Positions 1 to 64,000 of a DNA stretch of 64,000 nucleotides are shown here, one piece after another. The stretch comes from Planctomycetota bacterium (GTDB taxonomy: Bacteria > Planctomycetota > JACQVV01 > JASMLP01). The notes under the pieces are model-generated. The model worked only from the letters and a program-made list of their open reading frames with translations. It had not been told where the DNA came from and ran no database searches. Both the position numbers and the translations under genes were made by a program. Location: positions 11,862-75,861 of the forward strand of contig JASMLP010000135.1 in NCBI GenBank assembly GCA_030748635.1, in the 5' to 3' direction. The stretch's first letter is position 1. The number at the start of each line of letters is the position of its first letter.

Positions 1-700
1 ATATAGGTTCCCAGCACCGCCCACAATTCGCGCAACTGGGTACCCGTGGCCCTCACCCTTTGAGGATGCAGCACCTCGCCATCGGCCAGAACACTCAACA
101 AGGCGACAGAACCCGCAGTGACCACAGGCCCATCGACGGGGTGTCGACAATTTCCACAACGAAATCCTCCCTCCCGGGCGGCAAGAGCGATCGGGCGGTT
201 TCCGGTCAATGCCCCCCCACAATCGACACAATTCGTCGTACGAAGGCCGGTTCCCATATCGACAAGAACTCGGGCCAGAAAAACGAGGAACACCAGGGAC
301 CCTCGTTCTCGGCTCAACTCCTTCCGCCCCAACGCTTCGAGCACCTGACTCGACAACCGATAGAGTCCTGGTGAAGGAAGATTTTCCGGTCCAACCTCCC
401 CGATCAACTCGACGACATAATAAGCTCGCCACAATCTCTTCAAGTCGTCGCGGACCCCGGAATGGATGACCAGCGGTTCCCAGTGGGAAAGAGTGCAAAG
501 CCCCCCCTTCCCCTTGGAATACCAGATCGCTTCGATCAACCAGAACAGGTCGATTCCACCTGGGCCCCGAGATTTCGTCCTTCGTTTCGCCCCCTTCAGT
601 ATGGTCCGAACCATTCCGTACCTCGGGGTGATCATCCAGACAATCTGACTCGTTTCAGAGTAATCAAATCGCCTCAAGACGATCGCTTCAGATCGAAAAA

Positions 701-2032
701 TCACTGAGGAGCAGTCGCCTCATGAGCGTGCTTCTCGACCCGAATCTTGTGGATGCGGCGCTCATCCGCCTCGACCACCGTGAATTCGATGTTCTCCTGG
801 ATCACCGTCTCGCCAACGACAGGGACTCTCCCCAGACAGAAGAAGATAAAACCTCCCACCGTATCGAATCCCTGATCCTCCGGGAGAGTGACTCCAAGAG
901 CCTCATTGAATTCATCCACATGCATTCGGGGATCCACATCGATGCACCCATCTTCATTCACCCGAAATGGAAGTTCTTCGTCGGGGTCGTACTCATCAAC
1001 AATCTCGCCCACGACCTCCTCTAAAATATCCTCGATCGTGATTAGTCCTGAAGTACCACCGTATTCATCCAGAACAATCGCGATATGAATTTTGTCTCCC
1101 TGAAATTCCTTCAAAAGAGGTCCCACTCGCTTCGTCTCGGGCACATAAAACGGCTTTCTCATGATCGACTCGACCGAAATGGTCTTCCGATCGGGACTAT
1201 CCCAATACTTCAGCAAATCCTTGACGTACAAAATGCCAACGATGTCATCCCGATTCTCACCTGACACGGGCAATCGTGAATAGCCCCCATCCAGAGTCAT
1301 GCCGATCGCTTCTTCGATCGACTGTCCAGAACGAAGAGAAACCATTTCGGTCCGAGGAGTCATGACCTCGGAAACGTCCGCATCTCCGAGTTCAATGATC
1401 CCTTCGATCATCTTTTTTTCACCTAACTCGATAATTCCCTCACGCCCCGCGTCAGCCACCGCGGTTCTCAATTCATCTTCGATTTCACTGGAAGTGAGCG
1501 GTTTCTTTCCCGCCCCCAACAGGCGAAGAATCAGATCTCCAACGACGCGAATCGGCTGAAGAAACCAGAAGGTGGTCCAGTCGATGAAAAGAATGGTCGG
1601 CATCCAGAACGCCATGATCTGCTCGCTCCGTCGTTCACCCCACTCCCGCACCACCACCCTTTTGGTGAGCAGCATCGCCAGCAAAGCCACAAACACCCCA
1701 GCGATGCGAGCCCCATAGCTTTCACCATTCCAGCTTTTCAACAGTTCCCAGACAAGAACAACAAAAGCAAAATCCGCGATCATCGAGAAGAAGGCCGTCG
1801 TAACCTGTAGGCGATCCTCCTGGGAGAGGTAGACATCCAGGTAGTCCTGCCCCCCATTGGCATCTAACCGCTCTTCCAGTCGAGTTGGTGAAAAAGCTCG
1901 CTGCGCCTCTTCAAGCAAAGCTAGACCGCAGGAGGTAGCCCACGCAGCCGCAACACCCAACACCAGAGATAAGGACGGTTCGTCCAAGTGCACTATCTCG
2001 AAAAGTTCGCCTGAAGAGAGACCAAAACACAA
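701..2032 (-). CDS. Hemolysin/CorC-family transporter protein (CNNM/DUF21 membrane domain + CBS pair + CorC_HlyC C-terminal domain)
   Basis: 443 aa ORF. Hydrophobic N-terminal segments are followed by a CBS-pair region (IIELGDADVSEVMTPRTEMVSL...YSRLPV...ILYVKDLL) and a C-terminal transporter-associated domain (EDGCIDVDPRMHVDEFNEALGV...GGFIFFCLGRVP). This layout is typical of TlyC/CorC. Confidence 0.85.
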   Translation of the reverse strand: MCFGLSSGELFEIVHLDEPSLSLVLGVAAAWATSCGLALLEEAQRAFSPTRLEERLDANGGQDYLDVYLSQEDRLQVTTAFFSMIADFAFVVLVWELLKSWNGESYGARIAGVFVALLAMLLTKRVVVREWGERRSEQIMAFWMPTILFIDWTTFWFLQPIRVVGDLILRLLGAGKKPLTSSEIEDELRTAVADAGREGIIELGEKKMIEGIIELGDADVSEVMTPRTEMVSLRSGQSIEEAIGMTLDGGYSRLPVSGENRDDIVGILYVKDLLKYWDSPDRKTISVESIMRKPFYVPETKRVGPLLKEFQGDKIHIAIVLDEYGGTSGLITIEDILEEVVGEIVDEYDPDEELPFRVNEDGCIDVDPRMHVDEFNEALGVTLPEDQGFDTVGGFIFFCLGRVPVVGETVIQENIEFTVVEADERRIHKIRVEKHAHEATAPQ

Positions 2033-2059
2033 TCGTTTGCGTAATTCGTCATCTCAAAA

Positions 2060-2389
2060 TCAATTCTGCCCAAAAGGGACAACTCCCACTCCGAGCGCCA
2101 GATCAAAAAGCCGACGATGCGCCAACGGATCCTTCTCGTAGGAGAGCTTACATTTTCGGCAAAGATCAAACCGGAAATTCTTGTACATATCCTCGACGAT
2201 TTCGTCAGATCCAACGCTATCAATCATTTGTATCAGTTGATGTAGTTCTTCGTCCAACTCTTCTGCCGTTATGATCTCTGCATGCTCCACCGGATTACAA
2301 GCCGCTTTGATCTCAATCGTAACCTCATAGCGGACATCGTCAACAGATCGCATGGCCTTGCCACAACAATCACACGTGTAATGGATCAT
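2060..2389 (-). CDS. Small acidic hypothetical protein with two CxxC pairs (putative zinc ribbon)
   Basis: 109 aa ORF carrying CDCCGK near the N-terminus and CRKCK near the C-terminus, with an acidic middle. No family recognised. Confidence 0.4.
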   Translation of the reverse strand: MIHYTCDCCGKAMRSVDDVRYEVTIEIKAACNPVEHAEIITAEELDEELHQLIQMIDSVGSDEIVEDMYKNFRFDLCRKCKLSYEKDPLAHRRLFDLALGVGVVPFGQN

Positions 2390-2488
2390 CGCTCCTCACC
2401 TAACCGTGGCCGAATTTCCCCCGTCAAAACAGTCAGAACGGTTATCACCCCTCCGAATAACGTAAAAAAAGTATAACATCCTCCAGGA

Positions 2489-4003
2489 ATGACGACAAAC
2501 TTACCTGCAACCGAAAACGTCTTTCCGCCCCGAACTCAAACCCTTTTTCTGGCCCTCATCTTGTTGCTGGCCATCGGTCCCCGTCTTCTCCATCTCGATC
2601 ACGCGAGTTTGTGGCTTGACGAGGTGATGAGTGTCCTGCGCGCCCGCCCCACCCCCAAAGCCGGAGCCGGCGATGTCATCCAGGCGGTCGCCAAACACGA
2701 CGCTCATCCCCCCCTCTACTACTTGCTTCTGCATCCGTTCATCCAAAAGGATGAGCATGCCCGCTCCCCTTTCATGATCCGACTCCCCTCCGCTTTAGTG
2801 GGTATCCTGTCGGTCTCGATCTTCTTTGCGATCGCACGCATCGGATTGCCTCCCCCGTGGGCCTTTTGGGCTACTTTACTTTTCGCCAGCAACGCATTTC
2901 AGATCTATTTTTCTCGTGAAGCGCGCCACTATGTCCTGGCAACTTTCCTGATTCTCCTGGCACAGTTCGCCTTCCTGATGGCCATGCAAAAACCCAGAGC
3001 CCGTGGATTTTGGATTCTGTACGGACTCAGCATCACTCTTGCAGGGTATACCTTCTACTACACCCTGTTCTTACCCTTTTGCCACCTCCTCACCTGCATC
3101 CAAAAACCGGAATGGCGTTCCCGGCTACGGCCGCTGATCTCCACCTGGACCAGTTCGGCATTCCTCCTCCTTCCGTGGATAGGAACCGTAACCTTGAATC
3201 GCCTGGAACTGGCCAAGGAATCTGCCGTTGGCTGGTCATTTCCTTACCACACCTGGTCTCTTCCAGAGGCCTTTCTTCAGTTTTTCACCTCACCAACGTG
3301 GGAAGTTCAAAACCACGTGGGACTTCAATGCATGGCCCTCGCTCTCTCTCTTCTTCTCTTGAGTAGCGCGATCACCGCTCTGAGGCTTCGTCCAATATTC
3401 GGAGTATCAACCGTTTTGTGGGCATTCCTCCCGCTCGCGCTGATTGTCCTCATCCCTGTGCAAGGACATCAGTTCGACTCCAAACATCTCGCATTCACAG
3501 CTCCCGCCCACATCCTTCTGGTCTGCGCCCTCCTGTCAAAATCCCCCTCACGACTCTTCGCATCATTTCTTTTTGTCACCCTTCTTCTCCTCAATGTAAT
3601 CAGTAGCTCTGAACTCCTCTCCCCTTCGTTCGAGAAAGAAGACTGGAATCGAGTCGCGGAATACATTTATGAGGAAGAAAAATCGAGTTTTGCCATCACC
3701 ACAGCTCCGGATTATCTGCTCCACCCACTAGGCCACGCACTTCGCCGAAACATCCACCTCCAGGATTCCAGACCCGAGACTCGGATTCCGCTCTTGCTCC
3801 GTCCAGACGATCCGAGACTTTCTCAGCGTCCCCAGATTCTGGTCCTGGCCACCCCATTCAGCCCAGTCGCTCCCCTCTCACCCTGGATCGATGAACTTCA
3901 CTCTCGACTGTCCGCCTCCCACCGACTGGTTCAGCGTCAGGAGATCCCAGCCAATCGAAAAGAAGGCTTCATCCACCTTTTCACCTGGACCAAGAAACCG
4001 TGA
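2489..4003 (+). CDS. Integral-membrane glycosyltransferase, ArnT/PMT-like (GT39/GT83-type, undecaprenyl-phosphate-sugar dependent)
   Basis: 504 aa polytopic membrane protein with many hydrophobic helices. The N-terminal loop with LWLDEVMS resembles the PMT_2/ArnT family. The stop overlaps the start of the next, paralogous gene (4000/4003). Confidence 0.55.
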   Translation: MTTNLPATENVFPPRTQTLFLALILLLAIGPRLLHLDHASLWLDEVMSVLRARPTPKAGAGDVIQAVAKHDAHPPLYYLLLHPFIQKDEHARSPFMIRLPSALVGILSVSIFFAIARIGLPPPWAFWATLLFASNAFQIYFSREARHYVLATFLILLAQFAFLMAMQKPRARGFWILYGLSITLAGYTFYYTLFLPFCHLLTCIQKPEWRSRLRPLISTWTSSAFLLLPWIGTVTLNRLELAKESAVGWSFPYHTWSLPEAFLQFFTSPTWEVQNHVGLQCMALALSLLLLSSAITALRLRPIFGVSTVLWAFLPLALIVLIPVQGHQFDSKHLAFTAPAHILLVCALLSKSPSRLFASFLFVTLLLLNVISSSELLSPSFEKEDWNRVAEYIYEEEKSSFAITTAPDYLLHPLGHALRRNIHLQDSRPETRIPLLLRPDDPRLSQRPQILVLATPFSPVAPLSPWIDELHSRLSASHRLVQRQEIPANRKEGFIHLFTWTKKP

Positions 4004-5694
4004 CAGGCCGATCCCAAAAACGTGAAAAGATGATTCACTACCTGGGGATCTTGATATCCGCTCTGACCGTGCGTGTCTTCACAGCGCATGCCCGTCTTGT
4101 TGTCCCGGAAGATTCGGTTCATTACATCGACCTGGCACGGGATGTCACTGAAAACGGTTTGGGCCCCCTTCTCTCCCACTCCTCTCACCCTCTCTATCCG
4201 TTGCTTCTGGCGGGTACCCAGTGGGTCACTGGCGACTTTCTACTTGCGGGCCGAATCCTGGGAATCGTTCTCGGAGTTCTCGTGGTTCTATCCATAACAG
4301 CCAGCACACGTCTGCTCTTTGGAAGTACCGCCAGCTTCTTTGTCGGTATGTTTGCCGCCCTTTCTCCTTATCTCGCCAGGCAAGCTGGCGAGATACTTCC
4401 GGAACAACTCTCCGTCGCGTCGGCGTCCCTGGCCCTATATTTCGTTCTTCGAGCAGAGCGGAAACACTCCCTCATCTTCGCAGGACTAGCCGGCATCTTC
4501 TCGGGCCTATTCTTTCTCACCCGTCCGGAAGGTCTGATTTTCCCATTCGGACTTGCTCTGGGACTCTCCATCCCCTTCATTCGAACTCGATCTTGTCAAC
4601 AGAATCTGCTGCCGCCGCTGTCCCTTCTTCTTGGATTCACCTTGGTCGCCAGCCCTTACTGGATCGCTCTCAGTCTCGACAATGGATACCCCACACTCTC
4701 TCGTCGAAAGATCGAACGCATTTTCAGCACCTATCGGTTTCAAGATCAGATGAGTCCCCCGGTACGAGCTTTCCCCGAACCCCGCCCCGCCCCACCACCG
4801 TGGTATCAACGAGAGCAACACCTTCTCTCCAGGTTGAGACATCTCCTCAAGCCTTCGACTCCCGGTTCCGCCCGAAGTGATCCCTCGGTTTGGCTCCTAT
4901 CGACCCCCACTGGTCCGCTCATTCATTACCCAGGAAAACAGGTCAAACAAACCATCCACTCCACTCTTTTACAGAGTCGCCATCAGAGGAAAAAGACTTT
5001 CGAATTACCCAAAACGATTTTTGAAGCCTGTCACCCCATTCTTTTCCTGCTAGGCTTATGGGGCCTTTGGGGGGCGCTTCGAGGAAATTGGCCAGCTGGG
5101 CGGTCCGTCCTGATCACCTCGATTGGCCTCCAGATCCTCCTCCTGTCCATGGTCAATTTTCAGCAAGGTTATCTATCCCGACGACACGCTCTGGTCTTTG
5201 CCGTCATCTTCTTGCCTTGGTCCGGGATCGCTTTCCAGAAAGGTGTTCGAAGGATCTTTTCTTCTCTGAATTTCCCACGTCCTCGAAAAGCGCTCTGGAT
5301 CTCCTTCGCGCTCGTCCTGGCCATCCTCAGCGGAAAAACCCTGAAGGTAAAGGGAACGAGTAACCTCTCGGAACGCCGGGTGGGTGAATGGATCGCGACC
5401 CACTCCCCGAACCAGAAGCTGTTAACCAATGTCACACGAGTTGCCCTCTATGCCAAATGCCCCTACGAACGACTCCCCACGCAAGGGGGGTATGCTCAAC
5501 TTCTCCGGATCTGTCTGGAAAAGGAGATCGACCTGATTGCGGTGGCGGGAGAAGGGTATTTCCTCATTGAAAGACTCGTATCATTCCAGTGGTTGATTCC
5601 GATCGATACCGAATCTTCCCCTCCCGGCGAGAGAGGAAAGCCGGTACACCTCTATCGGGTTCGTTTCCCAACCCAAACCGACAGAGGATCCTAA
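4000..5694 (+). CDS. Second ArnT/PMT-like integral-membrane glycosyltransferase (paralog of upstream gene)
   Basis: 564 aa polytopic membrane protein. The first periplasmic loop carries EDSVHYIDLARDV, the conserved acidic loop typical of PMT_2/ArnT-family GT-C enzymes. It is translationally coupled to the upstream paralog. Confidence 0.6.
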   Translation: MTGRSQKREKMIHYLGILISALTVRVFTAHARLVVPEDSVHYIDLARDVTENGLGPLLSHSSHPLYPLLLAGTQWVTGDFLLAGRILGIVLGVLVVLSITASTRLLFGSTASFFVGMFAALSPYLARQAGEILPEQLSVASASLALYFVLRAERKHSLIFAGLAGIFSGLFFLTRPEGLIFPFGLALGLSIPFIRTRSCQQNLLPPLSLLLGFTLVASPYWIALSLDNGYPTLSRRKIERIFSTYRFQDQMSPPVRAFPEPRPAPPPWYQREQHLLSRLRHLLKPSTPGSARSDPSVWLLSTPTGPLIHYPGKQVKQTIHSTLLQSRHQRKKTFELPKTIFEACHPILFLLGLWGLWGALRGNWPAGRSVLITSIGLQILLLSMVNFQQGYLSRRHALVFAVIFLPWSGIAFQKGVRRIFSSLNFPRPRKALWISFALVLAILSGKTLKVKGTSNLSERRVGEWIATHSPNQKLLTNVTRVALYAKCPYERLPTQGGYAQLLRICLEKEIDLIAVAGEGYFLIERLVSFQWLIPIDTESSPPGERGKPVHLYRVRFPTQTDRGS

Positions 5695-5759
5695 AAGACA
5701 CGAAACCTCTGGAGAAAAGAAGTTGAATTCACCCTTGCGCAGGGGATAAATAACAATCG

Positions 5760-6536
5760 ATGTCACCCCACCCCTCACCACTTCCCCGCCATGTTGCGGT
5801 CATCATGGACGGAAACGGCCGCTGGGCACAAAACCGCGGCCTCCCCCGACTCGCTGGCCACGAACGAGGAGCTCGTAGTGTACGCAAAGCGGTGGAACTG
5901 CACCGAGAGTTGGAGATTCCTTACCTGACACTCTATGCCTTCAGCACCGAAAACTGGAAACGCCCGGACCAAGAAGTCCTTGGGCTGATGGATCTGTTAG
6001 CTCACTGGGCCGAGTCCGAACGCCAGGAACTCATCGACCAGCAGATTTCGATGCACCTTATCGGTGAACCTCACCGCCTCTCTCCTCACGCCCTCTGTTC
6101 TCTCAACGAAACCGTGCGAGCCACAAAACGCCCGGATCCCATCACCACCTTGACGCTGGCTCTCAGTTACGGAGGACGCTCCGAAATCACCCGCGCAGCC
6201 GCTTCGATCTCTGAACAGGTTCAGTCCGGAAACCTCCGTCCCGAAGATCTTCAGGGTCCTGAAGGCGAACAGTTGTTCTCGTCCTTTCTGGACACCGCGC
6301 CTCTGCCCGACCCTGATCTGGTCATCCGTACCGGTGGAGATATCCGGATTTCCAACTTCTTGCTCTTTCAATCCGCTTACAGTGAGTGGTTCTTCCGACC
6401 AGAACCCTGGCCATCATTCGGCAAACACCACTTCCTGGAGTGTTTCGAGGAGATGGCTCAAAGAGTCCGGAGATTCGGCCAGACAGACGACCAGCTACTC
6501 CTCTCCACCGAACCTGAAACTCCTCCCAGTCCGTAG
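5760..6536 (+). CDS. uppS: Undecaprenyl-diphosphate synthase (isoprenyl transferase)
   Basis: Hallmark motifs are present: HVAVIMDGNGRWA, YAFSTENWKRP, RTGGDIRISNFLLFQ. Confidence 0.9.
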   Translation: MSPHPSPLPRHVAVIMDGNGRWAQNRGLPRLAGHERGARSVRKAVELHRELEIPYLTLYAFSTENWKRPDQEVLGLMDLLAHWAESERQELIDQQISMHLIGEPHRLSPHALCSLNETVRATKRPDPITTLTLALSYGGRSEITRAAASISEQVQSGNLRPEDLQGPEGEQLFSSFLDTAPLPDPDLVIRTGGDIRISNFLLFQSAYSEWFFRPEPWPSFGKHHFLECFEEMAQRVRRFGQTDDQLLLSTEPETPPSP

Positions 6537-6583
6537 CGATACGTCCGGCTACAAGATTATTCCCACATTTCAGGATCGCGACT

Positions 6584-6916
6584 TCAGGAGACAGAAGATC
6601 CGTTGGCCAACGGTTTGTCAGGCGCCAGCAAAGCGATGGTCCCTTCAGGATCGGAAGCGGCCAGGAGCATACCCTGCGACTCGACCCCTCGAATCACCGC
6701 CGGTTCCAAATTCACCACGACCACGATCTGCCTACCCAGGAGGGAATCGGGCTCATATTGCCCCCCAATACCGGCAACTAGCTGACGAGAAGACTCTCCC
6801 AGATCTATTTCCAGCCGTAACAATCGGTCTGTTCCCGGCACCCTCTCCGCAGCCTGAATCGTGGCAACCCGAAGAGAAACTTTTCCGAATTCTTCAAAAC
6901 TAATCGCTGTGGACAC
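6584..6916 (-). CDS. Stand-alone tRNA-binding domain protein (CsaA / Myf / MetRS C-terminal-like)
   Basis: The C-terminal 110 aa of the 284-aa ORF (ISFEEFGKVSLRVATIQAAERVPGTDRLLRLEIDLGE...VVVVNLEPAVIRGVESQGMLLAA...LLAPDKPLANGSSVS) match the CsaA/EMAP-II fold motifs. I place the start at a GTG at 6916, preceded by AGGAGG 5 nt upstream. The N-terminal extension of the computed ORF is low-complexity and I reject it. Confidence 0.75.
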   Translation of the reverse strand: MSTAISFEEFGKVSLRVATIQAAERVPGTDRLLRLEIDLGESSRQLVAGIGGQYEPDSLLGRQIVVVVNLEPAVIRGVESQGMLLAASDPEGTIALLAPDKPLANGSSVS

Positions 6917-7206
6917 GAGATCCTCCTGTATCAATGATTCCACCGGACAAGAGAATACGAATCGACCCACCTCGATACAACACACGACTCGGCAGGAGTA
7001 TTGGACAAACCGATTTTCGAACGCATTTCCTTCGTACCAGACATTCTCATCAAAACAGCCCTTCGGTGGGAAATTCGACTCCTCCTCGAATTTTGACAGC
7101 CATAGACGCCACCGATACACTGACCCTTCACATTCCACCCGAAACATGACGGTGGTAGTCATCGATTTCACTCGTCCCAAGGGTCTCCTCGACTCCAGGC
7201 AATACG

Positions 7207-10200
7207 ATGTCCGACCCTTCGAAAACCGAATCATCCAGCACTCGATCGACGGTCCCTCCTCACCAGGATCAGCGATTTGAAAAAATTGTTTTACGGAACG
7301 ATCTCCTGAGTCCGGAAACACTAGGTGAAGCTCGCACTCGGTGGAACAAGCAGTGCCGTAACGGCTCGACCCAGTCCTTTCCTGAGATGCTTGTCGCCGA
7401 GGGACATATAACCACCAAGCAAGCCGCAGCCATTTCAAAGCGCCTGGTACGCCAGATCGCTGGTTACGTCCTGCTCGACAAGATCGGTGTTGGAGGCATG
7501 GGAGCCGTCTATCGAGCGGAACAAAAAAGCCTGGACAAGGTTGTGGCTCTCAAAATCCTTCCTGCCAAACTCGCCGCTGATGAGGATTTCATCAAACGGT
7601 TCGAGCGGGAAGCTCAATCCCTGGCGAAACTCAACCATCCTCATATCGTCCAGGCAATCGACTTTGGCAAAGACAAGGGCCTCTACTACATTTCGATGGA
7701 ATATGTTCCCGGCCAGAGCCTTCTCGACCTGATGAAGAGAGAGAACAAACTTTCCGAAATTCGTGCACTCGAGATCGCGCTTCAAATCGCGATGGCCCTC
7801 GAACATGCATGCGAACACGGCGTGATACATCGGGACATCAAACCGGAGAATATTCTGCTGACCGAGGAGGGAGATGCAAAAATCACCGACTTCGGACTCG
7901 CCAAGGAACCGGAAGCGGGAAACAACGCATTCCGAACAACCGCAGGCCTGACCTTCGGCACCCCCCACTACATGTCACCGGAGCAGGCGGAAGGCCTACC
8001 CGACCTAGACACCCGATCAGACATCTATTCTCTCGGCGCAACTCTCTACCACATGTTGACCGGCAAAACCCCTTTTCGCGGGGATAGCGACGCCGAAATC
8101 ATGACCATGCACCTCGACGCCGAACCCGATGACCCGAGACTGTACTGCCCGGATCTATCCAGCCCGACCGCTACGATGCTCCGCAAAATGATGGCCAAAC
8201 GTCCACGATCTCGTTACCAGCATCCTCATGAAGTATCGCAAAGCATTTTGAAAATTCTTAGCGATGAATTCTCCAGCAGTCAACTCGATCTTCTTACTCG
8301 GCTTCCTTCAGCCACCGGAAAATCTTCCAAGCGCATCCTCCCCACGACCCTCTCCGATTCCAGAAAACCGATTCCCCCTCAACTCACTCTGGCCCTCGCA
8401 GGCGTCATCCTGGCAGGTGTACTTGCAATCGTAATTTTCTCCAACCGATCAACCCCTCCCCCCCCCTCCCCGACTCCTCCTCCCCCCCTCCCATCTGCTC
8501 CCTTGATCGGCATCAATCCGGAATCTCAGGATTTAACTCCTCAAGAACTTCAGGAACGAAATGCCCAAGATCTGTGGAAGCAATACCAAGCCGAGATCAA
8601 AAACTCGCGAGATCACCCTCAACATTCGCTCGAGATCTTGGACCAGATCGTAAAGCTCCATCCAGGACGCTGGGCCGACCAAGCACTTCAAGAAAAGAAG
8701 AGCCTCCTGAGTCAGATAAAATCGGACCAGGCGTTACAACCCCTTACCGCCCGGACGAACACCCTGATCAAGCAACACCAATACGCGAAAGCGATTCACT
8801 TGCTTGGCAGTTTCCAGAAGCAATACCCAGGAACTCCGGCGTCCGAAACTGCCAGCCAACGTATTCTGGAAATCAGATCCTTCTGGAACCGAAGTATCGA
8901 TGAATGGCTCGAGAAAGCCCGCGAATCAGAAAGCAAGGGGGATCTGCAGAATGCGCTGTCGCTCTATGCGCTCCTCGAAATACACGGAAATGCCGAAGGC
9001 CAATCCCTCGGCAAGGCCAACCGTTTGCGGATTCAAACGCTTCGAAATACGCCCAAAAAGAATCCCCTCCAGAAGGAACCTCCAAAACCTTCACGCGGCC
9101 AACCCGACCCCGGCCCCCTCTACGCCAAACTCGTCAACGCTCTCCTCGAGCCCGTTCGATCCCGGAAATACAACGGTGCCCTCCAATTCCTTCAAAGTAT
9201 CGAGGCCGACAGCAACCGAACGCCAGAACACCCGGCCGCCTCCCAACTCCACCAGGACCTCACCAGCATCCAGTCCGTTCTGGAAAAAGCCTCCGAAGCG
9301 TTAAAAAACAACGCCCCCCCTTCTCGAGCTTTTTACATCGATGGTTCTCGCCGCATCCTGGATTCCTTCCGAGACAACCGACTTCACTGGCAACGAAAAT
9401 CACTACCTACCCCCTTATCCGAGCTTCCCACCCGCTACCTCGCGGAACTCGCCGAAACCGGAGGAGCGTCTCCGAAAAGCCTTGGACTCTTCTTGATAGC
9501 CGAAGGCGTTTCGGAAGTCGGACAAGAGATGCTCGAGAAGGCTCAGGTCCCCCAAGCGGAAAAGTCCTGGCGGATTCGTGACTGGTGCGCCCTTCGAGAC
9601 CGCAATCATCCTCGTGAAACCGAAGCGGCCGAGATCGTCCGCTCTCTGCGCAAATCTATCCAGAAGAATTCGTGGAAAGCTTCTCGCCCTCCGATGAGGC
9701 TGATCCGAACCCAATATGCCGACACTTATACAGCGACCCGAGAAGGCGCAGAACTCTGGGATCTTTATCTCGAAATGGGCGCGAAATTATATCCGGTAAA
9801 AAAATTCTTCTCCGGCTCGACCACACAAACGAATCAATCCGTCAAGATCCAGTACCTCTTCACCAAGGAGAACCACCGCCAGGACTGGCGATCAATAGGA
9901 GGAAAAACCTGGACTCCGAGCCCCAAAGGCTGGCACGGAAAAGGAAAGATCCTGCTGCAAAGAGGACACTGGAAAGAAGTTCTGGTCAGTGCGCGCTGGG
10001 AAGCTCACCCCAACCGTGGAGCCGCAAGCATTCTCTTTGGATGGCAAGATCCGGAAAACTACTACTTTTTCGGTCCCCAGTACGATAACCAGAAACTGAA
10101 CACATCACATTTCCACTACGATGAGAACGTTGACAAGTCCATCCCGAAACCTCTGAAAGGCCGCACAACCCAGAAACCTTTCCGAGGATTATTCCCCAGC

Positions 10201-10902
10201 AAAAGCACGCGTCACATCGCGAGAGTCCGCACTCGGCCCAAAGAGATCACAACCTACATCGGCCAAGCCATCGTCAACAAGATTAACGAGCCGAATCCAA
10301 CGGAAGGGAAAATCGGCTTTACCTCCACGAGTTTTCGCATTCTGGAACGGGTAGAAATTGTCGGGACCCTGAACTCCGAATGGAAAATTCAGAAGTCGAA
10401 AACCCTTGTCCTCGCTGAAGAACTGATGGAAGAGTTTGGCTTTTCCAGCGGCAACTATCGATCCGGCTTCCAGGCGACCCTCTACAATTCCACGACCCTC
10501 GATTCCATGAAAGAAGTGCGTCTTGATCCCAGGATCGAATTCAACTGGAATGAAGATCGCCCCTCTCCCAAGCTTCCCGCCGACCGATTTTCTATTCGTT
10601 GGAATGGACACCTCCTGATCCCGAAATCGGGCACCTATGAATTTCAAACCCGCAGTGACGACGGAGTCCGCCTGTACCTGAACAACAAGCGGGTCATCGA
10701 CCACTGGGACCAACATGGGCCAGAAAAGGACTCTTACCGAATCCACCTCGAGCAAGGCCTGGTCCCCATCCAACTGGAATATTTTGAACAGGGGGGAGGA
10801 GCGACGATTTCTCTACAATGGAAATGGGCAGAACAGTCCGAGTGGATTCCCGTTTCCTGGCCCTATATCTTCGTACTCCAGCCATCCAAGACCCGACGAT
10901 GA
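7207..10902 (+). CDS. Transmembrane Hanks-type Ser/Thr protein kinase with extracytoplasmic TPR-like, lectin-like and PA14 domains
   Basis: 1231 aa. The N-terminus has a T2SS-E-N/MshEN-like helical motif (LLSPETLGEARTRW...MLVAEGHITTKQ). It is followed by a kinase core (GVGGMGAVYRA...VALKIL, HRDIKPENILL, DFGLA, GTPHYMSPE). One TM helix (LALAGVILAGVLAIVIF) is followed by a Pro-rich linker and a long TPR-like region. The C-terminal PA14-like domain reads RFSIRWNGHLLIPKSGTYEFQTRSDDGVRLYLNNKRVIDHWDQHG. Confidence 0.85.
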   Translation: MSDPSKTESSSTRSTVPPHQDQRFEKIVLRNDLLSPETLGEARTRWNKQCRNGSTQSFPEMLVAEGHITTKQAAAISKRLVRQIAGYVLLDKIGVGGMGAVYRAEQKSLDKVVALKILPAKLAADEDFIKRFEREAQSLAKLNHPHIVQAIDFGKDKGLYYISMEYVPGQSLLDLMKRENKLSEIRALEIALQIAMALEHACEHGVIHRDIKPENILLTEEGDAKITDFGLAKEPEAGNNAFRTTAGLTFGTPHYMSPEQAEGLPDLDTRSDIYSLGATLYHMLTGKTPFRGDSDAEIMTMHLDAEPDDPRLYCPDLSSPTATMLRKMMAKRPRSRYQHPHEVSQSILKILSDEFSSSQLDLLTRLPSATGKSSKRILPTTLSDSRKPIPPQLTLALAGVILAGVLAIVIFSNRSTPPPPSPTPPPPLPSAPLIGINPESQDLTPQELQERNAQDLWKQYQAEIKNSRDHPQHSLEILDQIVKLHPGRWADQALQEKKSLLSQIKSDQALQPLTARTNTLIKQHQYAKAIHLLGSFQKQYPGTPASETASQRILEIRSFWNRSIDEWLEKARESESKGDLQNALSLYALLEIHGNAEGQSLGKANRLRIQTLRNTPKKNPLQKEPPKPSRGQPDPGPLYAKLVNALLEPVRSRKYNGALQFLQSIEADSNRTPEHPAASQLHQDLTSIQSVLEKASEALKNNAPPSRAFYIDGSRRILDSFRDNRLHWQRKSLPTPLSELPTRYLAELAETGGASPKSLGLFLIAEGVSEVGQEMLEKAQVPQAEKSWRIRDWCALRDRNHPRETEAAEIVRSLRKSIQKNSWKASRPPMRLIRTQYADTYTATREGAELWDLYLEMGAKLYPVKKFFSGSTTQTNQSVKIQYLFTKENHRQDWRSIGGKTWTPSPKGWHGKGKILLQRGHWKEVLVSARWEAHPNRGAASILFGWQDPENYYFFGPQYDNQKLNTSHFHYDENVDKSIPKPLKGRTTQKPFRGLFPSKSTRHIARVRTRPKEITTYIGQAIVNKINEPNPTEGKIGFTSTSFRILERVEIVGTLNSEWKIQKSKTLVLAEELMEEFGFSSGNYRSGFQATLYNSTTLDSMKEVRLDPRIEFNWNEDRPSPKLPADRFSIRWNGHLLIPKSGTYEFQTRSDDGVRLYLNNKRVIDHWDQHGPEKDSYRIHLEQGLVPIQLEYFEQGGGATISLQWKWAEQSEWIPVSWPYIFVLQPSKTRR

Positions 10903-11819
10903 CTGAGCAATGTATTGAAATTCGCGACCACCAGATAGTCATACTGGATCTCAACCCGGATCGACTGGACGCCGCTCTTCGAGAACACGAGACCGACTGG
11001 CTGCCACGCGCCACCCCAAACGCCACTCTTATCGTCTCGGAGATTGACGACCCACTGCTCCCCCAAACACTTGGAGTGATCGCTGAGTGCTGCCGTCGAG
11101 CAGTCATCGCCGGATTCCGAATCCACGTTCAGGTCACTCCAGAGCAGCAGCAAGCTTTCGAGCGGGCGGGAGCTCGAGATCTGACCTTTCGGGTCGTCTC
11201 CAGTCCGAAAAAGTCGACTGAAAAGTCACCTTCCACCGTCCTCCCCGCCGTTCGTGCCCAGAAGCCAGAAGCTTCCTCTCCGGCGAGTCCAAATCCACTG
11301 ACATTTCTCAAGGCCGCAGCCTCCATCGACGATCTCGCTCCTGACGAAAAGGGCAATATCACTCTTTTTTTGACCAACATGCCCGATCTGGATGACCGTG
11401 AATCCCAGATCCTCTCCCCCTTGGTCGTCTCTCGCGAGCGATCTAAATATTTCGGTCGCCAAGAGAAGGAACCGGAGCGTAGAGACACCATGCGTCGAAA
11501 TATCGGAGACGCAATAGTCCTTTTTCGTGCCGGGCCAGAAGGAAAAGATTGGCGCGGCCCCGTACTCGATCTCTCCGCGAAGGGGATCCAGTTCATCACC
11601 GACCAGAATCTCGAATTGGGGGATAAGGTTCAGGTCGCCCTCGATCTTCCCAGCATGATCGAAAAGCTCACTTCAGAGGGGAAGGTTATCTGGAAACGCA
11701 TCATCGAAAAAAAAGGGAAAACCTTTTACCGGATTGGCGCCAGTTTCGTATCTCCCTCTCGATCCTTTGTGGAAAAGCTACTCGAGAAAATCGGAGACTC
11801 CGAGCCTCAATCCTCCTGA
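10899..11819 (+). CDS. STAS-like N-terminal domain fused to C-terminal PilZ (c-di-GMP binding) domain
   Basis: I place the start at the ATG at 10899, which overlaps the kinase TGA as ATGA. The PilZ motifs are RRDTMRR (the RxxxR motif) and DLSAKGIQF (the DxSxxG motif). The N-terminal ~100 aa (IVILDLNPDRLDAALRE...RIHVQVTPEQQQAFERAGARDLTF) resemble a STAS/anti-sigma-antagonist fold. Confidence 0.6.
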   Translation: MTEQCIEIRDHQIVILDLNPDRLDAALREHETDWLPRATPNATLIVSEIDDPLLPQTLGVIAECCRRAVIAGFRIHVQVTPEQQQAFERAGARDLTFRVVSSPKKSTEKSPSTVLPAVRAQKPEASSPASPNPLTFLKAAASIDDLAPDEKGNITLFLTNMPDLDDRESQILSPLVVSRERSKYFGRQEKEPERRDTMRRNIGDAIVLFRAGPEGKDWRGPVLDLSAKGIQFITDQNLELGDKVQVALDLPSMIEKLTSEGKVIWKRIIEKKGKTFYRIGASFVSPSRSFVEKLLEKIGDSEPQSS

Positions 11820-12566
11820 ATCGAGTCGAGACACAAGGCGTGGAAGAAGTTCACCGGCCGCTCCACAAAGTGTGATATCAGCTACCGAGTCGCTGAGACC
11901 CGTTCGCTCCAAATTGATTTCCACGACCGGGATTCCGCGGGAAGAAGCGATACGTGGCAGTTCCGCAAACGGCCACACTTCGGCTCGGGTCCCGATGACC
12001 AGAACCAGATCGGCTGTATCGACCGCCTCCCGTCCCTGCTGGAGCGCCCTTTGAGGAATCAATTCCCCGAAAAGGATCACATCCGGTTTGAGTATCGCCC
12101 CACAAGAAGGACAGGGAGGCGGAATCTGATGCCCTCTCTGTGCATGTTCCACCCGATGCGAGCAATCCAGACAGACCAGCGTTCGCCCATTCCCGTGATA
12201 TTCGATTACATTACGTGAACCGGCCGCCTGATGCAGGCCGTCGATGTTCTGGGTCAGGATCCAGCGAACGATCTCCTTCTCCTGAAGTTCGACCAGGGCG
12301 CGGTGAGCCGGATTCGGGCGAGCACCCAAAACAACCTCTTCGAGTTCCGCCAGCATGCGCCAGACCTTAGGCGGATCCCGCCGAAAGGCCTCTATCGTCG
12401 CATACTCCTGAGGATCAAACCGCTCCCACAGCCCGCCGCGACCGCGAAAATCGGGAATACCGCTCTCCACGGAGATACCTGCACCAGTCAGAGCCAGAGC
12501 GTTCCTGGCCCCTGCCAGAAGCTCGACCGTTCGACGAAGCGCTTCCTGCGGATCGGAGGCGTCCAT
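11778..12566 (-). CDS. cobB: NAD-dependent protein deacylase, Sir2 family
   Basis: Motifs GAGISVESGIPDFRG, TQNIDGLH and a CxxC...CxxC zinc ribbon are present. The 3' end overlaps the convergent PilZ gene by about 40 bp. Confidence 0.9.
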   Translation of the reverse strand: MDASDPQEALRRTVELLAGARNALALTGAGISVESGIPDFRGRGGLWERFDPQEYATIEAFRRDPPKVWRMLAELEEVVLGARPNPAHRALVELQEKEIVRWILTQNIDGLHQAAGSRNVIEYHGNGRTLVCLDCSHRVEHAQRGHQIPPPCPSCGAILKPDVILFGELIPQRALQQGREAVDTADLVLVIGTRAEVWPFAELPRIASSRGIPVVEINLERTGLSDSVADITLCGAAGELLPRLVSRLDSGGLRLGVSDFLE

Positions 12567-12578
12567 TCAGATGTCAAA

Positions 12579-12935
12579 TCAGGCGGTAGCTGCGGATCGT
12601 GCCTTCTCGAGAAGCTGAGTAAAACCCTCGGGATCGTGCACCGCCATTTCGGCGAGCATCTTCCGGTTGACCGGAATATTCGCGTCTTGTAGCGCGTGAA
12701 TAAACGCGGAATAGGTCATCCCTCGCTCGCGTGCGGCCGCTCCAATCCGCTCGATCCAGAGTGTCCGAAAATCCCGCTTACGAGTCTTCCGGTCACGATA
12801 AGCAAACGCTTCGGCACGAACAACGGTCTCTTTAACGGTGCGCCAGAGCTTACTCCGACCGCCTCGATATCCCTTCGCTGCACGAAACCACTTCTTTTTT
12901 TGTTGCCGGCGTACCCGACCCTTTGTCGCTCTCAT
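12579..12935 (-). CDS. rplT: 50S ribosomal protein L20
   Basis: MRATKGRVRRQQKKKWFRAAKGYRGGRSKLWR is a canonical L20 N-terminus. Confidence 0.95.
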   Translation of the reverse strand: MRATKGRVRRQQKKKWFRAAKGYRGGRSKLWRTVKETVVRAEAFAYRDRKTRKRDFRTLWIERIGAAARERGMTYSAFIHALQDANIPVNRKMLAEMAVHDPEGFTQLLEKARSAATA

Positions 12936-12949
12936 AGCTCAATTACACC

Positions 12950-13147
12950 TCAGGACGGAGAAAGTAAACGTTTGACCCGCTTGGCCTGGAGGCCTACGAC
13001 CAGGGCTCCCTGTCGAAGCCGGCGACGGCGCTTTGCATTCTTCGTCGTCATCAGATGTCCTGCCCCAGACTTAAATCGCCGGACCTTGCCGGTACCGGTC
13101 AATCTCATGCGCTTGGCAGAACTTTTGTGAGTTTTCATTTTCGGCAT
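12950..13147 (-). CDS. rpmI: 50S ribosomal protein L35
   Basis: MPKMKTHKSSAKRMRLTGTGKVRR; 65 aa, basic. Confidence 0.9.
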   Translation of the reverse strand: MPKMKTHKSSAKRMRLTGTGKVRRFKSGAGHLMTTKNAKRRRRLRQGALVVGLQAKRVKRLLSPS

Positions 13148-13183
13148 GATTACTGAAATTCCATGTTAGCTGTTTGCTGATGT

Positions 13184-13714
13184 CTAGTGCTTGGCGAGTG
13201 GAGCCAGCGTCATACTCATCCGATTTCCTTGATGACGGGCCGGGCTTTCGATTTTGGCAAGATCTTCGAGTTGTTCCATCATATGGTTCAGTACGAGTTC
13301 ACCCCGCTCAGGATGAATGTTTTCACGTCCACGAAAAAAACAGGTCAAAATGACCTTGTCGCCCGATTCGAGAAAACGACGAGTCTTCCTGACCTTCACA
13401 TCAATATCATGCTTATCGGTCTTGGGTCGAAGACGGATCTCCTTGACCTCGACAGTATGTTGCTTATCTCGAGATTGACGTTCTTTCTTTTTCTGGTCGT
13501 ACTTGAATTTACCGTAATCCATCAATCGGCATACCGGCGGATTGGCATTGGGAGCAACTTCAACGAGATCCAACCCTTTTTCATCGGCGATGTTGAGCGC
13601 TTCGGGCGTTTTGATTGCCCCAAGCTTGACTCCCTCATCGTCTATAACAAGCACCTCTCGCGCCCGAATCCGATCATTAACCCGAAAATCTTTCAAACCG
13701 ACTAGACACCTCAT
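13184..13714 (-). CDS. infC: Translation initiation factor IF-3
   Basis: Contains INDRIRAREVLVIDDEGVKLG, YGKFKYDQKKKE and KEIRLRPKTDKHD. Gene order infC-rpmI-rplT is classical. The true start may be a non-ATG codon near the annotated one. Confidence 0.9.
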   Translation of the reverse strand: MRCLVGLKDFRVNDRIRAREVLVIDDEGVKLGAIKTPEALNIADEKGLDLVEVAPNANPPVCRLMDYGKFKYDQKKKERQSRDKQHTVEVKEIRLRPKTDKHDIDVKVRKTRRFLESGDKVILTCFFRGRENIHPERGELVLNHMMEQLEDLAKIESPARHQGNRMSMTLAPLAKH

Positions 13715-13881
13715 TATTGAATTTTTGATGTTACTGAAAGCAGAGATCCCTCTTCTTTTTATCGAAGATGAATTCTGTGGCGGTTGTTTATATCAAAACT
13801 GAGCTTGAGCGTCGGAAATTTTTTTCAAAATCGGCACATTTCCATTTACCCGAAAATCCACCTGACTTCAGGATGCGCCCC

Positions 13882-13911
13882 TTGACACCCTCCCAGACTC
13901 CCGAATAATAC
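13882..13911 (+). promoter_or_regulatory. Putative sigma-70-type promoter for the WD40 gene
   Basis: TTGACA at 13882-13887, then a 17-18 nt spacer and an ATAATA/TAATAC -10 element about 55 nt upstream of the ATG at 13964. Confidence 0.3.
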
Positions 13912-13963
13912 CCAACCACGTCCTAAATAGGCTCGACTTCCCTCCATACTGGAGATAACGACC

Positions 13964-15022
13964 GTGAGACTGCCCATCCTCGCCTTGATTTTCTTCTCCC
14001 TGTCCTTCCCCTCGGTTCTTGCGCAGGATGAAACTCCTCCCTCGGCCGAAGCCAAAAAAGCTTCCAAGGGGTGGGGATCCTCCAAATCCATCCGCGAATG
14101 GAAGGCCCACCAGACTTTCTCCCTTTCGATCAGTCCTGACGGGAAGCATCTCGTCACCGGCAGTGAAGACAAGAATGCGAAGGTGTGGAATACCGAAAGC
14201 GGGAAAACCCTGACCGACCTCACCGGCCATGATGACTGGGTGCGATCGGTACGATTCAGCCCAGACGGGAAACACATCGTCACCGGAGGCGAAGACCAAA
14301 AAATCATGGTGTTCGGTCTCGACGGGAAGCAAAGATCTTCCGCCAGCACGGAGGGGGGTGTCCTGGACATTCAATTTTCCAATGACGGAAAATCGATCGC
14401 CGTCGCCACCAAAGATAAGTTGGTGCAGATTTTTTCGTTCCCCGAACTCAAACTAGTCCGTGATCTCCGCGGCCATACCGACTGGATCTGGTCGGTCGCC
14501 TTCAATGCCGATGGGACCTGGCTGGCCACCGCATCGGAAGACGACTCCGTTCGCCTCTGGGATGTGAAGACCGGGAAGGAAATCATCGAACTCCGTAAAA
14601 GCCACGACAAGAATATCAATGCCGTCTACACCGTTTCCTTCCACCCGACCTTGAGCAAAGTGCTCCTTTCGGGGAATCTCGACAACACCGTCGACATATG
14701 GGATCTCGACAAAGCGGGCGAAAAATCCAAAGATGAAGAAGGCAATGAAAAACCGATGTGGAAAGAGACCCCTGTCCACACCATCGACGCCTTCGATGAT
14801 AGCGTGCGATCGATCTCCTTTACCGACGACGGAACTTATTTTGCTACCGGCTCGAGTGACAATCGAGTTCGCATCTGGGAATGGAAAGGCCTCACGGAAG
14901 TCCCTTCCCTTCTCAAAACACACGATGCGGGAAAAGGGATGCTCTGGTCGGTCGAATTTGCGTCAGACGGCGCCTATCTCGCGACCGGAGGCGAGGACAA
15001 ACACATCCGTCTCTGGAAGTAA
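13964..15022 (+). CDS. Secreted WD40-repeat (beta-propeller) protein
   Basis: An N-terminal signal peptide is followed by repeated SPDGKHLVTGSEDKNAKVW/SPDGKHIVTGGED WD40 units. 352 aa. Confidence 0.8.
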   Translation: MRLPILALIFFSLSFPSVLAQDETPPSAEAKKASKGWGSSKSIREWKAHQTFSLSISPDGKHLVTGSEDKNAKVWNTESGKTLTDLTGHDDWVRSVRFSPDGKHIVTGGEDQKIMVFGLDGKQRSSASTEGGVLDIQFSNDGKSIAVATKDKLVQIFSFPELKLVRDLRGHTDWIWSVAFNADGTWLATASEDDSVRLWDVKTGKEIIELRKSHDKNINAVYTVSFHPTLSKVLLSGNLDNTVDIWDLDKAGEKSKDEEGNEKPMWKETPVHTIDAFDDSVRSISFTDDGTYFATGSSDNRVRIWEWKGLTEVPSLLKTHDAGKGMLWSVEFASDGAYLATGGEDKHIRLWK

Positions 15023-15101
15023 TCGCCAGGATTTCATCTTCCTCGCCTTTCCTGGCTGACACGATCAAAGTTCCAATCCCAGAACGCAAATCGAATCCCT
15101 C

Positions 15102-16931
15102 ATGAATCTCATCGAAACAGTCGACGTAATCGTCGTCGGGGGAGGACATGCCGGGACCGAAGCTGCCCTGGCCTCGAGTCGGAGGGGAGCCCGAACTCTT
15201 CTGGTTACGATGAACCTGGACACCATCGGCCAGATGTCATGCAATCCGGCGATCGGCGGACTGGCCAAGGGACAAATAGCCCGGGAAGTCGATGCTCTGG
15301 GCGGACTGATGGGGCGAGCGATCGACGCCACCGGAATCCAGTTCCGCATGCTCGGCACGGGCAAGGGACCTGCCGTCCGCGCTCCACGGGCTCAGGCGGA
15401 CAAGCGGGCCTATCAGCACTACGTTCGGTTCGCCTGCGAAGAAGCCGACAATCTCCTGCTACGACAAGATGAAGTTCACGCCCTGATACTGGAAGGTGGT
15501 CAGGCCGTCGGGTTGACAACCCGTTCGGGCTCGATCTATCGAGCCCGATCCATCGTGCTCACGACCGGAACATTCCTGGGAGGTCAACTTCATGTGGGAG
15601 AAGAACAGAGTCCGGGTGGACGGGCCGGTGAGCAGTCCGCCCTCTCCCTTTCGAACTCCCTGGCCGACCTGGGTTTTGAAATGAGTCGCCTGAAAACAGG
15701 AACCCCTCCCCGACTGCACGCCCAATCGATCGATTTCAGCTCTTTCGAGGTCCAGCCCGGGGACGATGTCCCTTGTCCCTTCTCCTTTCAGACCTCTGAC
15801 CTGCAAGTCGATCAACTCCCCTGCCACATCGCCTGGACCAACTCCAGAACCCACGACATCATCCGCGCCAACATCGAAAGAAGCCCGATCTTTTCCGGCC
15901 AGATCCAAAGTGCCGGCCCCCGCTACTGTCCCTCCATCGAAGACAAAATCGTCCGATTCGCCGACAAGAATCGTCACCAGATTTTCCTCGAGCCCGAAGG
16001 GCGATCGACTCATGAAATCTATGTAAATGGAATATCGACATCCCTACCTCCGGATGTCCAGACAGAACTCATCCATTCGATCCAGGGACTCGAAAAGGCG
16101 CAGATTCTGCGTTTCGGTTATGCCGTTGAATACGACTACGTTATCCCTACCGAACTCTCATCCACCTTAGAAGCCCACCGCGTTCCTGGACTTTTCCTGG
16201 CCGGCCAGATCAACGGAACCACCGGCTACGAAGAAGCCGCCGCCCAGGGGCTCCTCGCCGGCGCCAACGCAGCCGGTCGAGTTCTGGACACCCCCCCACT
16301 AACACTGGGCCGGAGTGAGGCCTATATCGGCGTCCTGATCGACGACCTCATCACCAAGGGCACCAATGAGCCGTACCGGATGTTCACCAGTCGGGCAGAA
16401 TTCCGCCTTCTCCTCCGCCACGACAACGCCGATCGTCGACTCGTTCCCCGAGCCGCGGACCTAGGGCTCGTCTCGGAAGAAGAACGTCAACGAGTCCAAA
16501 ACAACGAGGAGGAGATCGTTCGGGGCCTGGAACTGCTTCGCACGCTCCGAAACGGAGGGGTTCCGCTCTCCCGAATTCTTCGCCGCCCCGAAGTAGACTG
16601 GAACAAGATTCTCGATCTCGACCCCTCCGGGGAGTTGAGGCAGTTCTCTCCTCCCCTCGCTCGTCAGATCGAAATCGAAGCCAAATATGCTGGCTATATC
16701 GAGCGCCAGCAGCGAGATGTCGATAAACTCCTCGCGGCCGAAACCGAAATTATCCCCAGCGACCTCGATTTCGACTCGATACACGGCCTCTCCAACGAGG
16801 CCCGAGAAAAACTCGGGCAAGCCCGCCCGGGTTCGATCGGTCAGGCCTCTCGAATCTCGGGCATTACTCCGGCTGATCTGGGCGTTTTATCCATCGTCCT
16901 CTCCGCTCGTAAACGATCTCGGGACTCCTAA
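15102..16931 (+). CDS. mnmG: tRNA uridine-5-carboxymethylaminomethyl synthesis enzyme MnmG (GidA)
   Basis: [17 protein letters not shown]...[14 protein letters not shown]...[14 protein letters not shown]; the full-length protein reads as MnmG throughout. Confidence 0.95.
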
Positions 16932-17125
16932 CACGCTCTCTTGGGAGGGCTTGGCCTTGCTCGATCGGCTCGAGAAAACTCCACCTATAGTGGTTTCCTC
17001 TGCCAAACCGCGAAATATCGTAGCACAGGGTTGCCCCCGTCGCACCGGAAGCGTATCCTCGTGTTTCTACCAGACAACAAGGCGCGAAACATCGAGCGCC
17101 GAGGGAATTTTGAGGAGATAATGAG

Positions 17126-17581
17126 ATGGCAAATCTGAATAAAGTGCTTCTGATGGGCAACCTGACTCGCGACCCGGAACTGAGGACCATTCCCTCGGGA
17201 CAGACGGTATGCGAATTGGGCCTGGCCACCAACCGTTCCTGGACCACCCCACAGGGTGAAAAAAGGGAAGAGGTCACCTTCGTGGACATCACCGTATGGG
17301 GACGGCAGGGAGAAAACTGTAGCAAGTACCTTTCCAAGGGGCGCCCGGTCTACGTCGAAGGCCGCCTGCAATTAAGCCAGTGGGAGACCCCGGAAGGCCA
17401 GAAACGCAGCAAACTCCGCGTGGTTGCCGAACGGGTTCAGTTCCTGGGCAGTCCTCGCGACGGCGCCGGATCCCAAACCGGATCCTATCAGACGGCTTCC
17501 GCCCCCAGCGCTCCCTCGCAGGGGTACTCCAATTCCAACCAGTTTTCGAACGATTTTTCGGACGAAAACCTACCGTTCTGA
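17126..17581 (+). CDS. ssb: Single-stranded DNA-binding protein
   Basis: An OB-fold N-terminus (NKVLLMGNLTRDPELR...) is followed by a Gly/Ser/Gln-rich tail ending in the acidic tip DENLPF. Confidence 0.9.
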   Translation: MANLNKVLLMGNLTRDPELRTIPSGQTVCELGLATNRSWTTPQGEKREEVTFVDITVWGRQGENCSKYLSKGRPVYVEGRLQLSQWETPEGQKRSKLRVVAERVQFLGSPRDGAGSQTGSYQTASAPSAPSQGYSNSNQFSNDFSDENLPF

Positions 17582-17599
17582 TCCTTCGACTCTTCCTAT

Positions 17600-17635
17600 C
17601 CTCCCCCGTGTTCGGGGGAGGATATTTCTTTTTCA
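17600..17635 (+). terminator. Rho-independent terminator downstream of ssb
   Basis: Perfect stem CCTCCCCCG / CGGGGGAGG with loop TGTT, followed by the T-rich run ATATTTCTTTTT. Confidence 0.6.
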
Positions 17636-17661
17636 GGCAGCGTTTGCCAGGCTCTTAGCCC

Positions 17662-18255
17662 ATGTTTACCGGACTCATCGTCGAGATCGGCCTCGTAACT
17701 CAGAAAGTCGATACGGGCCGTGTCACTCGCCTCGAAGTCGAGGCCCCATCGATCGCCCCCAAAGTGGAGATCGGCGCCAGCGTGGCCGTATCCGGCGTCT
17801 GCCTGACCGTGGTCGAGATCAACGACTCCAGGTTAGCCTTTGAAATGATTCCCGAGACCCTCGATCGAACCCATCTCGGTTCGATTTCCCAGGGAGACGG
17901 AGTCAATCTCGAAGGGGCCCTTTGCGCGGGTGATCCCCTCGGCGGCCATTTCGTTCAGGGCCATGTCGACGGAGTCGGAACAACCGTTCGTAACCAGTTG
18001 GAAGGTGAAGAGCACATCCTCGAAGTCGCCTTGCCCGCAGACCAGCTACGTTTTCTGGTCGAAAAGGGTTCTGTCGCCATTGATGGCGTGAGCCTCACCG
18101 TGACTGAAGTCGGCCCCGAGTCGTTCGCGGTCGCCCTGATTCCTCACACACTGGATGTCACCACCCTCAGTCGACTACGTCCGGGCGACCCGGTTCACAT
18201 CGAGGTCGATATCCTGGCCAAATACGTCCAAAACCTCCTCCCGCCAGCAGGATAG
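17662..18255 (+). CDS. ribE: Riboflavin synthase (alpha subunit)
   Basis: MFTGLIVEIG at the N-terminus and a duplicated lumazine-binding half containing VSGVCLTV / DGVSLTV. Confidence 0.85.
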   Translation: MFTGLIVEIGLVTQKVDTGRVTRLEVEAPSIAPKVEIGASVAVSGVCLTVVEINDSRLAFEMIPETLDRTHLGSISQGDGVNLEGALCAGDPLGGHFVQGHVDGVGTTVRNQLEGEEHILEVALPADQLRFLVEKGSVAIDGVSLTVTEVGPESFAVALIPHTLDVTTLSRLRPGDPVHIEVDILAKYVQNLLPPAG

Positions 18256-18352
18256 TCTTGACGACCGACTCCTCGGTTCAGCCCGGATCGATACAACCGG
18301 CGTAAATCCACGGATCAGACCCCGCCGAGTACAGAGCGAAGCGAACTTCCGA

Positions 18353-19534
18353 TCAGAACGCGTTGAACAAAACGCTTGTGAATAGGGAGATCGGAGCCTG
18401 TTCACGAGCATCCTCGACCGAGTGCAAAATCGATCGGACAGCCCGCCGGAGATCGACATAGAGAGCGTCGTCCCGCATCACCTTGCCCAGCGTTCCTTTC
18501 CCCGAACGCATATCTCGGGTCATCACCTGGATATCGTCCACGGTTCCCAGCAACTTGGAGTAGAGTTCCCCGTCCACGAGAAGTTTTCCCAGGGTGCCTT
18601 CACCCCGCCTCAACCCTCCGGTGACTTCACGTACATTCTCGACACTTTCCTTGAGAGCCAGACGTACTTCATCATCCTTGAACAACATCCCGATCGTCCC
18701 CTCTCCCGCCTGCACTCCCGCAACCAGAGAGTCGACGCGTTCGAGAGCCTTCGACCCCTTGGCAAGCGACTCGCTCAAGTCTTCGTACAGAGAAGGGTCT
18801 TTCAACAGTTTCCCTAGCGTTCCCTTGCCTTCGCGTAAGTCGGAGGTGATCTCCTTCAGATCGGCGACCACCGTTTCGAGGTCCTCATGAAGTTGATCCT
18901 CGGTCATGATCTTGCCCAGAGTCCCCTTCCCGGAACGCATCTCGGAAACCATCTGCCGCAAATCGTCAATCGTGCCGTGCAAGGAGTCGTAGAGAGCTTG
19001 ATCTTTCATCAACTTCCCGATCGTACCCTCCCCGGTGTTGAGTCGCTCGATCACTTGCCGAAGTTGGTCGATCGCCTCCCGTACGTTGAGACGGTTTTCG
19101 GCAATCAGGGTGCTCACCGATGTGGACATGTTGGGTTCAGATCTTCCTACGAGAAAGTCCGGTTCTACGACCGGAAGTTTGGAATCTCCCACATCGATTT
19201 CGACATGACGCCCCCCCATGATCTCGGTGGTCCTTACCACCACGGAGTAATCCTCATGGAAGGTGAGCTTCTTCTTCACCTTGATCGCCGCCTCCACTTC
19301 GCCCGTATCCAGAAGCGCCAGGGAGGCGACCCTCCCGACATCGAGACCACTTACGAAAACTTTCGCACCGCTATCAATGCCACCCGCATCCTGAAATCGG
19401 ACGGTGTATTTGGAATACACGACTTTCGAATCGGAAAAAACATCGATCCCAAAATCGTCCACAATGACGGTGAAGTAAAAGAGGACGCCCAGAGCGGCAA
19501 AAAAGATAAATCCAACAATAATTTCCTGCTTCAC
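18353..19534 (-). CDS. mlaD: MlaD/MCE-family periplasmic substrate-binding protein with C-terminal tandem repeats
   Basis: An N-terminal TM anchor precedes the MCE domain (VRFQDAGGIDSGAKVFVSGLDVGRV). It is followed by about six repeats of roughly 35 aa each, of the form G[EK]GT[LI]GK[LIV][LM]KD..LY.DL. Confidence 0.8.
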   Translation of the reverse strand: MKQEIIVGFIFFAALGVLFYFTVIVDDFGIDVFSDSKVVYSKYTVRFQDAGGIDSGAKVFVSGLDVGRVASLALLDTGEVEAAIKVKKKLTFHEDYSVVVRTTEIMGGRHVEIDVGDSKLPVVEPDFLVGRSEPNMSTSVSTLIAENRLNVREAIDQLRQVIERLNTGEGTIGKLMKDQALYDSLHGTIDDLRQMVSEMRSGKGTLGKIMTEDQLHEDLETVVADLKEITSDLREGKGTLGKLLKDPSLYEDLSESLAKGSKALERVDSLVAGVQAGEGTIGMLFKDDEVRLALKESVENVREVTGGLRRGEGTLGKLLVDGELYSKLLGTVDDIQVMTRDMRSGKGTLGKVMRDDALYVDLRRAVRSILHSVEDAREQAPISLFTSVLFNAF

Positions 19535-19547
19535 CCGATGCTCCTTG

Positions 19548-20354
19548 TTACGAGTCTTTGACTCGCGCCGTTTTTTTCGATCCCGTAAACGGATCGGTCG
19601 AACTTTCCGCTGTCAGGGGCCCCTTGGTATCGCCCTGAATGAATTGGCGAACGAAGGGATTGGTAGTGGAACGGATCTCATCGGGAGTTCCCTCCTCGAT
19701 GATCTGTCCTTCGTAAAGCATACCGATCCGATCGGCAACCCGGTAGGCACTGGCCATATCGTGGGTCACGACAATCGAAGTCACCCCCAATTCCGTTTGC
19801 AAATCCCGAATCACCTCGTCGATCTGACTGGACATCACCGGATCCAACCCCGAAGTCGGTTCGTCATAAAGGACCAGTTCAGGGTCCCGGATGATGGCAC
19901 GAGCAAGCCCCGCCCGTTTTTTCATACCGCCAGATAAATTTTCCGGCAACTTGTCTTCCGCGTCTTGCAACCCAACGAGAGCCAATTTTTCCCGAACCCG
20001 ACGCAAGACCTCCGACCGCGAGAGTTGTCGTTCGTGTTCGATGAGGGGAAGAGCCACGTTCTCGCCCACAGTCATCCAGTTGAGCAGTGCACCGGATTGG
20101 AATAGATACCCCATCCGTTTGCGTAAACCTCTCAACTGTCGGTCCTGAAACCCGACCATATTGATCCCATCGATAAGGATCTTTCCCCTATCGGCTTTCA
20201 ACAGGCCGACCAGATGCTTGAGAGTCACGCTTTTTCCGGTACCACTCCGCCCGATGATGCAGTAGGTCTGACCCTGCGGAATCTCTAGACTCAAGGAGTT
20301 CAGAATCTGGCGACCACCCAGTTCTTTGAAAACGTTTTCGAGAAGAATATGCAT
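19548..20354 (-). CDS. mlaF: ABC transporter ATP-binding protein MlaF-like
   Basis: Walker A (GRSGTGKS), ABC signature (LSGGMKKRAGLARA), Walker B (LVLYDEPTSGLD) and an H-loop (VTHD) are all present. Confidence 0.85.
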   Translation of the reverse strand: MHILLENVFKELGGRQILNSLSLEIPQGQTYCIIGRSGTGKSVTLKHLVGLLKADRGKILIDGINMVGFQDRQLRGLRKRMGYLFQSGALLNWMTVGENVALPLIEHERQLSRSEVLRRVREKLALVGLQDAEDKLPENLSGGMKKRAGLARAIIRDPELVLYDEPTSGLDPVMSSQIDEVIRDLQTELGVTSIVVTHDMASAYRVADRIGMLYEGQIIEEGTPDEIRSTTNPFVRQFIQGDTKGPLTAESSTDPFTGSKKTARVKDS

Positions 20355-20388
20355 TTGCGATTCGCCTTTGTCCCCTACTCGATCCGGC

Positions 20389-21192
20389 TCAGTAAAAGAA
20401 CCGGTTGATCACGCTCGACATGAAGTAGTTGAGCATAAGAATGAACAGAAAACTATCGACCACCGCTTTCCGGGAGGCTTTTCCGACTCCAACAGCTCCC
20501 TGACTCGTACGCAATCCGTTTGAACATCCGATCACCGCAATCGTGCAACCAAAAACGGCGCTCTTGAAAAGACCTCCATAGAAGATCTCCAGCGTAGTCT
20601 TGGGGTCTTCGAGATATTCAAAAATTTTGCCGAAATAGACCGAATATTCCACCCCGATCTGAAGGTTGGCCACGATCGAACCGCCCAGGACCCCCACGAA
20701 ATTCGTGAACACGGTCAACACGGGCGCAAAGATCACCAACGAAATGATTCGAGGCATCACCAGAAACCGAACCGGATCGATCGACATGACCCGAAGAGCG
20801 TCCACCTCTTCGCTCACATTCATGGTGCCGATCTCCGCGGCCATCGCACTCCCCACTCGACCCGCCAAGATGAAAGCGCACATAAACGGCCCCATCTCCC
20901 GACACAGGGTCACCAGAATCACGGTCCCGAGAAATCCCTCGATGTTATAGCGCTGCAACACGAGTCCGGTCTGGAGCGCCAAGATCATTCCGGTGAAAAG
21001 AGCCACCACCAGAGTGATTCCCACACTCTGAACTCCGCAAATGTACAGTTGCGATGCAATCGACTTTCGCTTCTCGAAGATCCCTCCCAGACAAGCGACC
21101 GATCGCAAAAAGAGGGTGAGTGAATACCCGGCCTTGAACGCCGTATCGAGGATCTGACTGCCGATGGCTTCAAAAGGGCGCAGGAGAATCAT
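20389..21192 (-). CDS. mlaE: ABC transporter permease MlaE-like
   Basis: 267 aa polytopic permease with the conserved MlaE region ...MGPFMCAFILAGRVGSAMAAEIGTM... Confidence 0.85.
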   Translation of the reverse strand: MILLRPFEAIGSQILDTAFKAGYSLTLFLRSVACLGGIFEKRKSIASQLYICGVQSVGITLVVALFTGMILALQTGLVLQRYNIEGFLGTVILVTLCREMGPFMCAFILAGRVGSAMAAEIGTMNVSEEVDALRVMSIDPVRFLVMPRIISLVIFAPVLTVFTNFVGVLGGSIVANLQIGVEYSVYFGKIFEYLEDPKTTLEIFYGGLFKSAVFGCTIAVIGCSNGLRTSQGAVGVGKASRKAVVDSFLFILMLNYFMSSVINRFFY

Positions 21193-22724
21193 TTTTCCCC
21201 TCCCAGAGGGATCGATGGCAAGTAGAACAACCGGACAGCCTTCCCCTTGGGACCGTGTGAAAACTCGAACAGCCCCTCCAAAAAGGAAAAACGTCGAGCG
21301 TTCCAGGACTCTTCGCCCGGAGTTCGGCTTCTATCGTAGCGAAACCCAAGAATTCGGTCGCTAGCCGAATCGGCTTCTCGCCGGTGTTCAATCGTCGGTC
21401 CGAGGACATTCCAGCGCACCTCTCCGGTCGGACGAGACTCGTATTGAAAAATCCGGACCAGATCTCCGTACGACCAGTCCAGCCCCTCCGGACGATAGTC
21501 CTCGAAGAATAGCGGCTCGATCGCCCGAATGCGAACGCTACCGTCCCGCTCCCGCTTCCGGTGGAACAGTGGCCAGATCCTCGTCGTAGCGTCGGTCTCT
21601 CCGTTATCCAGATATTGACTTTTTTCCAGCGCCACAAACGGAACGAATAAATGCTTTTGCCGATGATATCGCCCGGTCTCATAACGCCACCGCCATAAAA
21701 ACGGAAAAAGCAGTTGATCCCTCCTGAATCCTTCCTCGACTCTCCGCCCCCAGAAGGGCCAGATGCGAGTTTCCTGAACATCCGGGCCTTTGACGTAACG
21801 GAAAAACGGATAAGGGGCATCCACATGCCGATAACCTCGCCGATGATCCACCGTCACGTTGACCAGAGGATAGAGAACGCTATGAGTACTGGCGCCGGTT
21901 GAAACCCGCCTCCCATAAAAGGGGAAGAGGAAAAACACCTTCTCGGGAGTCTCGCTCTGAATCGCGTTGGTTTGCGTGTGTATGAAAGGCCACAGGTACC
22001 ATCGACGATCGTAAAGACCTTCTCGTTGGCTCATTCCATAAAATGGCCAATAGGTCCGGACCTTCCGGGTCGGCCCATCGCCAACGGAATAAAACGGCCA
22101 AAAAATATTCTTTGTCTCGTACTTTCCCACCCGGGTATCGAAGTAAAAGGGAAACAGACCAAAACGCATCCGATCCTTGGCAAAAAGCCCCTTCAACGTG
22201 CCAAAAAACGGGAAAAAAGCGGTATACGAACCCTGCCTCGGATCGTCTCCCCAGAACAAAAAAGGGAAGATAAAACGATCTCGATCCCAGGTGCCGTCGA
22301 TTCCCCGAAAATCTCGGGAGTAGTAAAAAGGGAGGTATTGATGAACCACATCGTCCGATCGGCGGTTAGAGCGGCCAAATGGCCACAGGATCAGCAGTTC
22401 GTCAGAATCTTCCTCTTCCCCTCCACGGGTATACCGAAACAGAGGTCGGACACCGAAAACCGTCTTGTCTTCATCTGACCAGGACATCCCTAGTGGCCAG
22501 AAAGCCTCCGTGTTTCGAATCTCTCGGCCATCTTGAGTTTGAATCTCTGTCCGGAAAAAAGGGCCAAACGAAAGCCCACGAGTCACTCCTCCAGTCGGCC
22601 CCCGACCTTCCATGGGAGCAGAGGTACACCCTGAGAGCATGACAGAGATTGCCATGACCAGCCTGAGCAGGCACCTGGAGATTTTCATCTCCTCGAATCC
22701 ATCTCCCTGTCTCTCCTCGAACAA
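21189..22724 (-). CDS. Repeat-rich lipoprotein (about 14 copies of a [WF]PF[YFW]G-type aromatic motif), translationally coupled to mlaE
   Basis: 511 aa with a signal peptide and an LSGC lipobox. Recurrent motifs include LWPFG, IFPFLFWG, FFPFFG, FWPFYS, YWPFYG, IWPFWGRR and LFPFLWRW. Its stop overlaps the mlaE start by 4 nt. No known family recognised. Confidence 0.6.
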   Translation of the reverse strand: MFEERQGDGFEEMKISRCLLRLVMAISVMLSGCTSAPMEGRGPTGGVTRGLSFGPFFRTEIQTQDGREIRNTEAFWPLGMSWSDEDKTVFGVRPLFRYTRGGEEEDSDELLILWPFGRSNRRSDDVVHQYLPFYYSRDFRGIDGTWDRDRFIFPFLFWGDDPRQGSYTAFFPFFGTLKGLFAKDRMRFGLFPFYFDTRVGKYETKNIFWPFYSVGDGPTRKVRTYWPFYGMSQREGLYDRRWYLWPFIHTQTNAIQSETPEKVFFLFPFYGRRVSTGASTHSVLYPLVNVTVDHRRGYRHVDAPYPFFRYVKGPDVQETRIWPFWGRRVEEGFRRDQLLFPFLWRWRYETGRYHRQKHLFVPFVALEKSQYLDNGETDATTRIWPLFHRKRERDGSVRIRAIEPLFFEDYRPEGLDWSYGDLVRIFQYESRPTGEVRWNVLGPTIEHRREADSASDRILGFRYDRSRTPGEESWNARRFSFLEGLFEFSHGPKGKAVRLFYLPSIPLGGEK

Positions 22725-22880
22725 TCCGTGTTCCCCAGAGGGTCGTGACGACTATCTAAAACGCATGTCCTCGATTTCGAGGACTTCCAAGGACGCTTAT
22801 TTTAGGTATCTCAGACAAACTCCCCAAGCGGAAAAAGTTTTCCTTCGGAGAATTCACCCCTCGGTTCTTCTTCCATCGGC

Positions 22881-22910
22881 TTGACATCACGGTTTCATCA
22901 ATCGTACATT
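22881..22910 (+). promoter_or_regulatory. Putative sigma-70-type promoter for the TPR/metallopeptidase gene
   Basis: TTGACA at 22881-22886, an 18 nt spacer and TACATT at 22905-22910, about 50 nt upstream of the ATG at 22960. Confidence 0.3.
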
Positions 22911-22959
22911 TCTATTAATTAAGACTTTGATCCCTACCTTCCGACTGGGTTTTGGATAG

Positions 22960-25857
22960 GTGATGCCCCGCTCGAAATCGATGGTGTCCGCTCTACTCTT
23001 TCTCTGCATCCTGTTGCCGTCATCTGTAGGCACCGGACAGGAAGACTCCACCGATTTCCAAAACATACTGACGCGAGCAAAAGACCTGCTTCGGCGTGGA
23101 AGTCATGAAACCGCGTTAAGAACTCTCCGGAAAATTCCCGACGAGTCCGAACTTTCCCGTCCGAAAACGCTTCTTCAGTTCCGGATTCTCAGAACCCTAG
23201 GCCGAATCGATGACCTCGAGTCGATGCTCCGAAAGAGGCTGACAAAACACCCAAAAGAACCACTCTCCTGGGCGCTTCTGGGCGAAGTTCTTGCTCATCG
23301 TGGCCGACGAGGCCCCGCGCGACAAGCCTTCGAAAAAGCCCTCACGAACGACCCCAAAAACATCCCAGCCCTCTTTGGACGCGCCCACCTCGATTTCCAG
23401 TCTGGAAAACGGACTCAAGCCCTATCCACATTCCTTGAACTAAAAAAACGCTATTTCAGAGAGTCGATCCAGAATCCCAGGGACCTCCTTTTCATAGGGA
23501 AAGGGGCCCGTATCCTGGGCATGCGGACCGAGACCGAACCTCGCACCAGCGCCCTGGAATTCGTAACCATCGAGATCATGCCCGAGATTATCGATCGAGA
23601 CTCGACCTATGCGGAAGCCTACGAAGAGATGGGGCGTGTTTGGTTAGATGCATACGACACCCCGGCCGCCAAAGAAAATTACCAGGATGCGAGCAAAGCC
23701 ATCGTAGATAACCCTCTTCTCCTGACCGGTCTGGCTCACGCCTACCTCCAGCGTTTCTCCATGCGACCACGAGCCGTTCCCATCTTGAACCGCGCCCTGG
23801 CCATCAATCCGAACTTCTTGCCGGCACACGCCACCCTCGCCGCCATTCATGCCGGTGATGAAGAGTACGCCAAAGCCCGCAAACATATCGACCACATCCT
23901 GCGCATCAATCCGGACCACCTCGAAGGATTATCCTTGCTAGCAGGATTCCATCTTCTACGTGGAGAAGACAAACCCTACGCGGAGATCGAAAGGAAAGTC
24001 TTAGGTCTCAACCCGAAATACGGTCAGTTCTATTTCACGGTCGCTGAACTCGTTCTCTCAAAACGCCAGTTTCAACAGGCGGTATCTCTGCTGCATCGCT
24101 CCATCGAGTTAGACCCGAAACTCTGGCACGCTCAGATCGAATTAGGGCAAAACTATCTGCGAACAGGTGACGAGGAAAAAGCCCGAAAGGTCCTCGAAGA
24201 GGTATTTCGAGAATTCCCTTATCACACCCAAACCAAAAACGTCCTTCGCCTCCTCGAAACTTACGACGATTACGTTGTAGAGCGTCATGGCCCCTTTCGC
24301 GTCCGCCTACACAATTCCGAAGACAAGGTCATCCGGCCCTATCTGAACGACCTGCTCGACCGAAGCTACCGTGACCTTCAGAAGCGCTACCAATTCACGC
24401 CCGAAGGCCCTTTGCTGATCGAAATGTTTCATGATCACCAAGATTTTGCGGTCCGAAGCGTGGGCATCATGGGTCTTGGCGCACTGGGAGTTTGTTTCGG
24501 CAAAGTCGTCACTCTCGACAGCCCCAAGGCCCGCAACGGGAAATTCAACTGGGCCTCCACGACATGGCACGAATTAGCCCATGTATTTACACTTCAAATG
24601 TCTGATTATCGTGTTCCAAGATGGTTCACTGAAGGACTCTCAGGACTCGAAGAGAAACACACCCACCCATCGTGGCTCCGAGAAAAATATATCCCTCTAC
24701 ATCGGGCCTGGAGCAGCGGTCGCCTGCGTGGCATCGAAACCCTGAATGCCGGCTTCACTCGCCCCCGATTCGGAGGAGAGGTCATCCTCTGCTATTTTCA
24801 GGCAGCGCTGGTGTGTGAATTCATCGAAAACACCTTTGGCTGGGACAAGATTCTCGACATGCTCCGTGGCTACGCCGACCGGAAGAATACCACCGAAATT
24901 TTACGAGAAGTCCTCAAGGTAAACCCCAAGGAGTTCGACTCGAGATTCATCGCTTACCTGAAACAGAACTACTTTGATCGAATCCGAATCCTTCCCTCAT
25001 TCTCCGAGGAGACCAAGGAAGACCTCAAGGATCTACTCGAAGATTCGCCAGAAGATGACACGAACCGCCTACGACTGGCCATCGCCTATTACGAACGCGG
25101 CAACCTCATCGATGCCAGCGCGCAAGCCGGAAGAATCCGAAAACGTGACGCGAAAACCCATCTCTTACTAGGTCAAATCGCTTATCGCCAAAAAGCCTAC
25201 GGACGATCTCGAGAACTCCTCCAAAAAGCGTTCGACATGGGATTCCACACCTATCAAGCCCACCTCATGATGGGTTCGATGTACAGCAACACTTCTCCAG
25301 ACCCCAAACGGGCCATCCACCATTTTCGCGAGGCCAAAAAGGCCTTTCCCTGGGCTGTCGGGCCTCAGAGCCCCCATCTACGACTATGGATGATGTACCA
25401 AAAGACAGGAAACATTCCGGCGGCCTTGCAGGAACTCGTGGAATACGTCGAGATCACAGGGGAAGACTTCAAGCATCGAGTAATACTTGCCAAAGGTCTC
25501 CTCGAGCAGGGCCAGACTCGCCAAGCTCTTCGGTATTTGCAGGAATCGATCGAAACCAATTTCTACAACCTTGAAGTGCACCGACTCCTTGCCGACACCC
25601 TACGATCAACCCACGATCTGGATCTCGCGTTGCGGGAAGCTCGCACCTGTGTCGAACTCTCTACCGATAAAGATCGGCATCTAGATCAAACACGATTGGC
25701 AGCCATTCACATCGACCGAAAGGAGTGGAAAGCTGCCCGATTCATCCTCGAAGACATCCTTGAATCTCACCCCGATTACGATCCGGCACAAGCCCTGTTC
25801 AAGAATATCCAAGAAAACAGTTCGGCTGAGCCCAAGGATCGTGAGAAAGATAAATAG
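22960..25857 (+). CDS. Secreted TPR-repeat protein with an embedded HExxH zinc-metallopeptidase-like (MA clan) domain
   Basis: 965 aa with a signal peptide. TPR repeats occupy both the N- and C-terminal thirds. The central region contains WHELAHVFT...WFTEGLSGLEEK, an HExxH motif with a downstream Glu. Confidence 0.7.
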   Translation: MMPRSKSMVSALLFLCILLPSSVGTGQEDSTDFQNILTRAKDLLRRGSHETALRTLRKIPDESELSRPKTLLQFRILRTLGRIDDLESMLRKRLTKHPKEPLSWALLGEVLAHRGRRGPARQAFEKALTNDPKNIPALFGRAHLDFQSGKRTQALSTFLELKKRYFRESIQNPRDLLFIGKGARILGMRTETEPRTSALEFVTIEIMPEIIDRDSTYAEAYEEMGRVWLDAYDTPAAKENYQDASKAIVDNPLLLTGLAHAYLQRFSMRPRAVPILNRALAINPNFLPAHATLAAIHAGDEEYAKARKHIDHILRINPDHLEGLSLLAGFHLLRGEDKPYAEIERKVLGLNPKYGQFYFTVAELVLSKRQFQQAVSLLHRSIELDPKLWHAQIELGQNYLRTGDEEKARKVLEEVFREFPYHTQTKNVLRLLETYDDYVVERHGPFRVRLHNSEDKVIRPYLNDLLDRSYRDLQKRYQFTPEGPLLIEMFHDHQDFAVRSVGIMGLGALGVCFGKVVTLDSPKARNGKFNWASTTWHELAHVFTLQMSDYRVPRWFTEGLSGLEEKHTHPSWLREKYIPLHRAWSSGRLRGIETLNAGFTRPRFGGEVILCYFQAALVCEFIENTFGWDKILDMLRGYADRKNTTEILREVLKVNPKEFDSRFIAYLKQNYFDRIRILPSFSEETKEDLKDLLEDSPEDDTNRLRLAIAYYERGNLIDASAQAGRIRKRDAKTHLLLGQIAYRQKAYGRSRELLQKAFDMGFHTYQAHLMMGSMYSNTSPDPKRAIHHFREAKKAFPWAVGPQSPHLRLWMMYQKTGNIPAALQELVEYVEITGEDFKHRVILAKGLLEQGQTRQALRYLQESIETNFYNLEVHRLLADTLRSTHDLDLALREARTCVELSTDKDRHLDQTRLAAIHIDRKEWKAARFILEDILESHPDYDPAQALFKNIQENSSAEPKDREKDK

Positions 25858-25899
25858 GGGAAATTCCCTTAAAATTTCACTTCTGAAACGTACTGTCTC

Positions 25900-25928
25900 T
25901 TGACAGAGAACCGCCAGAAACGTACCAT
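25900..25928 (+). promoter_or_regulatory. Putative promoter upstream of the coiled-coil/HD-GYP gene pair
   Basis: TTGACA, a 17 nt spacer and TACCAT. It is embedded in a short dyad (TCTCT tgac AGAGA) and flanked by the direct repeat AAACGTAC. It lies about 160 nt upstream of 26092. Confidence 0.25.
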
Positions 25929-26091
25929 TCTTTTCAACACTGTGGAGTTCACACCTGAGCATTCGTAAGCGCTTCGACAGCAAGGGTTTAAACTAAGAAT
26001 AATCGTCGTTCCATTCGAGGGGACCGCCAAACTGGCGTTCGTATGGTTCTACATTTGATACCAGCATTAGCAGGGGGAAGAGGGAGACACG

Positions 26092-26958
26092 ATGAGTCCT
26101 GATGTAGGATCCATCGCTTCAGCGAATCAGACCGTTCCTGATGGAACGACTGATCGCGTCGCTGAAGATCAAGCCACGCAACGTTACGCGTTGCTGGAAG
26201 ATCTTCGTGTTCTCACCCGAAGCCAGCTTTCCCAAGCCCTCGACGCCACCGGCGAAGTCGTTAGTGATCTCGAACGAGTGGGCGAAGGTATTCAAGACAC
26301 ACTCCACGATCTACGCAGTCGTATCGGCAAAGAACGAGATCTCTCGTGCCAAATCGAAGGGTCATCCCGTGATGTACTCGAACTGGCAGCCACAGGAACC
26401 GAGGAGGCCCTCCGAACCCTGTTCGATGCCCGAATCAAAATCGATGCTCTGGAGCACCAGATCAACGAACTCTGCGACCAAAACAGCGATCTCCAGCAAT
26501 CCAACCGAGAGCTCGAACAAAACCTCTCCCAGGAAAGAGAAAACAACCAGAGCCTCGAGCTACGGCAAGAGCAGTTACGCAGGCAACATCAGGAAAAAAT
26601 TATCCGTCTCCAGGAATGTATCGATCAACAAGAAACGGCTCTCGAAGAGCAGGTCGAAAAATTTCAACTCACCGCCGAGGCACTCGAAAATTCCAAAAAC
26701 GTGGAGATCGAATTTCGGAATCAACTTTCCGATCGCGACTCCCACATCGAATCTCTTCAGCAGGAGATTGCGACTCAGAGCCAATCCATTTCCGATCTGG
26801 AAGAAGAGATCGTTCAGACCCGGCGCGAAACGGCACAAGCCATCGAATCTTTCATGAACCTGGAAGAATCTCTCAAAACCGGAGCCAAAGCCAAAGCCCA
26901 TCTGCGCATTCTGTACGAAAAATCCCGTGAAGGGAAAGAAAAGACGGGAACGGCGTAA
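26092..26958 (+). CDS. Coiled-coil protein (Glu/Gln/Leu-rich), no enzymatic domain recognised
   Basis: 288 aa with continuous heptad-like, E/Q/L/R-rich low-complexity sequence. Its stop overlaps the next gene's start (TAATG). Confidence 0.55.
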   Translation: MSPDVGSIASANQTVPDGTTDRVAEDQATQRYALLEDLRVLTRSQLSQALDATGEVVSDLERVGEGIQDTLHDLRSRIGKERDLSCQIEGSSRDVLELAATGTEEALRTLFDARIKIDALEHQINELCDQNSDLQQSNRELEQNLSQERENNQSLELRQEQLRRQHQEKIIRLQECIDQQETALEEQVEKFQLTAEALENSKNVEIEFRNQLSDRDSHIESLQQEIATQSQSISDLEEEIVQTRRETAQAIESFMNLEESLKTGAKAKAHLRILYEKSREGKEKTGTA

Positions 26959-29654
26959 TGGCACAACACTCTTATCAGCGGAAAACGTCGCCAGAAGAGC
27001 CCAAAGCTCAAATCGACACCGGAGAAATCAGCCAGAACCTCGATGACGCCATTGCGGGCCTTCAGCAAATGCGCAGCACGATTCACCGATGTGAAGAGGA
27101 ACTGGACGAACGAATACGTGCCTCAGAAACCGGTCACGAAGCGGCAATCGACGCGCTCGAGTCCATCCCTGAACAATCCCAGGAGATATTGCACTCCAGC
27201 ACTTCATCGATCGACTCCATCGCAGGCACAATCGATTCGATCAGCCTTCGCACCGAGGAGGCGTTACGAACTTTTGAACAGCATTCACGCGAAGAACAAA
27301 AGTCCTGGAACATCAAAGTTCAGGATGAAAAACGTATCCGATTAGAACTCGAAGAACGTGTTCGAGCCCTGGACACCTCACTCCATGAAGCGCTCGAACA
27401 GAAAAACGAACAATTCGAAAAGCTGACCCGACTTCAAGAGATTCTGACGCATCGAGAACTCGAAGAGCGCAAGCTCGTCGAACGGATCACCCATCTTCAG
27501 GCAGAAATCGAGAAGCTTAAATCCGAACAGAACGATTTGACCCAGGATTTGCAGCGTTCTCAGATCCAACTCGAGGAATCCAATCGATCTCGATCCCAAC
27601 TTGAAAATCGACTTTCTGAAAAAGAGAGCGAACTGGATGAATCGAGGAAGCGCCTCGCTCAATTTCTGGCCGAAACCGAGGCCTCCGGACGCCCCCCAAC
27701 CGAGATCCAAATAGAGCCCACAGAAACACGCTCCGAAATTTTTGCCCTCGAGGAGAAGTACAAAAACAGTGAGGAAAAGATTCTCACCCTCACCGAAGAG
27801 CGCAACCGACTCCTGACGGAAAAAGCCAAACTCGAAAATGATCTTTCGCTTTTGCAAGCACAGGAGGCTCTCTCCCCTCCGCCGACCTCCGCCGACAAAG
27901 CCCTGCCTCCTTCAAGCACTCCCGAAGCCCAAGTCGCCCCCTACGCCCCCTCAGAAGGTGAAACAGAAGACCCGGTAGAGGAGCGAGACTTCACCCGCGA
28001 ACAGATTCATCACCTGAACGAGCAACTCACTCGTACTGAATCGGAACGCTCCCATCTGACCGGACAAATATCCAAAATGGATCACTCCCTCAGGGAGGTC
28101 AGCGAAGAGAACCAACGACTACGCGAACGCCTCGAGCAAAGAACCGACGAACTGGATGAACTTCAGAAGACAAGCGCCGACATGCTGAACCAGTCAAACC
28201 GGCGAGAAGCGCTCTCCCATTACCAAGACCAGATCGCCAAGCTTGAGCAAGAGAGAAATTCGGACACTCAAAAAATTCAGGACCTCGAAAGTCGCCTCCA
28301 AAATACCGACCAAGAGCGCGAAGAATCCTCTCGCGACCTGAATGCGACCAAAGAAACATTGCTCAATGTTTTGCGCAAAAAAGTGGACCTTGAAGTCCAG
28401 GTCCGAAAGATGCGGAATCAATCCGATCAGTTTCAGGAATTAAAGCAACAGTTCAACACGAGTCGGCATGAACGCGGCCTGGCAACCACACGCGCGAATA
28501 CCCTCAACGCCCTTCTCGCCAAGACTTTACAGAAGAAGAAAGAACTCGAACAAGAGCTACACCGTTTGCGTTCCGAACTTGAAACCAAAACCGAAGATCT
28601 GGAGCAGAATGCCAGCGGCATCGATCTTCTCCGAAACCGAGTTTCATCTCTCCAGAAAGATCGCCGTGAAGCGTCGAAGCGAGCCAACGTCCTCGAAAAG
28701 CAACTCGGCAAGAAATTTCCCGCCATGGCAGAAGCCGCCAAGATTGGGCAAGAACTCATCGAGGGCGACACTTTCAAAAAGCTTGTTTTCACTTTCGACT
28801 TTCTCTGGGACTCTCAGCAAGGATATCCACTACTGGATGTTCAGGGCCTTGGCGCCATCATTCGCAGAATCAGCGAAGGCTTGAGGCGAGACCCAGCCGG
28901 TGTTCTCGAAAGAACCAACTACACCGGACGAGGGTACCTGAAGGGACACAGCCTCGAGGTTGCCAAGCTTTCCGTCTATATCGGTATGCATCTGGGTTAT
29001 CAAGCGTCCAACCTTGAAGTCATAGGAATCGCGGCTTTGTTGCACGACCTTGGCATGATTCAGGTTCCCAGGTCTATTCTCGACAAATCCACCTCGCTGG
29101 ACGACTCCGACCGGGAAGTCATCCACAAGCATTGTGCGGCCAGCGCCTCGATTTTTCGGGAACTCGAAGTCGAAGCCAATCTTCCCTCGCAGATCGTAGC
29201 CCGAGTGATCGAAGAACACCACGAGAGGATGGATGGCAGCGGTTATCCCAACCAGAAAAAAGGCGATGAAATCCACCCATTCAGCCGCATCATCAGCATT
29301 GCAGATGCCTACACTGCCATGATTTCTCGTCGTCCTCACCGGGAAGCGATGCTTCCTCATGATGCACTCCGGACCATTCAGCAAGAAGCCCAAAGCGGGG
29401 CATTGGATCCGGAAATCGCCGAAGCTTTTACACAAGCCCTTTCCACTTTTCCCATCGGAAGCTTGGTTCAACTCTCCACCGGGGAGATCGGTATCGTTGT
29501 CACGGCCCATCCCGACGACCCCGAGCGGCCTGTCGTCCGCTTAACGGAAGGGGAAGATGGGAAACTTCTCGAACACCCCATCTACACCGATCTTTCCAAC
29601 GACCGCAGCCTTTCCATTCGGCGACCGATCGACCCTCGTTCGATCCGTTCTTGA
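26958..29654 (+). CDS. Long coiled-coil protein with C-terminal HD-GYP domain (putative c-di-GMP phosphodiesterase)
   Basis: 898 aa. About 600 aa of SMC-like coiled coil are followed by an HD domain (LLHDLGMIQVP) and HHERMDGSGYP, i.e. the HD-GYP signature. Confidence 0.8.
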   Translation: MAQHSYQRKTSPEEPKAQIDTGEISQNLDDAIAGLQQMRSTIHRCEEELDERIRASETGHEAAIDALESIPEQSQEILHSSTSSIDSIAGTIDSISLRTEEALRTFEQHSREEQKSWNIKVQDEKRIRLELEERVRALDTSLHEALEQKNEQFEKLTRLQEILTHRELEERKLVERITHLQAEIEKLKSEQNDLTQDLQRSQIQLEESNRSRSQLENRLSEKESELDESRKRLAQFLAETEASGRPPTEIQIEPTETRSEIFALEEKYKNSEEKILTLTEERNRLLTEKAKLENDLSLLQAQEALSPPPTSADKALPPSSTPEAQVAPYAPSEGETEDPVEERDFTREQIHHLNEQLTRTESERSHLTGQISKMDHSLREVSEENQRLRERLEQRTDELDELQKTSADMLNQSNRREALSHYQDQIAKLEQERNSDTQKIQDLESRLQNTDQEREESSRDLNATKETLLNVLRKKVDLEVQVRKMRNQSDQFQELKQQFNTSRHERGLATTRANTLNALLAKTLQKKKELEQELHRLRSELETKTEDLEQNASGIDLLRNRVSSLQKDRREASKRANVLEKQLGKKFPAMAEAAKIGQELIEGDTFKKLVFTFDFLWDSQQGYPLLDVQGLGAIIRRISEGLRRDPAGVLERTNYTGRGYLKGHSLEVAKLSVYIGMHLGYQASNLEVIGIAALLHDLGMIQVPRSILDKSTSLDDSDREVIHKHCAASASIFRELEVEANLPSQIVARVIEEHHERMDGSGYPNQKKGDEIHPFSRIISIADAYTAMISRRPHREAMLPHDALRTIQQEAQSGALDPEIAEAFTQALSTFPIGSLVQLSTGEIGIVVTAHPDDPERPVVRLTEGEDGKLLEHPIYTDLSNDRSLSIRRPIDPRSIRS

Positions 29655-29798
29655 AACGAATCGAATCAAGCACGGTCTTGTCGCCAAGGACCGAATGGGC
29701 TAAAGTGAATTCATCGTTAATTTAGAGGTGTTTTTTACCTCAGGGGTTGTCCGGAACGTCCTGTTTCCGGATGGGAGTTATTAGGGAGAATTGGACAT

Positions 29799-31100
29799 AT
29801 GCACGTAGATTGCATGCGTGCTTGGGAAGCGGTGCTTGTTGCCATCGAGGTCGAACTCGGCGAGGCCCCCACCCATCTGTGGTTCGCGAATAGTCAACTC
29901 ATCTTGAGTGAGAATGATGAACTTCGGATATTGTTTCCGAATGCGTTCACTCGTGACTGGGTTCAACGCAATCACCTTCACAGAATCGAGCGACTTCTGG
30001 AAACGGTTCTCGGTCATTCAGTGCATGTCTCCTTTGGCCTGAACGAAACCCCACTCCCATCTCGTTCTTCGACACAAACCAGGAACCGGTCTCCAAGGAA
30101 CCGAAAACGCTGGAATCTTCAGGTAGAGCCCATTGCTGGCCCCTTCAACCAGGTCGCACTTTCATCCCTGCGTCACGCTCTGGAATTTCCCGGAGAAACC
30201 CAACCCATTTTGATCTACGGGGAAAACGGGTTGGGAAAAACCACTCTTCTGGACTGGTACGCAAGGGCCCTGAAATTTCGCCATCCTGGGTGGAGAATCA
30301 AACACCTTCGTGGCTCCACATACTCCCGTCGCTTCCAGCAAGCCCTCGTAGCGGGACAAATCCGGACCTTCCGACAAGTCTACCGGAAACTGGACGCGCT
30401 TCTTGTAGACGATATCCACGAACTATGCGGCAAGATGGGCACTCAACAAGAACTCATCCACACAATGGACCACCTGATCCGGCGTCAAGCCCCTATCCTT
30501 TTCACCAGTCGACATCAGCCCACAGATCTGGAACTGTTCTCTGAACCGTTACGGTGTCGCTTGCGAGGGGGACTTTCTCTCCCCATCGAACGCCCATGCC
30601 CTCAATCCATTCGGGATTACTTGAGCATTCGCTGCGGTTCCTCCGGCATCCACTTGGATTCTGAAGTCCTGGATTATCTATCGGAACAATTCAGAGGCCC
30701 ATTCTCACAGATCGACCATCTTGTCAAACACCTCTCTACTTTGAGTCAACAAAGTAATCGCCCTCCAGGAAAACGTATCGTCAAACGCGCGATCGAACTG
30801 TACATGGAACGGATCGAGAATCGGACTCTGGCTGGGATTTGCCGGATTACGGCTGAATTCTTTTCTTTCGATGTAGAATATTTGCGCGGTCGAACTCGTG
30901 AACGATCAATCACCTCTGCCCGAAGAGTCGCCATGTATCTGGCATCTGAACTCACGGAAGCCTCTCCTCGCGAAATCGGACGATATTTTAGCGATCGATC
31001 CCCTGCTACCGTGAAAGGAGCTTGTCGATGGGTTCGCTCTCACTTGAAGCAGGATTCTGCCTTTCGTGAACAGTGTAACGCCCTTCGAAAGATCCTCTGA
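29799..31100 (+). CDS. dnaA: Chromosomal replication initiator DnaA (divergent)
   Basis: Domain I-like N-terminus (LWFANSQLILSENDELRILFPNAFTRDWVQ). AAA+ core with Walker A GENGLGKTTLL and Walker B LLVDDIHEL. Domain IV reads SARRVAMYLASELTEASPREIGRYFSDRSPATV. Confidence 0.7.
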   Translation: MHVDCMRAWEAVLVAIEVELGEAPTHLWFANSQLILSENDELRILFPNAFTRDWVQRNHLHRIERLLETVLGHSVHVSFGLNETPLPSRSSTQTRNRSPRNRKRWNLQVEPIAGPFNQVALSSLRHALEFPGETQPILIYGENGLGKTTLLDWYARALKFRHPGWRIKHLRGSTYSRRFQQALVAGQIRTFRQVYRKLDALLVDDIHELCGKMGTQQELIHTMDHLIRRQAPILFTSRHQPTDLELFSEPLRCRLRGGLSLPIERPCPQSIRDYLSIRCGSSGIHLDSEVLDYLSEQFRGPFSQIDHLVKHLSTLSQQSNRPPGKRIVKRAIELYMERIENRTLAGICRITAEFFSFDVEYLRGRTRERSITSARRVAMYLASELTEASPREIGRYFSDRSPATVKGACRWVRSHLKQDSAFREQCNALRKIL

Positions 31101-31238
31101 ATCCAGAGAATTGAAGCCCTTGCGATTCACAGATAGACTTGAAGTGTCGAAGCGCGAGGGGACCAGATCCGTCCACTTTTCCCTAGACGATTCCTTGCGC
31201 CGAATATCCCTCGTTTTTACCTAACAAAAGGCTCAATA

Positions 31239-32261
31239 TTGACCCCAACCACCCTGAACCATCTTCCGCATGTATGCGGCCACCAGACAGCCATCGATGG
31301 CCTCCTCCGCGCTTTTACTGAAAAGAATCTGCCTCCCGCAATCATCTTTTCGGGTCCGAAAGGGGTTGGAAAACGCCATCTTGCCCAAGTTCTGGCGAGT
31401 ACGATTTGTTGCCCCAATGCGCCAGAACAGGAACCTGAACCTTGTCCCCAATGTCAGCGTATGCTGTCGTCACGTCACCCAGACCTCCTACTCATTCAGC
31501 GTCCTCCTGATCGCCGTAACATCTCGATCAAAGATATACGTTCCTGCCTCCAGCAAATGCAGGAACGTCCCTGGGAGGCTCCCTATCGGATCGCAATCAT
31601 TGATGGGGTTGAAGACCTCTCGCTCCCCGCCGCCAACTGTCTTCTCAAAAGCCTTGAAGAGCCACAAACTTCCCAAATGTATTTGCTAATCACCCAATCC
31701 ATCCAGCGTACCCTAGCGACTATCCGCTCTCGATGTACGGAGGTCCCACTCGGTCCCATACCAGAAAATGAACTGATCCACTTTCTCCAAAATCGACACC
31801 ACATTAGCCTGGACCAAGCGACCCAAGCCGCCCAATCGAGTAAAGGGATTTTTCAACTAGCCCTGGAATCTTGTGACCAGGAACTTCGAGAAAATCGAAA
31901 AAAGCTTTTCGAACACTTGATTCGTTTCGAGTCGCATCCGGAATTCGCCGAAACCCTGATAGGTGAGATGAGGGGCCGTTCCAACGAAGAGCAACGCCAC
32001 GAAACCATCGCTCTGCTCAACCACCTCCTTGAAAAACTTCGCCTTGGCATTCGAGCATCCTTTCTGGGCGAAACCTTCGGCGACTCAGGAACAAAATCAC
32101 GTATCGACCACGCTCATTGGAGACAACTCTGCCATGTAGTAGAAAAGGTCTGCGAAGCGATCGCCGCTCTCACCGCAGGCGCTGCGACTCTGCTTACTCT
32201 TGAATCTCTGATCTTGGACCTGAACAATATCCTTCCCGCAAACATGGGGAGAACCGCATGA
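31239..32261 (+). CDS. holB: DNA polymerase III delta-prime subunit
   Basis: GPKGVGKRHLA, a zinc module (CCPNAPEQEPEPCPQCQ), LLKSLEEPQ and TIRSRC are present. Confidence 0.85.
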   Translation: MTPTTLNHLPHVCGHQTAIDGLLRAFTEKNLPPAIIFSGPKGVGKRHLAQVLASTICCPNAPEQEPEPCPQCQRMLSSRHPDLLLIQRPPDRRNISIKDIRSCLQQMQERPWEAPYRIAIIDGVEDLSLPAANCLLKSLEEPQTSQMYLLITQSIQRTLATIRSRCTEVPLGPIPENELIHFLQNRHHISLDQATQAAQSSKGIFQLALESCDQELRENRKKLFEHLIRFESHPEFAETLIGEMRGRSNEEQRHETIALLNHLLEKLRLGIRASFLGETFGDSGTKSRIDHAHWRQLCHVVEKVCEAIAALTAGAATLLTLESLILDLNNILPANMGRTA

Positions 32262-34687
32262 AAATGGCTACAGTCCGATTTGGCGCAATGCGACAAGTCG
32301 GTGAATTCTATTCCGAAAGTAACGAAGTCCTTCGAGGACAAAAGTGCATCATCCAGACACAAAGAGGCATTGAAGTGGGCACCGTTCTGGTAGCCACTCG
32401 CCCCGTCAAAGATCCCAGTATTCGGAAACAACAGGCAGGCAAGATCCTTCGAGTAGTCAACCAGCAAGACACCCAAAAAATCGACTTTATCGACCAGAGG
32501 GGCAAGTCGAAGGAAGCTCGGCTTTGCGAGGAAGCGATTCAGGAACTGGATTTGCAGATCAAACTCTCCTACACAGAATATCTTTTCGATCAACAAAAAG
32601 TGGTGTTCTACATTCAGTCAGAACAAAGAGTCGATCTTCGTCCACTGACATTAGCGCTTAAGGAAAAGATCCACATTCAAATCGTAATCAAACAGATTGG
32701 CGCCCGAGACGAAGCCCGACTCCTTGGGGACTGGAACGACTGCGGACGAGAACTTTGCTGCCGTAACCACCTTCAGCACCTCTCAAATGTCCCCATGAAA
32801 ATGGCGAAGAGCCAGAAAACCACCTTGGACCCGGCAAAAATATCTGGTCGCTGCGGTCGCCTCAAATGCTGCTTGCGCTACGAACACGACACCTATGTCG
32901 AGTTGAAACAACGCCTACCCAAAAAAGGGAGCAAAGTCCGAACCCGTCACGGTATGGGTGTCGTGATAGGAACAGATGTTCTTTCTCAAATGGTTCGAGT
33001 TCAAATTCAAGGACAACCCCGTTGCCTCTTGCCCGCGACAGAAGTGCTCCCTCTGGAAAAATCAAACGCTGGAAAATCCAGGTCCAGTCAGCTTTCGGAT
33101 CAAGATCAAAAGCGATATATCACGATCCCATTTTCCAATCTTGATTCGCCTATCACATTCACAACAGCCCACGCGGCAGTGGCGGCAGACTCCTATTACC
33201 GCCACCAAAAAAGCCTTGGACACTCCCCCCACTACTTGGCGGGAATCAAAGATCACTCCCGTTCTACCCAGCAGATTTCCCGTAGTGATGTGGACGAGAT
33301 GTTCTCCCGCGGAGATGCGTATCGAAATCAATTTCAAAAGCAGATGGATCTTCTTCAAATCCACCCGGACAAAATATTCCGGACCAAGTCCGAGGTTCAC
33401 AAAAAAACGGTCACCGATTTTTTCCGAAAACTCATCACCAACAATGACATTTATACATGTCGTGTGGATGGCCTTCACTGCACTCGATGCCACATAGCGA
33501 TTTCACACGACCCGCACCCCACATCCGTGCCTCCAAGCCAATGCCCCGACTGCCAGGGGGAACTCGAACCCATTCATGAAGACCCTTACTTCTTCCGGCT
33601 GAAAAAGTTCGAGAAACTTATCCTCCGCCACATTCAAAACCACTCCGACTTTATCAAACCTCAATTCCTGAAAATCGAACTGGAGAACCGGATCAAATCC
33701 GGCCTTAAAGATGTCATTGTAAGTCGCCCAACGTTTGAATATGGAATCCCCATTCCCGGAGAAACCGATCAAATCATTGCCGGATGGTTTGAAGGGCTGA
33801 TCGGTTATATCTCCGCCCTCGCGGACTCGGAGAACAACCAACGCTTCCTCGATTACTGGCCGGCCCACATCCAGATGGTTCAAAGTGAAACGGTCTGGAT
33901 GCATGCGGTGGCCTGGCCCGCCATGCTCCTGGCTGGCGAAGTTTCCCTTCCTGAAAGGATCTTCGTCACCGGTGACTGGAACGTGGATATCGACTCCGAC
34001 CATCCATCTCTCCCGGCTTCGACTTCCCCCTGCGAAATAGCAGAAATCTTCGGATCCGATTCCGTTCGCTATTTCCTGCTCTCCCACGTTCCCTTTGGCA
34101 TGAACGCCGTTTTCCAGGTGAGCGAGTTCCATAAGTCCATACAGCGCAACCTGATCCATGATCTCGACGGCCTAACCCAACGGACACTTTCGCTCACACA
34201 AAAGGTCTTTCACGGCACCATTCCTGACCCGGAAGGGTATGACGGCGATCCAGAAATAAGATCACTCGGCGAGCAGCTTTGCAAAGATATCCGTGAAAAT
34301 ATCGCAACTCTCCAGTTCAGTCGCATTCTCGACGAATTCGGCCATACCGTTCGATCTCTCCGATATCTGCTCGAGGAGAACAAACCTTGGACCTGGCCCC
34401 AGAAGGGCCCGGAGGGACTACCGGCCCGAAAATTCTTCTATTCTCTTCTCGAGTCACTCCGTATTCTCGCCCATCAAATCGGCCCCTTTCTCCCGACGAC
34501 TTCGGCAAGGATGCTTACTCTGTTAGGGATTTCACCGGAAAGTGAACTCTCGCCATCCGATGAGAAATGGGGTCAACTCGAAGTAGGAAAAACTCTCCCG
34601 CCCCCCTCTCCTCTGTTTCCTGAGTTCGAATCCGCGAAATTCGACACTCAATCCTCCTCTAACAACCCTCTCCGCAAATCATCATGA
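32258..34687 (+). CDS. Fusion protein: N-terminal PSP1/RicT (YaaT) domain plus C-terminal methionyl-tRNA-synthetase-like module with degenerate catalytic motifs
   Basis: 809 aa. The first ~290 aa carry the PSP1 C-terminal region (GDWNDCGRELCCRNHL...GRCGRLKCCLRYE). The remainder aligns to MetRS: a Zn knuckle (CTRCH...CPDCQ), DVIVSRPTFEYGIPIPG, WFEGLIGYISAL, WPAMLLAGE, VRYFLLSH and an anticodon-binding region (RYLLEENKPWTWPQ). At the HIGH-motif position the sequence reads PITFTTAHA, and at the KMSKS position it reads DSDHPS. Confidence 0.8.
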   Translation: MKMATVRFGAMRQVGEFYSESNEVLRGQKCIIQTQRGIEVGTVLVATRPVKDPSIRKQQAGKILRVVNQQDTQKIDFIDQRGKSKEARLCEEAIQELDLQIKLSYTEYLFDQQKVVFYIQSEQRVDLRPLTLALKEKIHIQIVIKQIGARDEARLLGDWNDCGRELCCRNHLQHLSNVPMKMAKSQKTTLDPAKISGRCGRLKCCLRYEHDTYVELKQRLPKKGSKVRTRHGMGVVIGTDVLSQMVRVQIQGQPRCLLPATEVLPLEKSNAGKSRSSQLSDQDQKRYITIPFSNLDSPITFTTAHAAVAADSYYRHQKSLGHSPHYLAGIKDHSRSTQQISRSDVDEMFSRGDAYRNQFQKQMDLLQIHPDKIFRTKSEVHKKTVTDFFRKLITNNDIYTCRVDGLHCTRCHIAISHDPHPTSVPPSQCPDCQGELEPIHEDPYFFRLKKFEKLILRHIQNHSDFIKPQFLKIELENRIKSGLKDVIVSRPTFEYGIPIPGETDQIIAGWFEGLIGYISALADSENNQRFLDYWPAHIQMVQSETVWMHAVAWPAMLLAGEVSLPERIFVTGDWNVDIDSDHPSLPASTSPCEIAEIFGSDSVRYFLLSHVPFGMNAVFQVSEFHKSIQRNLIHDLDGLTQRTLSLTQKVFHGTIPDPEGYDGDPEIRSLGEQLCKDIRENIATLQFSRILDEFGHTVRSLRYLLEENKPWTWPQKGPEGLPARKFFYSLLESLRILAHQIGPFLPTTSARMLTLLGISPESELSPSDEKWGQLEVGKTLPPPSPLFPEFESAKFDTQSSSNNPLRKSS

Positions 34688-35106
34688 GTGACGAACTCTA
34701 CGAACGACTGATCGCCATAACCCGCTCCGATCGACGCTTTCACCCCAGGTCCTACGAATTCATTTTCGAAGCTTTGGAATATACGATCCGACATCGCGAT
34801 ACCGGTGGTCATGTTTCTGGTCATGAACTACTCGAAGGTATTCGAGAATTTGCCCTGCAAGAGTTCGGATTCCTTTCGCGCGCCGTCTTCGAAATGTGGG
34901 GGATCCACTGCACTGAAGATTTCGGTCATATCGTTTTCAATCTCGTCGACCACAATTTGATGCGAAAAACAGATCAAGATTCGCTCGATGACTTCCGGGA
35001 TGGGTACGATTTTCTCGAAGCCTTTGACGCTGAATTCCAACCCGATTTGTCCACCGTGACCCTGGAACCGCCGACCCTATCTCCGCAGGGTCCACTTTAC
35101 GATTGA
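34684..35106 (+). CDS. Small conserved hypothetical protein (acidic, His-rich)
   Basis: 140 aa, coupled by 4-nt overlaps to both of its neighbours. No enzymatic motif recognised. Confidence 0.5.
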   Translation: MSDELYERLIAITRSDRRFHPRSYEFIFEALEYTIRHRDTGGHVSGHELLEGIREFALQEFGFLSRAVFEMWGIHCTEDFGHIVFNLVDHNLMRKTDQDSLDDFRDGYDFLEAFDAEFQPDLSTVTLEPPTLSPQGPLYD

Positions 35107-35873
35107 TCAACCCCCGACCCAACCTCTCGGGGCTCCAGGCGCCTTCGCTGGAGAAATACGGATTCCGACTGACCCTTACCGGTCGAAATGAAGGCAACCT
35201 GGCCCTGCATATCCCCTGCGATACGAGTCAAGTTATCCAAGCTCGACAACGAGTACTCGAACGACTCGGACTCTCCCTAGCAAATATCGCCATTGCTCAG
35301 CAAGTCCACAGCGCCCGCGTCGCACTCATAGGCCCTTCCCATGCTGGAGCCGGGGGGATGCAGGCAAGTTCAGCGATCCCCAATGTGGATGGGCTTATCA
35401 CGTCTTCAGGCGGCCCCACTCTGATGGCCTTCTCAGCGGACTGTCCACTGATTGCAATCGTCCACCCAGAAACCGGTTCCCGGGCTCTTCTGCATTCGGG
35501 TCGCCTTGGAACTCTTCATGAGATTTCCATCCAGGCTGTTCTCCACCTTCAAAAAATAACTCTGGGGAATCCAGAGTCTTTTCACGCCATTATTGGGCCC
35601 GGAATCTGTCGCGATTGTTATCCTCTTGGACAAGATACCGCCCAGGAATTCATCGATTCGAGATGGTCCAATCACCTACACCAGACTCGTTCAGACCCTC
35701 CTAAACTCGACCTACGAGCTTGCATCCGAAATCAATTGCAATTCGTTGGAATTCCGGATAACAAAATCGAAATGCTGGGGCCTTGCACATCCTGCCGAAA
35801 TGACCTGTTTTTCAGTTATCGCGCGGACGGTCCCCAAACCGGACGATTCGCCGCCATCCTGCAAAGCCTGTAG
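35103..35873 (+). CDS. pgeF: YfiH/PgeF-family (DUF152) purine nucleoside phosphorylase / peptidoglycan editing factor
   Basis: QQVHSARV, SADCPLIAIVHP, LHSGRLG and GPGICRDCY are conserved metal-ligand regions of the YfiH family. Confidence 0.8.
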   Translation: MINPRPNLSGLQAPSLEKYGFRLTLTGRNEGNLALHIPCDTSQVIQARQRVLERLGLSLANIAIAQQVHSARVALIGPSHAGAGGMQASSAIPNVDGLITSSGGPTLMAFSADCPLIAIVHPETGSRALLHSGRLGTLHEISIQAVLHLQKITLGNPESFHAIIGPGICRDCYPLGQDTAQEFIDSRWSNHLHQTRSDPPKLDLRACIRNQLQFVGIPDNKIEMLGPCTSCRNDLFFSYRADGPQTGRFAAILQSL

Positions 35874-35895
35874 ACCCCAACCTCTCTCCTAAGAT

Positions 35896-38085
35896 TCAAC
35901 GCCCCGAAGGCTGGGGCTCTTTGAGAGTTTTATATTCGGGAATCGACTCCGGGTCGACCTGACTTCGCTTCAGTAATTCAGATATTGCTTTCTGCAGCAC
36001 GGTATCTTCAAGGTAGTCCGCCAGAGGCTTCTGACCCACTTCATCGGCCACCCGCTGCCGAACTCGACTCCTGAGCCATTGCCGAACTGTGTTTCGAGTG
36101 GCGTGAGTCTGGACCGATTCGTACCACTCGTCAAATCCCGGATATCGACCGGGGTCTTTCCCATCATTTTCCGCCAGTTGGCGGAACTGATCCTGGTGCG
36201 TTTCATAGTTGGATTTGAGGTATTTCTGAAATGCCTTCTGCTCGATCAACCGCTGCAAATATTCAGCATTCCAGGGACTCGACTCCTCCTCCTGGACTTC
36301 GAAATCGGGCTGAACTCCTCCTCGGTCCTTCTCCCGACCCGCATCATCGTACGTTCGATTCACACAGGTACCGTCCGGCAAAAAATATCTCGCGATCGTC
36401 ATCCTCAAACGGGCTTTGGGTCGCGACTTCAAAGGGAAAAGATGCTGTACAGTTCCCTTACCAAAAGATCGCCGCCCAACGAGAAAAGCGCGGCCGTGAT
36501 GATGCAACGCTCCGGCAACGATTTCAGAAGCGCTTGCGGTTCCCTCATCCAGCAAAATCACAACCGGAAATTCACCGTGAGTTTCTGGTGTCTTCGTCTT
36601 GTAGTCCTCACGAATACCGTAGGTTTTCGATCTTCCCTGGCTATATGCCACCAGCTTCCCCGCTGGCAGAAACAGATCTGAAACTTCGATCGCCTCACGC
36701 AAAAGACCTCCGCCATTTCCGCGCAGGTCAAAGACCAGAGCGGTCATCCCCTCTTTTTCCAACGCCTGGATAGCCGCCTTCAGTTCGTCGCTCGCTTTTT
36801 CTCCGAACTGAGTCATTTCTACGTAACCGATCCCACCTGGCAATAAGCGAGAATGAACACTCTGGACCTGAATGCGTCTCCGCACGACCTCGATATCTCT
36901 CGGTTTGACCCACCCGTCGCGCGCAACGGTTAACTGAACACTCGTCCCAGGCTTTCCTTTCACCCTCTTGACGATTTCCGTCATCCCTTTTCCAAAAGTG
37001 GACCACCCCTCAACCTTGATAATCCGGTCACCGGTCCGAATACCGGCCTCATAAGCTGGACCGGAGTAGATCGGACTGATCACGGTAAACCAAGTTCCAC
37101 GCATCCCCACATAGACCCCTATGCCCGCATATTCCCCCCCCAATCGCTCGAGAAACTCTCGCCATTCCGTGGGGGTCCAGTAAGAGCTGTGAGGATCCAG
37201 GGAACTGGCCATCCCCTTGGTCGCAGCAACCACGAGATCATCTACCGATTTTCGATCTCCGAGATCATGGTGCTCACGAATCATGCGCGATACTTCGTCC
37301 AGTATCGCCTCCTTATCGTCTGGACTCGCCTGATCCCCTTTCTTGTCCTTTTTCGGACGAGCCACTCCTGAGAAAAGAATTTCCTCATATTTTTTGATCA
37401 TAGCCTCCCTTGCCAGGTAACTACCGGCAAGACGTCCACGTGAGGTCGGCTCTTTTTGCAAACGGACGAGAATGGGACGAGCCGCCTCGATATTGTCTAT
37501 CTCAGCCAAGGCCAGAGCCGCCTCGTGCTGAAGACGTACGTCCTCACTATCCAACATCTTCTTGAGTACTCGACTTCCTTCAACATTATGGGCCGCTTTC
37601 CAGAGACTTTTTGCCAATCGAATCTTGATCGTGGGATCAAAGGTCGATCGGAGCAGATTGAGGATGTCCTGTTCGATCGACTGATCTCCCTCGATCCCCA
37701 ACAAATCTGCAGCATAACCGCGGACCTCGAGATCTTTTCCGTTTTCTGCCAGCTCCAGAAATATCGTAATTCCCTCTTCAGGCTGTCCCAGACGGCACAA
37801 AGCCTTTGCACCAGCAAGTCGAGCAGATTCCCGCGCTCCCCGCATCTCCCGACGTATGTACGGCACAGCGTCGGGACCAAGAGACTCCAATCGAAGGACC
37901 TCATTCCAGAGATCGACCTTGTCTCCTGCCAGTCGCTTAAAGGAACGGACGACTCTTCGCTCCAAGCGATCCGCTACCGGAGCCTCCGGCGCCTCCTGCG
38001 CCCGAATATCAGGCACCGGCATCCAAACCAGAACCACAAGGCCAAATATCGCTGACCAGAACAGGCGTGAAACAGGCTGAGCCAT
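35896..38085 (-). CDS. S41-family C-terminal processing peptidase with N-terminal HEAT-repeat array
   Basis: A PDZ domain precedes the S41 catalytic motifs (FDLRGNGGG, GTASASEIVAGAL, GKGTVQ). The N-terminal ~300 aa consist of HEAT/PBS-lyase-like repeats. I place the start at the internal Met (MAQPVSRLFWSAIFGLVVL, signal peptide) at 38085 rather than at the ORF start at 38232. Confidence 0.85.
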   Translation of the reverse strand: MAQPVSRLFWSAIFGLVVLVWMPVPDIRAQEAPEAPVADRLERRVVRSFKRLAGDKVDLWNEVLRLESLGPDAVPYIRREMRGARESARLAGAKALCRLGQPEEGITIFLELAENGKDLEVRGYAADLLGIEGDQSIEQDILNLLRSTFDPTIKIRLAKSLWKAAHNVEGSRVLKKMLDSEDVRLQHEAALALAEIDNIEAARPILVRLQKEPTSRGRLAGSYLAREAMIKKYEEILFSGVARPKKDKKGDQASPDDKEAILDEVSRMIREHHDLGDRKSVDDLVVAATKGMASSLDPHSSYWTPTEWREFLERLGGEYAGIGVYVGMRGTWFTVISPIYSGPAYEAGIRTGDRIIKVEGWSTFGKGMTEIVKRVKGKPGTSVQLTVARDGWVKPRDIEVVRRRIQVQSVHSRLLPGGIGYVEMTQFGEKASDELKAAIQALEKEGMTALVFDLRGNGGGLLREAIEVSDLFLPAGKLVAYSQGRSKTYGIREDYKTKTPETHGEFPVVILLDEGTASASEIVAGALHHHGRAFLVGRRSFGKGTVQHLFPLKSRPKARLRMTIARYFLPDGTCVNRTYDDAGREKDRGGVQPDFEVQEEESSPWNAEYLQRLIEQKAFQKYLKSNYETHQDQFRQLAENDGKDPGRYPGFDEWYESVQTHATRNTVRQWLRSRVRQRVADEVGQKPLADYLEDTVLQKAISELLKRSQVDPESIPEYKTLKEPQPSGR

Positions 38086-38261
38086 TGTGCTTTCCCTCAA
38101 TGGGTTGATGCAGACCGATACCGATCTGAGAAGAGTGAAATCAAAGTATACATTCGCCACACTAACGGAGGCAACGCCGGTTGAAGAGAAGAGCTGTTTG
38201 ACCCGCATAAAAGTCGATTCTACAATGCCCATCTTCTATCCATGATAGGCTCTTCCACTTT

Positions 38262-40757
38262 ATGAGTACTTTCCGCCCAGAAAGATACCGAAAAACTTGT
38301 ACCCCGTGGGTTTGGGTAATCATATTTCTCGTTTCCTGTAAGCAAGTTTCGGAACCGCGCCCCCTTCCGCCCTCTCCCGCCTCTAGCCAAACGAACATTC
38401 CAGTCGAAGGAGATCGAAACGACTCGTTCGAATTCAGAGCCCCTCCCCAGGAAAATCCCAATCAACTCTTGGAGCATGCTCGATTTGAGACAGCTCGCAC
38501 GCTAGGGTTAACACCCACGAATGCTGATGACATTCTACTACTCGAAACCTCAGAGCACTCCGGCAACAACCCTCCTCATGTTGTCCAAGAACAAATACGT
38601 ACCGGCCAACGAATACACGTTGTCAACCTACCGAAAAGCGAATTTCTCGCGCCAGGTTCTTCACCAGAAAACACCTACGTAAAGGCCTGGACCACCGGCC
38701 TTCTCGCCACTCGACTTGGCAACCGCAAACAGGACCTTCCTCTGTGGTTTATTCATGGCGCGCCACTCTATGCTGCCGACCAAGCCTCCATCGTGTTTGC
38801 TCAAACATTTGCCCGGGTCTTCGAAGGGAGCCCCCCTCCCTCGTTGAGCGCGAAGGACCCCATCAGCGCTTCGCGATCAGGAGCGATGGCGTTTGACCGT
38901 ATTCGCTCTTCTCACGGACCGAGCCGACTCAAACAATGGTTTACAAGCATTGTAGACGGCGGAATGACTTTTTCTTGTGCAACCAATCTCTATCTGAGAG
39001 AAGACCTCCAAACCCTTGAAACAGGCTATCGAAAACATGTTTGGGCCTACCTGAATTCGATGGGCGCCGGGCACATCGATCTACTGCAAACGGCTCGGTG
39101 CCTTCGAAAGCTGAACCAAAGCGAGAAGGCTCTCCAACTACTCGAGAATCCTCTGAGCCTCAGCCTACGTAGTCTGACCGAAACCTTTGTACATCCTCCT
39201 CTATTTTCCAATTTTCTACGCCTCGAAATCAGCCTTTGTCATTTCGAGTTAGGGAACCTGCAAACGGCTAAAATACAATTTGAAAAACTTCTCCAAGATC
39301 ACGATCCGACTTTCCCTTACTCGGCTCTCATCCGATTGCACCTGGCCCAAATCGAACGTACGCAGAAACACCCCATTCAAGCAATGCACCAATGCCTTCT
39401 CCTCCTCGAAGAAAATCCTCAGAGCCCCCACTACGCCGAAGCGACTCTTCTTCTGGCCAGAATCTATCGTGAACTCGGTCAGCATCAGAAATCGATTCGG
39501 CTTCTCCAGCAAATGCGAGAGGAGCATCCAGAACAGTTCGATTCTAGCGCGAATCTCCTGGAGGCCAAGATTCACATGGACCTGGGAGAATTTGCGGAAT
39601 CGAAGCGTATTCTGAATTCTTGGTCCCAAGAATCTCCACCCGACACTCTGAGCGAGATGAAAAATTGCGCTCGCGAAATCGACTCCCAACTAGAATCTCC
39701 GCTATCAAGAATCCGAACGGAACAAGTCCTTCGATGGATAGAAGATCTGGATTCCGAACATCACGCTGAAATTTCAGCCCGATTCCTACGAATTGGTCCT
39801 CCCATTGCGCCGATTCTTCGAGGACAGTTCCGCCGTCTTGACTCCGATCGAATCCGGCAACGAATTCTGAAAGTTCTCTACCGCTTAGACGATCCATCTA
39901 CGGAACAGTTGGCCCTTGAGGGGCTACGAAGCAATCAGCCACGACTCCTTCGAGAATCGATTAAGATCCTGATTTTTAAAGGGATGAAACCCAACATCTT
40001 ACTTCGACAGATACGAACCCTTGCCCGACAATCCACATCTTCTGAAATCGAACAGTGGACCCAGGAACTGGATCAAATCCTGGTGGGAACCTCTCCCGAG
40101 ATACGACGGAAACTCCCGAATCTATTGGCCTTGATTCATAGCAAAAATCCGACCAACCGCATGGAAGCGATTCGGATCCTCATTCAATACGATCACCCCG
40201 ACATCATCCCGCCCCTGGCCCATCTTCTGGGCGATTTCGACCCGGAAGTCCGCAATATGACCCTGATCGCCCTGGAACTCCATTGCGACCGAAGAGCTAC
40301 CGAAGCCCTGGTCAAATCCCTCTCTGATCCTCACCCTAGAAGACGCGCGCAATCCGCGAGGCTTCTGGGCCAATTAGCGACCCCTTCCATCTTGCCCTCC
40401 CTGACCCCCTTGACCCAAGACCCGGCATTTATTGTTCGTCGCGCGGCCCTGGAGTCTATTGCAAGAATCGACCTCCCGGAAGTTCGAGAAATCCTCATTC
40501 ACCATCTCTGTTTACCGAACTCCTCGATTCACCCCACTTGCACCTGGGGACTGCTTTCTCTTCCCAAAGACTCCACGATTGCCTCCATCTGCGGTACTCT
40601 CTTGAAGGACCAATTGCTTCCCACCGCTGAAGTTCGCCTCATTCGCTTACTCGAAACACTGATCGACCGCCCAATCCAATGGGATATTGAGTGGCCACAA
40701 GAAACCAAACAATCCCTCATCCGCAAACTACTAGACTGGTGGAAAACATCAAGATGA
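38262..40757 (+). CDS. Lipoprotein with TPR repeats and C-terminal HEAT (PBS-lyase-type) repeats
   Basis: 831 aa. A signal peptide with a lipobox-like LVSC is followed by TPR-like helices. The C-terminal half carries HEAT repeats (LLGDFDPEVRNMTLIALEL...DPHPRRRAQSARLLGQL...DPAFIVRRAALESIARI). The stop overlaps the next start as ATGA. Confidence 0.7.
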   Translation: MSTFRPERYRKTCTPWVWVIIFLVSCKQVSEPRPLPPSPASSQTNIPVEGDRNDSFEFRAPPQENPNQLLEHARFETARTLGLTPTNADDILLLETSEHSGNNPPHVVQEQIRTGQRIHVVNLPKSEFLAPGSSPENTYVKAWTTGLLATRLGNRKQDLPLWFIHGAPLYAADQASIVFAQTFARVFEGSPPPSLSAKDPISASRSGAMAFDRIRSSHGPSRLKQWFTSIVDGGMTFSCATNLYLREDLQTLETGYRKHVWAYLNSMGAGHIDLLQTARCLRKLNQSEKALQLLENPLSLSLRSLTETFVHPPLFSNFLRLEISLCHFELGNLQTAKIQFEKLLQDHDPTFPYSALIRLHLAQIERTQKHPIQAMHQCLLLLEENPQSPHYAEATLLLARIYRELGQHQKSIRLLQQMREEHPEQFDSSANLLEAKIHMDLGEFAESKRILNSWSQESPPDTLSEMKNCAREIDSQLESPLSRIRTEQVLRWIEDLDSEHHAEISARFLRIGPPIAPILRGQFRRLDSDRIRQRILKVLYRLDDPSTEQLALEGLRSNQPRLLRESIKILIFKGMKPNILLRQIRTLARQSTSSEIEQWTQELDQILVGTSPEIRRKLPNLLALIHSKNPTNRMEAIRILIQYDHPDIIPPLAHLLGDFDPEVRNMTLIALELHCDRRATEALVKSLSDPHPRRRAQSARLLGQLATPSILPSLTPLTQDPAFIVRRAALESIARIDLPEVREILIHHLCLPNSSIHPTCTWGLLSLPKDSTIASICGTLLKDQLLPTAEVRLIRLLETLIDRPIQWDIEWPQETKQSLIRKLLDWWKTSR

Positions 40758-42403
40758 CGCTGCTCCCGATTTTCCCTCACCAAACCGCTTCTACCCTCAT
40801 GCTTTATGTCTTGATCGTTAGCGGAGTATCGACCGTTAATTGTGACGCTGAGGAACCCGATTCCACCGATAAAGTGGTAACGTCCCAGAAAGCGTCACCA
40901 TCCAGCACAACTAAACGCCCCATCCGTCGTATTCGGCACGAAGATATCCACGGCCCAACACGTACCCAGAATATTGATCTTCGCCAGTGTTACCTGCTCG
41001 CCTTGAGCAACAACCTCGACCTCGAAATCGCCGGGATCGACCCCCGCATCCTTCTCACTCAGGTTCGTGAATCCCGGGCATCCAGAGACCCCTTGCTCAA
41101 CTTCTCGATTTCACGTACTCGGTCAAAATCACAGACCGGATCCTCTCTATCCGGAGCCAGCCTCCTCATATCGGACACGAATTCAGGCTCTCTGGGTATT
41201 TCCAAAACGAGTTGGCTCGGCACCAGTTACTCATTGAGCTTCGGCTACTCCCGTACTCATACCAACAACAGCTTCACCACACTCAATCCAGCCTACAACT
41301 CCGATATGACCTTTACGATTTCCCAGCCTCTCCTTCGCAATTTCGGCTTCGAACAGAACCGATCCACGCTGAAGCAGACCATTTTACAACACCAGCAATC
41401 CCTGTTTGATTTCCAGAAATCAGCCCTCGATGTTCTGCAGGAAGTCGAAAATAAATACTGGGACCTGGTGTTCACCCACGCGGACCTCCAGTTCAAAAAG
41501 GACTCGGTCACCCTGGCCAAAGATCTTTTACGCATAACTCGTATTCGTAAGCGAGTTGGTGAAGTCACTCGCATCGAAGAGTTAGAAGCGGAGGCAGGAG
41601 TAGCCAGCGCTGAACAGACCCTCATCCTGGCGGTGAAAGCCCTTTCCCAGGCACAGGATGATCTCAAGCGCCTCATCCATCCCCACGACATGTCATTTCT
41701 CTGGAATGTCACTCTCCTTCCCATGGCTGAGATCCCCATTACAGTACCTACCGTACCGGACCACCCGGTAGACGAACTGGCCTCCATTAACCGCGCCCTG
41801 GCCTGGCGCCCCTCCATCTTGCGCCTACGTCAACAAGTGGAGATCAGCACCCTGGCAGCCGAGGAAGCTCGAGGACTCCTTCTACCCAAGCTGGACCTGG
41901 AAGGGAGTGTCAAGGTCCACGGAAAAGCCGGCGACCGTGATGAAGCTTTCGATGACAACAAATCAGGGCGATTCTTTGACTGGAGCGCTTCATTGACTCT
42001 CGAGATTCCCATCGGCAACCGGGTGGCTCGAAATCAATATCAGCGTACGATGTACCAGCGTCAGCAAGCTCAGTCACAGGTTCATAGCGCAGAGCGTACC
42101 CTGATCCATGAAGTCCGAACTGCGATCCGAGACGTGACCAGCGCCACTCGCCAAATCAACGCCGCTAAAAAAGTGACCCGATTCAATCGGGACACCTATG
42201 AAGCCGAGAAAAAACGTTTTCAAGTCGGTCAGTCCACCCTTTTCCGCATCGATGAGTTCAGGGAGAAGTACACCCAAGCACGTACCAGTGAAGTCTCTTC
42301 CTACATCAACTATCGTAAGGCGCTCGCGCAACTAAAACGGTCCGAAGGTTCTTCCCTTTCGAGCCTTGAAGAGCTAGGCATCGACCTGAAAACCAGCAGA
42401 TGA
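40754..42403 (+). CDS. TolC-like outer-membrane efflux protein (OEP family)
   Basis: I place the start at the ATG at 40754 (MTLLPIF..., signal peptide). It has two OEP repeat regions with the characteristic ...LSQAQDDLKRLI / ...YRKALAQLKRSEG endings. The computed ORF starting at 40691 overlaps the upstream gene in another frame. Confidence 0.7.
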   Translation: MTLLPIFPHQTASTLMLYVLIVSGVSTVNCDAEEPDSTDKVVTSQKASPSSTTKRPIRRIRHEDIHGPTRTQNIDLRQCYLLALSNNLDLEIAGIDPRILLTQVRESRASRDPLLNFSISRTRSKSQTGSSLSGASLLISDTNSGSLGISKTSWLGTSYSLSFGYSRTHTNNSFTTLNPAYNSDMTFTISQPLLRNFGFEQNRSTLKQTILQHQQSLFDFQKSALDVLQEVENKYWDLVFTHADLQFKKDSVTLAKDLLRITRIRKRVGEVTRIEELEAEAGVASAEQTLILAVKALSQAQDDLKRLIHPHDMSFLWNVTLLPMAEIPITVPTVPDHPVDELASINRALAWRPSILRLRQQVEISTLAAEEARGLLLPKLDLEGSVKVHGKAGDRDEAFDDNKSGRFFDWSASLTLEIPIGNRVARNQYQRTMYQRQQAQSQVHSAERTLIHEVRTAIRDVTSATRQINAAKKVTRFNRDTYEAEKKRFQVGQSTLFRIDEFREKYTQARTSEVSSYINYRKALAQLKRSEGSSLSSLEELGIDLKTSR

Positions 42404-43551
42404 AACCGCGCCCACGTCGGAATATTTCCTTCCTGATCGTAACCACTCTGCTCCTCTTGGCCATCGGATTCGGGGTATCTCAAGAACTTAACCTCTATAC
42501 GAACCTGCGAATCTGCGCCAACCAGGACGGATGGACGCTGACCTTTCGGCAACAGAACCTGTTCGATGACGATTCCCAGTTTCACATATCGCAGGCCTCC
42601 CAAAAGTCTCCTACTCAATGGTCACCGCCAAGAAACTATCGGGGTAAATTCAGCGCGTCGGTCCTCGTGGGTTCTCAACTGACCATTTTCCAGAGCGAAG
42701 GAGCCAGTCTATATAAAAATGGAGACTGGATCGGAAACCTCGCCCTTCACCTTCCCTGGACCCCTCTCGACTCTCTATCCTTCGATCACGGCGTCACCCT
42801 GATCGGTACCCATGAGAACAAACTTAAGGCCGCGATTCTCGAAAAAGGACACTCCTACCCGATCACCACCCCTTCTTCGACGATATCCCAACACCCATTA
42901 GGCCCCATGAGATTGGCTACAATCGGCGAAACTCCCTGGGTATTTTGGGGTATGCGGAAATCGTCTTCACCACTTGCCACCCACTTATTAGCGTCCAAAA
43001 TTCTACGAATCACCACTCCATTCGACCCAATATTCTCAGTGGGATGGCCGGCCTCGAAGTTCCCCAACTTCCATTTCCTTGCGCTTAGCTCACCGATTTC
43101 GTTGCGTGTTCCCCACCCTTTCAAGAACATGACAGTCCTCTCTCCAACCTCGCCAAACCGGTCTCACGATTCGAATTGCTGGATTTTTCTGCATTCGCCG
43201 AGTTCCCCGCAATCACCAAACACCCTGAGTGTCACAGCCTTCGACGGCCAGACAATGGCCCGACCTAGTGTGGAGATCCCCCTGCCCAAACAGACTGTCC
43301 TGGCCCAGGAAGTCCTCTCCATCGAAGCTTTTCAGTCCAACTCCGAACTCTGCTTGCTCCTGGGAGGGATTGGCGGCATCAACATGATTTCAACCCAGAA
43401 AGTTCTGAGCGGAGAGTGGCTCGATCACGGAAAAATATTGGGCACCACCCAAACGCGGGAAAGCGGAATCTACTTCCTGATGATCGCTCTTCTTGTCCTC
43501 TCCCTCGCGATCCTATTTCGTGGGATCCGACTCATACGTTTCCAAAGATGA
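42400..43551 (+). CDS. Hypothetical membrane-anchored protein (TM helices at both N- and C-terminus), coupled to TolC-like gene
   Basis: 383 aa. The start overlaps the TolC-like stop by 4 nt. One hydrophobic helix sits near the N-terminus and one near the C-terminus (IYFLMIALLVLSLAILF). No known domain recognised. Confidence 0.45.
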   Translation: MKPRPRRNISFLIVTTLLLLAIGFGVSQELNLYTNLRICANQDGWTLTFRQQNLFDDDSQFHISQASQKSPTQWSPPRNYRGKFSASVLVGSQLTIFQSEGASLYKNGDWIGNLALHLPWTPLDSLSFDHGVTLIGTHENKLKAAILEKGHSYPITTPSSTISQHPLGPMRLATIGETPWVFWGMRKSSSPLATHLLASKILRITTPFDPIFSVGWPASKFPNFHFLALSSPISLRVPHPFKNMTVLSPTSPNRSHDSNCWIFLHSPSSPQSPNTLSVTAFDGQTMARPSVEIPLPKQTVLAQEVLSIEAFQSNSELCLLLGGIGGINMISTQKVLSGEWLDHGKILGTTQTRESGIYFLMIALLVLSLAILFRGIRLIRFQR

Positions 43552-43567
43552 CCAACCGACTCGATCT

Positions 43568-45331
43568 TCAGGCCCGGTTCCTTCTCAGAAGATCTTCGAA
43601 ATTGTCCTGAGAAAGCGGTTTGCTGAAGAGAAACCCCTGAATTTGATTGCATCCGAGTCCGCTCAATAACTTCAGCTGCTCTTGGGTCTCTACCCCTTCG
43701 GCAACAACCTCCAAGTCCAGTCGATGAGCCATCTCAATCACCGACTCGATGAGCGCTTCTCCCCGCCCATTAGAAGGGAGGTCGGACACGAACGATCGAT
43801 CCAGCTTCAGAACATCCACGGGAAATCGCTTCAGAGAACTGAGAGAAGAATACCCTGTACCAAAATCATCAATCGCCATCCGAACCCCAAGTGAACGCAA
43901 TCCTGAAAGGTTCTTCAATATCTGTGACGATCCATTCGAGAGCACCCTTTCTGTGATTTCAATGACCAAGTCAGAAGGATCCATAACCTTCTCCTCGACC
44001 ACTTTTTTCACCTGTTCGACGATCGTCTCGTGATTCAGTTGACGTCCCGACAAATTGACAGAAACACGAACACCTGGGAATCCGTTATCTCTCCAATAAC
44101 AATGCGTGTGGCAGGCCTCCTCGAGCACCCACCCCCCTACACTGAGAATCTGGTCGCTCTCTTCTATGTACGAAAGAAAACGGGCGGGCGGAAGAATCCC
44201 TTCACCTGGATGGCTCCAACGCAACAAAGCCTCGACTCCAGTCACTCGACCTGTGGGCACATCAACCTGAGGCTGGTAGTGCAAAAGGAACTCCGACCGA
44301 CGTTCCGCATTTCTCAATCCGTTACGCATTGCCACTTTTTCTTTCACCGCGGCATGCATCGCGCGCGTAAAAAACGCATATCGGTCCCGGCCTTCTTCCC
44401 GCGCTCGGCACATCGCGATATCAGCGGCTCGCATCAGACCATGCTCCTCTGCCTCATCATCCGGATACATCGCGATCCCTACGCTAGCGCTCACAATCGT
44501 GCTCTCACCATTGAGTTCCATCGGGGCTGAAATCTCGTCTCGAATGTGATCCGCGAAAGTCGCAACAACATCGGGAGAATCTACCTCTTCCAGAAGTAGG
44601 AAAAAAACGTCCTCACCCACATGAGCCACATCTTCCTCATCGGGCACACACGAAACCAGACGATTGCCAACTTCCTTGAGTAGTTCATCCGCGATTCGAT
44701 AGCCGAGTGAGTCTTGCATATCACCAAAGTGGTCCAGATCGACGCAAAGAACCGCCAACCGCTTGTTCAGGCGCTCCGTTCGACTCAATGACCACTGAAG
44801 GCGATCCCCAAAAAACCGTCGGTTCGGACGTCCAGTACGCGATTCATATCTGGACAAACGATCAGCTTCCTCTTCGACCTTTTCCCTCCGAGCCACTTCA
44901 CGCCCCAAAGCGTCCCGGGTTTCCAGAAGTGTGTCATAAAGATCCCGGATCCTCAGCATCGCATGCATCTTCGCCGCAATAAGCTCTGGATTGAATGGCT
45001 TGGTAAAAAAGTCATCCCCACCACTGAGAATGCACTTTTCCAGCGCGTCCCCATCACTCAGGGCTGTCAGGAAGATCACGGGTACGAATCGTTCGCCAGA
45101 TAGTCGCTTTATTTCTGCCGCGGTTTCGTACCCATCCCTTTGCGGCATCATGACATCTAGCACAACTAGGTCAGGTCGCTCATCCATAAAGATTTCCAGA
45201 GCACGTTGACCATTGCCTGCCTCCGATACCGTACAACCTCGTTGCATGAGGAAGGATTTAAGTACCAATCGACTAGCGGGATCGTCCTCGGCAATCAGAA
45301 TATGCAAACCGTCCAAGGCTTCGCTGTTCAT
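43568..45331 (-). CDS. Response regulator with REC + degenerate GGDEF + EAL domains (c-di-GMP phosphodiesterase-type)
   Basis: The REC domain (ILIAEDDPASRLVL...DLVVLDVMMP) is followed by a GGDEF-like domain whose signature is GEDVF instead of GGDEF and which has no RxxD I-site. The EAL domain retains EALLRW, DDFGTGYSS, KLD and EGVE. Confidence 0.85.
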   Translation of the reverse strand: MNSEALDGLHILIAEDDPASRLVLKSFLMQRGCTVSEAGNGQRALEIFMDERPDLVVLDVMMPQRDGYETAAEIKRLSGERFVPVIFLTALSDGDALEKCILSGGDDFFTKPFNPELIAAKMHAMLRIRDLYDTLLETRDALGREVARREKVEEEADRLSRYESRTGRPNRRFFGDRLQWSLSRTERLNKRLAVLCVDLDHFGDMQDSLGYRIADELLKEVGNRLVSCVPDEEDVAHVGEDVFFLLLEEVDSPDVVATFADHIRDEISAPMELNGESTIVSASVGIAMYPDDEAEEHGLMRAADIAMCRAREEGRDRYAFFTRAMHAAVKEKVAMRNGLRNAERRSEFLLHYQPQVDVPTGRVTGVEALLRWSHPGEGILPPARFLSYIEESDQILSVGGWVLEEACHTHCYWRDNGFPGVRVSVNLSGRQLNHETIVEQVKKVVEEKVMDPSDLVIEITERVLSNGSSQILKNLSGLRSLGVRMAIDDFGTGYSSLSSLKRFPVDVLKLDRSFVSDLPSNGRGEALIESVIEMAHRLDLEVVAEGVETQEQLKLLSGLGCNQIQGFLFSKPLSQDNFEDLLRRNRA

Positions 45332-45401
45332 GACATCTCGAAATGGGAATAAAATTGATTTTGGGCTGCGAAGTGTACCAAAAGAAAGAGATCATCGGGG
45401 A

Positions 45402-46304
45402 TTATGAAACCGGCGCTATCCAGCGTAGACCCCAGGCAACCGGCCAGAGGACTCCGATCAAAAGAGCTGCCTCCCACTGTCCTCCCCCGAGAACCAGCGC
45501 AGAATCGACAAGGATAATCCCTCGAATCGCATGGCCAACGACCTTCCCGATTCCTTCTCCTCGCGCCTCCACTCGCAACGCACCAAACAGTGAAGGGAGG
45601 AGGGATAAACCCAGACAGAGGATCGGTATAACGACCCAAAAATTCGAAGCGCTGCAAAGGATCCAACCCACCGAGACCCCACTGAGCACCATTGCGCCGT
45701 ACAACCATCGTGGATTGTAGGGTCGATCTTCTAATTCTGCGATGAGGCAAATTGCCAAGACATATCCTCCCAGTGCCAAAATTGGCTCCAGCAGTACCCC
45801 CCCTTCCGAGACAATCATCCCCAGCCCGATATTCAACATCCGACAAGTTCCCATGGTGATCAATCCGAAAACCAAATGGGTCTTGGTCACAAAATTGTGA
45901 AGAAAAATCGTGCCGACGAGAACCGCTCCACAAACGATCGCTCGATCTCCGAGAAAGGCGCACCCCAAAAACCCCAGCAGCAATAACAGGATGACAAGAA
46001 ACCAGGCGCCACCGATTCCGATCTCACCGGAAGGCAGTGGGCGATCTTTCCGACTAAGACCGTCTCGCTTTCGATCCGCCAGGTCGTTTGTCACCATTCC
46101 CGCGGCATAAAATGCAACTCCAATCAGAGCGAGAAAAGCCCATGTTTCCCAAGAATCCCCGCTCCAGCGCCCTGAACCGAGAGCGTACCCAGCCCATGGA
46201 TCCGCGATGGCGGTTGCCAGAGCCGGAAATCGAGTCAAACGCAATACCACCCCGACCCGTTTCTTGAGTGTGAAGCGTTCTCCCGATTTCGATTCGGATT
46301 TCAA
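45402..46304 (-). CDS. UbiA-family aromatic/isoprenoid prenyltransferase
   Basis: A polytopic membrane protein with NDLADRKRD (the NDxxDxxxD motif) and RPLPSG. Confidence 0.7.
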   Translation of the reverse strand: MKSESKSGERFTLKKRVGVVLRLTRFPALATAIADPWAGYALGSGRWSGDSWETWAFLALIGVAFYAAGMVTNDLADRKRDGLSRKDRPLPSGEIGIGGAWFLVILLLLLGFLGCAFLGDRAIVCGAVLVGTIFLHNFVTKTHLVFGLITMGTCRMLNIGLGMIVSEGGVLLEPILALGGYVLAICLIAELEDRPYNPRWLYGAMVLSGVSVGWILCSASNFWVVIPILCLGLSLLPSLFGALRVEARGEGIGKVVGHAIRGIILVDSALVLGGGQWEAALLIGVLWPVAWGLRWIAPVS

Positions 46305-46355
46305 AGCGATCTCATCACAACGTGGCTAGAGACCAAGAGGTAAAGCATTACGGTC

Positions 46356-46922
46356 TCAAGGACTCCAGATACCCAACCGTTCCTCTCGCGCTCTGACTTC
46401 AGCAGCCCGAAGCCACCCTCTATATCGATGGTTTGGGGACGAATCCTGGTATCGAGCGCTGCCTGAGCGGATCATTGCGAAATTAGCAACCGAACAGGTT
46501 GACTCCTCGACACGCCGTGGATTATTGCCCTGATATGTCGGGATCAGGACATAACAGAGAGAACGGCCACGCGAATCCTTTTTCTTCTGATCAAAAAGTA
46601 ATTTAATCTTCTTCCCAAGAAGTAACTCTTCATGCGCCGTACGACTCTCTTCAAAAAAACGTTCACCCGGATCGGGAGCGTCCACCGCGATCAATCGAAT
46701 CGTGTCACCATTCGATACCCGAAGGACATCCCCCGACACAACGGAACGCACCTCAACGGTTTGGTGCTCGGGTTCAAAGTCTTCTTTTGGAAGAAGTTTC
46801 AGTGAACCATCCGGCTGTAGTTCATAACGCTCACGATTGCAGCCGACCAACAGGAGTAGAAAGATCGCGCCGAGAATCCAGCGAACGCGCTTCTCGCCCA
46901 ATATCCAGCCAGAAGTCACCAT
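46356..46922 (-). CDS. Thermonuclease (staphylococcal-nuclease-like, SNc) lipoprotein
   Basis: A signal peptide with a LLVGC lipobox, then VSGDVLRVSNGDTIRLIAVDAPD and ...RAREERLGIWS, typical of SNase-fold nucleases. Confidence 0.7.
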   Translation of the reverse strand: MVTSGWILGEKRVRWILGAIFLLLLVGCNRERYELQPDGSLKLLPKEDFEPEHQTVEVRSVVSGDVLRVSNGDTIRLIAVDAPDPGERFFEESRTAHEELLLGKKIKLLFDQKKKDSRGRSLCYVLIPTYQGNNPRRVEESTCSVANFAMIRSGSARYQDSSPNHRYRGWLRAAEVRAREERLGIWSP

Positions 46923-46946
46923 AAATCTACCACTTTTCGCTTCGGG

Positions 46947-47378
46947 TCAAGAAAACGGAGGACGATCTTGCGACCCCCCAGTCGTCCAGTTCGAAGCGCT
47001 TCCCTCGCCAGTTGGGTTTGAAGACGGAGATTCGGCTTGGAAATCCGAAGGAGTTTGCGCGGGAGCTTCAGCCGCGGCCTTCCGGGCAGCCCACGCTTCA
47101 GCCACTCTCTGCTTCATCTGGCGACCTACCTTGAAATTGACCACCGGCCGATTAGGAACGGGCACCGGTTCACCAGTGCGAGGATTTCTACCTACCCGCT
47201 TGGCTCGCTCTTTGATTTCGTAGACCCCGAAATCTCTCAGTTCGATCCGATTGCCACGCTCGAGTTCTTCAATGACTGTATCTAGGAAAAGTTGAACGGC
47301 TTCCTTTGCTGCCACCTTGGTCAAACCCGTTTTCGCAGCAATTCGCTCCACAATCTCCTTTTTGGTGATAGTGTTCAT
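46947..47378 (-). CDS. HU/IHF-family nucleoid-associated DNA-binding protein with low-complexity C-terminal tail
   Basis: MNTITKKEIVERIAAKTGLTKVAAKEAVQLF...RNPRTGEPVPVPNRPVVNFKVG is a canonical HU fold. It is followed by a ~50-aa Ala/Ser/Pro-rich extension. Confidence 0.85.
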   Translation of the reverse strand: MNTITKKEIVERIAAKTGLTKVAAKEAVQLFLDTVIEELERGNRIELRDFGVYEIKERAKRVGRNPRTGEPVPVPNRPVVNFKVGRQMKQRVAEAWAARKAAAEAPAQTPSDFQAESPSSNPTGEGSASNWTTGGSQDRPPFS

Positions 47379-47523
47379 CCCCACGGCATTACCTCCCCAC
47401 GCATATCGAGAAAGAAAAGGCTTTCTCCAAAGTTATCGAACCCCCAACAAGACCAGAAACACTTATGTCAGTGTAGGTTATAGCATCGACGAGTCAAGAT
47501 CATTATAGCACGGGCCGGGAAAT

Positions 47524-48168
47524 TCAGCGATCCTCACTTGAGTGACTGGAAGAGTCAGATGAGGGCGTTTCAGGGTCCACGGGTCGATCCGACACCTTTT
47601 GGCCAACGGTTTCTTTCTGACTCGTAACCAGTTTTAAAATGGGTAAGGCCGCGGGGAGGCGATCGGTGCCAAACCACGCTTCATCATCCCCACCCACTCG
47701 AGGCATGAGGTCCCAGAGATGGGGAACGCTGGCCCCTCTTACATACATCTGATATATCGACTCATCAATCTGGTCCTGAATAGAACTACCCATAATCGGG
47801 AGGATCAGGCACTCAACCCCCTCGCCCAAGATAACCAGAGGACCGTTCACAACCCCCGAAATGACGTAGGAAATCGGAAAATGGAAAACAAGTTGCGCCC
47901 CCGTTCCAATCGGATTGGTGGGAAGCCAGCTATCTTGCAAAGCGTTTGACTCCCCTCCATTTCTGAAACGAAGAATCTGTTCAAAATCCTGTTCTGCTCG
48001 CTCAACCACCGCAGCGGGAACTGCGGGGGGAGCGGTCGAACAACCAAAGAACAATCCGCTGGCCAGGAAAACAAGCCCTGGGTTCCGGAGAACCGCTAAA
48101 ATCTTCACCACCTTACAACCTCCCGGAAAAGAAGCCTGCAGCCTACCTCCCGCACCTTCAGGTGACAA
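47524..48168 (-). CDS. Hypothetical lipoprotein
   Basis: A hydrophobic leader with LFFGCSTAP sits about 20 codons into the ORF, so the true start is probably an internal GTG. No family recognised. Confidence 0.35.
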   Translation of the reverse strand: MSPEGAGGRLQASFPGGCKVVKILAVLRNPGLVFLASGLFFGCSTAPPAVPAAVVERAEQDFEQILRFRNGGESNALQDSWLPTNPIGTGAQLVFHFPISYVISGVVNGPLVILGEGVECLILPIMGSSIQDQIDESIYQMYVRGASVPHLWDLMPRVGGDDEAWFGTDRLPAALPILKLVTSQKETVGQKVSDRPVDPETPSSDSSSHSSEDR

Positions 48169-48306
48169 GACCGATCGTTGCTGTCCTCCCCGACCTTCGA
48201 TACTCTGTCTGCGCGTCCCTTTTCTGGATCTGGTACTGGAATCGTCGATCCTATCATCAGTCTCAAGTTAGCTTTCTGCCAGACTAAGGAACCACAGGAG
48301 AGTCGG

Positions 48307-50451
48307 ATGAAGCAGGTCTTTCAACAGTACCGTAGCGGTCGAATCGAAATCATCGAGGTTCCTGCACCTACTCTGGAATCTGGCATGATTCTTGTGGCCA
48401 ATGCCTATTCGATCATCTCCACCGGTACCGAACGGGCCAAGGTCGAAATGGGAGATCGAAGCCTGATCGGCATGGCCATGGCACGCCCGGACCTGGCCTC
48501 CAAGGTTGTGGACATGGTGCGCCGTGAAGGTATCGCTTCGGCGGCCCGAGCGGTTCGAAATAAGCTAGACCGCCCGACTCCCTTGGGCTATTCATCAGCA
48601 GGCACCGTCCTACAGATCAGTCCTGATGTCCGAGGGGTCGCTCCTGGTGATCGGGTAGCTTGTGCCGGCGGAGAATATGCGTACCACGCCGAAATCATTC
48701 GTGTACCCAAGAATCTTTTTGCTCCCGTCCCCCCCGAAGTCGACCTGAAAGAATCCGCTTTCGCCACCCTAGGCGCAATCGCAATGCAGGGAGTCCGGCG
48801 CCTGGAGCCGGTACTTGGTGAAACCGTCGTCGTCATCGGACTAGGGTTGATCGGGCTCCTTTCGGTCCAGATTCTTCGTGCTGCCGGTATCCGTGTACTT
48901 GCCATCGACATTTCTAATGAACGAGTCGAACTCGCCAAGGACCTCGGAGCCTCGGATGGATGGTCGCGCCAAAGTGAAAATCTCGAAAACCGCGTCCTGG
49001 GCGCAACGCAAAACCGTGGCGCTGACGGCATTCTCGTCACTGCGAGCACCAAACAAAACGACCCACTCGTTCTTGCCGGCCATCTGGCTCGTGAGCGAGG
49101 ACGAGTCGTCCTCGTAGGTGACGTCGAGATCCAATTGCCTCGTGAACCCTACTACCTCAAAGAGATCGACTTCCGATTTTCCCGATCCTACGGTCCCGGC
49201 CGCTATGACAAGGCGTACGAAGAAAAAGGCCTCTCCTATCCACCCGCCTACGTCCCCTGGACCGAGAAAAGAAACCTAGAGTGTTTCCTGGACCTGTTGG
49301 CCCAGAACCAGGTTTCCATTGCTCCCCTGATCACCGAAACCATCCCCTTCGAAGAATCTCCCAACGCTTTCCAGCAACTCAAGAATCGTGACGCCCCCCC
49401 CATCGCCCTCGCCCTTGAATACCCGCCAGGAGTGACCTCCCCTCCTCCTACCGAACCTTTCATTCCTGCCCAACCGATATCCGGAGAGATCCGAACGGCC
49501 CTGATTGGAGCCGGAAACTTTGCCGTCAAATATCTGATCCCCTTCCTCAAATCGGACTCCCGCATTCGCCTTCAGAGCATCGCAGCATCTCGGGGTGGAT
49601 CCTCGGAATCTGTCGCCCGACAGTTCGGCTTTCGATCCGCGCAAACCGCCGAAGAGGTCCTTTCCGACCCCTCGATCGACCTTCTCTTGATCGCCACCCG
49701 ACACGATTCTCACACCGATCTGGCCGTGAAGGCGCTCGGCCGTGGCCTGTATATCCACCTGGAAAAACCGATGGCTTGCACAGAAGAGGAGCTAAAGCGG
49801 CTTCATCAGGCCTATTCCGAACGGCCCGGTGGGTTTCTCCATGTCGGATTCAACCGTCGATTTGCTCCTCTGATCCAACCGATGACACAATTCATGGAAG
49901 AGGTTCCTGGCCCTGGCATTCTCCACCTAAGAGTGCTTGCAGGCCAGCTGCCAGCGGATCACTGGCTTCTCGACCCGGACATCGGTGGAGGTCGTTTGAT
50001 CGGTGAAGGTTGCCACTTTATCGATCTGGCCCACTTCCTGATCCGATCTCGACCGATTCGGTGCCAGGCATCCGCACGAAGAATAGACACCGAATCACCC
50101 CTCGAGAACCAGGACGTCGCGATCTCCGTGGAATACGAAGATGGGTCCCTGGCCAACATCTTGTACCTCTCCACCGGCGCGACCGGTCCAGGCAAAGAGC
50201 GGATCGAATACCACCGAGGAAACCGCAGCACGATCCTGGACGATTTTCGGGTCCTCGAATGCTGGCAAGAAGGACGCCTTGTCACTCGCACTCGAAGCCG
50301 ATCTGATAAGGGACACCGCAATCAGATCGAGTGTCTCATCGAGGCCACCGCTCAAGGTCAAAACTCGCCCGTACCTTTCGAAGAGTCCCTGGCCACTCAC
50401 CAAACTCTCTTCGAAGCGCTTAGATCCCTTTCAGGAATCTCCCACTCTTGA
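48307..50451 (+). CDS. Bi-domain oxidoreductase: N-terminal zinc-type alcohol dehydrogenase (MDR) fold fused to C-terminal Gfo/Idh/MocA NAD(P)-dependent oxidoreductase
   Basis: I place the start at MKQVFQQYRSG (48307). The MDR Rossmann motif is VVVIGLGLIGLLSV. The second Rossmann reads RTALIGAGNFAVKYLIPFL, with the Gfo/Idh/MocA EKP motif (LEKPMA). Confidence 0.8.
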   Translation: MKQVFQQYRSGRIEIIEVPAPTLESGMILVANAYSIISTGTERAKVEMGDRSLIGMAMARPDLASKVVDMVRREGIASAARAVRNKLDRPTPLGYSSAGTVLQISPDVRGVAPGDRVACAGGEYAYHAEIIRVPKNLFAPVPPEVDLKESAFATLGAIAMQGVRRLEPVLGETVVVIGLGLIGLLSVQILRAAGIRVLAIDISNERVELAKDLGASDGWSRQSENLENRVLGATQNRGADGILVTASTKQNDPLVLAGHLARERGRVVLVGDVEIQLPREPYYLKEIDFRFSRSYGPGRYDKAYEEKGLSYPPAYVPWTEKRNLECFLDLLAQNQVSIAPLITETIPFEESPNAFQQLKNRDAPPIALALEYPPGVTSPPPTEPFIPAQPISGEIRTALIGAGNFAVKYLIPFLKSDSRIRLQSIAASRGGSSESVARQFGFRSAQTAEEVLSDPSIDLLLIATRHDSHTDLAVKALGRGLYIHLEKPMACTEEELKRLHQAYSERPGGFLHVGFNRRFAPLIQPMTQFMEEVPGPGILHLRVLAGQLPADHWLLDPDIGGGRLIGEGCHFIDLAHFLIRSRPIRCQASARRIDTESPLENQDVAISVEYEDGSLANILYLSTGATGPGKERIEYHRGNRSTILDDFRVLECWQEGRLVTRTRSRSDKGHRNQIECLIEATAQGQNSPVPFEESLATHQTLFEALRSLSGISHS

Positions 50452-52730
50452 TGAAGGTCCCCCCCCTGAACGTGGTCAAAAATTCTCTCGACCGCTTGAT
50501 CCTTCTAGGTGAATCCAAGAGATGGCGGGGCCCGGATCCCTACGACGCTCTTTCTGGACCGATCGACTTTCTGTTCCGCTCTCTCCCAGCGAGAAAATGG
50601 ACCCGTCTCGCCTGGACTCAATTCTGGAAGCGCTTTCCGTTCGATCTTCGACGTGTCCTGGGAGTCCATTCCGAATGCAACCCAAAAGCCCTCGGACTCG
50701 TTGTCCACGCATATCTATCTCTTGGCGACCTACCGCGCGCTCGCTACTGGGCTGAAAAACTCTCGGCGTTATCCGTTGAGCCTGGATCTTTCGGCTATCC
50801 GTTTCCCTGGCAAGGACGCGCACACTTCTTGCCCTCTCGAACCCCCAATCTGGTCGCCACCTGTTTTGCAGTCGCCGCTCTTCACGATTTCGATCTTGCC
50901 GCCGGAGAAAATCGCTTCGAGCATCACCTCGAGGGGGCACACCACTTTCTTCATTCTCAGTTACTCAACTCCCATGGAGATTTTCTGTCCTATTTCAAAA
51001 GCCCACGCGTCGAAGTTCACAACGCCAATCTGCTTGGAGCCGAGATCCTTGCTCGCGCAGGAGATCATCATACCGCTTCCATCCTGGTAGAAAGTTCGCT
51101 GGCAGAGCAACTTCAGAACGGTTCTCTTCGCTATGGTCGAGCTACCCATCATCAGTGGATAGACAATTTTCACACCGCGTTCAACCTCGCCTCTCTCTGC
51201 CGAATCCAAAACCGTATAGGGGAAAATCGCTGGGAAAATCAGATCGCCAGAATGGCCACCCACTGGCGCCGCCATTTCTTCCCACCTGGACAGTTCCCCC
51301 TCGAAAACACAGCATCCTCCCGTCCCTGCCAAACCCATGCGATAGGAGTCGCTCTCGCTTTCCTACCGTCCTTTTCTCCTTTCCTGGAAGATGGCGAGGA
51401 TCTGGCCCATTCTCTGACAGCCCTTTCTCTTCAGCATCTGCGTTCTCCCCGAGGTTGGTTCTATGATGCTCCTGGCTTTCCTCGGTCCGCCCGGTACATG
51501 CGCTGGACTCAATGCTGGATGCTTTTAGGACTTTCCCGCTATGTCCAGCAACAACGCAGGAAACAGATTGCCACACAACCCAAAACCCCCGCCCTTTCCG
51601 ACTCTCGCCCCCCCGGACCCCACCCCCACGTACCCTCGTCGCCTCCACGCAACGCAATTCGCCGCAAGCCCAAGGTATGGTTAGACTTCGAGAACTCCCC
51701 TCACGTTCCGTTCCTGGCCCCGTTCCGCGAGCGTTTTCTTTCACAAGGTTGGGATGTCCTCTGCACCGCGCGCGATCGAGCTCAAACTCTTCCCCTCCTC
51801 CAACTGTACGGATTCGACCATGAAGCCGACCCAGATCCGATTCCAACCACGCGAATAGGCAAAGCGCTCGCGATTCTCAACCGCACATTTTCCCTCATTT
51901 TCCGATTTCGATCGCAACGTCCTGACCTGGCCATTTCCCACGGTTCTCGAGCCCAATGTCTAGCCGCTCGAATCCTGGGCATTCCTTGTATTACCTTCCT
52001 CGATTATGAATTCGTTGAGCAGGGACTCTTCCGGCACTGTTGTCGTCAAATCCTCGTCCCTGAGGTGATCGACACCGAGGTATCGAATCCATCGCCCAGC
52101 CACTCCCGCTATCAGACCTACCCGGGGATCAAAGAAGAGATATATCTCGGAGCTCCCGCTCCAGGATCGGTCGGCGCGGATGCATTCGATGACGCACAGG
52201 TTCCCCACTCATCGATCCGAATACTCGCGCGACCTCCTGCAACTCGATCTCACTATGTCGCCGATTCTCAGGAGGGGGTGGGTTCGTTATTCGAACGCGT
52301 ACTTCACCAACTCCTCGATCATCACTCCGCCCATGTGCTTCTCCTCAGCCGCTACGGCGACGCTCAAACCTGGCGTTCACGACTTCCCGCCGACAAAGCC
52401 TCTCGGATTCATATCCCCGAAAAAGTGTACGACTGCAGAGAACTGTTGACCACCGCCGATCTCGTTGTTGGAGCCGGAGGAACCATGACACGAGAAGCCG
52501 CGACTCTGGGAATTCCTGCCATTACCGCTTTTCCAGGAACTCTGGGAGCTGTCGATAAATACCTCGTTGAATCAGGGCGCCTCCAGGTTCTGGAAACAAT
52601 CGATGACCTTCAGACCCTACAGATCGGAAAGCGTTCCCAAAGTCTTCGCCCAGCACCTGGCCCACACCTCTTTGACGAAATTTTCGAAAACATCACAAGG
52701 CTATACCGACCTCGACAACCGAACAACTGA
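50448..52730 (+). CDS. Large fusion protein: N-terminal domain of unknown function (possibly heparinase II/III-like alpha-toroid) plus C-terminal GT-B-fold-like (DUF354-like) domain
   Basis: 760 aa, coupled to the oxidoreductase by a 4-nt overlap. A Pro-rich linker (PKTPALSDSRPPGPHPHVPSSPP) separates the two halves. The C-terminal half begins VWLDFENSPHVPFLAPFRERFLSQGWDVLCTARD and ends with a GT-B C-lobe-like VVGAGGTMTREAATLGIPAI. Confidence 0.5.
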   Translation: MMKVPPLNVVKNSLDRLILLGESKRWRGPDPYDALSGPIDFLFRSLPARKWTRLAWTQFWKRFPFDLRRVLGVHSECNPKALGLVVHAYLSLGDLPRARYWAEKLSALSVEPGSFGYPFPWQGRAHFLPSRTPNLVATCFAVAALHDFDLAAGENRFEHHLEGAHHFLHSQLLNSHGDFLSYFKSPRVEVHNANLLGAEILARAGDHHTASILVESSLAEQLQNGSLRYGRATHHQWIDNFHTAFNLASLCRIQNRIGENRWENQIARMATHWRRHFFPPGQFPLENTASSRPCQTHAIGVALAFLPSFSPFLEDGEDLAHSLTALSLQHLRSPRGWFYDAPGFPRSARYMRWTQCWMLLGLSRYVQQQRRKQIATQPKTPALSDSRPPGPHPHVPSSPPRNAIRRKPKVWLDFENSPHVPFLAPFRERFLSQGWDVLCTARDRAQTLPLLQLYGFDHEADPDPIPTTRIGKALAILNRTFSLIFRFRSQRPDLAISHGSRAQCLAARILGIPCITFLDYEFVEQGLFRHCCRQILVPEVIDTEVSNPSPSHSRYQTYPGIKEEIYLGAPAPGSVGADAFDDAQVPHSSIRILARPPATRSHYVADSQEGVGSLFERVLHQLLDHHSAHVLLLSRYGDAQTWRSRLPADKASRIHIPEKVYDCRELLTTADLVVGAGGTMTREAATLGIPAITAFPGTLGAVDKYLVESGRLQVLETIDDLQTLQIGKRSQSLRPAPGPHLFDEIFENITRLYRPRQPNN

Positions 52731-52733
52731 CGG

Positions 52734-54638
52734 TCAAGTCCAGGTTTCCCACTCCTGATACAGTTCAGCAAGGTCTGTTTCCAGTTCAGATAGTCGAGTA
52801 GTCAATTCCATCAACTGTTCATGATCGGAATAGACATCCTCCTCTTCCATCTGAGCCTGGATCTCTGCCATTTCTTCTTCGTGCTCGATGATCAACCGTT
52901 CAAGCGTTTCGTAGTTATAACGCCGTTTCCGAACCGGCTCTGAAGGCTTTCTGGCCACTCTATTCTGTGGCGATTCCGAGTCGAAAGTGCCGGAACCCTT
53001 CGCCAGGTTTCTTGCCTCGGGAAGCCCTTGCCCATTCTCCCTCCGAGTTCCCCCCCATTTCCCCTCGATCTCTCGAACCGTCCCATCCGGCAAAATCTCT
53101 ACGACCCGATCGACGACTCGACTCAGAAGCCATCGATCGTGCGTTACGAGAATGGCTGCCCCAGGATAATCGGACAGATGAGTTTCGAGCGCTTCCCGCC
53201 CAGGAATATCCAGGTGGTTGGTCGGCTCATCGAAGAAGAGCAAATTGGCGCTCGACAGGAGAAGGCGAGCCAATGCGAGCCGACTACGCTCTCCACCAGA
53301 AAGGTTGTCTACCGACGCAAAAACCTCTTCTCCCCGAAATCCGAACCGAGCCAGATAGCTCCGAGCCGTTCCGGGAGTCCACTCTGACCGAGCAGAGAGA
53401 ATCTCTTCAATCACTTCGCTGTGACCCGCGAGATTCCCCGATTCCTGGTGATACACCGCCAACCGAACTGTCCCGCCCAGATGCACCTCACCCTCATCGG
53501 GTTCCAGTTCCTTGGCAAGAATCCGCAACAAAGTGCTCTTACCCGAACCGTTAGGACCGATCAAACCGACGACATCTCCGGCCCTGACAGTCAGATGAAC
53601 CCCACGCAATAGAGGTTTTTCTCCAAATTGCTTGCAGATTCCCCGGGCATCGATCACCCGATTCCCCAGACGTGGCACATTGGTAAAGTCCATGACCAGT
53701 GAACGTTCATCCTGGGTATAGATCGGCAATTCTTCAGCCTCCGAGTCGAGACGCTGAAGTTTTTTCTGCCGACTCCTCGCCTGGGAAACGTTCTGACCGG
53801 CAATATTTTTGCGAACAAAATCTACCTGCCGAGCGCGTTCTTCCTCGAGGCGTTCCTTTTGGCGTTTTGCATTCTCGATACGTTCCGCTCGTTGTCTCAA
53901 AAATTCTTGATACCCGCCACGATACGAGAATGCGCTTCCTCCCCGTTCCAGATGAACAATCCGATCGACAACCCGATCCAGGAAAGTGCGATCGTGGCTC
54001 ACAACGATCAACGCTCCTCCCCTCTGTTTCAGAACTTTTTCCAGCCAATCGATCCTTTCCAGATCCAGGTGATTGGTCGGCTCATCCAGCAACCAGAGGT
54101 CGGCGGGAGTCAACAATGTTCGCGCCAGAGCCAATCGAACTTTTTCTCCTCCAGAAAGAGATTTTACTGATCGCCCCCTCATTTCACGAGAAAAGCCGAG
54201 GCGATCAAGAACTCGTTCCGTTTCCGCCTGATAGGTATATCCCCCGCCATGCTCGAAGCGTAACTGCAGACGTCCATGTCTCTTTTCAAGGTCCGCACGA
54301 TGAGGCTCCTTTTCCATCGCCTCTTCAACCGCAGCCAATTCCTCCCCGACTTGACGCAAACCGACAAAAGCCATCCCGGCGAACTCTTCGACCGACGCAT
54401 TATCGTCCAATTCGATCAATTGCTTATGGAGACGTACGTTCAGATTTTTCGAACGGAAGATCTCTCCCTCATCCGGAGAAGACTCATTCGCAATCACCTC
54501 GAGCAAGGTTGTTTTTCCCGACCCGTTAGAACCGATCAGCCCGAGTCGTTCCCCTTGATTCACCTCGAAACGAACTTTTCGAAGAACGGTTCGTCCCCCT
54601 AGGCGCTTGCTGACATCCTGAACCCGTAGCAGGCTCAT
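52734..54638 (-). CDS. ABC-F family ATPase (tandem ABC domains, no permease; translation/antibiotic-resistance-type)
   Basis: Two Walker A motifs (GSNGSGKTTLL, GPNGSGKSTLL), two LSGGE signatures and an inter-domain coiled-coil linker. Confidence 0.9.
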   Translation of the reverse strand: MSLLRVQDVSKRLGGRTVLRKVRFEVNQGERLGLIGSNGSGKTTLLEVIANESSPDEGEIFRSKNLNVRLHKQLIELDDNASVEEFAGMAFVGLRQVGEELAAVEEAMEKEPHRADLEKRHGRLQLRFEHGGGYTYQAETERVLDRLGFSREMRGRSVKSLSGGEKVRLALARTLLTPADLWLLDEPTNHLDLERIDWLEKVLKQRGGALIVVSHDRTFLDRVVDRIVHLERGGSAFSYRGGYQEFLRQRAERIENAKRQKERLEEERARQVDFVRKNIAGQNVSQARSRQKKLQRLDSEAEELPIYTQDERSLVMDFTNVPRLGNRVIDARGICKQFGEKPLLRGVHLTVRAGDVVGLIGPNGSGKSTLLRILAKELEPDEGEVHLGGTVRLAVYHQESGNLAGHSEVIEEILSARSEWTPGTARSYLARFGFRGEEVFASVDNLSGGERSRLALARLLLSSANLLFFDEPTNHLDIPGREALETHLSDYPGAAILVTHDRWLLSRVVDRVVEILPDGTVREIEGKWGGTRRENGQGLPEARNLAKGSGTFDSESPQNRVARKPSEPVRKRRYNYETLERLIIEHEEEMAEIQAQMEEEDVYSDHEQLMELTTRLSELETDLAELYQEWETWT

Positions 54639-54662
54639 TTCGGCCCTCTTCTCGGACCGAGA

Positions 54663-55823
54663 TCAGGCCTTTCCGAACACCTCACGAAAGGCTCCTCGCA
54701 GATCATTGATCAGATCCTCGACATTCTCAATCCCCACCGACAGTCGAATCAGACCATCTGTCAACCCGGCACGAACCCTTTCCTCTCTCGGAACCGCCGC
54801 GTGAGTCATTGTCGCCGGATGCTCGATCAAGCTCTCCACCCCACCCAGGCTCTCCGCCAGAGCGAAAAGGCGAGTGGCCATGACAAAAGTTTTTCCGTCC
54901 TCCACCCCCCCACGAAGTTCGAAACTTACCATCCCTCCGCCGGTATTCATCTGTTGACGCGCGATCGGGTGCTGCGGATGGCTTTCCAGAAAAGGATACC
55001 GTACCCAGGCAACCCGATCCTGCGACTCCAAAAACTCGGCGATTGCCAAAGCGTTGACCGCGTGCTTCTCCATCCGCAACGAGAGGGTACGGATCCCGCG
55101 CAGGGTGAGAAACGCATCCAAGGGAGCGGGGACCGCTCCCAGAGTATTCTGATAGAAAGCGAGTTTTTCTCCCAGTTCGGGATCATTCGTTACGACAGCA
55201 CCCCCCACCACATCGCAATGTCCACCCAGATACTTGGTCGTGGAATGCAGAACCAAATCGGCTCCGAAATCCAGTGGACGCTGATTGAACGGAGTAGCAA
55301 AGGTATTATCTACCAGCAGAAGGGCCTTGGCTTCTTTGGCCACCTCGGACACGGCGGCCAGATCGGTAATTTTCAGGACCGGGTTTGACGGAGACTCCAC
55401 CCAAAGAAGACGAGTCTGTTCGGTCAACGCACCCCGAATCGCATCGATGTCCGTAGTGTCTACAAAAGAAAAACGAATTCCCAGGGGCTCGAATGCCGTG
55501 GTGAAAAGACGGTAAGTTCCTCCATAGAGGTCGTCACCGGCGACCACATGGTCTCCTTGCCGCAGAAAGTGAAGAACAGTCGTCGCAGCCGCGCAACCGG
55601 AAGCATAGCTACGACAAGAACTCCCCTTCTCGAGATCTGCCAGAGCTTCTTCGAGCGCCTCTCGCGTGGGGTTCTGAGTACGACTGTATTCGTAACCCCG
55701 ATGACAGCCGGGCTCATCCTGAACGTAGGTCGATGTCTGAAATATCGGAACCTGGATAGCACCCGTTCGCGGATCCGGATGAGCTCCCGCATGAACCGCG
55801 AGAGAATCGAAATGCATACTCAT
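54663..55823 (-). CDS. Cystathionine gamma-lyase/gamma-synthase family PLP enzyme
   Basis: N-terminus AVHAGAHPDPRTGAIQVPIFQTSTY and the PLP-lysine region HSTTKYLGGH. Confidence 0.85.
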   Translation of the reverse strand: MSMHFDSLAVHAGAHPDPRTGAIQVPIFQTSTYVQDEPGCHRGYEYSRTQNPTREALEEALADLEKGSSCRSYASGCAAATTVLHFLRQGDHVVAGDDLYGGTYRLFTTAFEPLGIRFSFVDTTDIDAIRGALTEQTRLLWVESPSNPVLKITDLAAVSEVAKEAKALLLVDNTFATPFNQRPLDFGADLVLHSTTKYLGGHCDVVGGAVVTNDPELGEKLAFYQNTLGAVPAPLDAFLTLRGIRTLSLRMEKHAVNALAIAEFLESQDRVAWVRYPFLESHPQHPIARQQMNTGGGMVSFELRGGVEDGKTFVMATRLFALAESLGGVESLIEHPATMTHAAVPREERVRAGLTDGLIRLSVGIENVEDLINDLRGAFREVFGKA

Positions 55824-57196
55824 CAGCGCACTTTCAGGGATTGAATGAGATCGTATTTGGTGATAATCCCGTTAGTATTCCCCTCCCTCGAGACCAGAAC
55901 AGCTGAATTCCCGCTAGTCAGGAGGTGACTGATCTCCTCGACACTCGTTTCGGAAGAAACGATCGGCAGAGGTTCACCCATCACGGATCCGACTGAAACC
56001 TCTTCGGCTTCTTGTCCAGAAATCAGAAGATCGATGAGCGTATCTTCCTGAATTCGCCCCACGATAGCTTCATTCTCCATCACCGGGATTTGACTCACCT
56101 CGAATTCCTTCATCGTTGCCAACGCCTCCTGGCAATTCGCGTCCGCCGGAATAGAAATCAGAGACTCTGACTCGGCATGGGCTTTGGATGCGAGAATTTC
56201 CTCCGCCCGCAAAGACGACCGGGGCCCGAGGAATTCATTGTCACGCATCCATTCATCATTGAAAACCTTGGAGAGATAACGCTCCCCAGTATCCGGGAGT
56301 AATACGACCAAAACACATTCGTCATCCCGAGACGCCGCGTAAGTCAAGGCCGCGGCCATGGCCGCTCCCCCCGAACCGCCAGTAAAAATCGCTTCCCGTC
56401 GAGCGAGAGCGCGAGCAGTCATGAAACAATCTTTGTCAGGAACGGGGATCACCTCATCGATCACTGAGAAATCGATGGTTTCCGGAATAATGTCCTCACC
56501 GATCCCCTCCACCTTATACGTATGAGCTTCACCCAGTTTGCCTGTACGAAAATAGTCGGTGTACAGCGAACCGATCGGGTCAGCACCTACAATCTTCACC
56601 GCAGGGTTTTGTTCTTTGAGGTAACGACCGATACCGCTGATCGTCCCCCCTGTCCCCAACCCACCCACAACAACATCTACTTTTCCTTCGGTATCCTCCC
56701 AGATCTCGGGCCCTGTGGTCTCGTAGTGAGTCTGTGGATTATCGAGATTGACGTATTGGTTGGGGTAATACGAATTGGGAATCTCCTCGGAAAGACGCTG
56801 AGCGACGGAATAGTAACTCTGCGGATTATCCGGTTCGACTGCGGTGGGACATACGATCACCTCGGCCCCAAACGCCTTGAGAAGATCGATCTTCTCCTGA
56901 CTCATCTTGTCAGGCATCGTAAAAATAGCGCGGTACCCTCGTATGGCAGCGACCATCGCCAAACCGAGCCCCGTATTCCCACTAGTACCTTCGATAATCG
57001 TTCCGCCTGGACTGAGATCTCCACGCTTCTCGGCCTCATCAATCATTTTCACCGCAATGCGGTCCTTGATGCTCCCGCCGGGATTGAAAGATTCGATTTT
57101 GGCGTATATCCGAGGCTTCAGCCCAGAATTCATCGAGGAAAGACAGACCAGTGGTGTCTTTCCTATCAACTCAAGTACATTGTTATATACACGCAT
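55823..57196 (-). CDS. Cystathionine beta-synthase (CysK-fold PLP domain + C-terminal CBS pair)
   Basis: IGKTPLV...KIESFNPGGSIKDRIA, a G-rich loop (GTSGNTGLGLA) and C-terminal CBS domains. It overlaps the downstream lyase gene by 1 nt. Confidence 0.85.
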   Translation of the reverse strand: MRVYNNVLELIGKTPLVCLSSMNSGLKPRIYAKIESFNPGGSIKDRIAVKMIDEAEKRGDLSPGGTIIEGTSGNTGLGLAMVAAIRGYRAIFTMPDKMSQEKIDLLKAFGAEVIVCPTAVEPDNPQSYYSVAQRLSEEIPNSYYPNQYVNLDNPQTHYETTGPEIWEDTEGKVDVVVGGLGTGGTISGIGRYLKEQNPAVKIVGADPIGSLYTDYFRTGKLGEAHTYKVEGIGEDIIPETIDFSVIDEVIPVPDKDCFMTARALARREAIFTGGSGGAAMAAALTYAASRDDECVLVVLLPDTGERYLSKVFNDEWMRDNEFLGPRSSLRAEEILASKAHAESESLISIPADANCQEALATMKEFEVSQIPVMENEAIVGRIQEDTLIDLLISGQEAEEVSVGSVMGEPLPIVSSETSVEEISHLLTSGNSAVLVSREGNTNGIITKYDLIQSLKVR

Positions 57197-57206
57197 AATT
57201 TTTGAT

Positions 57207-59681
57207 TCACTTTCCAGTCAGCCAGTCTCTCCATCGATCCAACGCTTGACCCCTCGCCTCCGGAGAAGCCGCGGGATCAAAACCGTAGGTTTGACCACTC
57301 AGTACGCGAAGAACGAGAACCGCCGAATGACATCGCTTGAGATCTGTACTTTTCAGGAGTTCAATTAAATATTTTCGATCTCGATCAAGATCGAGACGAG
57401 ACGCTTTTTCTTCAACCGCCAACGACTCATCGAAAACAACGCCCTCTACCCTGGCACGTTCTTCGGCGGTTTTCCGAACCCCTTCCAATTCTTTCAGCCA
57501 TTTGAGAATCTCCGAGAAATCTTCTCGATGATTCTCAAATTCTTCTCGGGCAGAGAGCTCATCCAGACGTTCTCGTAAAATCGACTCGAATTCCGGCTTC
57601 ATCTGATGCTTGAGCCAGAGTGACTGTGCATCCCAGAACAACCCCCCATCGGGCCCGGTACCCTGAATCACTTTAGCGAGTAGCGGGAGAGCCTCCTCTA
57701 CTCGCGAAAGCCCTAAAAGAGAACGGGCGAGATCGTATTGATCTTCTGGAGTCACTCCCTCGGAACCAGCCAACCTGGAAGCGAGGACAAAAGCTTCTTG
57801 ATACTGCTTGGCACTCAAACGGACCGACAGTAAATCTCGTTCGATCACAAGTCGTTCCGGTCCTTCCTGCAGCAGAGGAATCAACCGAAGGTAGAGTTCC
57901 ACACACCGGGAAGGATTGACCTTACGAGCCAAATCAGCGGACTCCTTCAATAACGCCGGTTTGTCTTTACAGATCGTACCCAGCCCTTTCCAGGCGGCGT
58001 CGGCCACCGCGGGATCTCCATCACCGAGCGCGCGCGCCAGATCGGGAACGGCTTGTCGATCGCCAATCTTCTCCATCGATTCAGCAGCGCTTCGGCGCAC
58101 CTGGGCATCGACATCTGCCAGCAAACGTTTTCCAAGCGGTTTCACCGCCTTCGCGTGTCCCAGTTTCCCAAGAGCCACCACTGCCGATTGGCGTACACGC
58201 GCAACCTCATCGTCAAAAAGTCCCAGTAACGCCGAAACCGCCTTCTGATCTCCCAACTCCCCGAGTGCATCCGCGGCATACCAGCGAAGCCCCGCATCCT
58301 CATGAGAGAGAATTCCCAGGAGTGCGGTCGTCGCCTCGGGAGATCGACATTTCCCTAGAGCTTCTGCACACGCCTTGAGCACTTCCAGATCGCTGGTCGT
58401 GTGTAATCCAACCACCAGCGAAGAAACAGAAGAGTCCCCACCTAGAATCCCCAGAGTTCGCGCCGACGAGATCCGCAAACGTGGAATCTGGGTTTCATCC
58501 TTGAGAAGAACTCCCACCGACGAAGCGGCCTTGGAGTCCCCCATAGCCGCAAAAGCCGCAACCATCTCGTCCAGCAATTCCGTGTCCTGGGGAGAAAATG
58601 AGGAAAGCCCATTACGATTCCGTCTGGCAAGCGCTTCAGAGAATCGTTTGAGAAGTTGGGTAAGAGACGCGTCATCTTTCAACCGCCCCAGAGCCATCGC
58701 CACCGCGCCCAGAACCAAGGGGTGATTTTCTTGTCCCAGTCGCTTTCGAAGACGCAGCAATCGCTGTTCGACCAGCTTGGGATCTTCCGGAGACTTGGCT
58801 TTCCCGAGCATCGTCGCCGCTTGCCGACGAACCGCCCACAATGGATGTTCAATGGCAACGATCAATTGCTCAAACGTACTTCCATCCAGAAGCGGCAAGG
58901 TAGACTGCGCCACCTTTTCCATGAAAACCCGATTTTCTTCCTGAAGAGATCGAAGGACCGACTCGAGGATTTCCTCTCGCGATCGAGAACCGTTGACCTT
59001 CCACCACTGTTCCCAGGCTTTCGAATCATTACCGAAAGATTGCAATGTAATCCGTCGCAAAGCATCAACCGTCTCGGATTTGAAGTCGCCTCCTTCCGCG
59101 CTCAATATCCTGATCAAAGCGGGTACCGCTTCAATTTTTCGCAAAAACCCCAATGCCCGGATCGAGCGAATACGAAGTGACTTTTGTCGCCCGTCTCCTT
59201 CCACCAGCATGAGAAGACTGCGAGTAACCAGTCCGTTCAATTTGGCCAACTCACGAAGCGACTCATGAGCTGCCGCCCGGATGGTCTCCACAGGATCATC
59301 GAGTCGAGCCAAAACACCCTCGAGAAACCGAATATCCCGAGCCACTTTCAGCACGGAAACCACCACATCTTTTCGTTCGACTTCTTGAGCTAAAACCCGC
59401 AAGAGTTCTTCGACTCCCCGATTCCCTTTCAACTTGGAAAGGGTATGTGCGCCGATCGCTTGCTCGCGAACATCCTTGGAATACAACTTCTTACGAAGTT
59501 CGACAAAAGAATCGAGTTGTTCAGAATCTTCCTGAGCGTGAAGAGGGCATCCCTCTCCGCCCCAGAGAGCCAGAAAAGCGACCAGCCAGCAAATCTTCCA
59601 TCCTCGGAAGAACTGTATCTCAACCACTCTTGTCATGACACCGACAGACCGGCTCCGGAAAAACCCGAACGCATACGCCAA
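57207..59681 (-). CDS. Secreted/membrane-anchored HEAT (PBS-lyase-type) repeat protein
   Basis: 824 aa with an N-terminal hydrophobic segment. Many repeats follow, e.g. AVSALLGLFDDEVARVRQSAVVALGKLGHAKAVKPL and DAQVRRSAAESMEKIGDRQAVPDLARAL. The true start may be the internal Met at about 59636. Confidence 0.7.
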   Translation of the reverse strand: MAYAFGFFRSRSVGVMTRVVEIQFFRGWKICWLVAFLALWGGEGCPLHAQEDSEQLDSFVELRKKLYSKDVREQAIGAHTLSKLKGNRGVEELLRVLAQEVERKDVVVSVLKVARDIRFLEGVLARLDDPVETIRAAAHESLRELAKLNGLVTRSLLMLVEGDGRQKSLRIRSIRALGFLRKIEAVPALIRILSAEGGDFKSETVDALRRITLQSFGNDSKAWEQWWKVNGSRSREEILESVLRSLQEENRVFMEKVAQSTLPLLDGSTFEQLIVAIEHPLWAVRRQAATMLGKAKSPEDPKLVEQRLLRLRKRLGQENHPLVLGAVAMALGRLKDDASLTQLLKRFSEALARRNRNGLSSFSPQDTELLDEMVAAFAAMGDSKAASSVGVLLKDETQIPRLRISSARTLGILGGDSSVSSLVVGLHTTSDLEVLKACAEALGKCRSPEATTALLGILSHEDAGLRWYAADALGELGDQKAVSALLGLFDDEVARVRQSAVVALGKLGHAKAVKPLGKRLLADVDAQVRRSAAESMEKIGDRQAVPDLARALGDGDPAVADAAWKGLGTICKDKPALLKESADLARKVNPSRCVELYLRLIPLLQEGPERLVIERDLLSVRLSAKQYQEAFVLASRLAGSEGVTPEDQYDLARSLLGLSRVEEALPLLAKVIQGTGPDGGLFWDAQSLWLKHQMKPEFESILRERLDELSAREEFENHREDFSEILKWLKELEGVRKTAEERARVEGVVFDESLAVEEKASRLDLDRDRKYLIELLKSTDLKRCHSAVLVLRVLSGQTYGFDPAASPEARGQALDRWRDWLTGK

Positions 59682-59814
59682 ACCTTTAAGAATTAAGGAC
59701 TTGTGCTCCCAGATCAGAAGCCCGAATTGTAGGGAAGTCCGAGGGTAGCGTCAACGGGTCGAAAATCGGTTTCGTATCCTCCCAGGTGCTAAAGTCTCCA
59801 GGAAGGCTTTCCGT

Positions 59815-60177
59815 TCACTTCGAATCGTTCACGGATCCGCTGTAGGTCGGAACAAAAGCCATTCTTGGGGACTGCAGGTCGTGCCCCAGATGAAAACCGA
59901 TCAGAATCGCTGAACTGATCAAAAATGCGATGAGAGCCGCTCGTACGACCCGAAATACGGTCGTACCGAACACCGGACGAGGCGGCCCACCCCACTCGGA
60001 CTCCAAATCGACTTCAGGTGGAAAAGGGATCTCGCGAACAGAGCAAGCTATTTTCTCCATGTCCCGTATCCAGCAACGACATTCCTCGCAGGAGTGGACG
60101 TGATCGATGACCTGAAGCGGGTCGTTTCCAACCCAAGAAACCAGCGTATCCCGAATGACCTCACATCCTTCGCTCAT
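59815..60177 (-). CDS. Putative zinc-finger anti-sigma factor (single-pass membrane)
   Basis: I place the start at MSEGCEV, where the ATG overlaps the sigma-factor stop as ATGA. It carries an HxxxCxxC motif (HVHSCEECRC) and a single TM helix (VVRAALIAFLISSAILIGF). Confidence 0.6.
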   Translation of the reverse strand: MSEGCEVIRDTLVSWVGNDPLQVIDHVHSCEECRCWIRDMEKIACSVREIPFPPEVDLESEWGGPPRPVFGTTVFRVVRAALIAFLISSAILIGFHLGHDLQSPRMAFVPTYSGSVNDSK

Positions 60178-60728
60178 GAATCCTCCTCGCAAAGAATTTT
60201 GCGTAATTTTTCAAGCCCGTACCGCATCCTCGACTTGGCGGTATCCTTACTGGTACCGGTTACCTTTCCTATTTCACGAAACGTCAGCCCTTGGTACAGA
60301 CGCAAAACCACCACCTCCCGCTGCTCATCAGAAATCTGAGTCAAGGCTTTCTCGACCCCCGCGATCTCATCGCGCCTTAGTGCAACATTCGGTGGCGACA
60401 GATCGAGCGGAGCCGTTTCTGGCTGGGGTTCGATTTGATTCGCAATCCCCTGAAACCGTTTCTTGCGTCGCCAATAATCGCGACACACATTGCGCGCAAT
60501 CGTAAAAAACCAGGTGCTGAAATGTGCGCGCCTCCAGTCGAATCGACCGATTCCCCGATAAACACGCAGCAAGACTTCCTGGCCCAGATCCTGAACTTCC
60601 GGACGATTCCCCACCGTTCGGACCAGGTACCCGATCAAAGGAGCGTGAACCCCTTCGGCCAGACGCGTGAATGCACAGGGGTCTCCAGCTACCGCACGCT
60701 GAATTATCTGGTGATCATCAAAAACCAT
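60174..60728 (-). CDS. ECF-subfamily RNA polymerase sigma-70 factor
   Basis: Region 2 (LLRVYRGIGRFD...STWFFTIARNVCRDYWRR) and region 4 (VVVLRLYQGLTFREIGKVTGTSKDTAKSRMRYGLEKLR). Confidence 0.85.
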   Translation of the reverse strand: MVFDDHQIIQRAVAGDPCAFTRLAEGVHAPLIGYLVRTVGNRPEVQDLGQEVLLRVYRGIGRFDWRRAHFSTWFFTIARNVCRDYWRRKKRFQGIANQIEPQPETAPLDLSPPNVALRRDEIAGVEKALTQISDEQREVVVLRLYQGLTFREIGKVTGTSKDTAKSRMRYGLEKLRKILCEEDS

Positions 60729-60784
60729 AGAGGACTGTAGACCTGCACCGCATAGATAAGAACTCGCATCAGAAAATCAAAATC

Positions 60785-60812
60785 CGCACGAGAAGAAGAA
60801 AAGAGCCGTTCC
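60785..60812 (-). promoter_or_regulatory. Possible autoregulated ECF-type promoter upstream of the sigma factor gene
   Basis: The minus strand reads GGAAC, a 17 nt spacer, then CGTG, about 55 nt upstream of the sigma ATG. A 10-bp palindrome ACCTGCAGGT lies nearby. Confidence 0.25.
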
Positions 60813-60910
60813 AAATCGAACTCTTCCATCTCTTATTATACGTAGCCGCAGGCCAAAAGGGTCTACAAAGCCCTCAACAACCTGCAGGTCAATAACTTAT
60901 CTTCTGCCAC

Positions 60911-62623
60911 CTACTTGATCTGAGAGAACAGACCGTCAAGCACCTGAATCATGGTGGCACCTTGCTGCCGCCCGTAGAGAGTCCCCATGGCCTCGTATCC
61001 ACCTTCGTCATATTCCAGCGTATCGGTCACATAGGCCACATGGCCCCCACATAAACCCCAGACCATCGAACGAGCATACCCGTGTGCCGCAGCTCTCTTC
61101 TTGACCTCATTCCCGATCGCGGTGATCGGTTCTCCTGGAATACAGCCGATCAGTACATTATCGATGCGAAGCGCACGCATGGGAAAAGAGAGAGGCACCA
61201 GAGCACTCACATCGGTTTGGGTCTGAAATGGTGCCCCAAACACGGCTCCATAAAGTTGGCAGAGATCGATATTCCAGAGCTTGGCCTCCTGTCGGAATTT
61301 CGGTTGCTGACAGGACAGGAAAAGGGTCGCCTTGGAGAAATTCACCTTACCGTACGCAGGACGCAGATCCACCTGTTGACGGGTTGCTGTCTGAGCACGA
61401 ATCCCGAGCGCGGTATTTCCCAGGGTTTCACCGATCCACTTGGCACCTGCGTATCCTTTTCGAGTGGGACTCACATCCCCCTCGGCCGCATTCAGGTAAA
61501 AACCGACGGCGCCGGGAAGTTTCGCTTCGATGTGACGCTCTAAATACCCGGGGAAATCGGCGGTAATTGCCATGGTCCCCAGGCAAACAGGGTGGAGAGA
61601 ATAGTTGACCACCACAGCTATTGGCTGGCCCGTACGAGCCGAATCCACACGAATCACACCGACACTCGTATCGTGACGCCCGGGATGACCTCGTCGATTT
61701 CGCTGAAGACCCAACTGTCGCCCAAAACCGATCCCGAGCCGCGCATCTTGCATACTTTTATTGGCCTGCTTAATCGCCCGAATAGCCCCCTGAGTGACGA
61801 GGTCGTAGATCTGTTGCTGGAAAAGATCCATCGTGATCATCTGCCAGAGAAAGTTCTTCGAAAGAGTGCCAGGTCCGGAATGACTGTGAGTCGCACAAAC
61901 GAACAGATTCGACTCCGGTATTCCCGTCTCCCCAAGAACACCCCGGGCGATGTCGTGAACCAACGATTCATCCACGGCAACGAGATCGAGCTTAACGATC
62001 GCAATACGATCCTGCCCATCATCCAGAACCAACGCCTTGGCAATCAAGGAATCGTGCACACTCGTCGAAGGTGCCATGAATTGATGGAGATTCCGAGGAT
62101 TGAAATCGGGTGGCCAGAGACGGCGGATTCCCCCACCAAAACCGGCCAGCGGCGTTCCCACCGGCGGTGTCACATCCGAAGTTCCGACTCCCGCTCGCAA
62201 TCGAGTAGCCCCAAGAGTTCGAAAGCGAGACTCGAATGGGGTCTTCATCGGATGGCCGTTCGGATTCCGAACTCCAGACCGCACGTGTACTTTGTATAAC
62301 GCGGAAGGTAACAGCGGGTGGGTAGAAGTAAAAATCGCTCGCGTAGATCCAGAAACGACTTGCCAGGTGCCGGAAACAACACCCACTGGCCCCTCGACCT
62401 CTACATGTGGAGAACGAGCGGTAGAGGAATCGATCGCCTGATCAAAATCGACCTGGACGGTAGTCCCGAGAGTGGAAACAGCCTGAGAACCGTCAGCCGG
62501 AACCACCCGCACCACAGATGGACCGTACTGAGAGTTTGGACCGACCCGCGGACACTGGGCCGCCGAGACCAGAAGTCCGATGCAAATAAATCCGAAGATT
62601 CGGGCAAGATTCGAAGTCATCAT
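60911..62623 (-). CDS. Neutral/alkaline ceramidase-family hydrolase with N-terminal Ig-like (SbsA-type) domain
   Basis: A signal peptide (MMTSNLARIFGFICIGLLVSAAQC) precedes a Big-like segment (VVRVVPADGSQAVSTLGTTVQVDFDQAI). The core reads GVGTSDVTPPVGTPLAGFG...RIAIVKLDLV...FVCATHSHSGPG, resembling the neutral ceramidase N-terminal catalytic domain. Confidence 0.6.
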   Translation of the reverse strand: MMTSNLARIFGFICIGLLVSAAQCPRVGPNSQYGPSVVRVVPADGSQAVSTLGTTVQVDFDQAIDSSTARSPHVEVEGPVGVVSGTWQVVSGSTRAIFTSTHPLLPSALYKVHVRSGVRNPNGHPMKTPFESRFRTLGATRLRAGVGTSDVTPPVGTPLAGFGGGIRRLWPPDFNPRNLHQFMAPSTSVHDSLIAKALVLDDGQDRIAIVKLDLVAVDESLVHDIARGVLGETGIPESNLFVCATHSHSGPGTLSKNFLWQMITMDLFQQQIYDLVTQGAIRAIKQANKSMQDARLGIGFGRQLGLQRNRRGHPGRHDTSVGVIRVDSARTGQPIAVVVNYSLHPVCLGTMAITADFPGYLERHIEAKLPGAVGFYLNAAEGDVSPTRKGYAGAKWIGETLGNTALGIRAQTATRQQVDLRPAYGKVNFSKATLFLSCQQPKFRQEAKLWNIDLCQLYGAVFGAPFQTQTDVSALVPLSFPMRALRIDNVLIGCIPGEPITAIGNEVKKRAAAHGYARSMVWGLCGGHVAYVTDTLEYDEGGYEAMGTLYGRQQGATMIQVLDGLFSQIK

Positions 62624-62905
62624 TCCCCCTGAAACCAAAAGCTGACGCACCGTTTACGTACCGAAAAGAGTGATCGGAGGATCTTTTGTGGCGACCTCGA
62701 CAACAGGCAGATCCCGAGCACCCTGATTTCTCACAAAGGATTAAGCAATTTTCATGCCAATAACTACCTTCCCCCAAGACCATATGTTTCAGTAACATGA
62801 GGCCCGATTGACTCTCTTCACGGGATGCCCCCCGGTAACGTCGTTACGTTTCGTAACCGCAAAGACCGCACTTGATGCTGCGAAACCACGATCTGGAGCG
62901 CCTCG

Positions 62906-64000
62906 ATGCGTGACTCGACAAACCTCACCCCTCCTGAAATCTCGGACCTGATCGCCGCAGGAAAAGTGGAGTCTCTCGTCGAGACCCTCTCCCACTTCCA
63001 CCCGGCTGATCTTGCAGACTTCATGGAGCACCTCGGGGAAGAGGATGCGGCAAACCTCTTTCACGCACTCCCCGAAGACCGTCGAGTTGAAACTTTTGAA
63101 CTTCTGGAAGAAGACCGACAGCTGAACCTCATCGAACATGTCGGATTGACATTCATGGCTCCCGTCATCGACCGGATGAGTCCGGATGACCGAGCCGATC
63201 TGGTCAAAAATCTTCCGCCAAGAACAACCGAACGACTTCTCCCCCTGCTAGCTCAGGCTGAACGTGCCGATGTGAAACGACTACTCGCTTACCCGGAAGA
63301 AACGGCCGGTGCGATCATGTCAACCGGCTACGCAAACATCGGTCCAGACTTATCGGTCGCCGAATCGCTGGAACTGCTGCGTCGCATTGCTCCTCATCGC
63401 GAAACGATCTACTACGTCTACGTCACCGGACCCGAAAGGGAACTCCTCGGATTCGTCAGTCTGCAAGACCTCATACTCGCCGAGCCGACACAGAGCATAT
63501 CCAGCTTGATGAATACGGATGTCATCTCACTTCCTGCCAGCTCCGATCAGGAAGAAGTCGCCAAACATATGGAGAAATACAACTTCCTGGCCCTGCCGAT
63601 CAACGACGAAAGAGGTCGACTCGTCGGCATTGTCACCCATGACGACATCCTCGATGTGGTGGAAGTCGAAGCGACTGAAGATGCCCACCTCATGGGAGCC
63701 GTTGCGCCCTTGGAAAACCCTTATTTCCGCACAAGCTTTCACAGTCTTGCCTGGAAACGCGGAAGCTGGCTCTCTCTTCTCTTTCTGGCGGAGATGTTCA
63801 CCAGTACCGCACTGCATGAATTCGAAGGAACCCTTTCTGGCGCCCTGTCATTGGTTTTCTTCATCCCTCTCATCATCTCTTCGGGCGGCAATTCAGGCAG
63901 CCAATCAGCCACGCTTATCACACGGGGTTTAGCTGTCGGTGATGTCACCCTACAAGATTGGTGGCGAGTCACCCTTCGTGAGCTGGGCATGGGTATTTTC
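62906..64000 (+). CDS. mgtE: Magnesium transporter MgtE (5' partial; runs off window end)
   Basis: My own translation from the ATG at 62906 gives MRDSTNLTPPEISDLIAAGKVESLVETLSHFHPADLADFMEHL... (the MgtE N-domain). This is followed by a CBS pair (...DVISLPASSDQEEVAKHMEKYNFLALPINDERGRLVGIVTHDDILD) and the first TM helices. No stop codon occurs before position 64000. Confidence 0.85.
   Translation, partial: MRDSTNLTPPEISDLIAAGKVESLVETLSHFHPADLADFMEHLGEEDAANLFHALPEDRRVETFELLEEDRQLNLIEHVGLTFMAPVIDRMSPDDRADLVKNLPPRTTERLLPLLAQAERADVKRLLAYPEETAGAIMSTGYANIGPDLSVAESLELLRRIAPHRETIYYVYVTGPERELLGFVSLQDLILAEPTQSISSLMNTDVISLPASSDQEEVAKHMEKYNFLALPINDERGRLVGIVTHDDILDVVEVEATEDAHLMGAVAPLENPYFRTSFHSLAWKRGSWLSLLFLAEMFTSTALHEFEGTLSGALSLVFFIPLIISSGGNSGSQSATLITRGLAVGDVTLQDWWRVTLRELGMGIF

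Follow-up and report, generated by a model that had tools for sequence, protein, structure and literature searches.

The 64-kb stretch of planctomycete DNA analyzed here (the window) raises the question of what a two-domain oxidoreductase (ORF1) and an adjoining large protein fused from two further domains (ORF2) do together, and whether that fusion is real. Our preferred answer, to which we assign a probability of about 0.55, is that the two genes form a compact three-component cytoplasmic cassette of Wzx/Wzy-type surface-polysaccharide biosynthesis, which tailors uronic amino sugars. As three genes, the cassette is found in many bacterial loci for surface polysaccharides (EPS, O-antigen or capsule), where it probably makes unusual acidic sugars.

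Organization of the locus

Both open reading frames lie where a preliminary description of this DNA had placed them (Table 1). The initiating Met of ORF1 is the same Met at which its homologs start, and a scan for consensus promoters upstream of ORF1 gave no useful match. ORF2 can start at a TTG, which yields 760 aa and the previously described 4-nt overlap with ORF1 (TTGA), or at an ATG, the choice made by JGI, which yields 759 aa and an overlap of 1 nt. Since the two reading frames overlap, translational coupling is probable. The neighboring gene upstream is divergent and the one downstream convergent, so that the pair probably constitutes a self-contained two-gene operon. No signal peptide or transmembrane segment is predicted in either protein. 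Except for two distant ArnT-like genes and uppS, there are no other polysaccharide-assembly genes in the window, and the pathway context discussed below is taken over from other genomes.

Table 1. Positions of the features within the window.
Feature	Position	Strand	Basis or remark
Shine-Dalgarno-like AGGAGA	48296..48301	+	read in sequence; 5 nt upstream of ORF1 ATG
ORF1, bi-domain-containing oxidoreductase, 714 aa	48307..50451	+	Pfam; ATG at 48307
ORF1 N-terminal MDR (alcohol-dehydrogenase-fold) domain, non-zinc, GxGxxG Rossmann motif	48307..49422	+	ADH_zinc_N and ADH_N matches
ORF1 C-terminal Gfo/Idh/MocA domain	49480..50448	+	PF01408 and PF22725 matches
ORF1 stop/ORF2 start overlap	50448..50453	+	TGA 50449-50451; TTG 50448 or ATG 50451
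ORF2, 759/760-aa fusion protein, predicted cytoplasmic	50448..52730	+	end at 52730
ORF2 N-domain, residues 1-370, VpsJ-like (alpha/alpha)6 barrel	50448..51557	+	
Pro-rich interdomain linker, residues 371-408	51558..51671	+	27% Pro over residues 372-408
ORF2 C-domain, residues 409-760, DUF354, GT-B fold	51672..52727	+	

Identity of the three components

The earlier reading of ORF1 as an MDR protein fused to a Gfo/Idh/MocA protein is borne out by Pfam matches to both parts, namely ADH_zinc_N (residues 182-303, E 1e-14) and, weakly, ADH_N (85-130) in the first, and GFO_IDH_MocA (395-506, E 2e-21) and the GFO C-terminal domain (549-628) in the second. In the MDR domain, the zinc-ligand Cys and GHE motifs are replaced by STGTE and GYS, and the family invariants S35, S38, G40, T41, E42, G94, Y95, C119 and H127 are kept together with the SRSYGPGRYD motif (292-301). 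The invariants of the Gfo/Idh/MocA domain comprise G401xG403, the EKP motif (E486-K487-P488), GFNRR (514-518), GGGR (560-563), E567, C569, H570 and D573. There are at least 7993 homologs of ORF1. Those listed at the top share 42-49% identity with it along their entire length, and several of them carry the NCBI name "bi-domain-containing oxidoreductase". Judged by its sequence, ORF1 is a typical, full-length member of this family, with a non-zinc MDR domain and every family invariant present.

Residues 1-370 of ORF2 have no Pfam or NCBIfam match, even at E<=1. This domain is an (alpha/alpha)6 barrel of a large family labeled VpsJ by JGI: its subfamily aligns with the JGI-named VpsJ proteins at an hhalign probability of 100% over 391 columns, and the domain itself is 24-27% identical to the subfamily bearing that name. 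Structural matches place its fold close to those of GlcNAc and cellobiose 2-epimerases. The family invariants include H191, H242 and H297 as well as R53, R124 and R352, only three Asp and no Glu. The domain also occurs in other proteins, joined to GT4, GT2 and methyltransferase domains that are cytoplasmic. The preliminary description had suspected a heparinase II/III-like domain here, which must be abandoned, as neither PF16889 nor PF07940 is matched and comparison with the heparinase II/III-like neighbors of ORF1 homologs gives an hhalign probability of 1.4%.

The link to V. cholerae VpsJ rests on the JGI annotation names and the matching fold description. Deletion of vpsJ in V. cholerae causes BPP-Glc-ManNAcA to accumulate, and from this mutant phenotype VpsJ was proposed to be a new class of C5 epimerase that converts ManNAcA to L-GulNAcA on the bactoprenyl-PP-linked disaccharide, its fold likewise being described as similar to GlcNAc and cellobiose 2-epimerases (PMC13463779, mBio 2026). 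The parallels extend to the loci of the ORF2 homologs, which are Wzx/Wzy loci that produce 2-acetamido uronic acids and contain an Epimerase_2 gene, one of them also having a CapK/VpsH-like gene. The domain studied here differs in sharing a polypeptide with DUF354 and in having a bi-domain oxidoreductase as its coupled partner. The published description of the vps pathway mentions neither of these; it assigns the corresponding steps to VpsK, a WecG-like transferase, and VpsB, a dedicated dehydrogenase (PMC13463779).

For the C-terminal half of ORF2, the suggested DUF354 domain (PF04007; residues 409-721, E 5e-32, 111.7 bits, the cut-off being 22) with a GT-B fold was confirmed, but its designation as a glycosyltransferase was not, since the nearest solved structures are UDP-GlcNAc 2-epimerases, followed by GT1 transferases. 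Homology to Epimerase_2 is remote, although it spans the full length (hhalign 92.6%), and the Epimerase_2 Pfam score lies below threshold (12.7 bits vs 30.6). What DUF354 has in common with the enzymes of that family (WecB/MnaA, WbpI, CapG, NeuC) are nucleotide-binding features, with PR aligned to HPR and GGGTMxRE to DSGGxQEE. The epimerase catalytic acids are mostly not conserved: a Ser stands opposite the catalytic Asp of the epimerase "GD", the HVEAGLR segment is deleted, and DUF354 has an invariant set of its own (WxD, NSPH, SHGS, DYE, KE, AHY). No significant sequence match to transferase families was found for the domain. GT1 enzymes carry a catalytic His after strand 1, and GT1 and GT28 enzymes share a C-terminal nucleotide-sugar binding motif. 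By comparison with such inverting GT-B enzymes (CalG1, SpnG, MurG), the invariant His after strand 1 of DUF354 (NSPH) would occupy the place of the GT1 catalytic His, and its C-terminal GGGT..E may correspond to the binding motif. A transferase was also predicted for DUF354 in an earlier computational study, with few catalytic residues conserved (PMC4520260). Because the nearest folds are 2-epimerases, yet the epimerase acids are mostly unconserved, neither assignment is secure.

Genomic neighborhoods in other bacteria

The three components are genomic neighbors in hundreds of unrelated bacteria, and this synteny strongly supports the sugar-modifying module that the preliminary description had proposed. 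Among 80 genome loci sampled from at least 577 with the alpha/alpha gene, a DUF354 gene is found within 10 kb in 54; it directly adjoins in 17 and has one gene, usually Epimerase_2, in between in 34. The same 80 loci contain WbpB- and WbpE-like genes in 39 cases, Epimerase_2 in 44 and a bi-domain oxidoreductase in 15. Separate DUF354 and alpha/alpha genes reside within Wzx/Wzy polysaccharide loci with WbpB/D/E-like genes, and the alpha/alpha genes are surrounded by Bac_transf initiating transferases, Wzx, Wzy, Wzz/Poly_export, GT2/GT4, AsnB and FemAB-like genes. Furthermore, the order seen in the window (bi-domain oxidoreductase, alpha/alpha, DUF354) is also found with each component encoded by a gene of its own, the three genes overlapping, at L038, L092, L094, L100 and the P0349 locus, the last of which also contains a CapK_C/VpsH-like gene.

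The converse sample comprised the 80 closest relatives of ORF1, with the bi-domain gene recovered in 79 loci. Directly downstream of it, a heparinase II/III-like gene is commonest (14 of 79), which made the earlier guess about ORF2 a sensible one, as 10 loci have a VpsJ-like gene there instead; a D-glucuronyl-C5-epimerase-like gene (PF06662) is directly downstream in 3 and at position +3 in 4 additional loci. These partners are nearly mutually exclusive, being present in 19, 14 and 8 loci, respectively, with a single locus having two of them. The alpha/alpha gene is present in 15 of the 80 loci and in 12 of the 40 that are at least 12 kb long. Partnership with the bi-domain oxidoreductase is thus frequent, but not obligatory. 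AsnB amidotransferase is another recurrent partner (23 ORF1-relative loci), and we read it and the CapK_C/VpsH-like protein as acting on the uronate carboxylate.

The D-glucuronyl C5-epimerases (C5-epim_C) and the heparinase II/III-like proteins both have an architecture of alpha/alpha helical repeats, and both have C5 of uronic acids as their site of action. Glce is a C5 epimerase, and the lyases of the heparinase II/III and alginate types remove the proton from C5, so all three partners have a C5-uronate precedent. Next to bi-domain oxidoreductases, C5-epim_C and heparinase II/III-like genes fill the slot otherwise taken by a VpsJ-like gene and are hardly ever found together with it, but no sequence homology to the VpsJ-like domain is demonstrable (34% hhalign probability over 52 columns for Glce-type epimerases), and both are absent from the top structural matches of the ORF2 N-domain. 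V. vulnificus YJ016 provides a probable genetic example of a bi-domain oxidoreductase, judged by annotation only: VV0357 ("zinc-binding dehydrogenase") and the adjoining heparinase II/III-like VV0358 are both needed for capsule (PMC6037467). The arrangement of an oxidoreductase followed by an (alpha/alpha)-type partner is the same, whereas the partner of ORF1 is VpsJ-like and fused to DUF354.

Proposed function and alternatives

Based upon these features, a sequence of reactions can be proposed. The DUF354 domain would bind a 2-acetamido (or 2,3-diacetamido) hexuronic acid in nucleotide-activated form and most likely transfer this sugar to an undecaprenyl-diphosphate-linked acceptor; epimerization or hydrolysis of the nucleotide sugar would be a less likely role. 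The VpsJ-like barrel would then invert C5 of the uronic acid by abstracting and returning the proton next to the carboxylate, the invariant His and Arg residues of the barrel, three of each, being candidates for this role. This would give a rare uronic amino sugar of the L configuration, e.g. of the L-GulNAcA type. The two dehydrogenase domains of ORF1 presumably tailor this residue as well, by NAD(P)-dependent redox chemistry, possibly making the C6 carboxylate needed by the epimerase, or oxidizing and reducing a ring carbon. Fusion of DUF354 to the barrel may allow the product of one step to be handed directly to the next.

It is considerably less probable that the cassette serves a free-sugar or nucleotide-sugar pathway. 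In that case DUF354 would resemble NeuC or PseG in being a (possibly hydrolyzing) NDP-sugar 2-epimerase or a hydrolase. The reducing sugar so released would be the substrate of the barrel, acting as a 2-epimerase of the AGE type or as an isomerase, and ORF1 would oxidize or reduce the free sugar, ultimately yielding a rare monosaccharide precursor for later re-activation. The remote homology to Epimerase_2 and a weak PseG match (NCBIfam) would agree with such a role for DUF354, but the altered catalytic Asp and the missing HVEAGLR segment would not, and a bona fide Epimerase_2 gene, usually right beside the DUF354 gene, adjoins in 27 of 54 full-length loci, which argues against DUF354 duplicating a 2-epimerase. 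For the barrel, a profile comparison with PDB sequences has the YihS-type isomerase group as its best match (E 0.06), whereas the intermediate that accumulates in the vpsJ mutant is lipid-linked (PMC13463779). Gfo/Idh/MocA and MDR enzymes typically use free sugars or polyols, yet neither a re-activating nucleotidyltransferase nor a NeuB-like synthase is among the recurrent neighbor families. The operon stands here without a transferase, flippase or polymerase nearby, but its relatives elsewhere reside in Wzx/Wzy loci.

It is more doubtful still that the N-domain works as a glycoside hydrolase or lyase, as GH76, GH88 or GH105 enzymes do, and trims, edits or recycles polymer like AlgL or PssZ instead of epimerizing it. 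GH88, GH105, GH8 and the EPS hydrolase PssZ are indeed among its structural matches, albeit at only 4-13% identity, and some family members have precomputed weak PF07470 (GH88) matches and the JGI name "YesR", but the N-domain in the window lacks any GH Pfam match. Polymer-editing hydrolases are normally exported, whereas this domain has no signal peptide and is fused to cytoplasmic biosynthetic enzymes, and its His/Arg-rich invariants would be unlike the carboxylate pairs of these GH families.

Origin and rarity of the fusion

The ORF2 fusion is genuine, because an independently assembled JGI contig encodes the identical 759-aa protein; over 18,262 nt this contig differs by 11 mismatches and is free of gaps (99.94% identity). 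A TARA Oceans contig with 93% nucleotide identity has the same ORF1/ORF2 junction. The idea of a decaying pseudogene, or of a sequencing, assembly or frameshift error that joined two genes, draws on the occurrence of the halves as separate genes in almost all relatives, but is largely refuted by the gap-free second assembly, by the retention of all family-invariant residues in both domains, by the high-confidence structure models of both and by further fusions elsewhere. The Pro-rich linker noted previously lies outside both family alignments. The fusion is also rare, as the preliminary description had surmised: only 3 fused proteins are found among the best 150 of 3261 matches (1.84 billion cluster representatives). 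Even so, three other independent fusions of DUF354 with the barrel exist in both domain orders, and the Rosetta-stone evidence includes P0002 and P0153 in the reverse order and P0151 and P0190 in the same order as ORF2.

Gene setting and principal reading

ORF1 and ORF2, two adjoining genes of the window, are well supported as a compact form of a recurrent cassette which tailors a uronic amino sugar during the synthesis of polysaccharide repeat units. The cassette combines a bi-domain oxidoreductase (ORF1) with a VpsJ-like (alpha/alpha)6 barrel and a DUF354 domain, the latter two being joined in ORF2 and mostly encoded by separate genes elsewhere. All three components were already known as sequence families and the cassette itself is common; what is new, as far as could be searched, is the fusion itself, the connection of DUF354 with VpsJ-like proteins, and the alternation of three C5-type partners behind the bi-domain oxidoreductase. 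The cassette is presumably cytoplasmic, since the ORF1 and ORF2 proteins both lack a signal peptide or transmembrane segment.

Features of the window discussed in the text
Feature	Position (nt)	Strand	Length (aa)	Description
ArnT-like pair and uppS	2489-6536	+		Tandem PMT_2 (GT-C) glycosyltransferase genes, then undecaprenyl-diphosphate synthase
Kinase gene	7207-10902	+	1231	Ser/Thr protein kinase with C-terminal PA14 carbohydrate-binding-type domain
dnaA	29799-31100			Mid-window
Two-domain ORF	32258-34687	+	809	PSP1 C-terminal domain (residues 62-147) and class-I methionyl-tRNA synthetase domain (residues 301-644)
Upstream neighbour	47524-48168	-	214	Divergent from ORF1
ORF1	48307-50451	+	714	Bi-domain oxidoreductase; ATG 48307 to TGA 50449-50451
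ORF2	50448 (TTG) or 50451 (ATG) to 52730	+	760 or 759	Barrel (residues 1-370), Pro-rich linker, DUF354 (residues 409-760)
Downstream neighbour	52734-54638			ABC-F ATPase, convergent on ORF2

The start of ORF1 is best placed at its listed ATG, because the motif AGGAGA lies 5 nt upstream and the same Met begins all homologues in the family alignment. For ORF2, the ATG is the likelier of the two candidate starts. The two genes do overlap, as the preliminary description had it, with the 4 nt given there applying to the TTG start and only 1 nt to the likelier ATG. Given the divergent gene upstream and the convergent gene downstream, ORF1 and ORF2 appear to form their own transcription unit; promoter and terminator scans returned counts at or below those expected from shuffled sequence. 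The upstream neighbour, called at 195 aa by JGI on a near-identical contig, has no Pfam match even at E<=1. The flanking genes are of unrelated housekeeping or regulatory kinds (SNase, HU, UbiA, a GGDEF-EAL regulator, cystathionine-type PLP enzymes, HEAT-repeat proteins and an ECF sigma factor) and the remainder of the 64-kb window holds no polysaccharide locus, its sole other glycan-related genes being two ArnT-like PMT_2 genes and uppS.

Neighbourhoods of the barrel and the oxidoreductase in other genomes

Loci encoding the barrel were sampled at one genome per species, and the best 80 of at least 577 loci are described here. They derive from phyla including the Acidobacteriota, Desulfobacterota, Verrucomicrobiota, Planctomycetota and Aminicenantes, from beta-proteobacteria, and from one Methanosarcinales archaeon. 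A DUF354 gene lies within 10 kb of the barrel gene in 54 of the 80, upstream of it in 53 and adjoining it in 17, while in 34 loci a single gene, usually Epimerase_2, separates the two. Epimerase_2 itself occurs in 44/80 loci, WbpB- plus WbpE-like genes in 39/80 and a bi-domain oxidoreductase in 15/80. The usual order begins with genes of the Gfo/WbpB, hexapeptide acetyltransferase/WbpD and DegT/WbpE types, followed by DUF354, often Epimerase_2, and the barrel, after which may come a GT2 or a weakly NodB-like 333-aa protein and then variously YdjC, FemAB-like, SDR, AsnB and Wzy genes. These loci also include genes for initiating phosphoglycosyl transferases, Wzx, Wzz and Poly_export, and by their gene content they are Wzx/Wzy-type polysaccharide loci. 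Their nucleotide-sugar genes constitute the known route to UDP-2,3-diacetamido-2,3-dideoxy-(gluc/mann)uronic acid. It is this setting of nucleotide-sugar and Wzx/Wzy genes around barrel and DUF354 genes in other genomes which bears out the earlier suggestion of a sugar-modifying module. The principal rival to repeat-unit tailoring is a pathway acting on free sugars or nucleotide sugars.

The gene order of the window (oxidoreductase, barrel, DUF354) recurs as three separate, overlapping genes in five loci: L038, L092, L094, L100 and the locus of P0349, a homologue named "VpsJ", which also carries a CapK_C (VpsH-like) gene. In 2x2 comparisons the co-occurrence of DUF354 with Epimerase_2, WbpE or the bi-domain oxidoreductase was not significant (p 0.08-0.76) among these loci, which are not phylogenetically independent. 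UDP-sugar 6-dehydrogenase genes were present in only 5/85 barrel loci, a count that is merely suggestive, as such a gene may sit elsewhere in the genome. A ~333-aa uncharacterised family occurs in 34/85 loci (e.g. L062:12202-13200), in many of them next to the barrel gene, and matches polysaccharide deacetylases weakly (E 0.018). In other barrel loci a comparable place is taken by YdjC-type deacetylases, and the module may include deacetylation as a further step.

A complementary picture arises from the oxidoreductase. The 80 closest metagenomic relatives of ORF1 (38-45% identity) yielded 79 loci with the bi-domain gene, in which the recurrent neighbours are GT4 (24 loci), AsnB (23), heparinase II/III-like (20), VpsJ-like barrel (15), carbamoyltransferase (14), Epimerase_2 (11) and D-glucuronyl C5-epimerase-like PF06662 proteins (8). 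The heparinase II/III-like, VpsJ-like and PF06662 genes are nearly mutually exclusive, occurring in 19, 14 and 8 loci with just one locus encoding two of them, and the gene immediately following the oxidoreductase is of these types in 14, 10 and 3 loci, respectively. For all three families there is either precedent or a proposal for C5 chemistry on uronic acids, and AsnB- and CapK-like proteins act upon carboxylates. The alternation of these partners behind one oxidoreductase points to uronic-acid C5/C6 chemistry. [quoted passage not shown] A second type of cassette behind the bi-domain oxidoreductase was encountered in L104, L105, L109, L136 and L161 (at about 12-16 kb in locus coordinates); it encodes a carbamoyltransferase, a 421-aa protein without family assignment, a C5-epim_C protein and a GT4, with Poly_export on the opposite strand.

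ORF1 is a member of a large oxidoreductase family

The fusion of an MDR half with a Gfo/Idh/MocA half, recognized initially from the sequence, is evident from both Pfam domains and family motifs. ORF1 matches ADH_zinc_N, weakly ADH_N, and GFO_IDH_MocA together with its C-terminal domain, with PF01408 scoring 77.5 bits against a cut-off of 24. We defined bi-domain oxidoreductases as single chains of ~710-780 aa having ADH_zinc_N followed by GFO_IDH_MocA plus the family-invariant motifs, and ORF1 conforms in every respect, as SRSYGPGRYD, EKP, GFNRR and GExCHFxD are all kept. Strong invariants occur in both halves of the family alignment; the GxGxxG Rossmann motif belongs to the MDR half, and the Gfo half retains GxG, EKP, GFNRR and GExCHFxD, with G401-A-G403 and E486-K487-P488 being invariant. 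Zinc-dependent MDR alcohol dehydrogenases bind the metal through the Cys of GxCxxD and the His/Glu of GHE. These ligand motifs are absent from ORF1 and its whole family, in which S-x-G-T-E and G-Y-S replace the Cys and GHE ligands, and the MDR half is therefore of the non-zinc type.

Judged by sequence, ORF1 is a typical representative of a very large family with at least 7993 homologues, the best listed of which are 42-49% identical over the full length and in several cases carry the NCBI name "bi-domain-containing oxidoreductase". Closest to it is a protein with 96% identity, encoded on a TARA Oceans contig that shares 93% nucleotide identity with the window, followed by one of 49% identity in a Planctomycetes MAG; together with the kinds of neighbouring gene, these matches make a marine planctomycete the probable source of the window. 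The literature searched reports no function for bi-domain oxidoreductases.

The C-terminal half of ORF2 is a DUF354 protein with a GT-B fold

A DUF354-like fold of the GT-B type had been suspected for this half, and both parts of that assignment hold. PF04007 matches at E 5e-32 (111.7 bits against a gathering threshold of 22) over profile positions 2-312 of 349, and every residue invariant in an alignment of 60 DUF354 sequences is kept in the window protein (WxD, NSPH, SHGS, DYE, KE, RPP..AHY, PR and GGGTMxRE). The AlphaFold2 model built from this alignment (pLDDT 91.4) comprises two Rossmann domains, and the GT-B fold can be regarded as established at the level of predicted structure. Searches with the domain profile against PDB sequences gave nothing significant, NCBIfam has no model for the family, and the DUF354 literature extends no further than one computational prediction, a 2015 study in which DUF354 was predicted to be a "glycosyl transferase" with few conserved catalytic residues (PMC4520260).

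The family is remotely akin to the Epimerase_2 proteins encoded beside DUF354 genes: profile-profile comparison with hhalign gave 92.6% probability over 335 columns, with the nucleotide-binding C-terminal motifs in correspondence. When the epimerase catalytic acids (the Asp of GD, the Glu of HVEAGLR and the Glu of PEE) were taken from invariant columns of the locus-encoded epimerases and traced through this remote alignment, the GD Asp was found to be Ser in DUF354, the HVEAGLR segment was deleted, and only the PEE Glu was matched, by E521. Epimerase_2 (PF02350) itself scores 12.7 bits on ORF2 against a threshold of 30.6 and covers only the C-terminal 70 residues. The sub-threshold score and the missing catalytic residues together rule out a canonical UDP-GlcNAc 2-epimerase.

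We lean towards DUF354 being a transferase rather than a nucleotide-sugar-modifying enzyme, for several reasons. Firstly, the NSPH-type His following strand 1 recalls the catalytic His of GT1 enzymes. Secondly, a true Epimerase_2 usually adjoins DUF354 (27/54 full-length loci), with no mutual avoidance between the two. Thirdly, DUF354 is fused elsewhere to GT4, NodB-deacetylase and Wzx-like modules. The indications of transferase activity in the domain itself are limited to similarity of fold and resemblance of motifs. Examples of the fusions with a GT4 transferase, a NodB-type polysaccharide deacetylase and a Wzx-like flippase are P0162, P0169 and P0211, and "long" DUF354 genes with a NodB-type extension of ~320 aa occur in 11 loci (L028:6598-7700 and 10 similar).

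The N-terminal half of ORF2 is a VpsJ-like barrel

The N-terminal half has no Pfam or NCBIfam match even at E<=1, and neither sequence nor profile searches against PDB sequences gave anything significant. Its homologues are mostly standalone proteins of ~420 aa, while in the remainder the barrel is joined to a methyltransferase, GT4, GT2 or Wzy_C domain. The model from a 21-sequence alignment predicts an (alpha/alpha)6 barrel of six hairpins (pLDDT 89, pTM 0.91), for which the top Foldseek match is an AGE-type glucose 2-epimerase. The heparinase II/III-like character once proposed for this half must be abandoned: neither PF16889 nor PF07940 matches at E<=1, and the model is all-alpha without a beta-sandwich. 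Comparison by hhalign with the heparinase II/III-like and C5-epim_C proteins of the ORF1-relative loci gave 1.4% for the former and, for the latter, 34% over a single 52-column hairpin; as Pfam likewise gives no match, homology to Glce-type C5-epim_C (PF06662) is not demonstrable. Glucuronyl C5-epimerase and heparinase II/III are both absent from the two lists of structural matches.

The invariant residues of the barrel include His 191, 242 and 297, Arg 53, 124 and 352, and Asp 30, 33 and 239, with zero Glu, and many of them, including the three His, lie at helix starts in the alignment and model. A rival possibility is that the barrel is a hydrolase or lyase. We judge a His/Arg-rich set lacking Glu to be more in keeping with abstracting a proton from a carboxylated sugar than with hydrolysing a glycoside. 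The barrel profile matched YihS weakly (E 0.06), and any equivalence of the three His to the catalytic His pair of AGE-type enzymes would be tentative.

JGI repeatedly applies the name "polysaccharide biosynthesis protein VpsJ" to one subfamily of barrel homologues, which aligns with that of the window at a probability of 100% (hhalign, E 1.7e-64, 391 columns); the VpsJ-annotated P0029 matches the ORF2 N-domain at E 1e-11. Deletion of vpsJ in V. cholerae leads to accumulation of bactoprenyl-PP-Glc-ManNAcA, and VpsJ, whose predicted fold is similar to that of GlcNAc and cellobiose 2-epimerases, is proposed to be a new class of C5 epimerase making L-GulNAcA (PMC13463779, July 2026). The connection of the window barrel to V. 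cholerae VpsJ (VC0926) is indirect, running through VpsJ-annotated proteins, and the epimerase role is a proposal even for VpsJ; a homologue search seeded with a "VpsJ"-named protein returned no Vibrio sequence among its matches.

The fused architecture is genuine and rare

An artefactual fusion can be rejected, as a JGI contig from a separate assembly, with 11 substitutions relative to the window over 18,262 nt, carries the same fused protein unchanged. The architecture is as unusual as it was first thought to be: when 1.84 billion cluster representatives were searched exhaustively with HMMER, 3261 matched, and among the best 150 of these only three contain both domains, P0151 and P0190 arranged as in ORF2 and P0153 in reverse. 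P0002 is likewise a reverse-order fusion, and the reverse-order fusions are located in loci that have the majority gene order. The closest standalone DUF354 protein is 48% identical to that of the window and the closest alpha/alpha relatives ~35-36% (36% being the best among GTDB representatives). Since the window fusion and three others join DUF354 and the barrel in both orders, the two domains probably act on the same substrate, an argument which is independent of gene order. The same-order fusion P0151 (739 aa; L173:8461-10680) likewise has no polysaccharide genes in its vicinity; Por_Secre_tail and IgGFc_binding genes are found around it, suggestive of a host of the Bacteroidota type.

Proposed function

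Within the tailoring cassette, DUF354 would handle or transfer a nucleotide sugar, the barrel would epimerise C5, and ORF1 would perform redox tailoring, possibly including oxidation at C6. A bolder reading, to which we give roughly one chance in seven, is that the triad represents an undescribed and self-sufficient route to an L-hexosaminuronic acid, with DUF354 as a new glycosyltransferase family. By this route, DUF354 would add a sugar of HexNAc type to the lipid-linked repeat unit and tailoring would follow transfer: the two NAD(P) domains of the oxidoreductase would jointly convert the C6 alcohol to a carboxylate in situ, and the VpsJ-like barrel would invert C5 last. Such in-situ oxidation would account for the rarity of UDP-sugar 6-dehydrogenases in barrel loci, and the heparinase II/III-like and Glce-like proteins beside the same oxidoreductase in other bacteria would be equivalents of the epimerase.

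If the tailoring reading holds, it provides a testable joint function for DUF354, the bi-domain oxidoreductases (at least 8,000 sequences) and the VpsJ-like barrels (at least 577 loci). It also bears upon the bacterial synthesis of rare L-uronic amino sugars, L-GulNAcA in the matrix of cholera biofilms being one example, for which the window offers compact, soluble proteins as test material. Even if the chemistry proves to be ordinary, many polysaccharide loci would gain a useful annotation.

Other features of the window

GC skew is negative in every 2-kb bin of window 1-64000 (-0.07 to -0.27), irrespective of gene strand, and its sign does not change at dnaA. The ArnT-like pair and the undecaprenyl-diphosphate synthase gene lie 42 kb from ORF1 and ORF2, and a gene for a PilZ-domain protein follows that of the PA14-containing kinase. 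Directly after a holB-like gene and dnaA, the two-domain ORF may represent an unusual PSP1-MetRS fusion or else two genes read as one.

Follow-up and report, generated by a model that had tools for sequence, protein, structure and literature searches.

Layout of the locus

The region lies within a 64-kb window, by which we mean the whole stretch of 64,000 nucleotides analysed. On its minus strand a hydrolase combining a Big_5 domain with a ceramidase fold is followed by an ECF sigma factor, an anti-sigma factor and a HEAT-repeat protein, and next come two genes for enzymes of cysteine metabolism, a cystathionine beta-synthase (CBS) and a cystathionine gamma-lyase-type enzyme (CGL) (Table 1). 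The identities, order and coordinates of the first four genes given in a preliminary description of this DNA are borne out by the open reading frames and by their Pfam families (Big_5 and Ceramidase_alk; Sigma70_r2, r4 and ECF; HEAT_2). The hydrolase and sigma genes are separated by 182 nt, and the anti-sigma and HEAT genes by 178 nt. Neither gap has a predicted intrinsic terminator, so that transcripts of the hydrolase gene could read through into the sigma operon and beyond. A scan of positions 54500-64000 against Rfam gave no match. The host is an uncultured marine planctomycete-like bacterium, present in the samples TARA SAMEA2622149, JGI 3300035204, SRR11744915 and SRR25584963.

Table 1. 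Features of the locus, in window coordinates
Feature	Position	Strand	Remarks
Cystathionine gamma-lyase-type enzyme	54663-55823	-	Pfam Cys_Met_Meta_PP 508 bits
Cystathionine beta-synthase (PALP+CBS)	55823-57196	-	Pfam PALP 264 bits, CBS 48.7 bits
HEAT-repeat protein	57207-59636	-	ATG start, 809 aa, preferred by gene callers; TTG at 59681 gives 824 aa
Sigma-70-type promoter-like TTGACG-N17-TACAAT	59726-59754	-	upstream of HEAT gene; 10/12 consensus match
Anti-sigma factor	59815-60177	-	120 aa; ATG start in ATGA overlap; ORF to 60192
ECF sigma factor	60174-60728	-	184 aa; regions 2 and 4 only
Candidate ECF promoter GGAAC-N17-CGTG	60787-60812	-	58 nt upstream of sigma start codon
10-bp palindrome ACCTGCAGGT	60880-60889		21 nt after hydrolase stop codon
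Hydrolase	60911-62650	-	ORF call; longest ORF from GTG 62650, 579 aa; probable start ATG 62620, 569 aa

A short hydrolase with a neutral-ceramidase catalytic fold

The hydrolase has an N-terminal signal peptide (residues 3-26 are hydrophobic by hydropathy), a Big_5 Ig-like domain at about 62216-62524 (PF13205, 45.8 bits) and a catalytic domain that reaches the C-terminus; its residues are numbered here in the 569-aa form. Of the two ceramidase profiles that the preliminary description had put forward as a check, PF04734 matched with 96.9 bits against a gathering cut-off of 32.1, with a best stretch over positions 30-260 of the 509-position profile and one further stretch reported, whereas PF17048, the C-terminal ceramidase domain, was undetected at E<=0.01. 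The chain ends about 27 residues past Tyr542, that is, with the catalytic domain, and it does not reach the NCBIfam neutral-ceramidase equivalog NF041649 (54.4 bits against a cut-off of 1200). By these profile comparisons the protein is a short form that lacks the C-terminal domain, and not a canonical neutral ceramidase.

We modelled the hydrolase with AF2 (pLDDT 92, pTM 0.84) and compared the model with the PDB using Foldseek. The top four matches were to 4WGK, 2ZWS and 2ZXC (E 3-6e-33, TM 0.61-0.62), with alignments limited to roughly half of the target (TMt 0.52-0.55), and the catalytic domain resembled no other fold in that search. Sequence comparison of the hydrolase with PDB entries by phmmer also matched 2ZWS and 4WGK. 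Eight residues, H245, H247, R309, H343, S384 (within GDVSP), E497, Y530 and Y542, are invariant or at least 90% conserved among 60 homologues, and they align with His97, His99, Arg160, His204, the GDVSP serine, Glu411, Tyr448 and Tyr460 of the Pseudomonas aeruginosa enzyme PaCDase. Among the PaCDase residues we take H97, H204, E411 and Y448 to be the zinc ligands (2ZWS). The human neutral ceramidase has its equivalents in His196, Arg257, Tyr579, Tyr591 and Ser354 (PMC6952831). Membership of the ceramidase family, claimed for the hydrolase at the outset, is therefore upheld by a profile score above threshold, by the fold match and by the retention of all zinc and catalytic residues. The fold and these residues point to a predicted exported zinc amidase with an intact active site, which would cleave the N-acyl amide bond of some lipid-like substrate, probably outside the cytoplasm.

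Two further suggestions about the hydrolase fared less well. Bacterial ceramidases had been called uncommon, but the short form is abundant in environmental metagenomes, with at least 550 relatives among the 600 pattern-matching stretches listed. A link to sphingolipids had also been implied, but genes for sphingolipid synthesis are absent from the 64-kb window. The searchable literature held nothing relevant on characterised short ceramidase homologues or on planctomycete sphingolipids.

The sigma factor and its anti-sigma factor

The sigma factor matched Sigma70_r2 (64.5 bits), r4 (48.9 bits), r4_2 (37.5 bits) and Sigma70_ECF (26.6 bits) in Pfam, with PF04542, PF04545/PF08281 and PF07638 above their cut-offs, and TIGR02937 with 94 bits against a cut-off of 42.9. 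It reached no NCBIfam equivalog, the best being PRK12513 with 137 against 206 bits. Among solved structures it comes closest to 6IN7 chain B (deposited as 'sigma-H factor'), 8Z6G (an unnamed sigma factor) and SigW, and its best homologue other than itself shares only 41% identity. On profile evidence we class the protein as a standard, stress-type ECF sigma factor (group 4).

The stop codon of the sigma gene and the start codon of the anti-sigma gene overlap as ATGA at 60174-60177, and the translational coupling reported for the pair can thus be read directly from the DNA. In the anti-sigma factor, an N-terminal cytoplasmic domain carrying C5 and the motif H26-x3-C30-x2-C33 (60079-60102) is followed by a single transmembrane helix at about residues 73-99 (59881-59961) and an extracytoplasmic tail of about 21 residues, as judged from hydropathy. 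H26, C30 and C33 are invariant in an alignment with the N-termini of zf-HC2 anti-sigma factors encoded beside related sigma factors. The protein matched neither PF13490 (zf-HC2) nor any other Pfam profile, even at E<=10, and the only PDB chain matched at the zinc motif was that of RsiW (5WUQ_C), at a non-significant E=1.2. Its description as a zinc-finger-type anti-sigma factor is nevertheless sustained by the HxxxCxxC motif at H26, C30 and C33.

Such a coupled 120-aa protein would use its zinc-binding N-terminal domain to keep the sigma factor at the membrane, and the two would form a self-contained switch. As the anti-sigma factor has almost no external domain, the sigma factor would probably be set free by regulated proteolysis or when the zinc site is oxidised or lost, in analogy with RsiW and RslA.

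Sequence elements upstream of the sigma gene

The preliminary description placed a candidate autoregulatory promoter and a 10-bp palindrome upstream of the sigma gene. Both elements are there, but neither the palindrome nor the -35 element is conserved in the one available relative of the host, with about 92% DNA identity. The window contains four motifs of the class GGAAC-N17-CGTG, where 3.06 are expected, and 100 of the relaxed form AAC-N15-18-CGT, with about 0.14 expected per 182-nt intergenic region. These counts make the motif no better than chance by sequence, and only its position is suggestive. The relative has GGAGC-N18-CGTG at this site, with about seven changes in 26 nt; CGTG is kept, and region 4 of the sigma factor is identical. 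No similar ECF-like motif was found upstream of the hydrolase gene or the HEAT gene. We retain GGAAC-N17-CGTG as a weakly supported candidate for an ECF-type promoter.

The palindrome is unique in the window (0.01 expected), and the relative carries ATCTGTCGAT in its place, with four of the ten positions changed and the palindromy lost. It was rejected as a terminator or operator because it has no loop and no T-run and is unconserved in the relative; most likely it is a chance sequence. A conserved TATAAT at about 60838-60843 was rejected as part of a sigma-70 promoter for the sigma gene, there being no acceptable -35 element at 16-18 nt.

The HEAT-repeat protein and the cysteine genes

The HEAT protein matched HEAT_2 with 174.6 bits over six stretches. 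After a signal-peptide-like N-terminus the repeats extend as far as residue ~560; the C-terminal region beyond them is helical and closes with a portable HEAT-like module, 'FGYDP..R..W..W'. A homologue search with the full-length protein returned only generic HEAT proteins, whose repeats swamped the results, and no orthologue. With the C-terminal 250 aa, no orthologue was found among 1.84e9 representatives, a library of imperfect coverage that did not return the HEAT protein's own cluster, and only the last ~50 aa recurred.

The promoter-like TTGACG-N17-TACAAT upstream of the HEAT gene is identical in four of four relative contigs, and the sequence just upstream of it shows an indel or duplication. 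A riboswitch in the leader was considered and rejected, as the leader has no Rfam match and its predicted fold is no more stable than that of shuffled sequence (z = -0.02). The CBS gene starts 10 nt past the HEAT stop codon and overlaps the CGL gene by 1 nt, spacing from which we infer that the three genes are probably co-transcribed. The HEAT protein, itself predicted to be exported, would be expressed from a sigma-70-type promoter of its own, in a transcript that probably includes CBS and CGL. In many genomes CBS and CGL again stand as a pair, with no HEAT, ECF or hydrolase gene beside them. The literature searched held nothing relevant on an association between ECF sigma factors and HEAT proteins.

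Conservation of the gene arrangement

The four-gene arrangement is known only from the host and from the ~92% relative, which is too close for its retention to prove selection. Flanks totalling 607 kb around 85 loci of hydrolase homologues contained one HEAT ORF and one ECF sigma factor, the latter 5.2 kb off and on the opposite strand. ECF density in these flanks is below background. A broad ECF HMM, built from 120 sequences, confirmed this scarcity; it found 17 sigma-like ORFs in ~1.23 Mb of control loci in addition to the window's own sigma factor. Neither an ECF pair nor a HEAT protein was found beside hydrolase homologues of 35-50% identity in any of the four annotated neighbourhoods. The regulatory link between ECF pair and lipid hydrolase proposed earlier thus fails on the hydrolase side, with none of these four neighbourhoods and a single distant sigma factor in 85 loci to its credit, and conservation of the pair beside the hydrolase does not extend past the ~92% relative. 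Clustering of the neighbours of the 85 loci for conserved partners was abandoned because, with naive gene calling, high-GC contigs yielded antisense ORFs that were spurious.

Approached from the sigma side, linkage to the hydrolase or HEAT gene was absent from all three neighbourhoods inspected, those of sigma factors about 40% identical to ours (P0127, P0131 and P0138). These matches were rejected as orthologues, since their C-terminal extension and their neighbourhoods place them in a different ECF group. Nor was the set of HEAT, anti-sigma and hydrolase genes found beside CBS in any of 80 CBS-anchored genomes, a few of which have unrelated sigma-like ORFs, 27-35% identical and kilobases away. 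With CBS as a synteny anchor in GTDB genomes the best match was 59% identical and nothing was syntenic, which indicates a lineage without a close GTDB genome representative. No orthologues of the sigma factor, the anti-sigma factor or the HEAT protein were found outside this lineage. The locus is a lineage-specific juxtaposition of known families in a sparsely sampled, marine, Planctomycetota-like lineage.

Interpretation of the locus

In our judgement the region probably comprises three separate functional units on one strand, in which the ECF pair has come to lie between its neighbours by coincidence and no lipid-responsive circuit exists. The sigma factor could still control either neighbour through an unrecognised motif, because ECF regulons are often dispersed. 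The preliminary description envisaged more, namely a pair dedicated to controlling the hydrolase, the HEAT protein or both in response to the envelope or to lipids, and autoregulated from GGAAC-N17-CGTG. This would fit the same-strand adjacency retained in the ~92% relative, the exported appearance of the hydrolase and the HEAT protein, the good placement of the motif before the sigma gene and the lack of predicted terminators between the genes. We nevertheless consider it unlikely, given that the genes do not co-occur in the 85 homologous hydrolase loci, that neither presumed target has an upstream ECF-like motif, the HEAT gene having a conserved sigma-70-type promoter of its own, and that the sigma gene's motif stands at chance frequency and shows an altered -35 AAC and a longer spacer in the relative despite an identical region 4. 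Moreover, one bacterial neutral ceramidase gene with known regulation, that of P. aeruginosa, is induced by sphingosine via the AraC-type regulator SphR and uses no ECF sigma factor (PMC3900636). The uniform strand, the gaps without predicted terminators and the tight CBS/CGL/HEAT junctions could alternatively mean that the seven same-strand genes, hydrolase through ABC-F, are all read as a single long constitutive operon from the divergent promoter region between hydrolase and mgtE, an arrangement of no specific regulatory significance. That is quite unlikely, as both ~180-nt gaps are conserved and hold promoter-like elements, the gene functions are unrelated and in all other genomes examined these genes lie scattered.

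The cysteine genes and the zinc site invite another reading. The SigR-RsrA and SigH-RshA regulons include cysteine and thiol genes, and C5, H26, C30 and C33 resemble redox-sensitive ZAS sites. The anti-sigma factor might then sense disulfide stress through its zinc-bound cysteines, and sigma-dependent read-through would raise expression of the downstream HEAT, CBS and CGL genes and supply cysteine by reverse transsulfuration; the two cysteine genes share the strand and follow 10 nt after the HEAT gene, and no terminator was predicted. We find such a thiol or oxidative module very unlikely: the anti-sigma factor is membrane-anchored, unlike RsrA, many ZAS proteins are not redox sensors, and the HEAT operon, which is already served by its conserved sigma-70-type promoter, is preceded by no ECF motif that we could find. 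The CBS-CGL pair moreover stands without this ECF pair in the 80 genomes, the sigma-like ORFs there being remote in both identity and distance. The minimal extracytoplasmic tail of the anti-sigma factor raises the further thought that the HEAT protein, encoded by the next gene and bearing a signal-peptide-like N-terminus, is its missing periplasmic sensor. CnrX with CnrY and RseB with RseA follow a comparable logic, and related sigma factors pair with anti-sigma factors of 430-512 aa, which would imply that a large domain has been lost from the 120-aa protein here. The proposal is nonetheless highly improbable, since no orthologues were found in which co-evolution or co-occurrence could be followed, the genome is rich in HEAT proteins, three of them encoded in the 64-kb window, and the HEAT gene is apparently transcribed separately and coupled to CBS and CGL. 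We give hardly any credence to a bolder combination in which the anti-sigma factor uses the HEAT protein as its periplasmic sensor and the freed sigma factor drives the hydrolase so as to remodel or scavenge N-acyl lipids; if true, it would amount to an envelope-lipid circuit of a new, three-part kind, and the widespread short ceramidase-fold family would gain its first physiological role.

Three independent units in chance proximity is thus the reading we prefer. The locus is an ordinary one: its genes all come from known families, no regulatory logic is detectable in the neighbourhood, and annotation as a system responsive to lipids or sphingolipids would be unwarranted.

Comparison with known systems

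The ECF pair is built like SigW-RsiW of Bacillus subtilis and other pairs of an ECF sigma factor with a membrane ZAS protein, which likewise comprise a two-domain ECF sigma factor and a co-transcribed, translationally coupled, single-pass anti-sigma factor with a cytoplasmic HxxxCxxC motif. RsiW is about 208 aa long. The anti-sigma factor described here is much shorter, at 120 aa with about 21 external residues, and identity of the sigma factor to any characterised ECF sigma factor is low. The best relatives of the sigma factor, the three Myxococcota-type sigma factors named above (38-41% identity), are likewise encoded by genes that overlap a zf-HC2-type anti-sigma gene by 4 nt. They differ in bearing a C-terminal extension, which our sigma factor lacks, and their anti-sigma factors of 430-512 aa are followed by Tad-pilus genes (TadE/RcpC/T2SSF).

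The hydrolase has its catalytic fold and active-site residues in common with the neutral ceramidases CerN/PaCDase of P. aeruginosa (2ZWS/2ZXC) and human ASAH2 (4WGK), at an identity of 18-19%, and like them it is exported, in its case by prediction. It differs from them in carrying an N-terminal Big_5 domain in place of the C-terminal domain. Short C-domain-less amidases of this fold are frequent among bacteria of soil, sediment and sea and retain the neutral-ceramidase active site in full; characterising any one of them would tell whether ceramide degradation is widespread in environmental bacteria or whether the fold serves them for other N-acyl lipids. The family to which the hydrolase belongs is that of the short [quoted passage not shown] of environmental bacteria, whose sources by name include Planctomycetota, Blastocatellia, Caldilineae and Variibacter. 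Its members consist of a catalytic domain of 410-500 aa only, are 27-50% identical to the hydrolase and keep the same invariant residues, and a few of them (P0001-P0003 and P0006) also possess the Big_5 domain.

Organization of the locus

The four minus-strand ORFs of the preliminary description, encoding a hydrolase, an ECF sigma factor, a putative anti-sigma factor and a HEAT-repeat protein, were recovered at the positions it gave, within an ordinary stretch of chromosome (dnaA, holB, metG, mnmG, an Mla transporter and kinases). In public contigs of identical sequence, gene prediction places the hydrolase start at ATG 62620 (569 aa) and that of the HEAT protein at ATG 59636 (809 aa). A cystathionine beta-synthase (CBS) gene starts 10 nt after the HEAT stop codon and overlaps a cystathionine gamma-lyase-type (CGL) gene by 1 nt. 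We think it probable that the locus comprises three independent units on one strand: a monocistronic amidase, which would be exported and divergent from mgtE; a sigma/anti-sigma operon, which would be self-contained; and a HEAT-CBS-CGL unit, which would be driven by its own sigma-70-type promoter.

Features of the window, with strand and basis where available
Feature	Position	Strand	Basis or remark
Hydrolase, 579-aa ORF	60911-62650	-	Pfam Big_5 45.8 bits; Ceramidase_alk PF04734 96.9 bits
ECF sigma	60174-60728	-	Pfam Sigma70_r2/r4/r4_2/ECF
Sigma stop/anti-sigma ATG overlap	60174-60177		ATGA
HEAT-repeat protein	57207-59681	-	Pfam HEAT_2 174.6 bits, six stretches
HEAT-like C-terminal module	57210-57370		last ~50 aa of HEAT protein
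TTGACG-N17-TACAAT	59754-59726		10/12 to consensus; upstream of HEAT gene
Unit duplicated in relatives	~59790-59815		single copy
GGAAC-N17-CGTG	60812-60787		58 nt 5' of sigma ATG
Palindrome ACCTGCAGGT	60880-60889		single occurrence in window
Nested inverted repeat GGTTACGAAACGTAACGACGTTACC	62834-62858		hydrolase/mgtE divergent region
S41 peptidase + PDZ + HEAT repeats	35896-38232	-	
831-aa HEAT+TPR protein	38262-40757	+	then outer-membrane efflux (OEP) gene
809-aa ORF	32258-34687	+	PSP1 C-terminal domain (62-147); class I methionyl-tRNA synthetase domain (301-644)
1231-aa Ser/Thr protein kinase	7207-10902	+	C-terminal PA14 domain
PilZ-domain protein	10818-11819		follows PA14 kinase

A short hydrolase of neutral-ceramidase fold

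Assignment of the hydrolase to the ceramidase family was borne out. Its PF04734 score exceeds the cut-off of 32.1 bits, a PDB sequence search returned neutral ceramidases only (2ZWS, the P. aeruginosa enzyme PaCDase, at 7e-12; human 4WGK at 2e-11), and a confident AlphaFold model with 60 homologues as input (pLDDT 92, pTM 0.84) matched only 4WGK, 2ZWS and 2ZXC in Foldseek over the catalytic domain (E 3-6e-33, TM 0.61-0.62, 18-19% identity). PaCDase H97, H99, R160, H204, E411, Y448, Y460 and the GDVSP serine, the Zn ligands and catalytic residues of that enzyme, align with H245, H247, R309, H343, E497, Y530, Y542 and S384 (569-aa numbering), all eight invariant or at least 90% conserved across the family. 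Counterparts in the human enzyme include His196, Arg257, Tyr579, Tyr591 and Ser354 (PMC6952831). The fold match and the conserved aligned residues make it very likely that the hydrolase functions as a Zn amidase with the neutral-ceramidase fold, and because its N-terminus resembles a signal peptide we infer that it is exported.

By sequence, the hydrolase falls outside the canonical neutral ceramidases: its score on the NCBIfam neutral-ceramidase equivalog is 54 bits, with the cut-off at 1200, Pfam did not detect the C-terminal domain PF17048, and the chain stops ~27 residues past Y542. It is a short form, named by NCBI 'neutral/alkaline non-lysosomal ceramidase N-terminal domain-containing protein'. 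Bacterial neutral ceramidases had been called uncommon; the short form proved abundant, with 260 matches in a protein search and at least 550 metagenome relatives, these confirmed among the 600 pattern-matching stretches listed. A literature search found no characterised short-form protein. Some homologues (P0024, P0033 and P0083; ~810-880 aa) fuse the short ceramidase fold to PF03417, the acyl-CoA:6-aminopenicillanic-acid acyltransferase/peptidase C45 family, a hint that the amide bonds acted on may lie in substrates other than ceramide.

The sigma/anti-sigma pair

The sigma factor is a plain two-domain ECF protein that scores above the TIGR02937 cut-off and reaches no NCBIfam equivalog; among solved structures it is closest to 6IN7 chain B (deposited as 'sigma-H factor'), 8Z6G (an unnamed sigma factor) and SigW. 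Homologues from other lineages share at most 41% identity with it. These nearest homologues differ in belonging to another group with a C-terminal extension, in having zf-HC2 anti-sigmas of 430-512 aa and in lying beside Tad-pilus genes.

The 120-aa protein coupled to the sigma gene carries C5, H26-x3-C30-x2-C33 and one hydrophobic helix (residues ~73-99) followed by ~21 residues. It has no Pfam match (the zf-HC2 model failed even at E≤10) and matches RsiW at E=1.2 only; it aligns with the N-termini of the homologues' zf-HC2 anti-sigmas, where H26, C30 and C33 are invariant. From its HxxxCxxC motif, one-helix topology and translational coupling it can soundly be inferred to be a Zn-finger-type anti-sigma, as originally proposed. 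Because it has almost no external domain, sigma release would, by analogy with RsiW and RslA, most likely occur by regulated proteolysis or via the Zn/thiol site.

Upstream elements

The GGAAC-N17-CGTG sequence proposed as an autoregulatory promoter is present and well placed, and only its position is suggestive. Such sequences occur, however, at chance frequency in the window (GGAAC-N15-19-CGTG, 4 observed against 3.06 expected; relaxed AAC-N15-18-CGT, 100, or ~0.14 per 182-nt intergenic region), and the element reads GGAGC-N18-CGTG, with ~7 changes in 26 nt, in the only informative relative, a set of marine contigs (TARA and other ENA; L089-L093) with ~92% DNA and 90-97% protein identity to the locus. 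The palindrome likewise lies upstream of the sigma gene but is ATCTGTCGAT in the relative, with 4 of 10 bases changed and palindromy lost. Since both elements change faster than the locus average, the alignment shows no constraint on either; sigma region 4 is identical between the two organisms. The TTGACG-N17-TACAAT site is identical in all relatives, with a 36-43-nt indel just 5' of it. The relative is too close to tell selection from inheritance.

Relatives (L089 ~4030-4110; also L090-L092) carry a ~36-nt tandem duplication beginning at the anti-sigma gene end, GTGAACGGAAAGCGATT.TAGA.GCTTTCAGCTAG twice. The inverted repeat, identical in the ~92% relative, lies ~50 nt 5' of the longest mgtE ORF start (62906, +); it may serve mgtE or the hydrolase as an operator or leader element, and its region has no Rfam match, in particular no M-box.

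Linkage of the pair to its neighbours

The preliminary description suggested envelope-stress or lipid-responsive control by a dedicated ECF system, which we took as regulation of the hydrolase and/or the HEAT protein. For the hydrolase the comparative data speak against this: four homologues with 50, 40, 35 and 38% identity have neither a sigma nor a HEAT protein in their annotated surroundings, and across 85 homologue loci (607 kb of flanks) one ORF matched the ECF profile, 5.2 kb off on the opposite strand, and one the HEAT protein. A broader HMM of 120 ECF sequences gave the same single match in these loci and, in ~1.23 Mb of unrelated control loci, 17 sigma-like ORFs plus the window's own sigma; if anything, ECFs are depleted near the short ceramidase-fold family. 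No AAC...CGT motif lies upstream of the hydrolase or the HEAT gene, and genes for serine palmitoyltransferase and other sphingolipid genes are absent from the window. Among bacterial neutral ceramidases, regulation is known only for P. aeruginosa cerN, which is sphingosine-induced via AraC-type SphR (PMC3900636). Neither a homologue search nor one with the C-terminal 250 aa found HEAT orthologues, so ECF-HEAT linkage is not refuted by these comparisons. ECF regulons can be dispersed. On these data dedicated regulation is unlikely.

No terminators were predicted in the two ~180-nt intergenic gaps, so read-through is possible; with a sigma-70-type site preceding the HEAT gene, one long operon seems rather improbable. 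The Zn/thiol site and the cysteine-synthesis genes could be joined in a thiol-stress link, which we regard as quite improbable: the HEAT/anti-sigma/hydrolase set adjoins CBS in none of 80 CBS-anchored genomes, a few of these loci have unrelated sigma-like ORFs (27-35% identity) kilobases away, and the CBS-CGL pair recurs widely without the rest of the locus. That the adjacent HEAT protein is a co-sensor for the anti-sigma is very improbable; HEAT proteins abound in this genome. Three independent units remain our preferred reading.

CBS is directly followed by a CGL-type gene in roughly one in four of the 80 loci, and this widely conserved pair spans Planctomycetota, Bacteroidota, KSB1, Latescibacterota and other phyla. 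Several Gemmatimonadota loci have an ECF-like sigma ~6 kb upstream of CBS; at 27-35% identity, a relationship to the window's sigma is improbable.

Other genes of the window

Two further HEAT genes in the window are arranged divergently. The HEAT protein of the locus ends in a portable HEAT-like module, itself closing with 'G..FGYDP......R...i..W..WW', which occurs in one to several copies in otherwise unrelated proteins (P0361, P0363, P0371, P0374 and P0378) and stands by itself in one of 63 aa; over this C-terminal stretch Pfam gave no match at E≤10. The representative-library search with the C-terminal 250 aa did not recover the protein's own cluster, so this library does not cover all of the other collection; identical proteins are present in JGI/Logan contigs. 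The PSP1/methionyl-tRNA synthetase ORF could represent a fused gene, or else two genes that simple ORF calling has joined.

Comparison with known systems

All components of the locus belong to known families, and their juxtaposition is lineage-specific, without detectable logic. The one wider point is the short ceramidase-fold family, which keeps its active site intact. Where a canonical neutral ceramidase has a C-terminal domain, the hydrolase has none and carries an N-terminal Big_5 domain instead.
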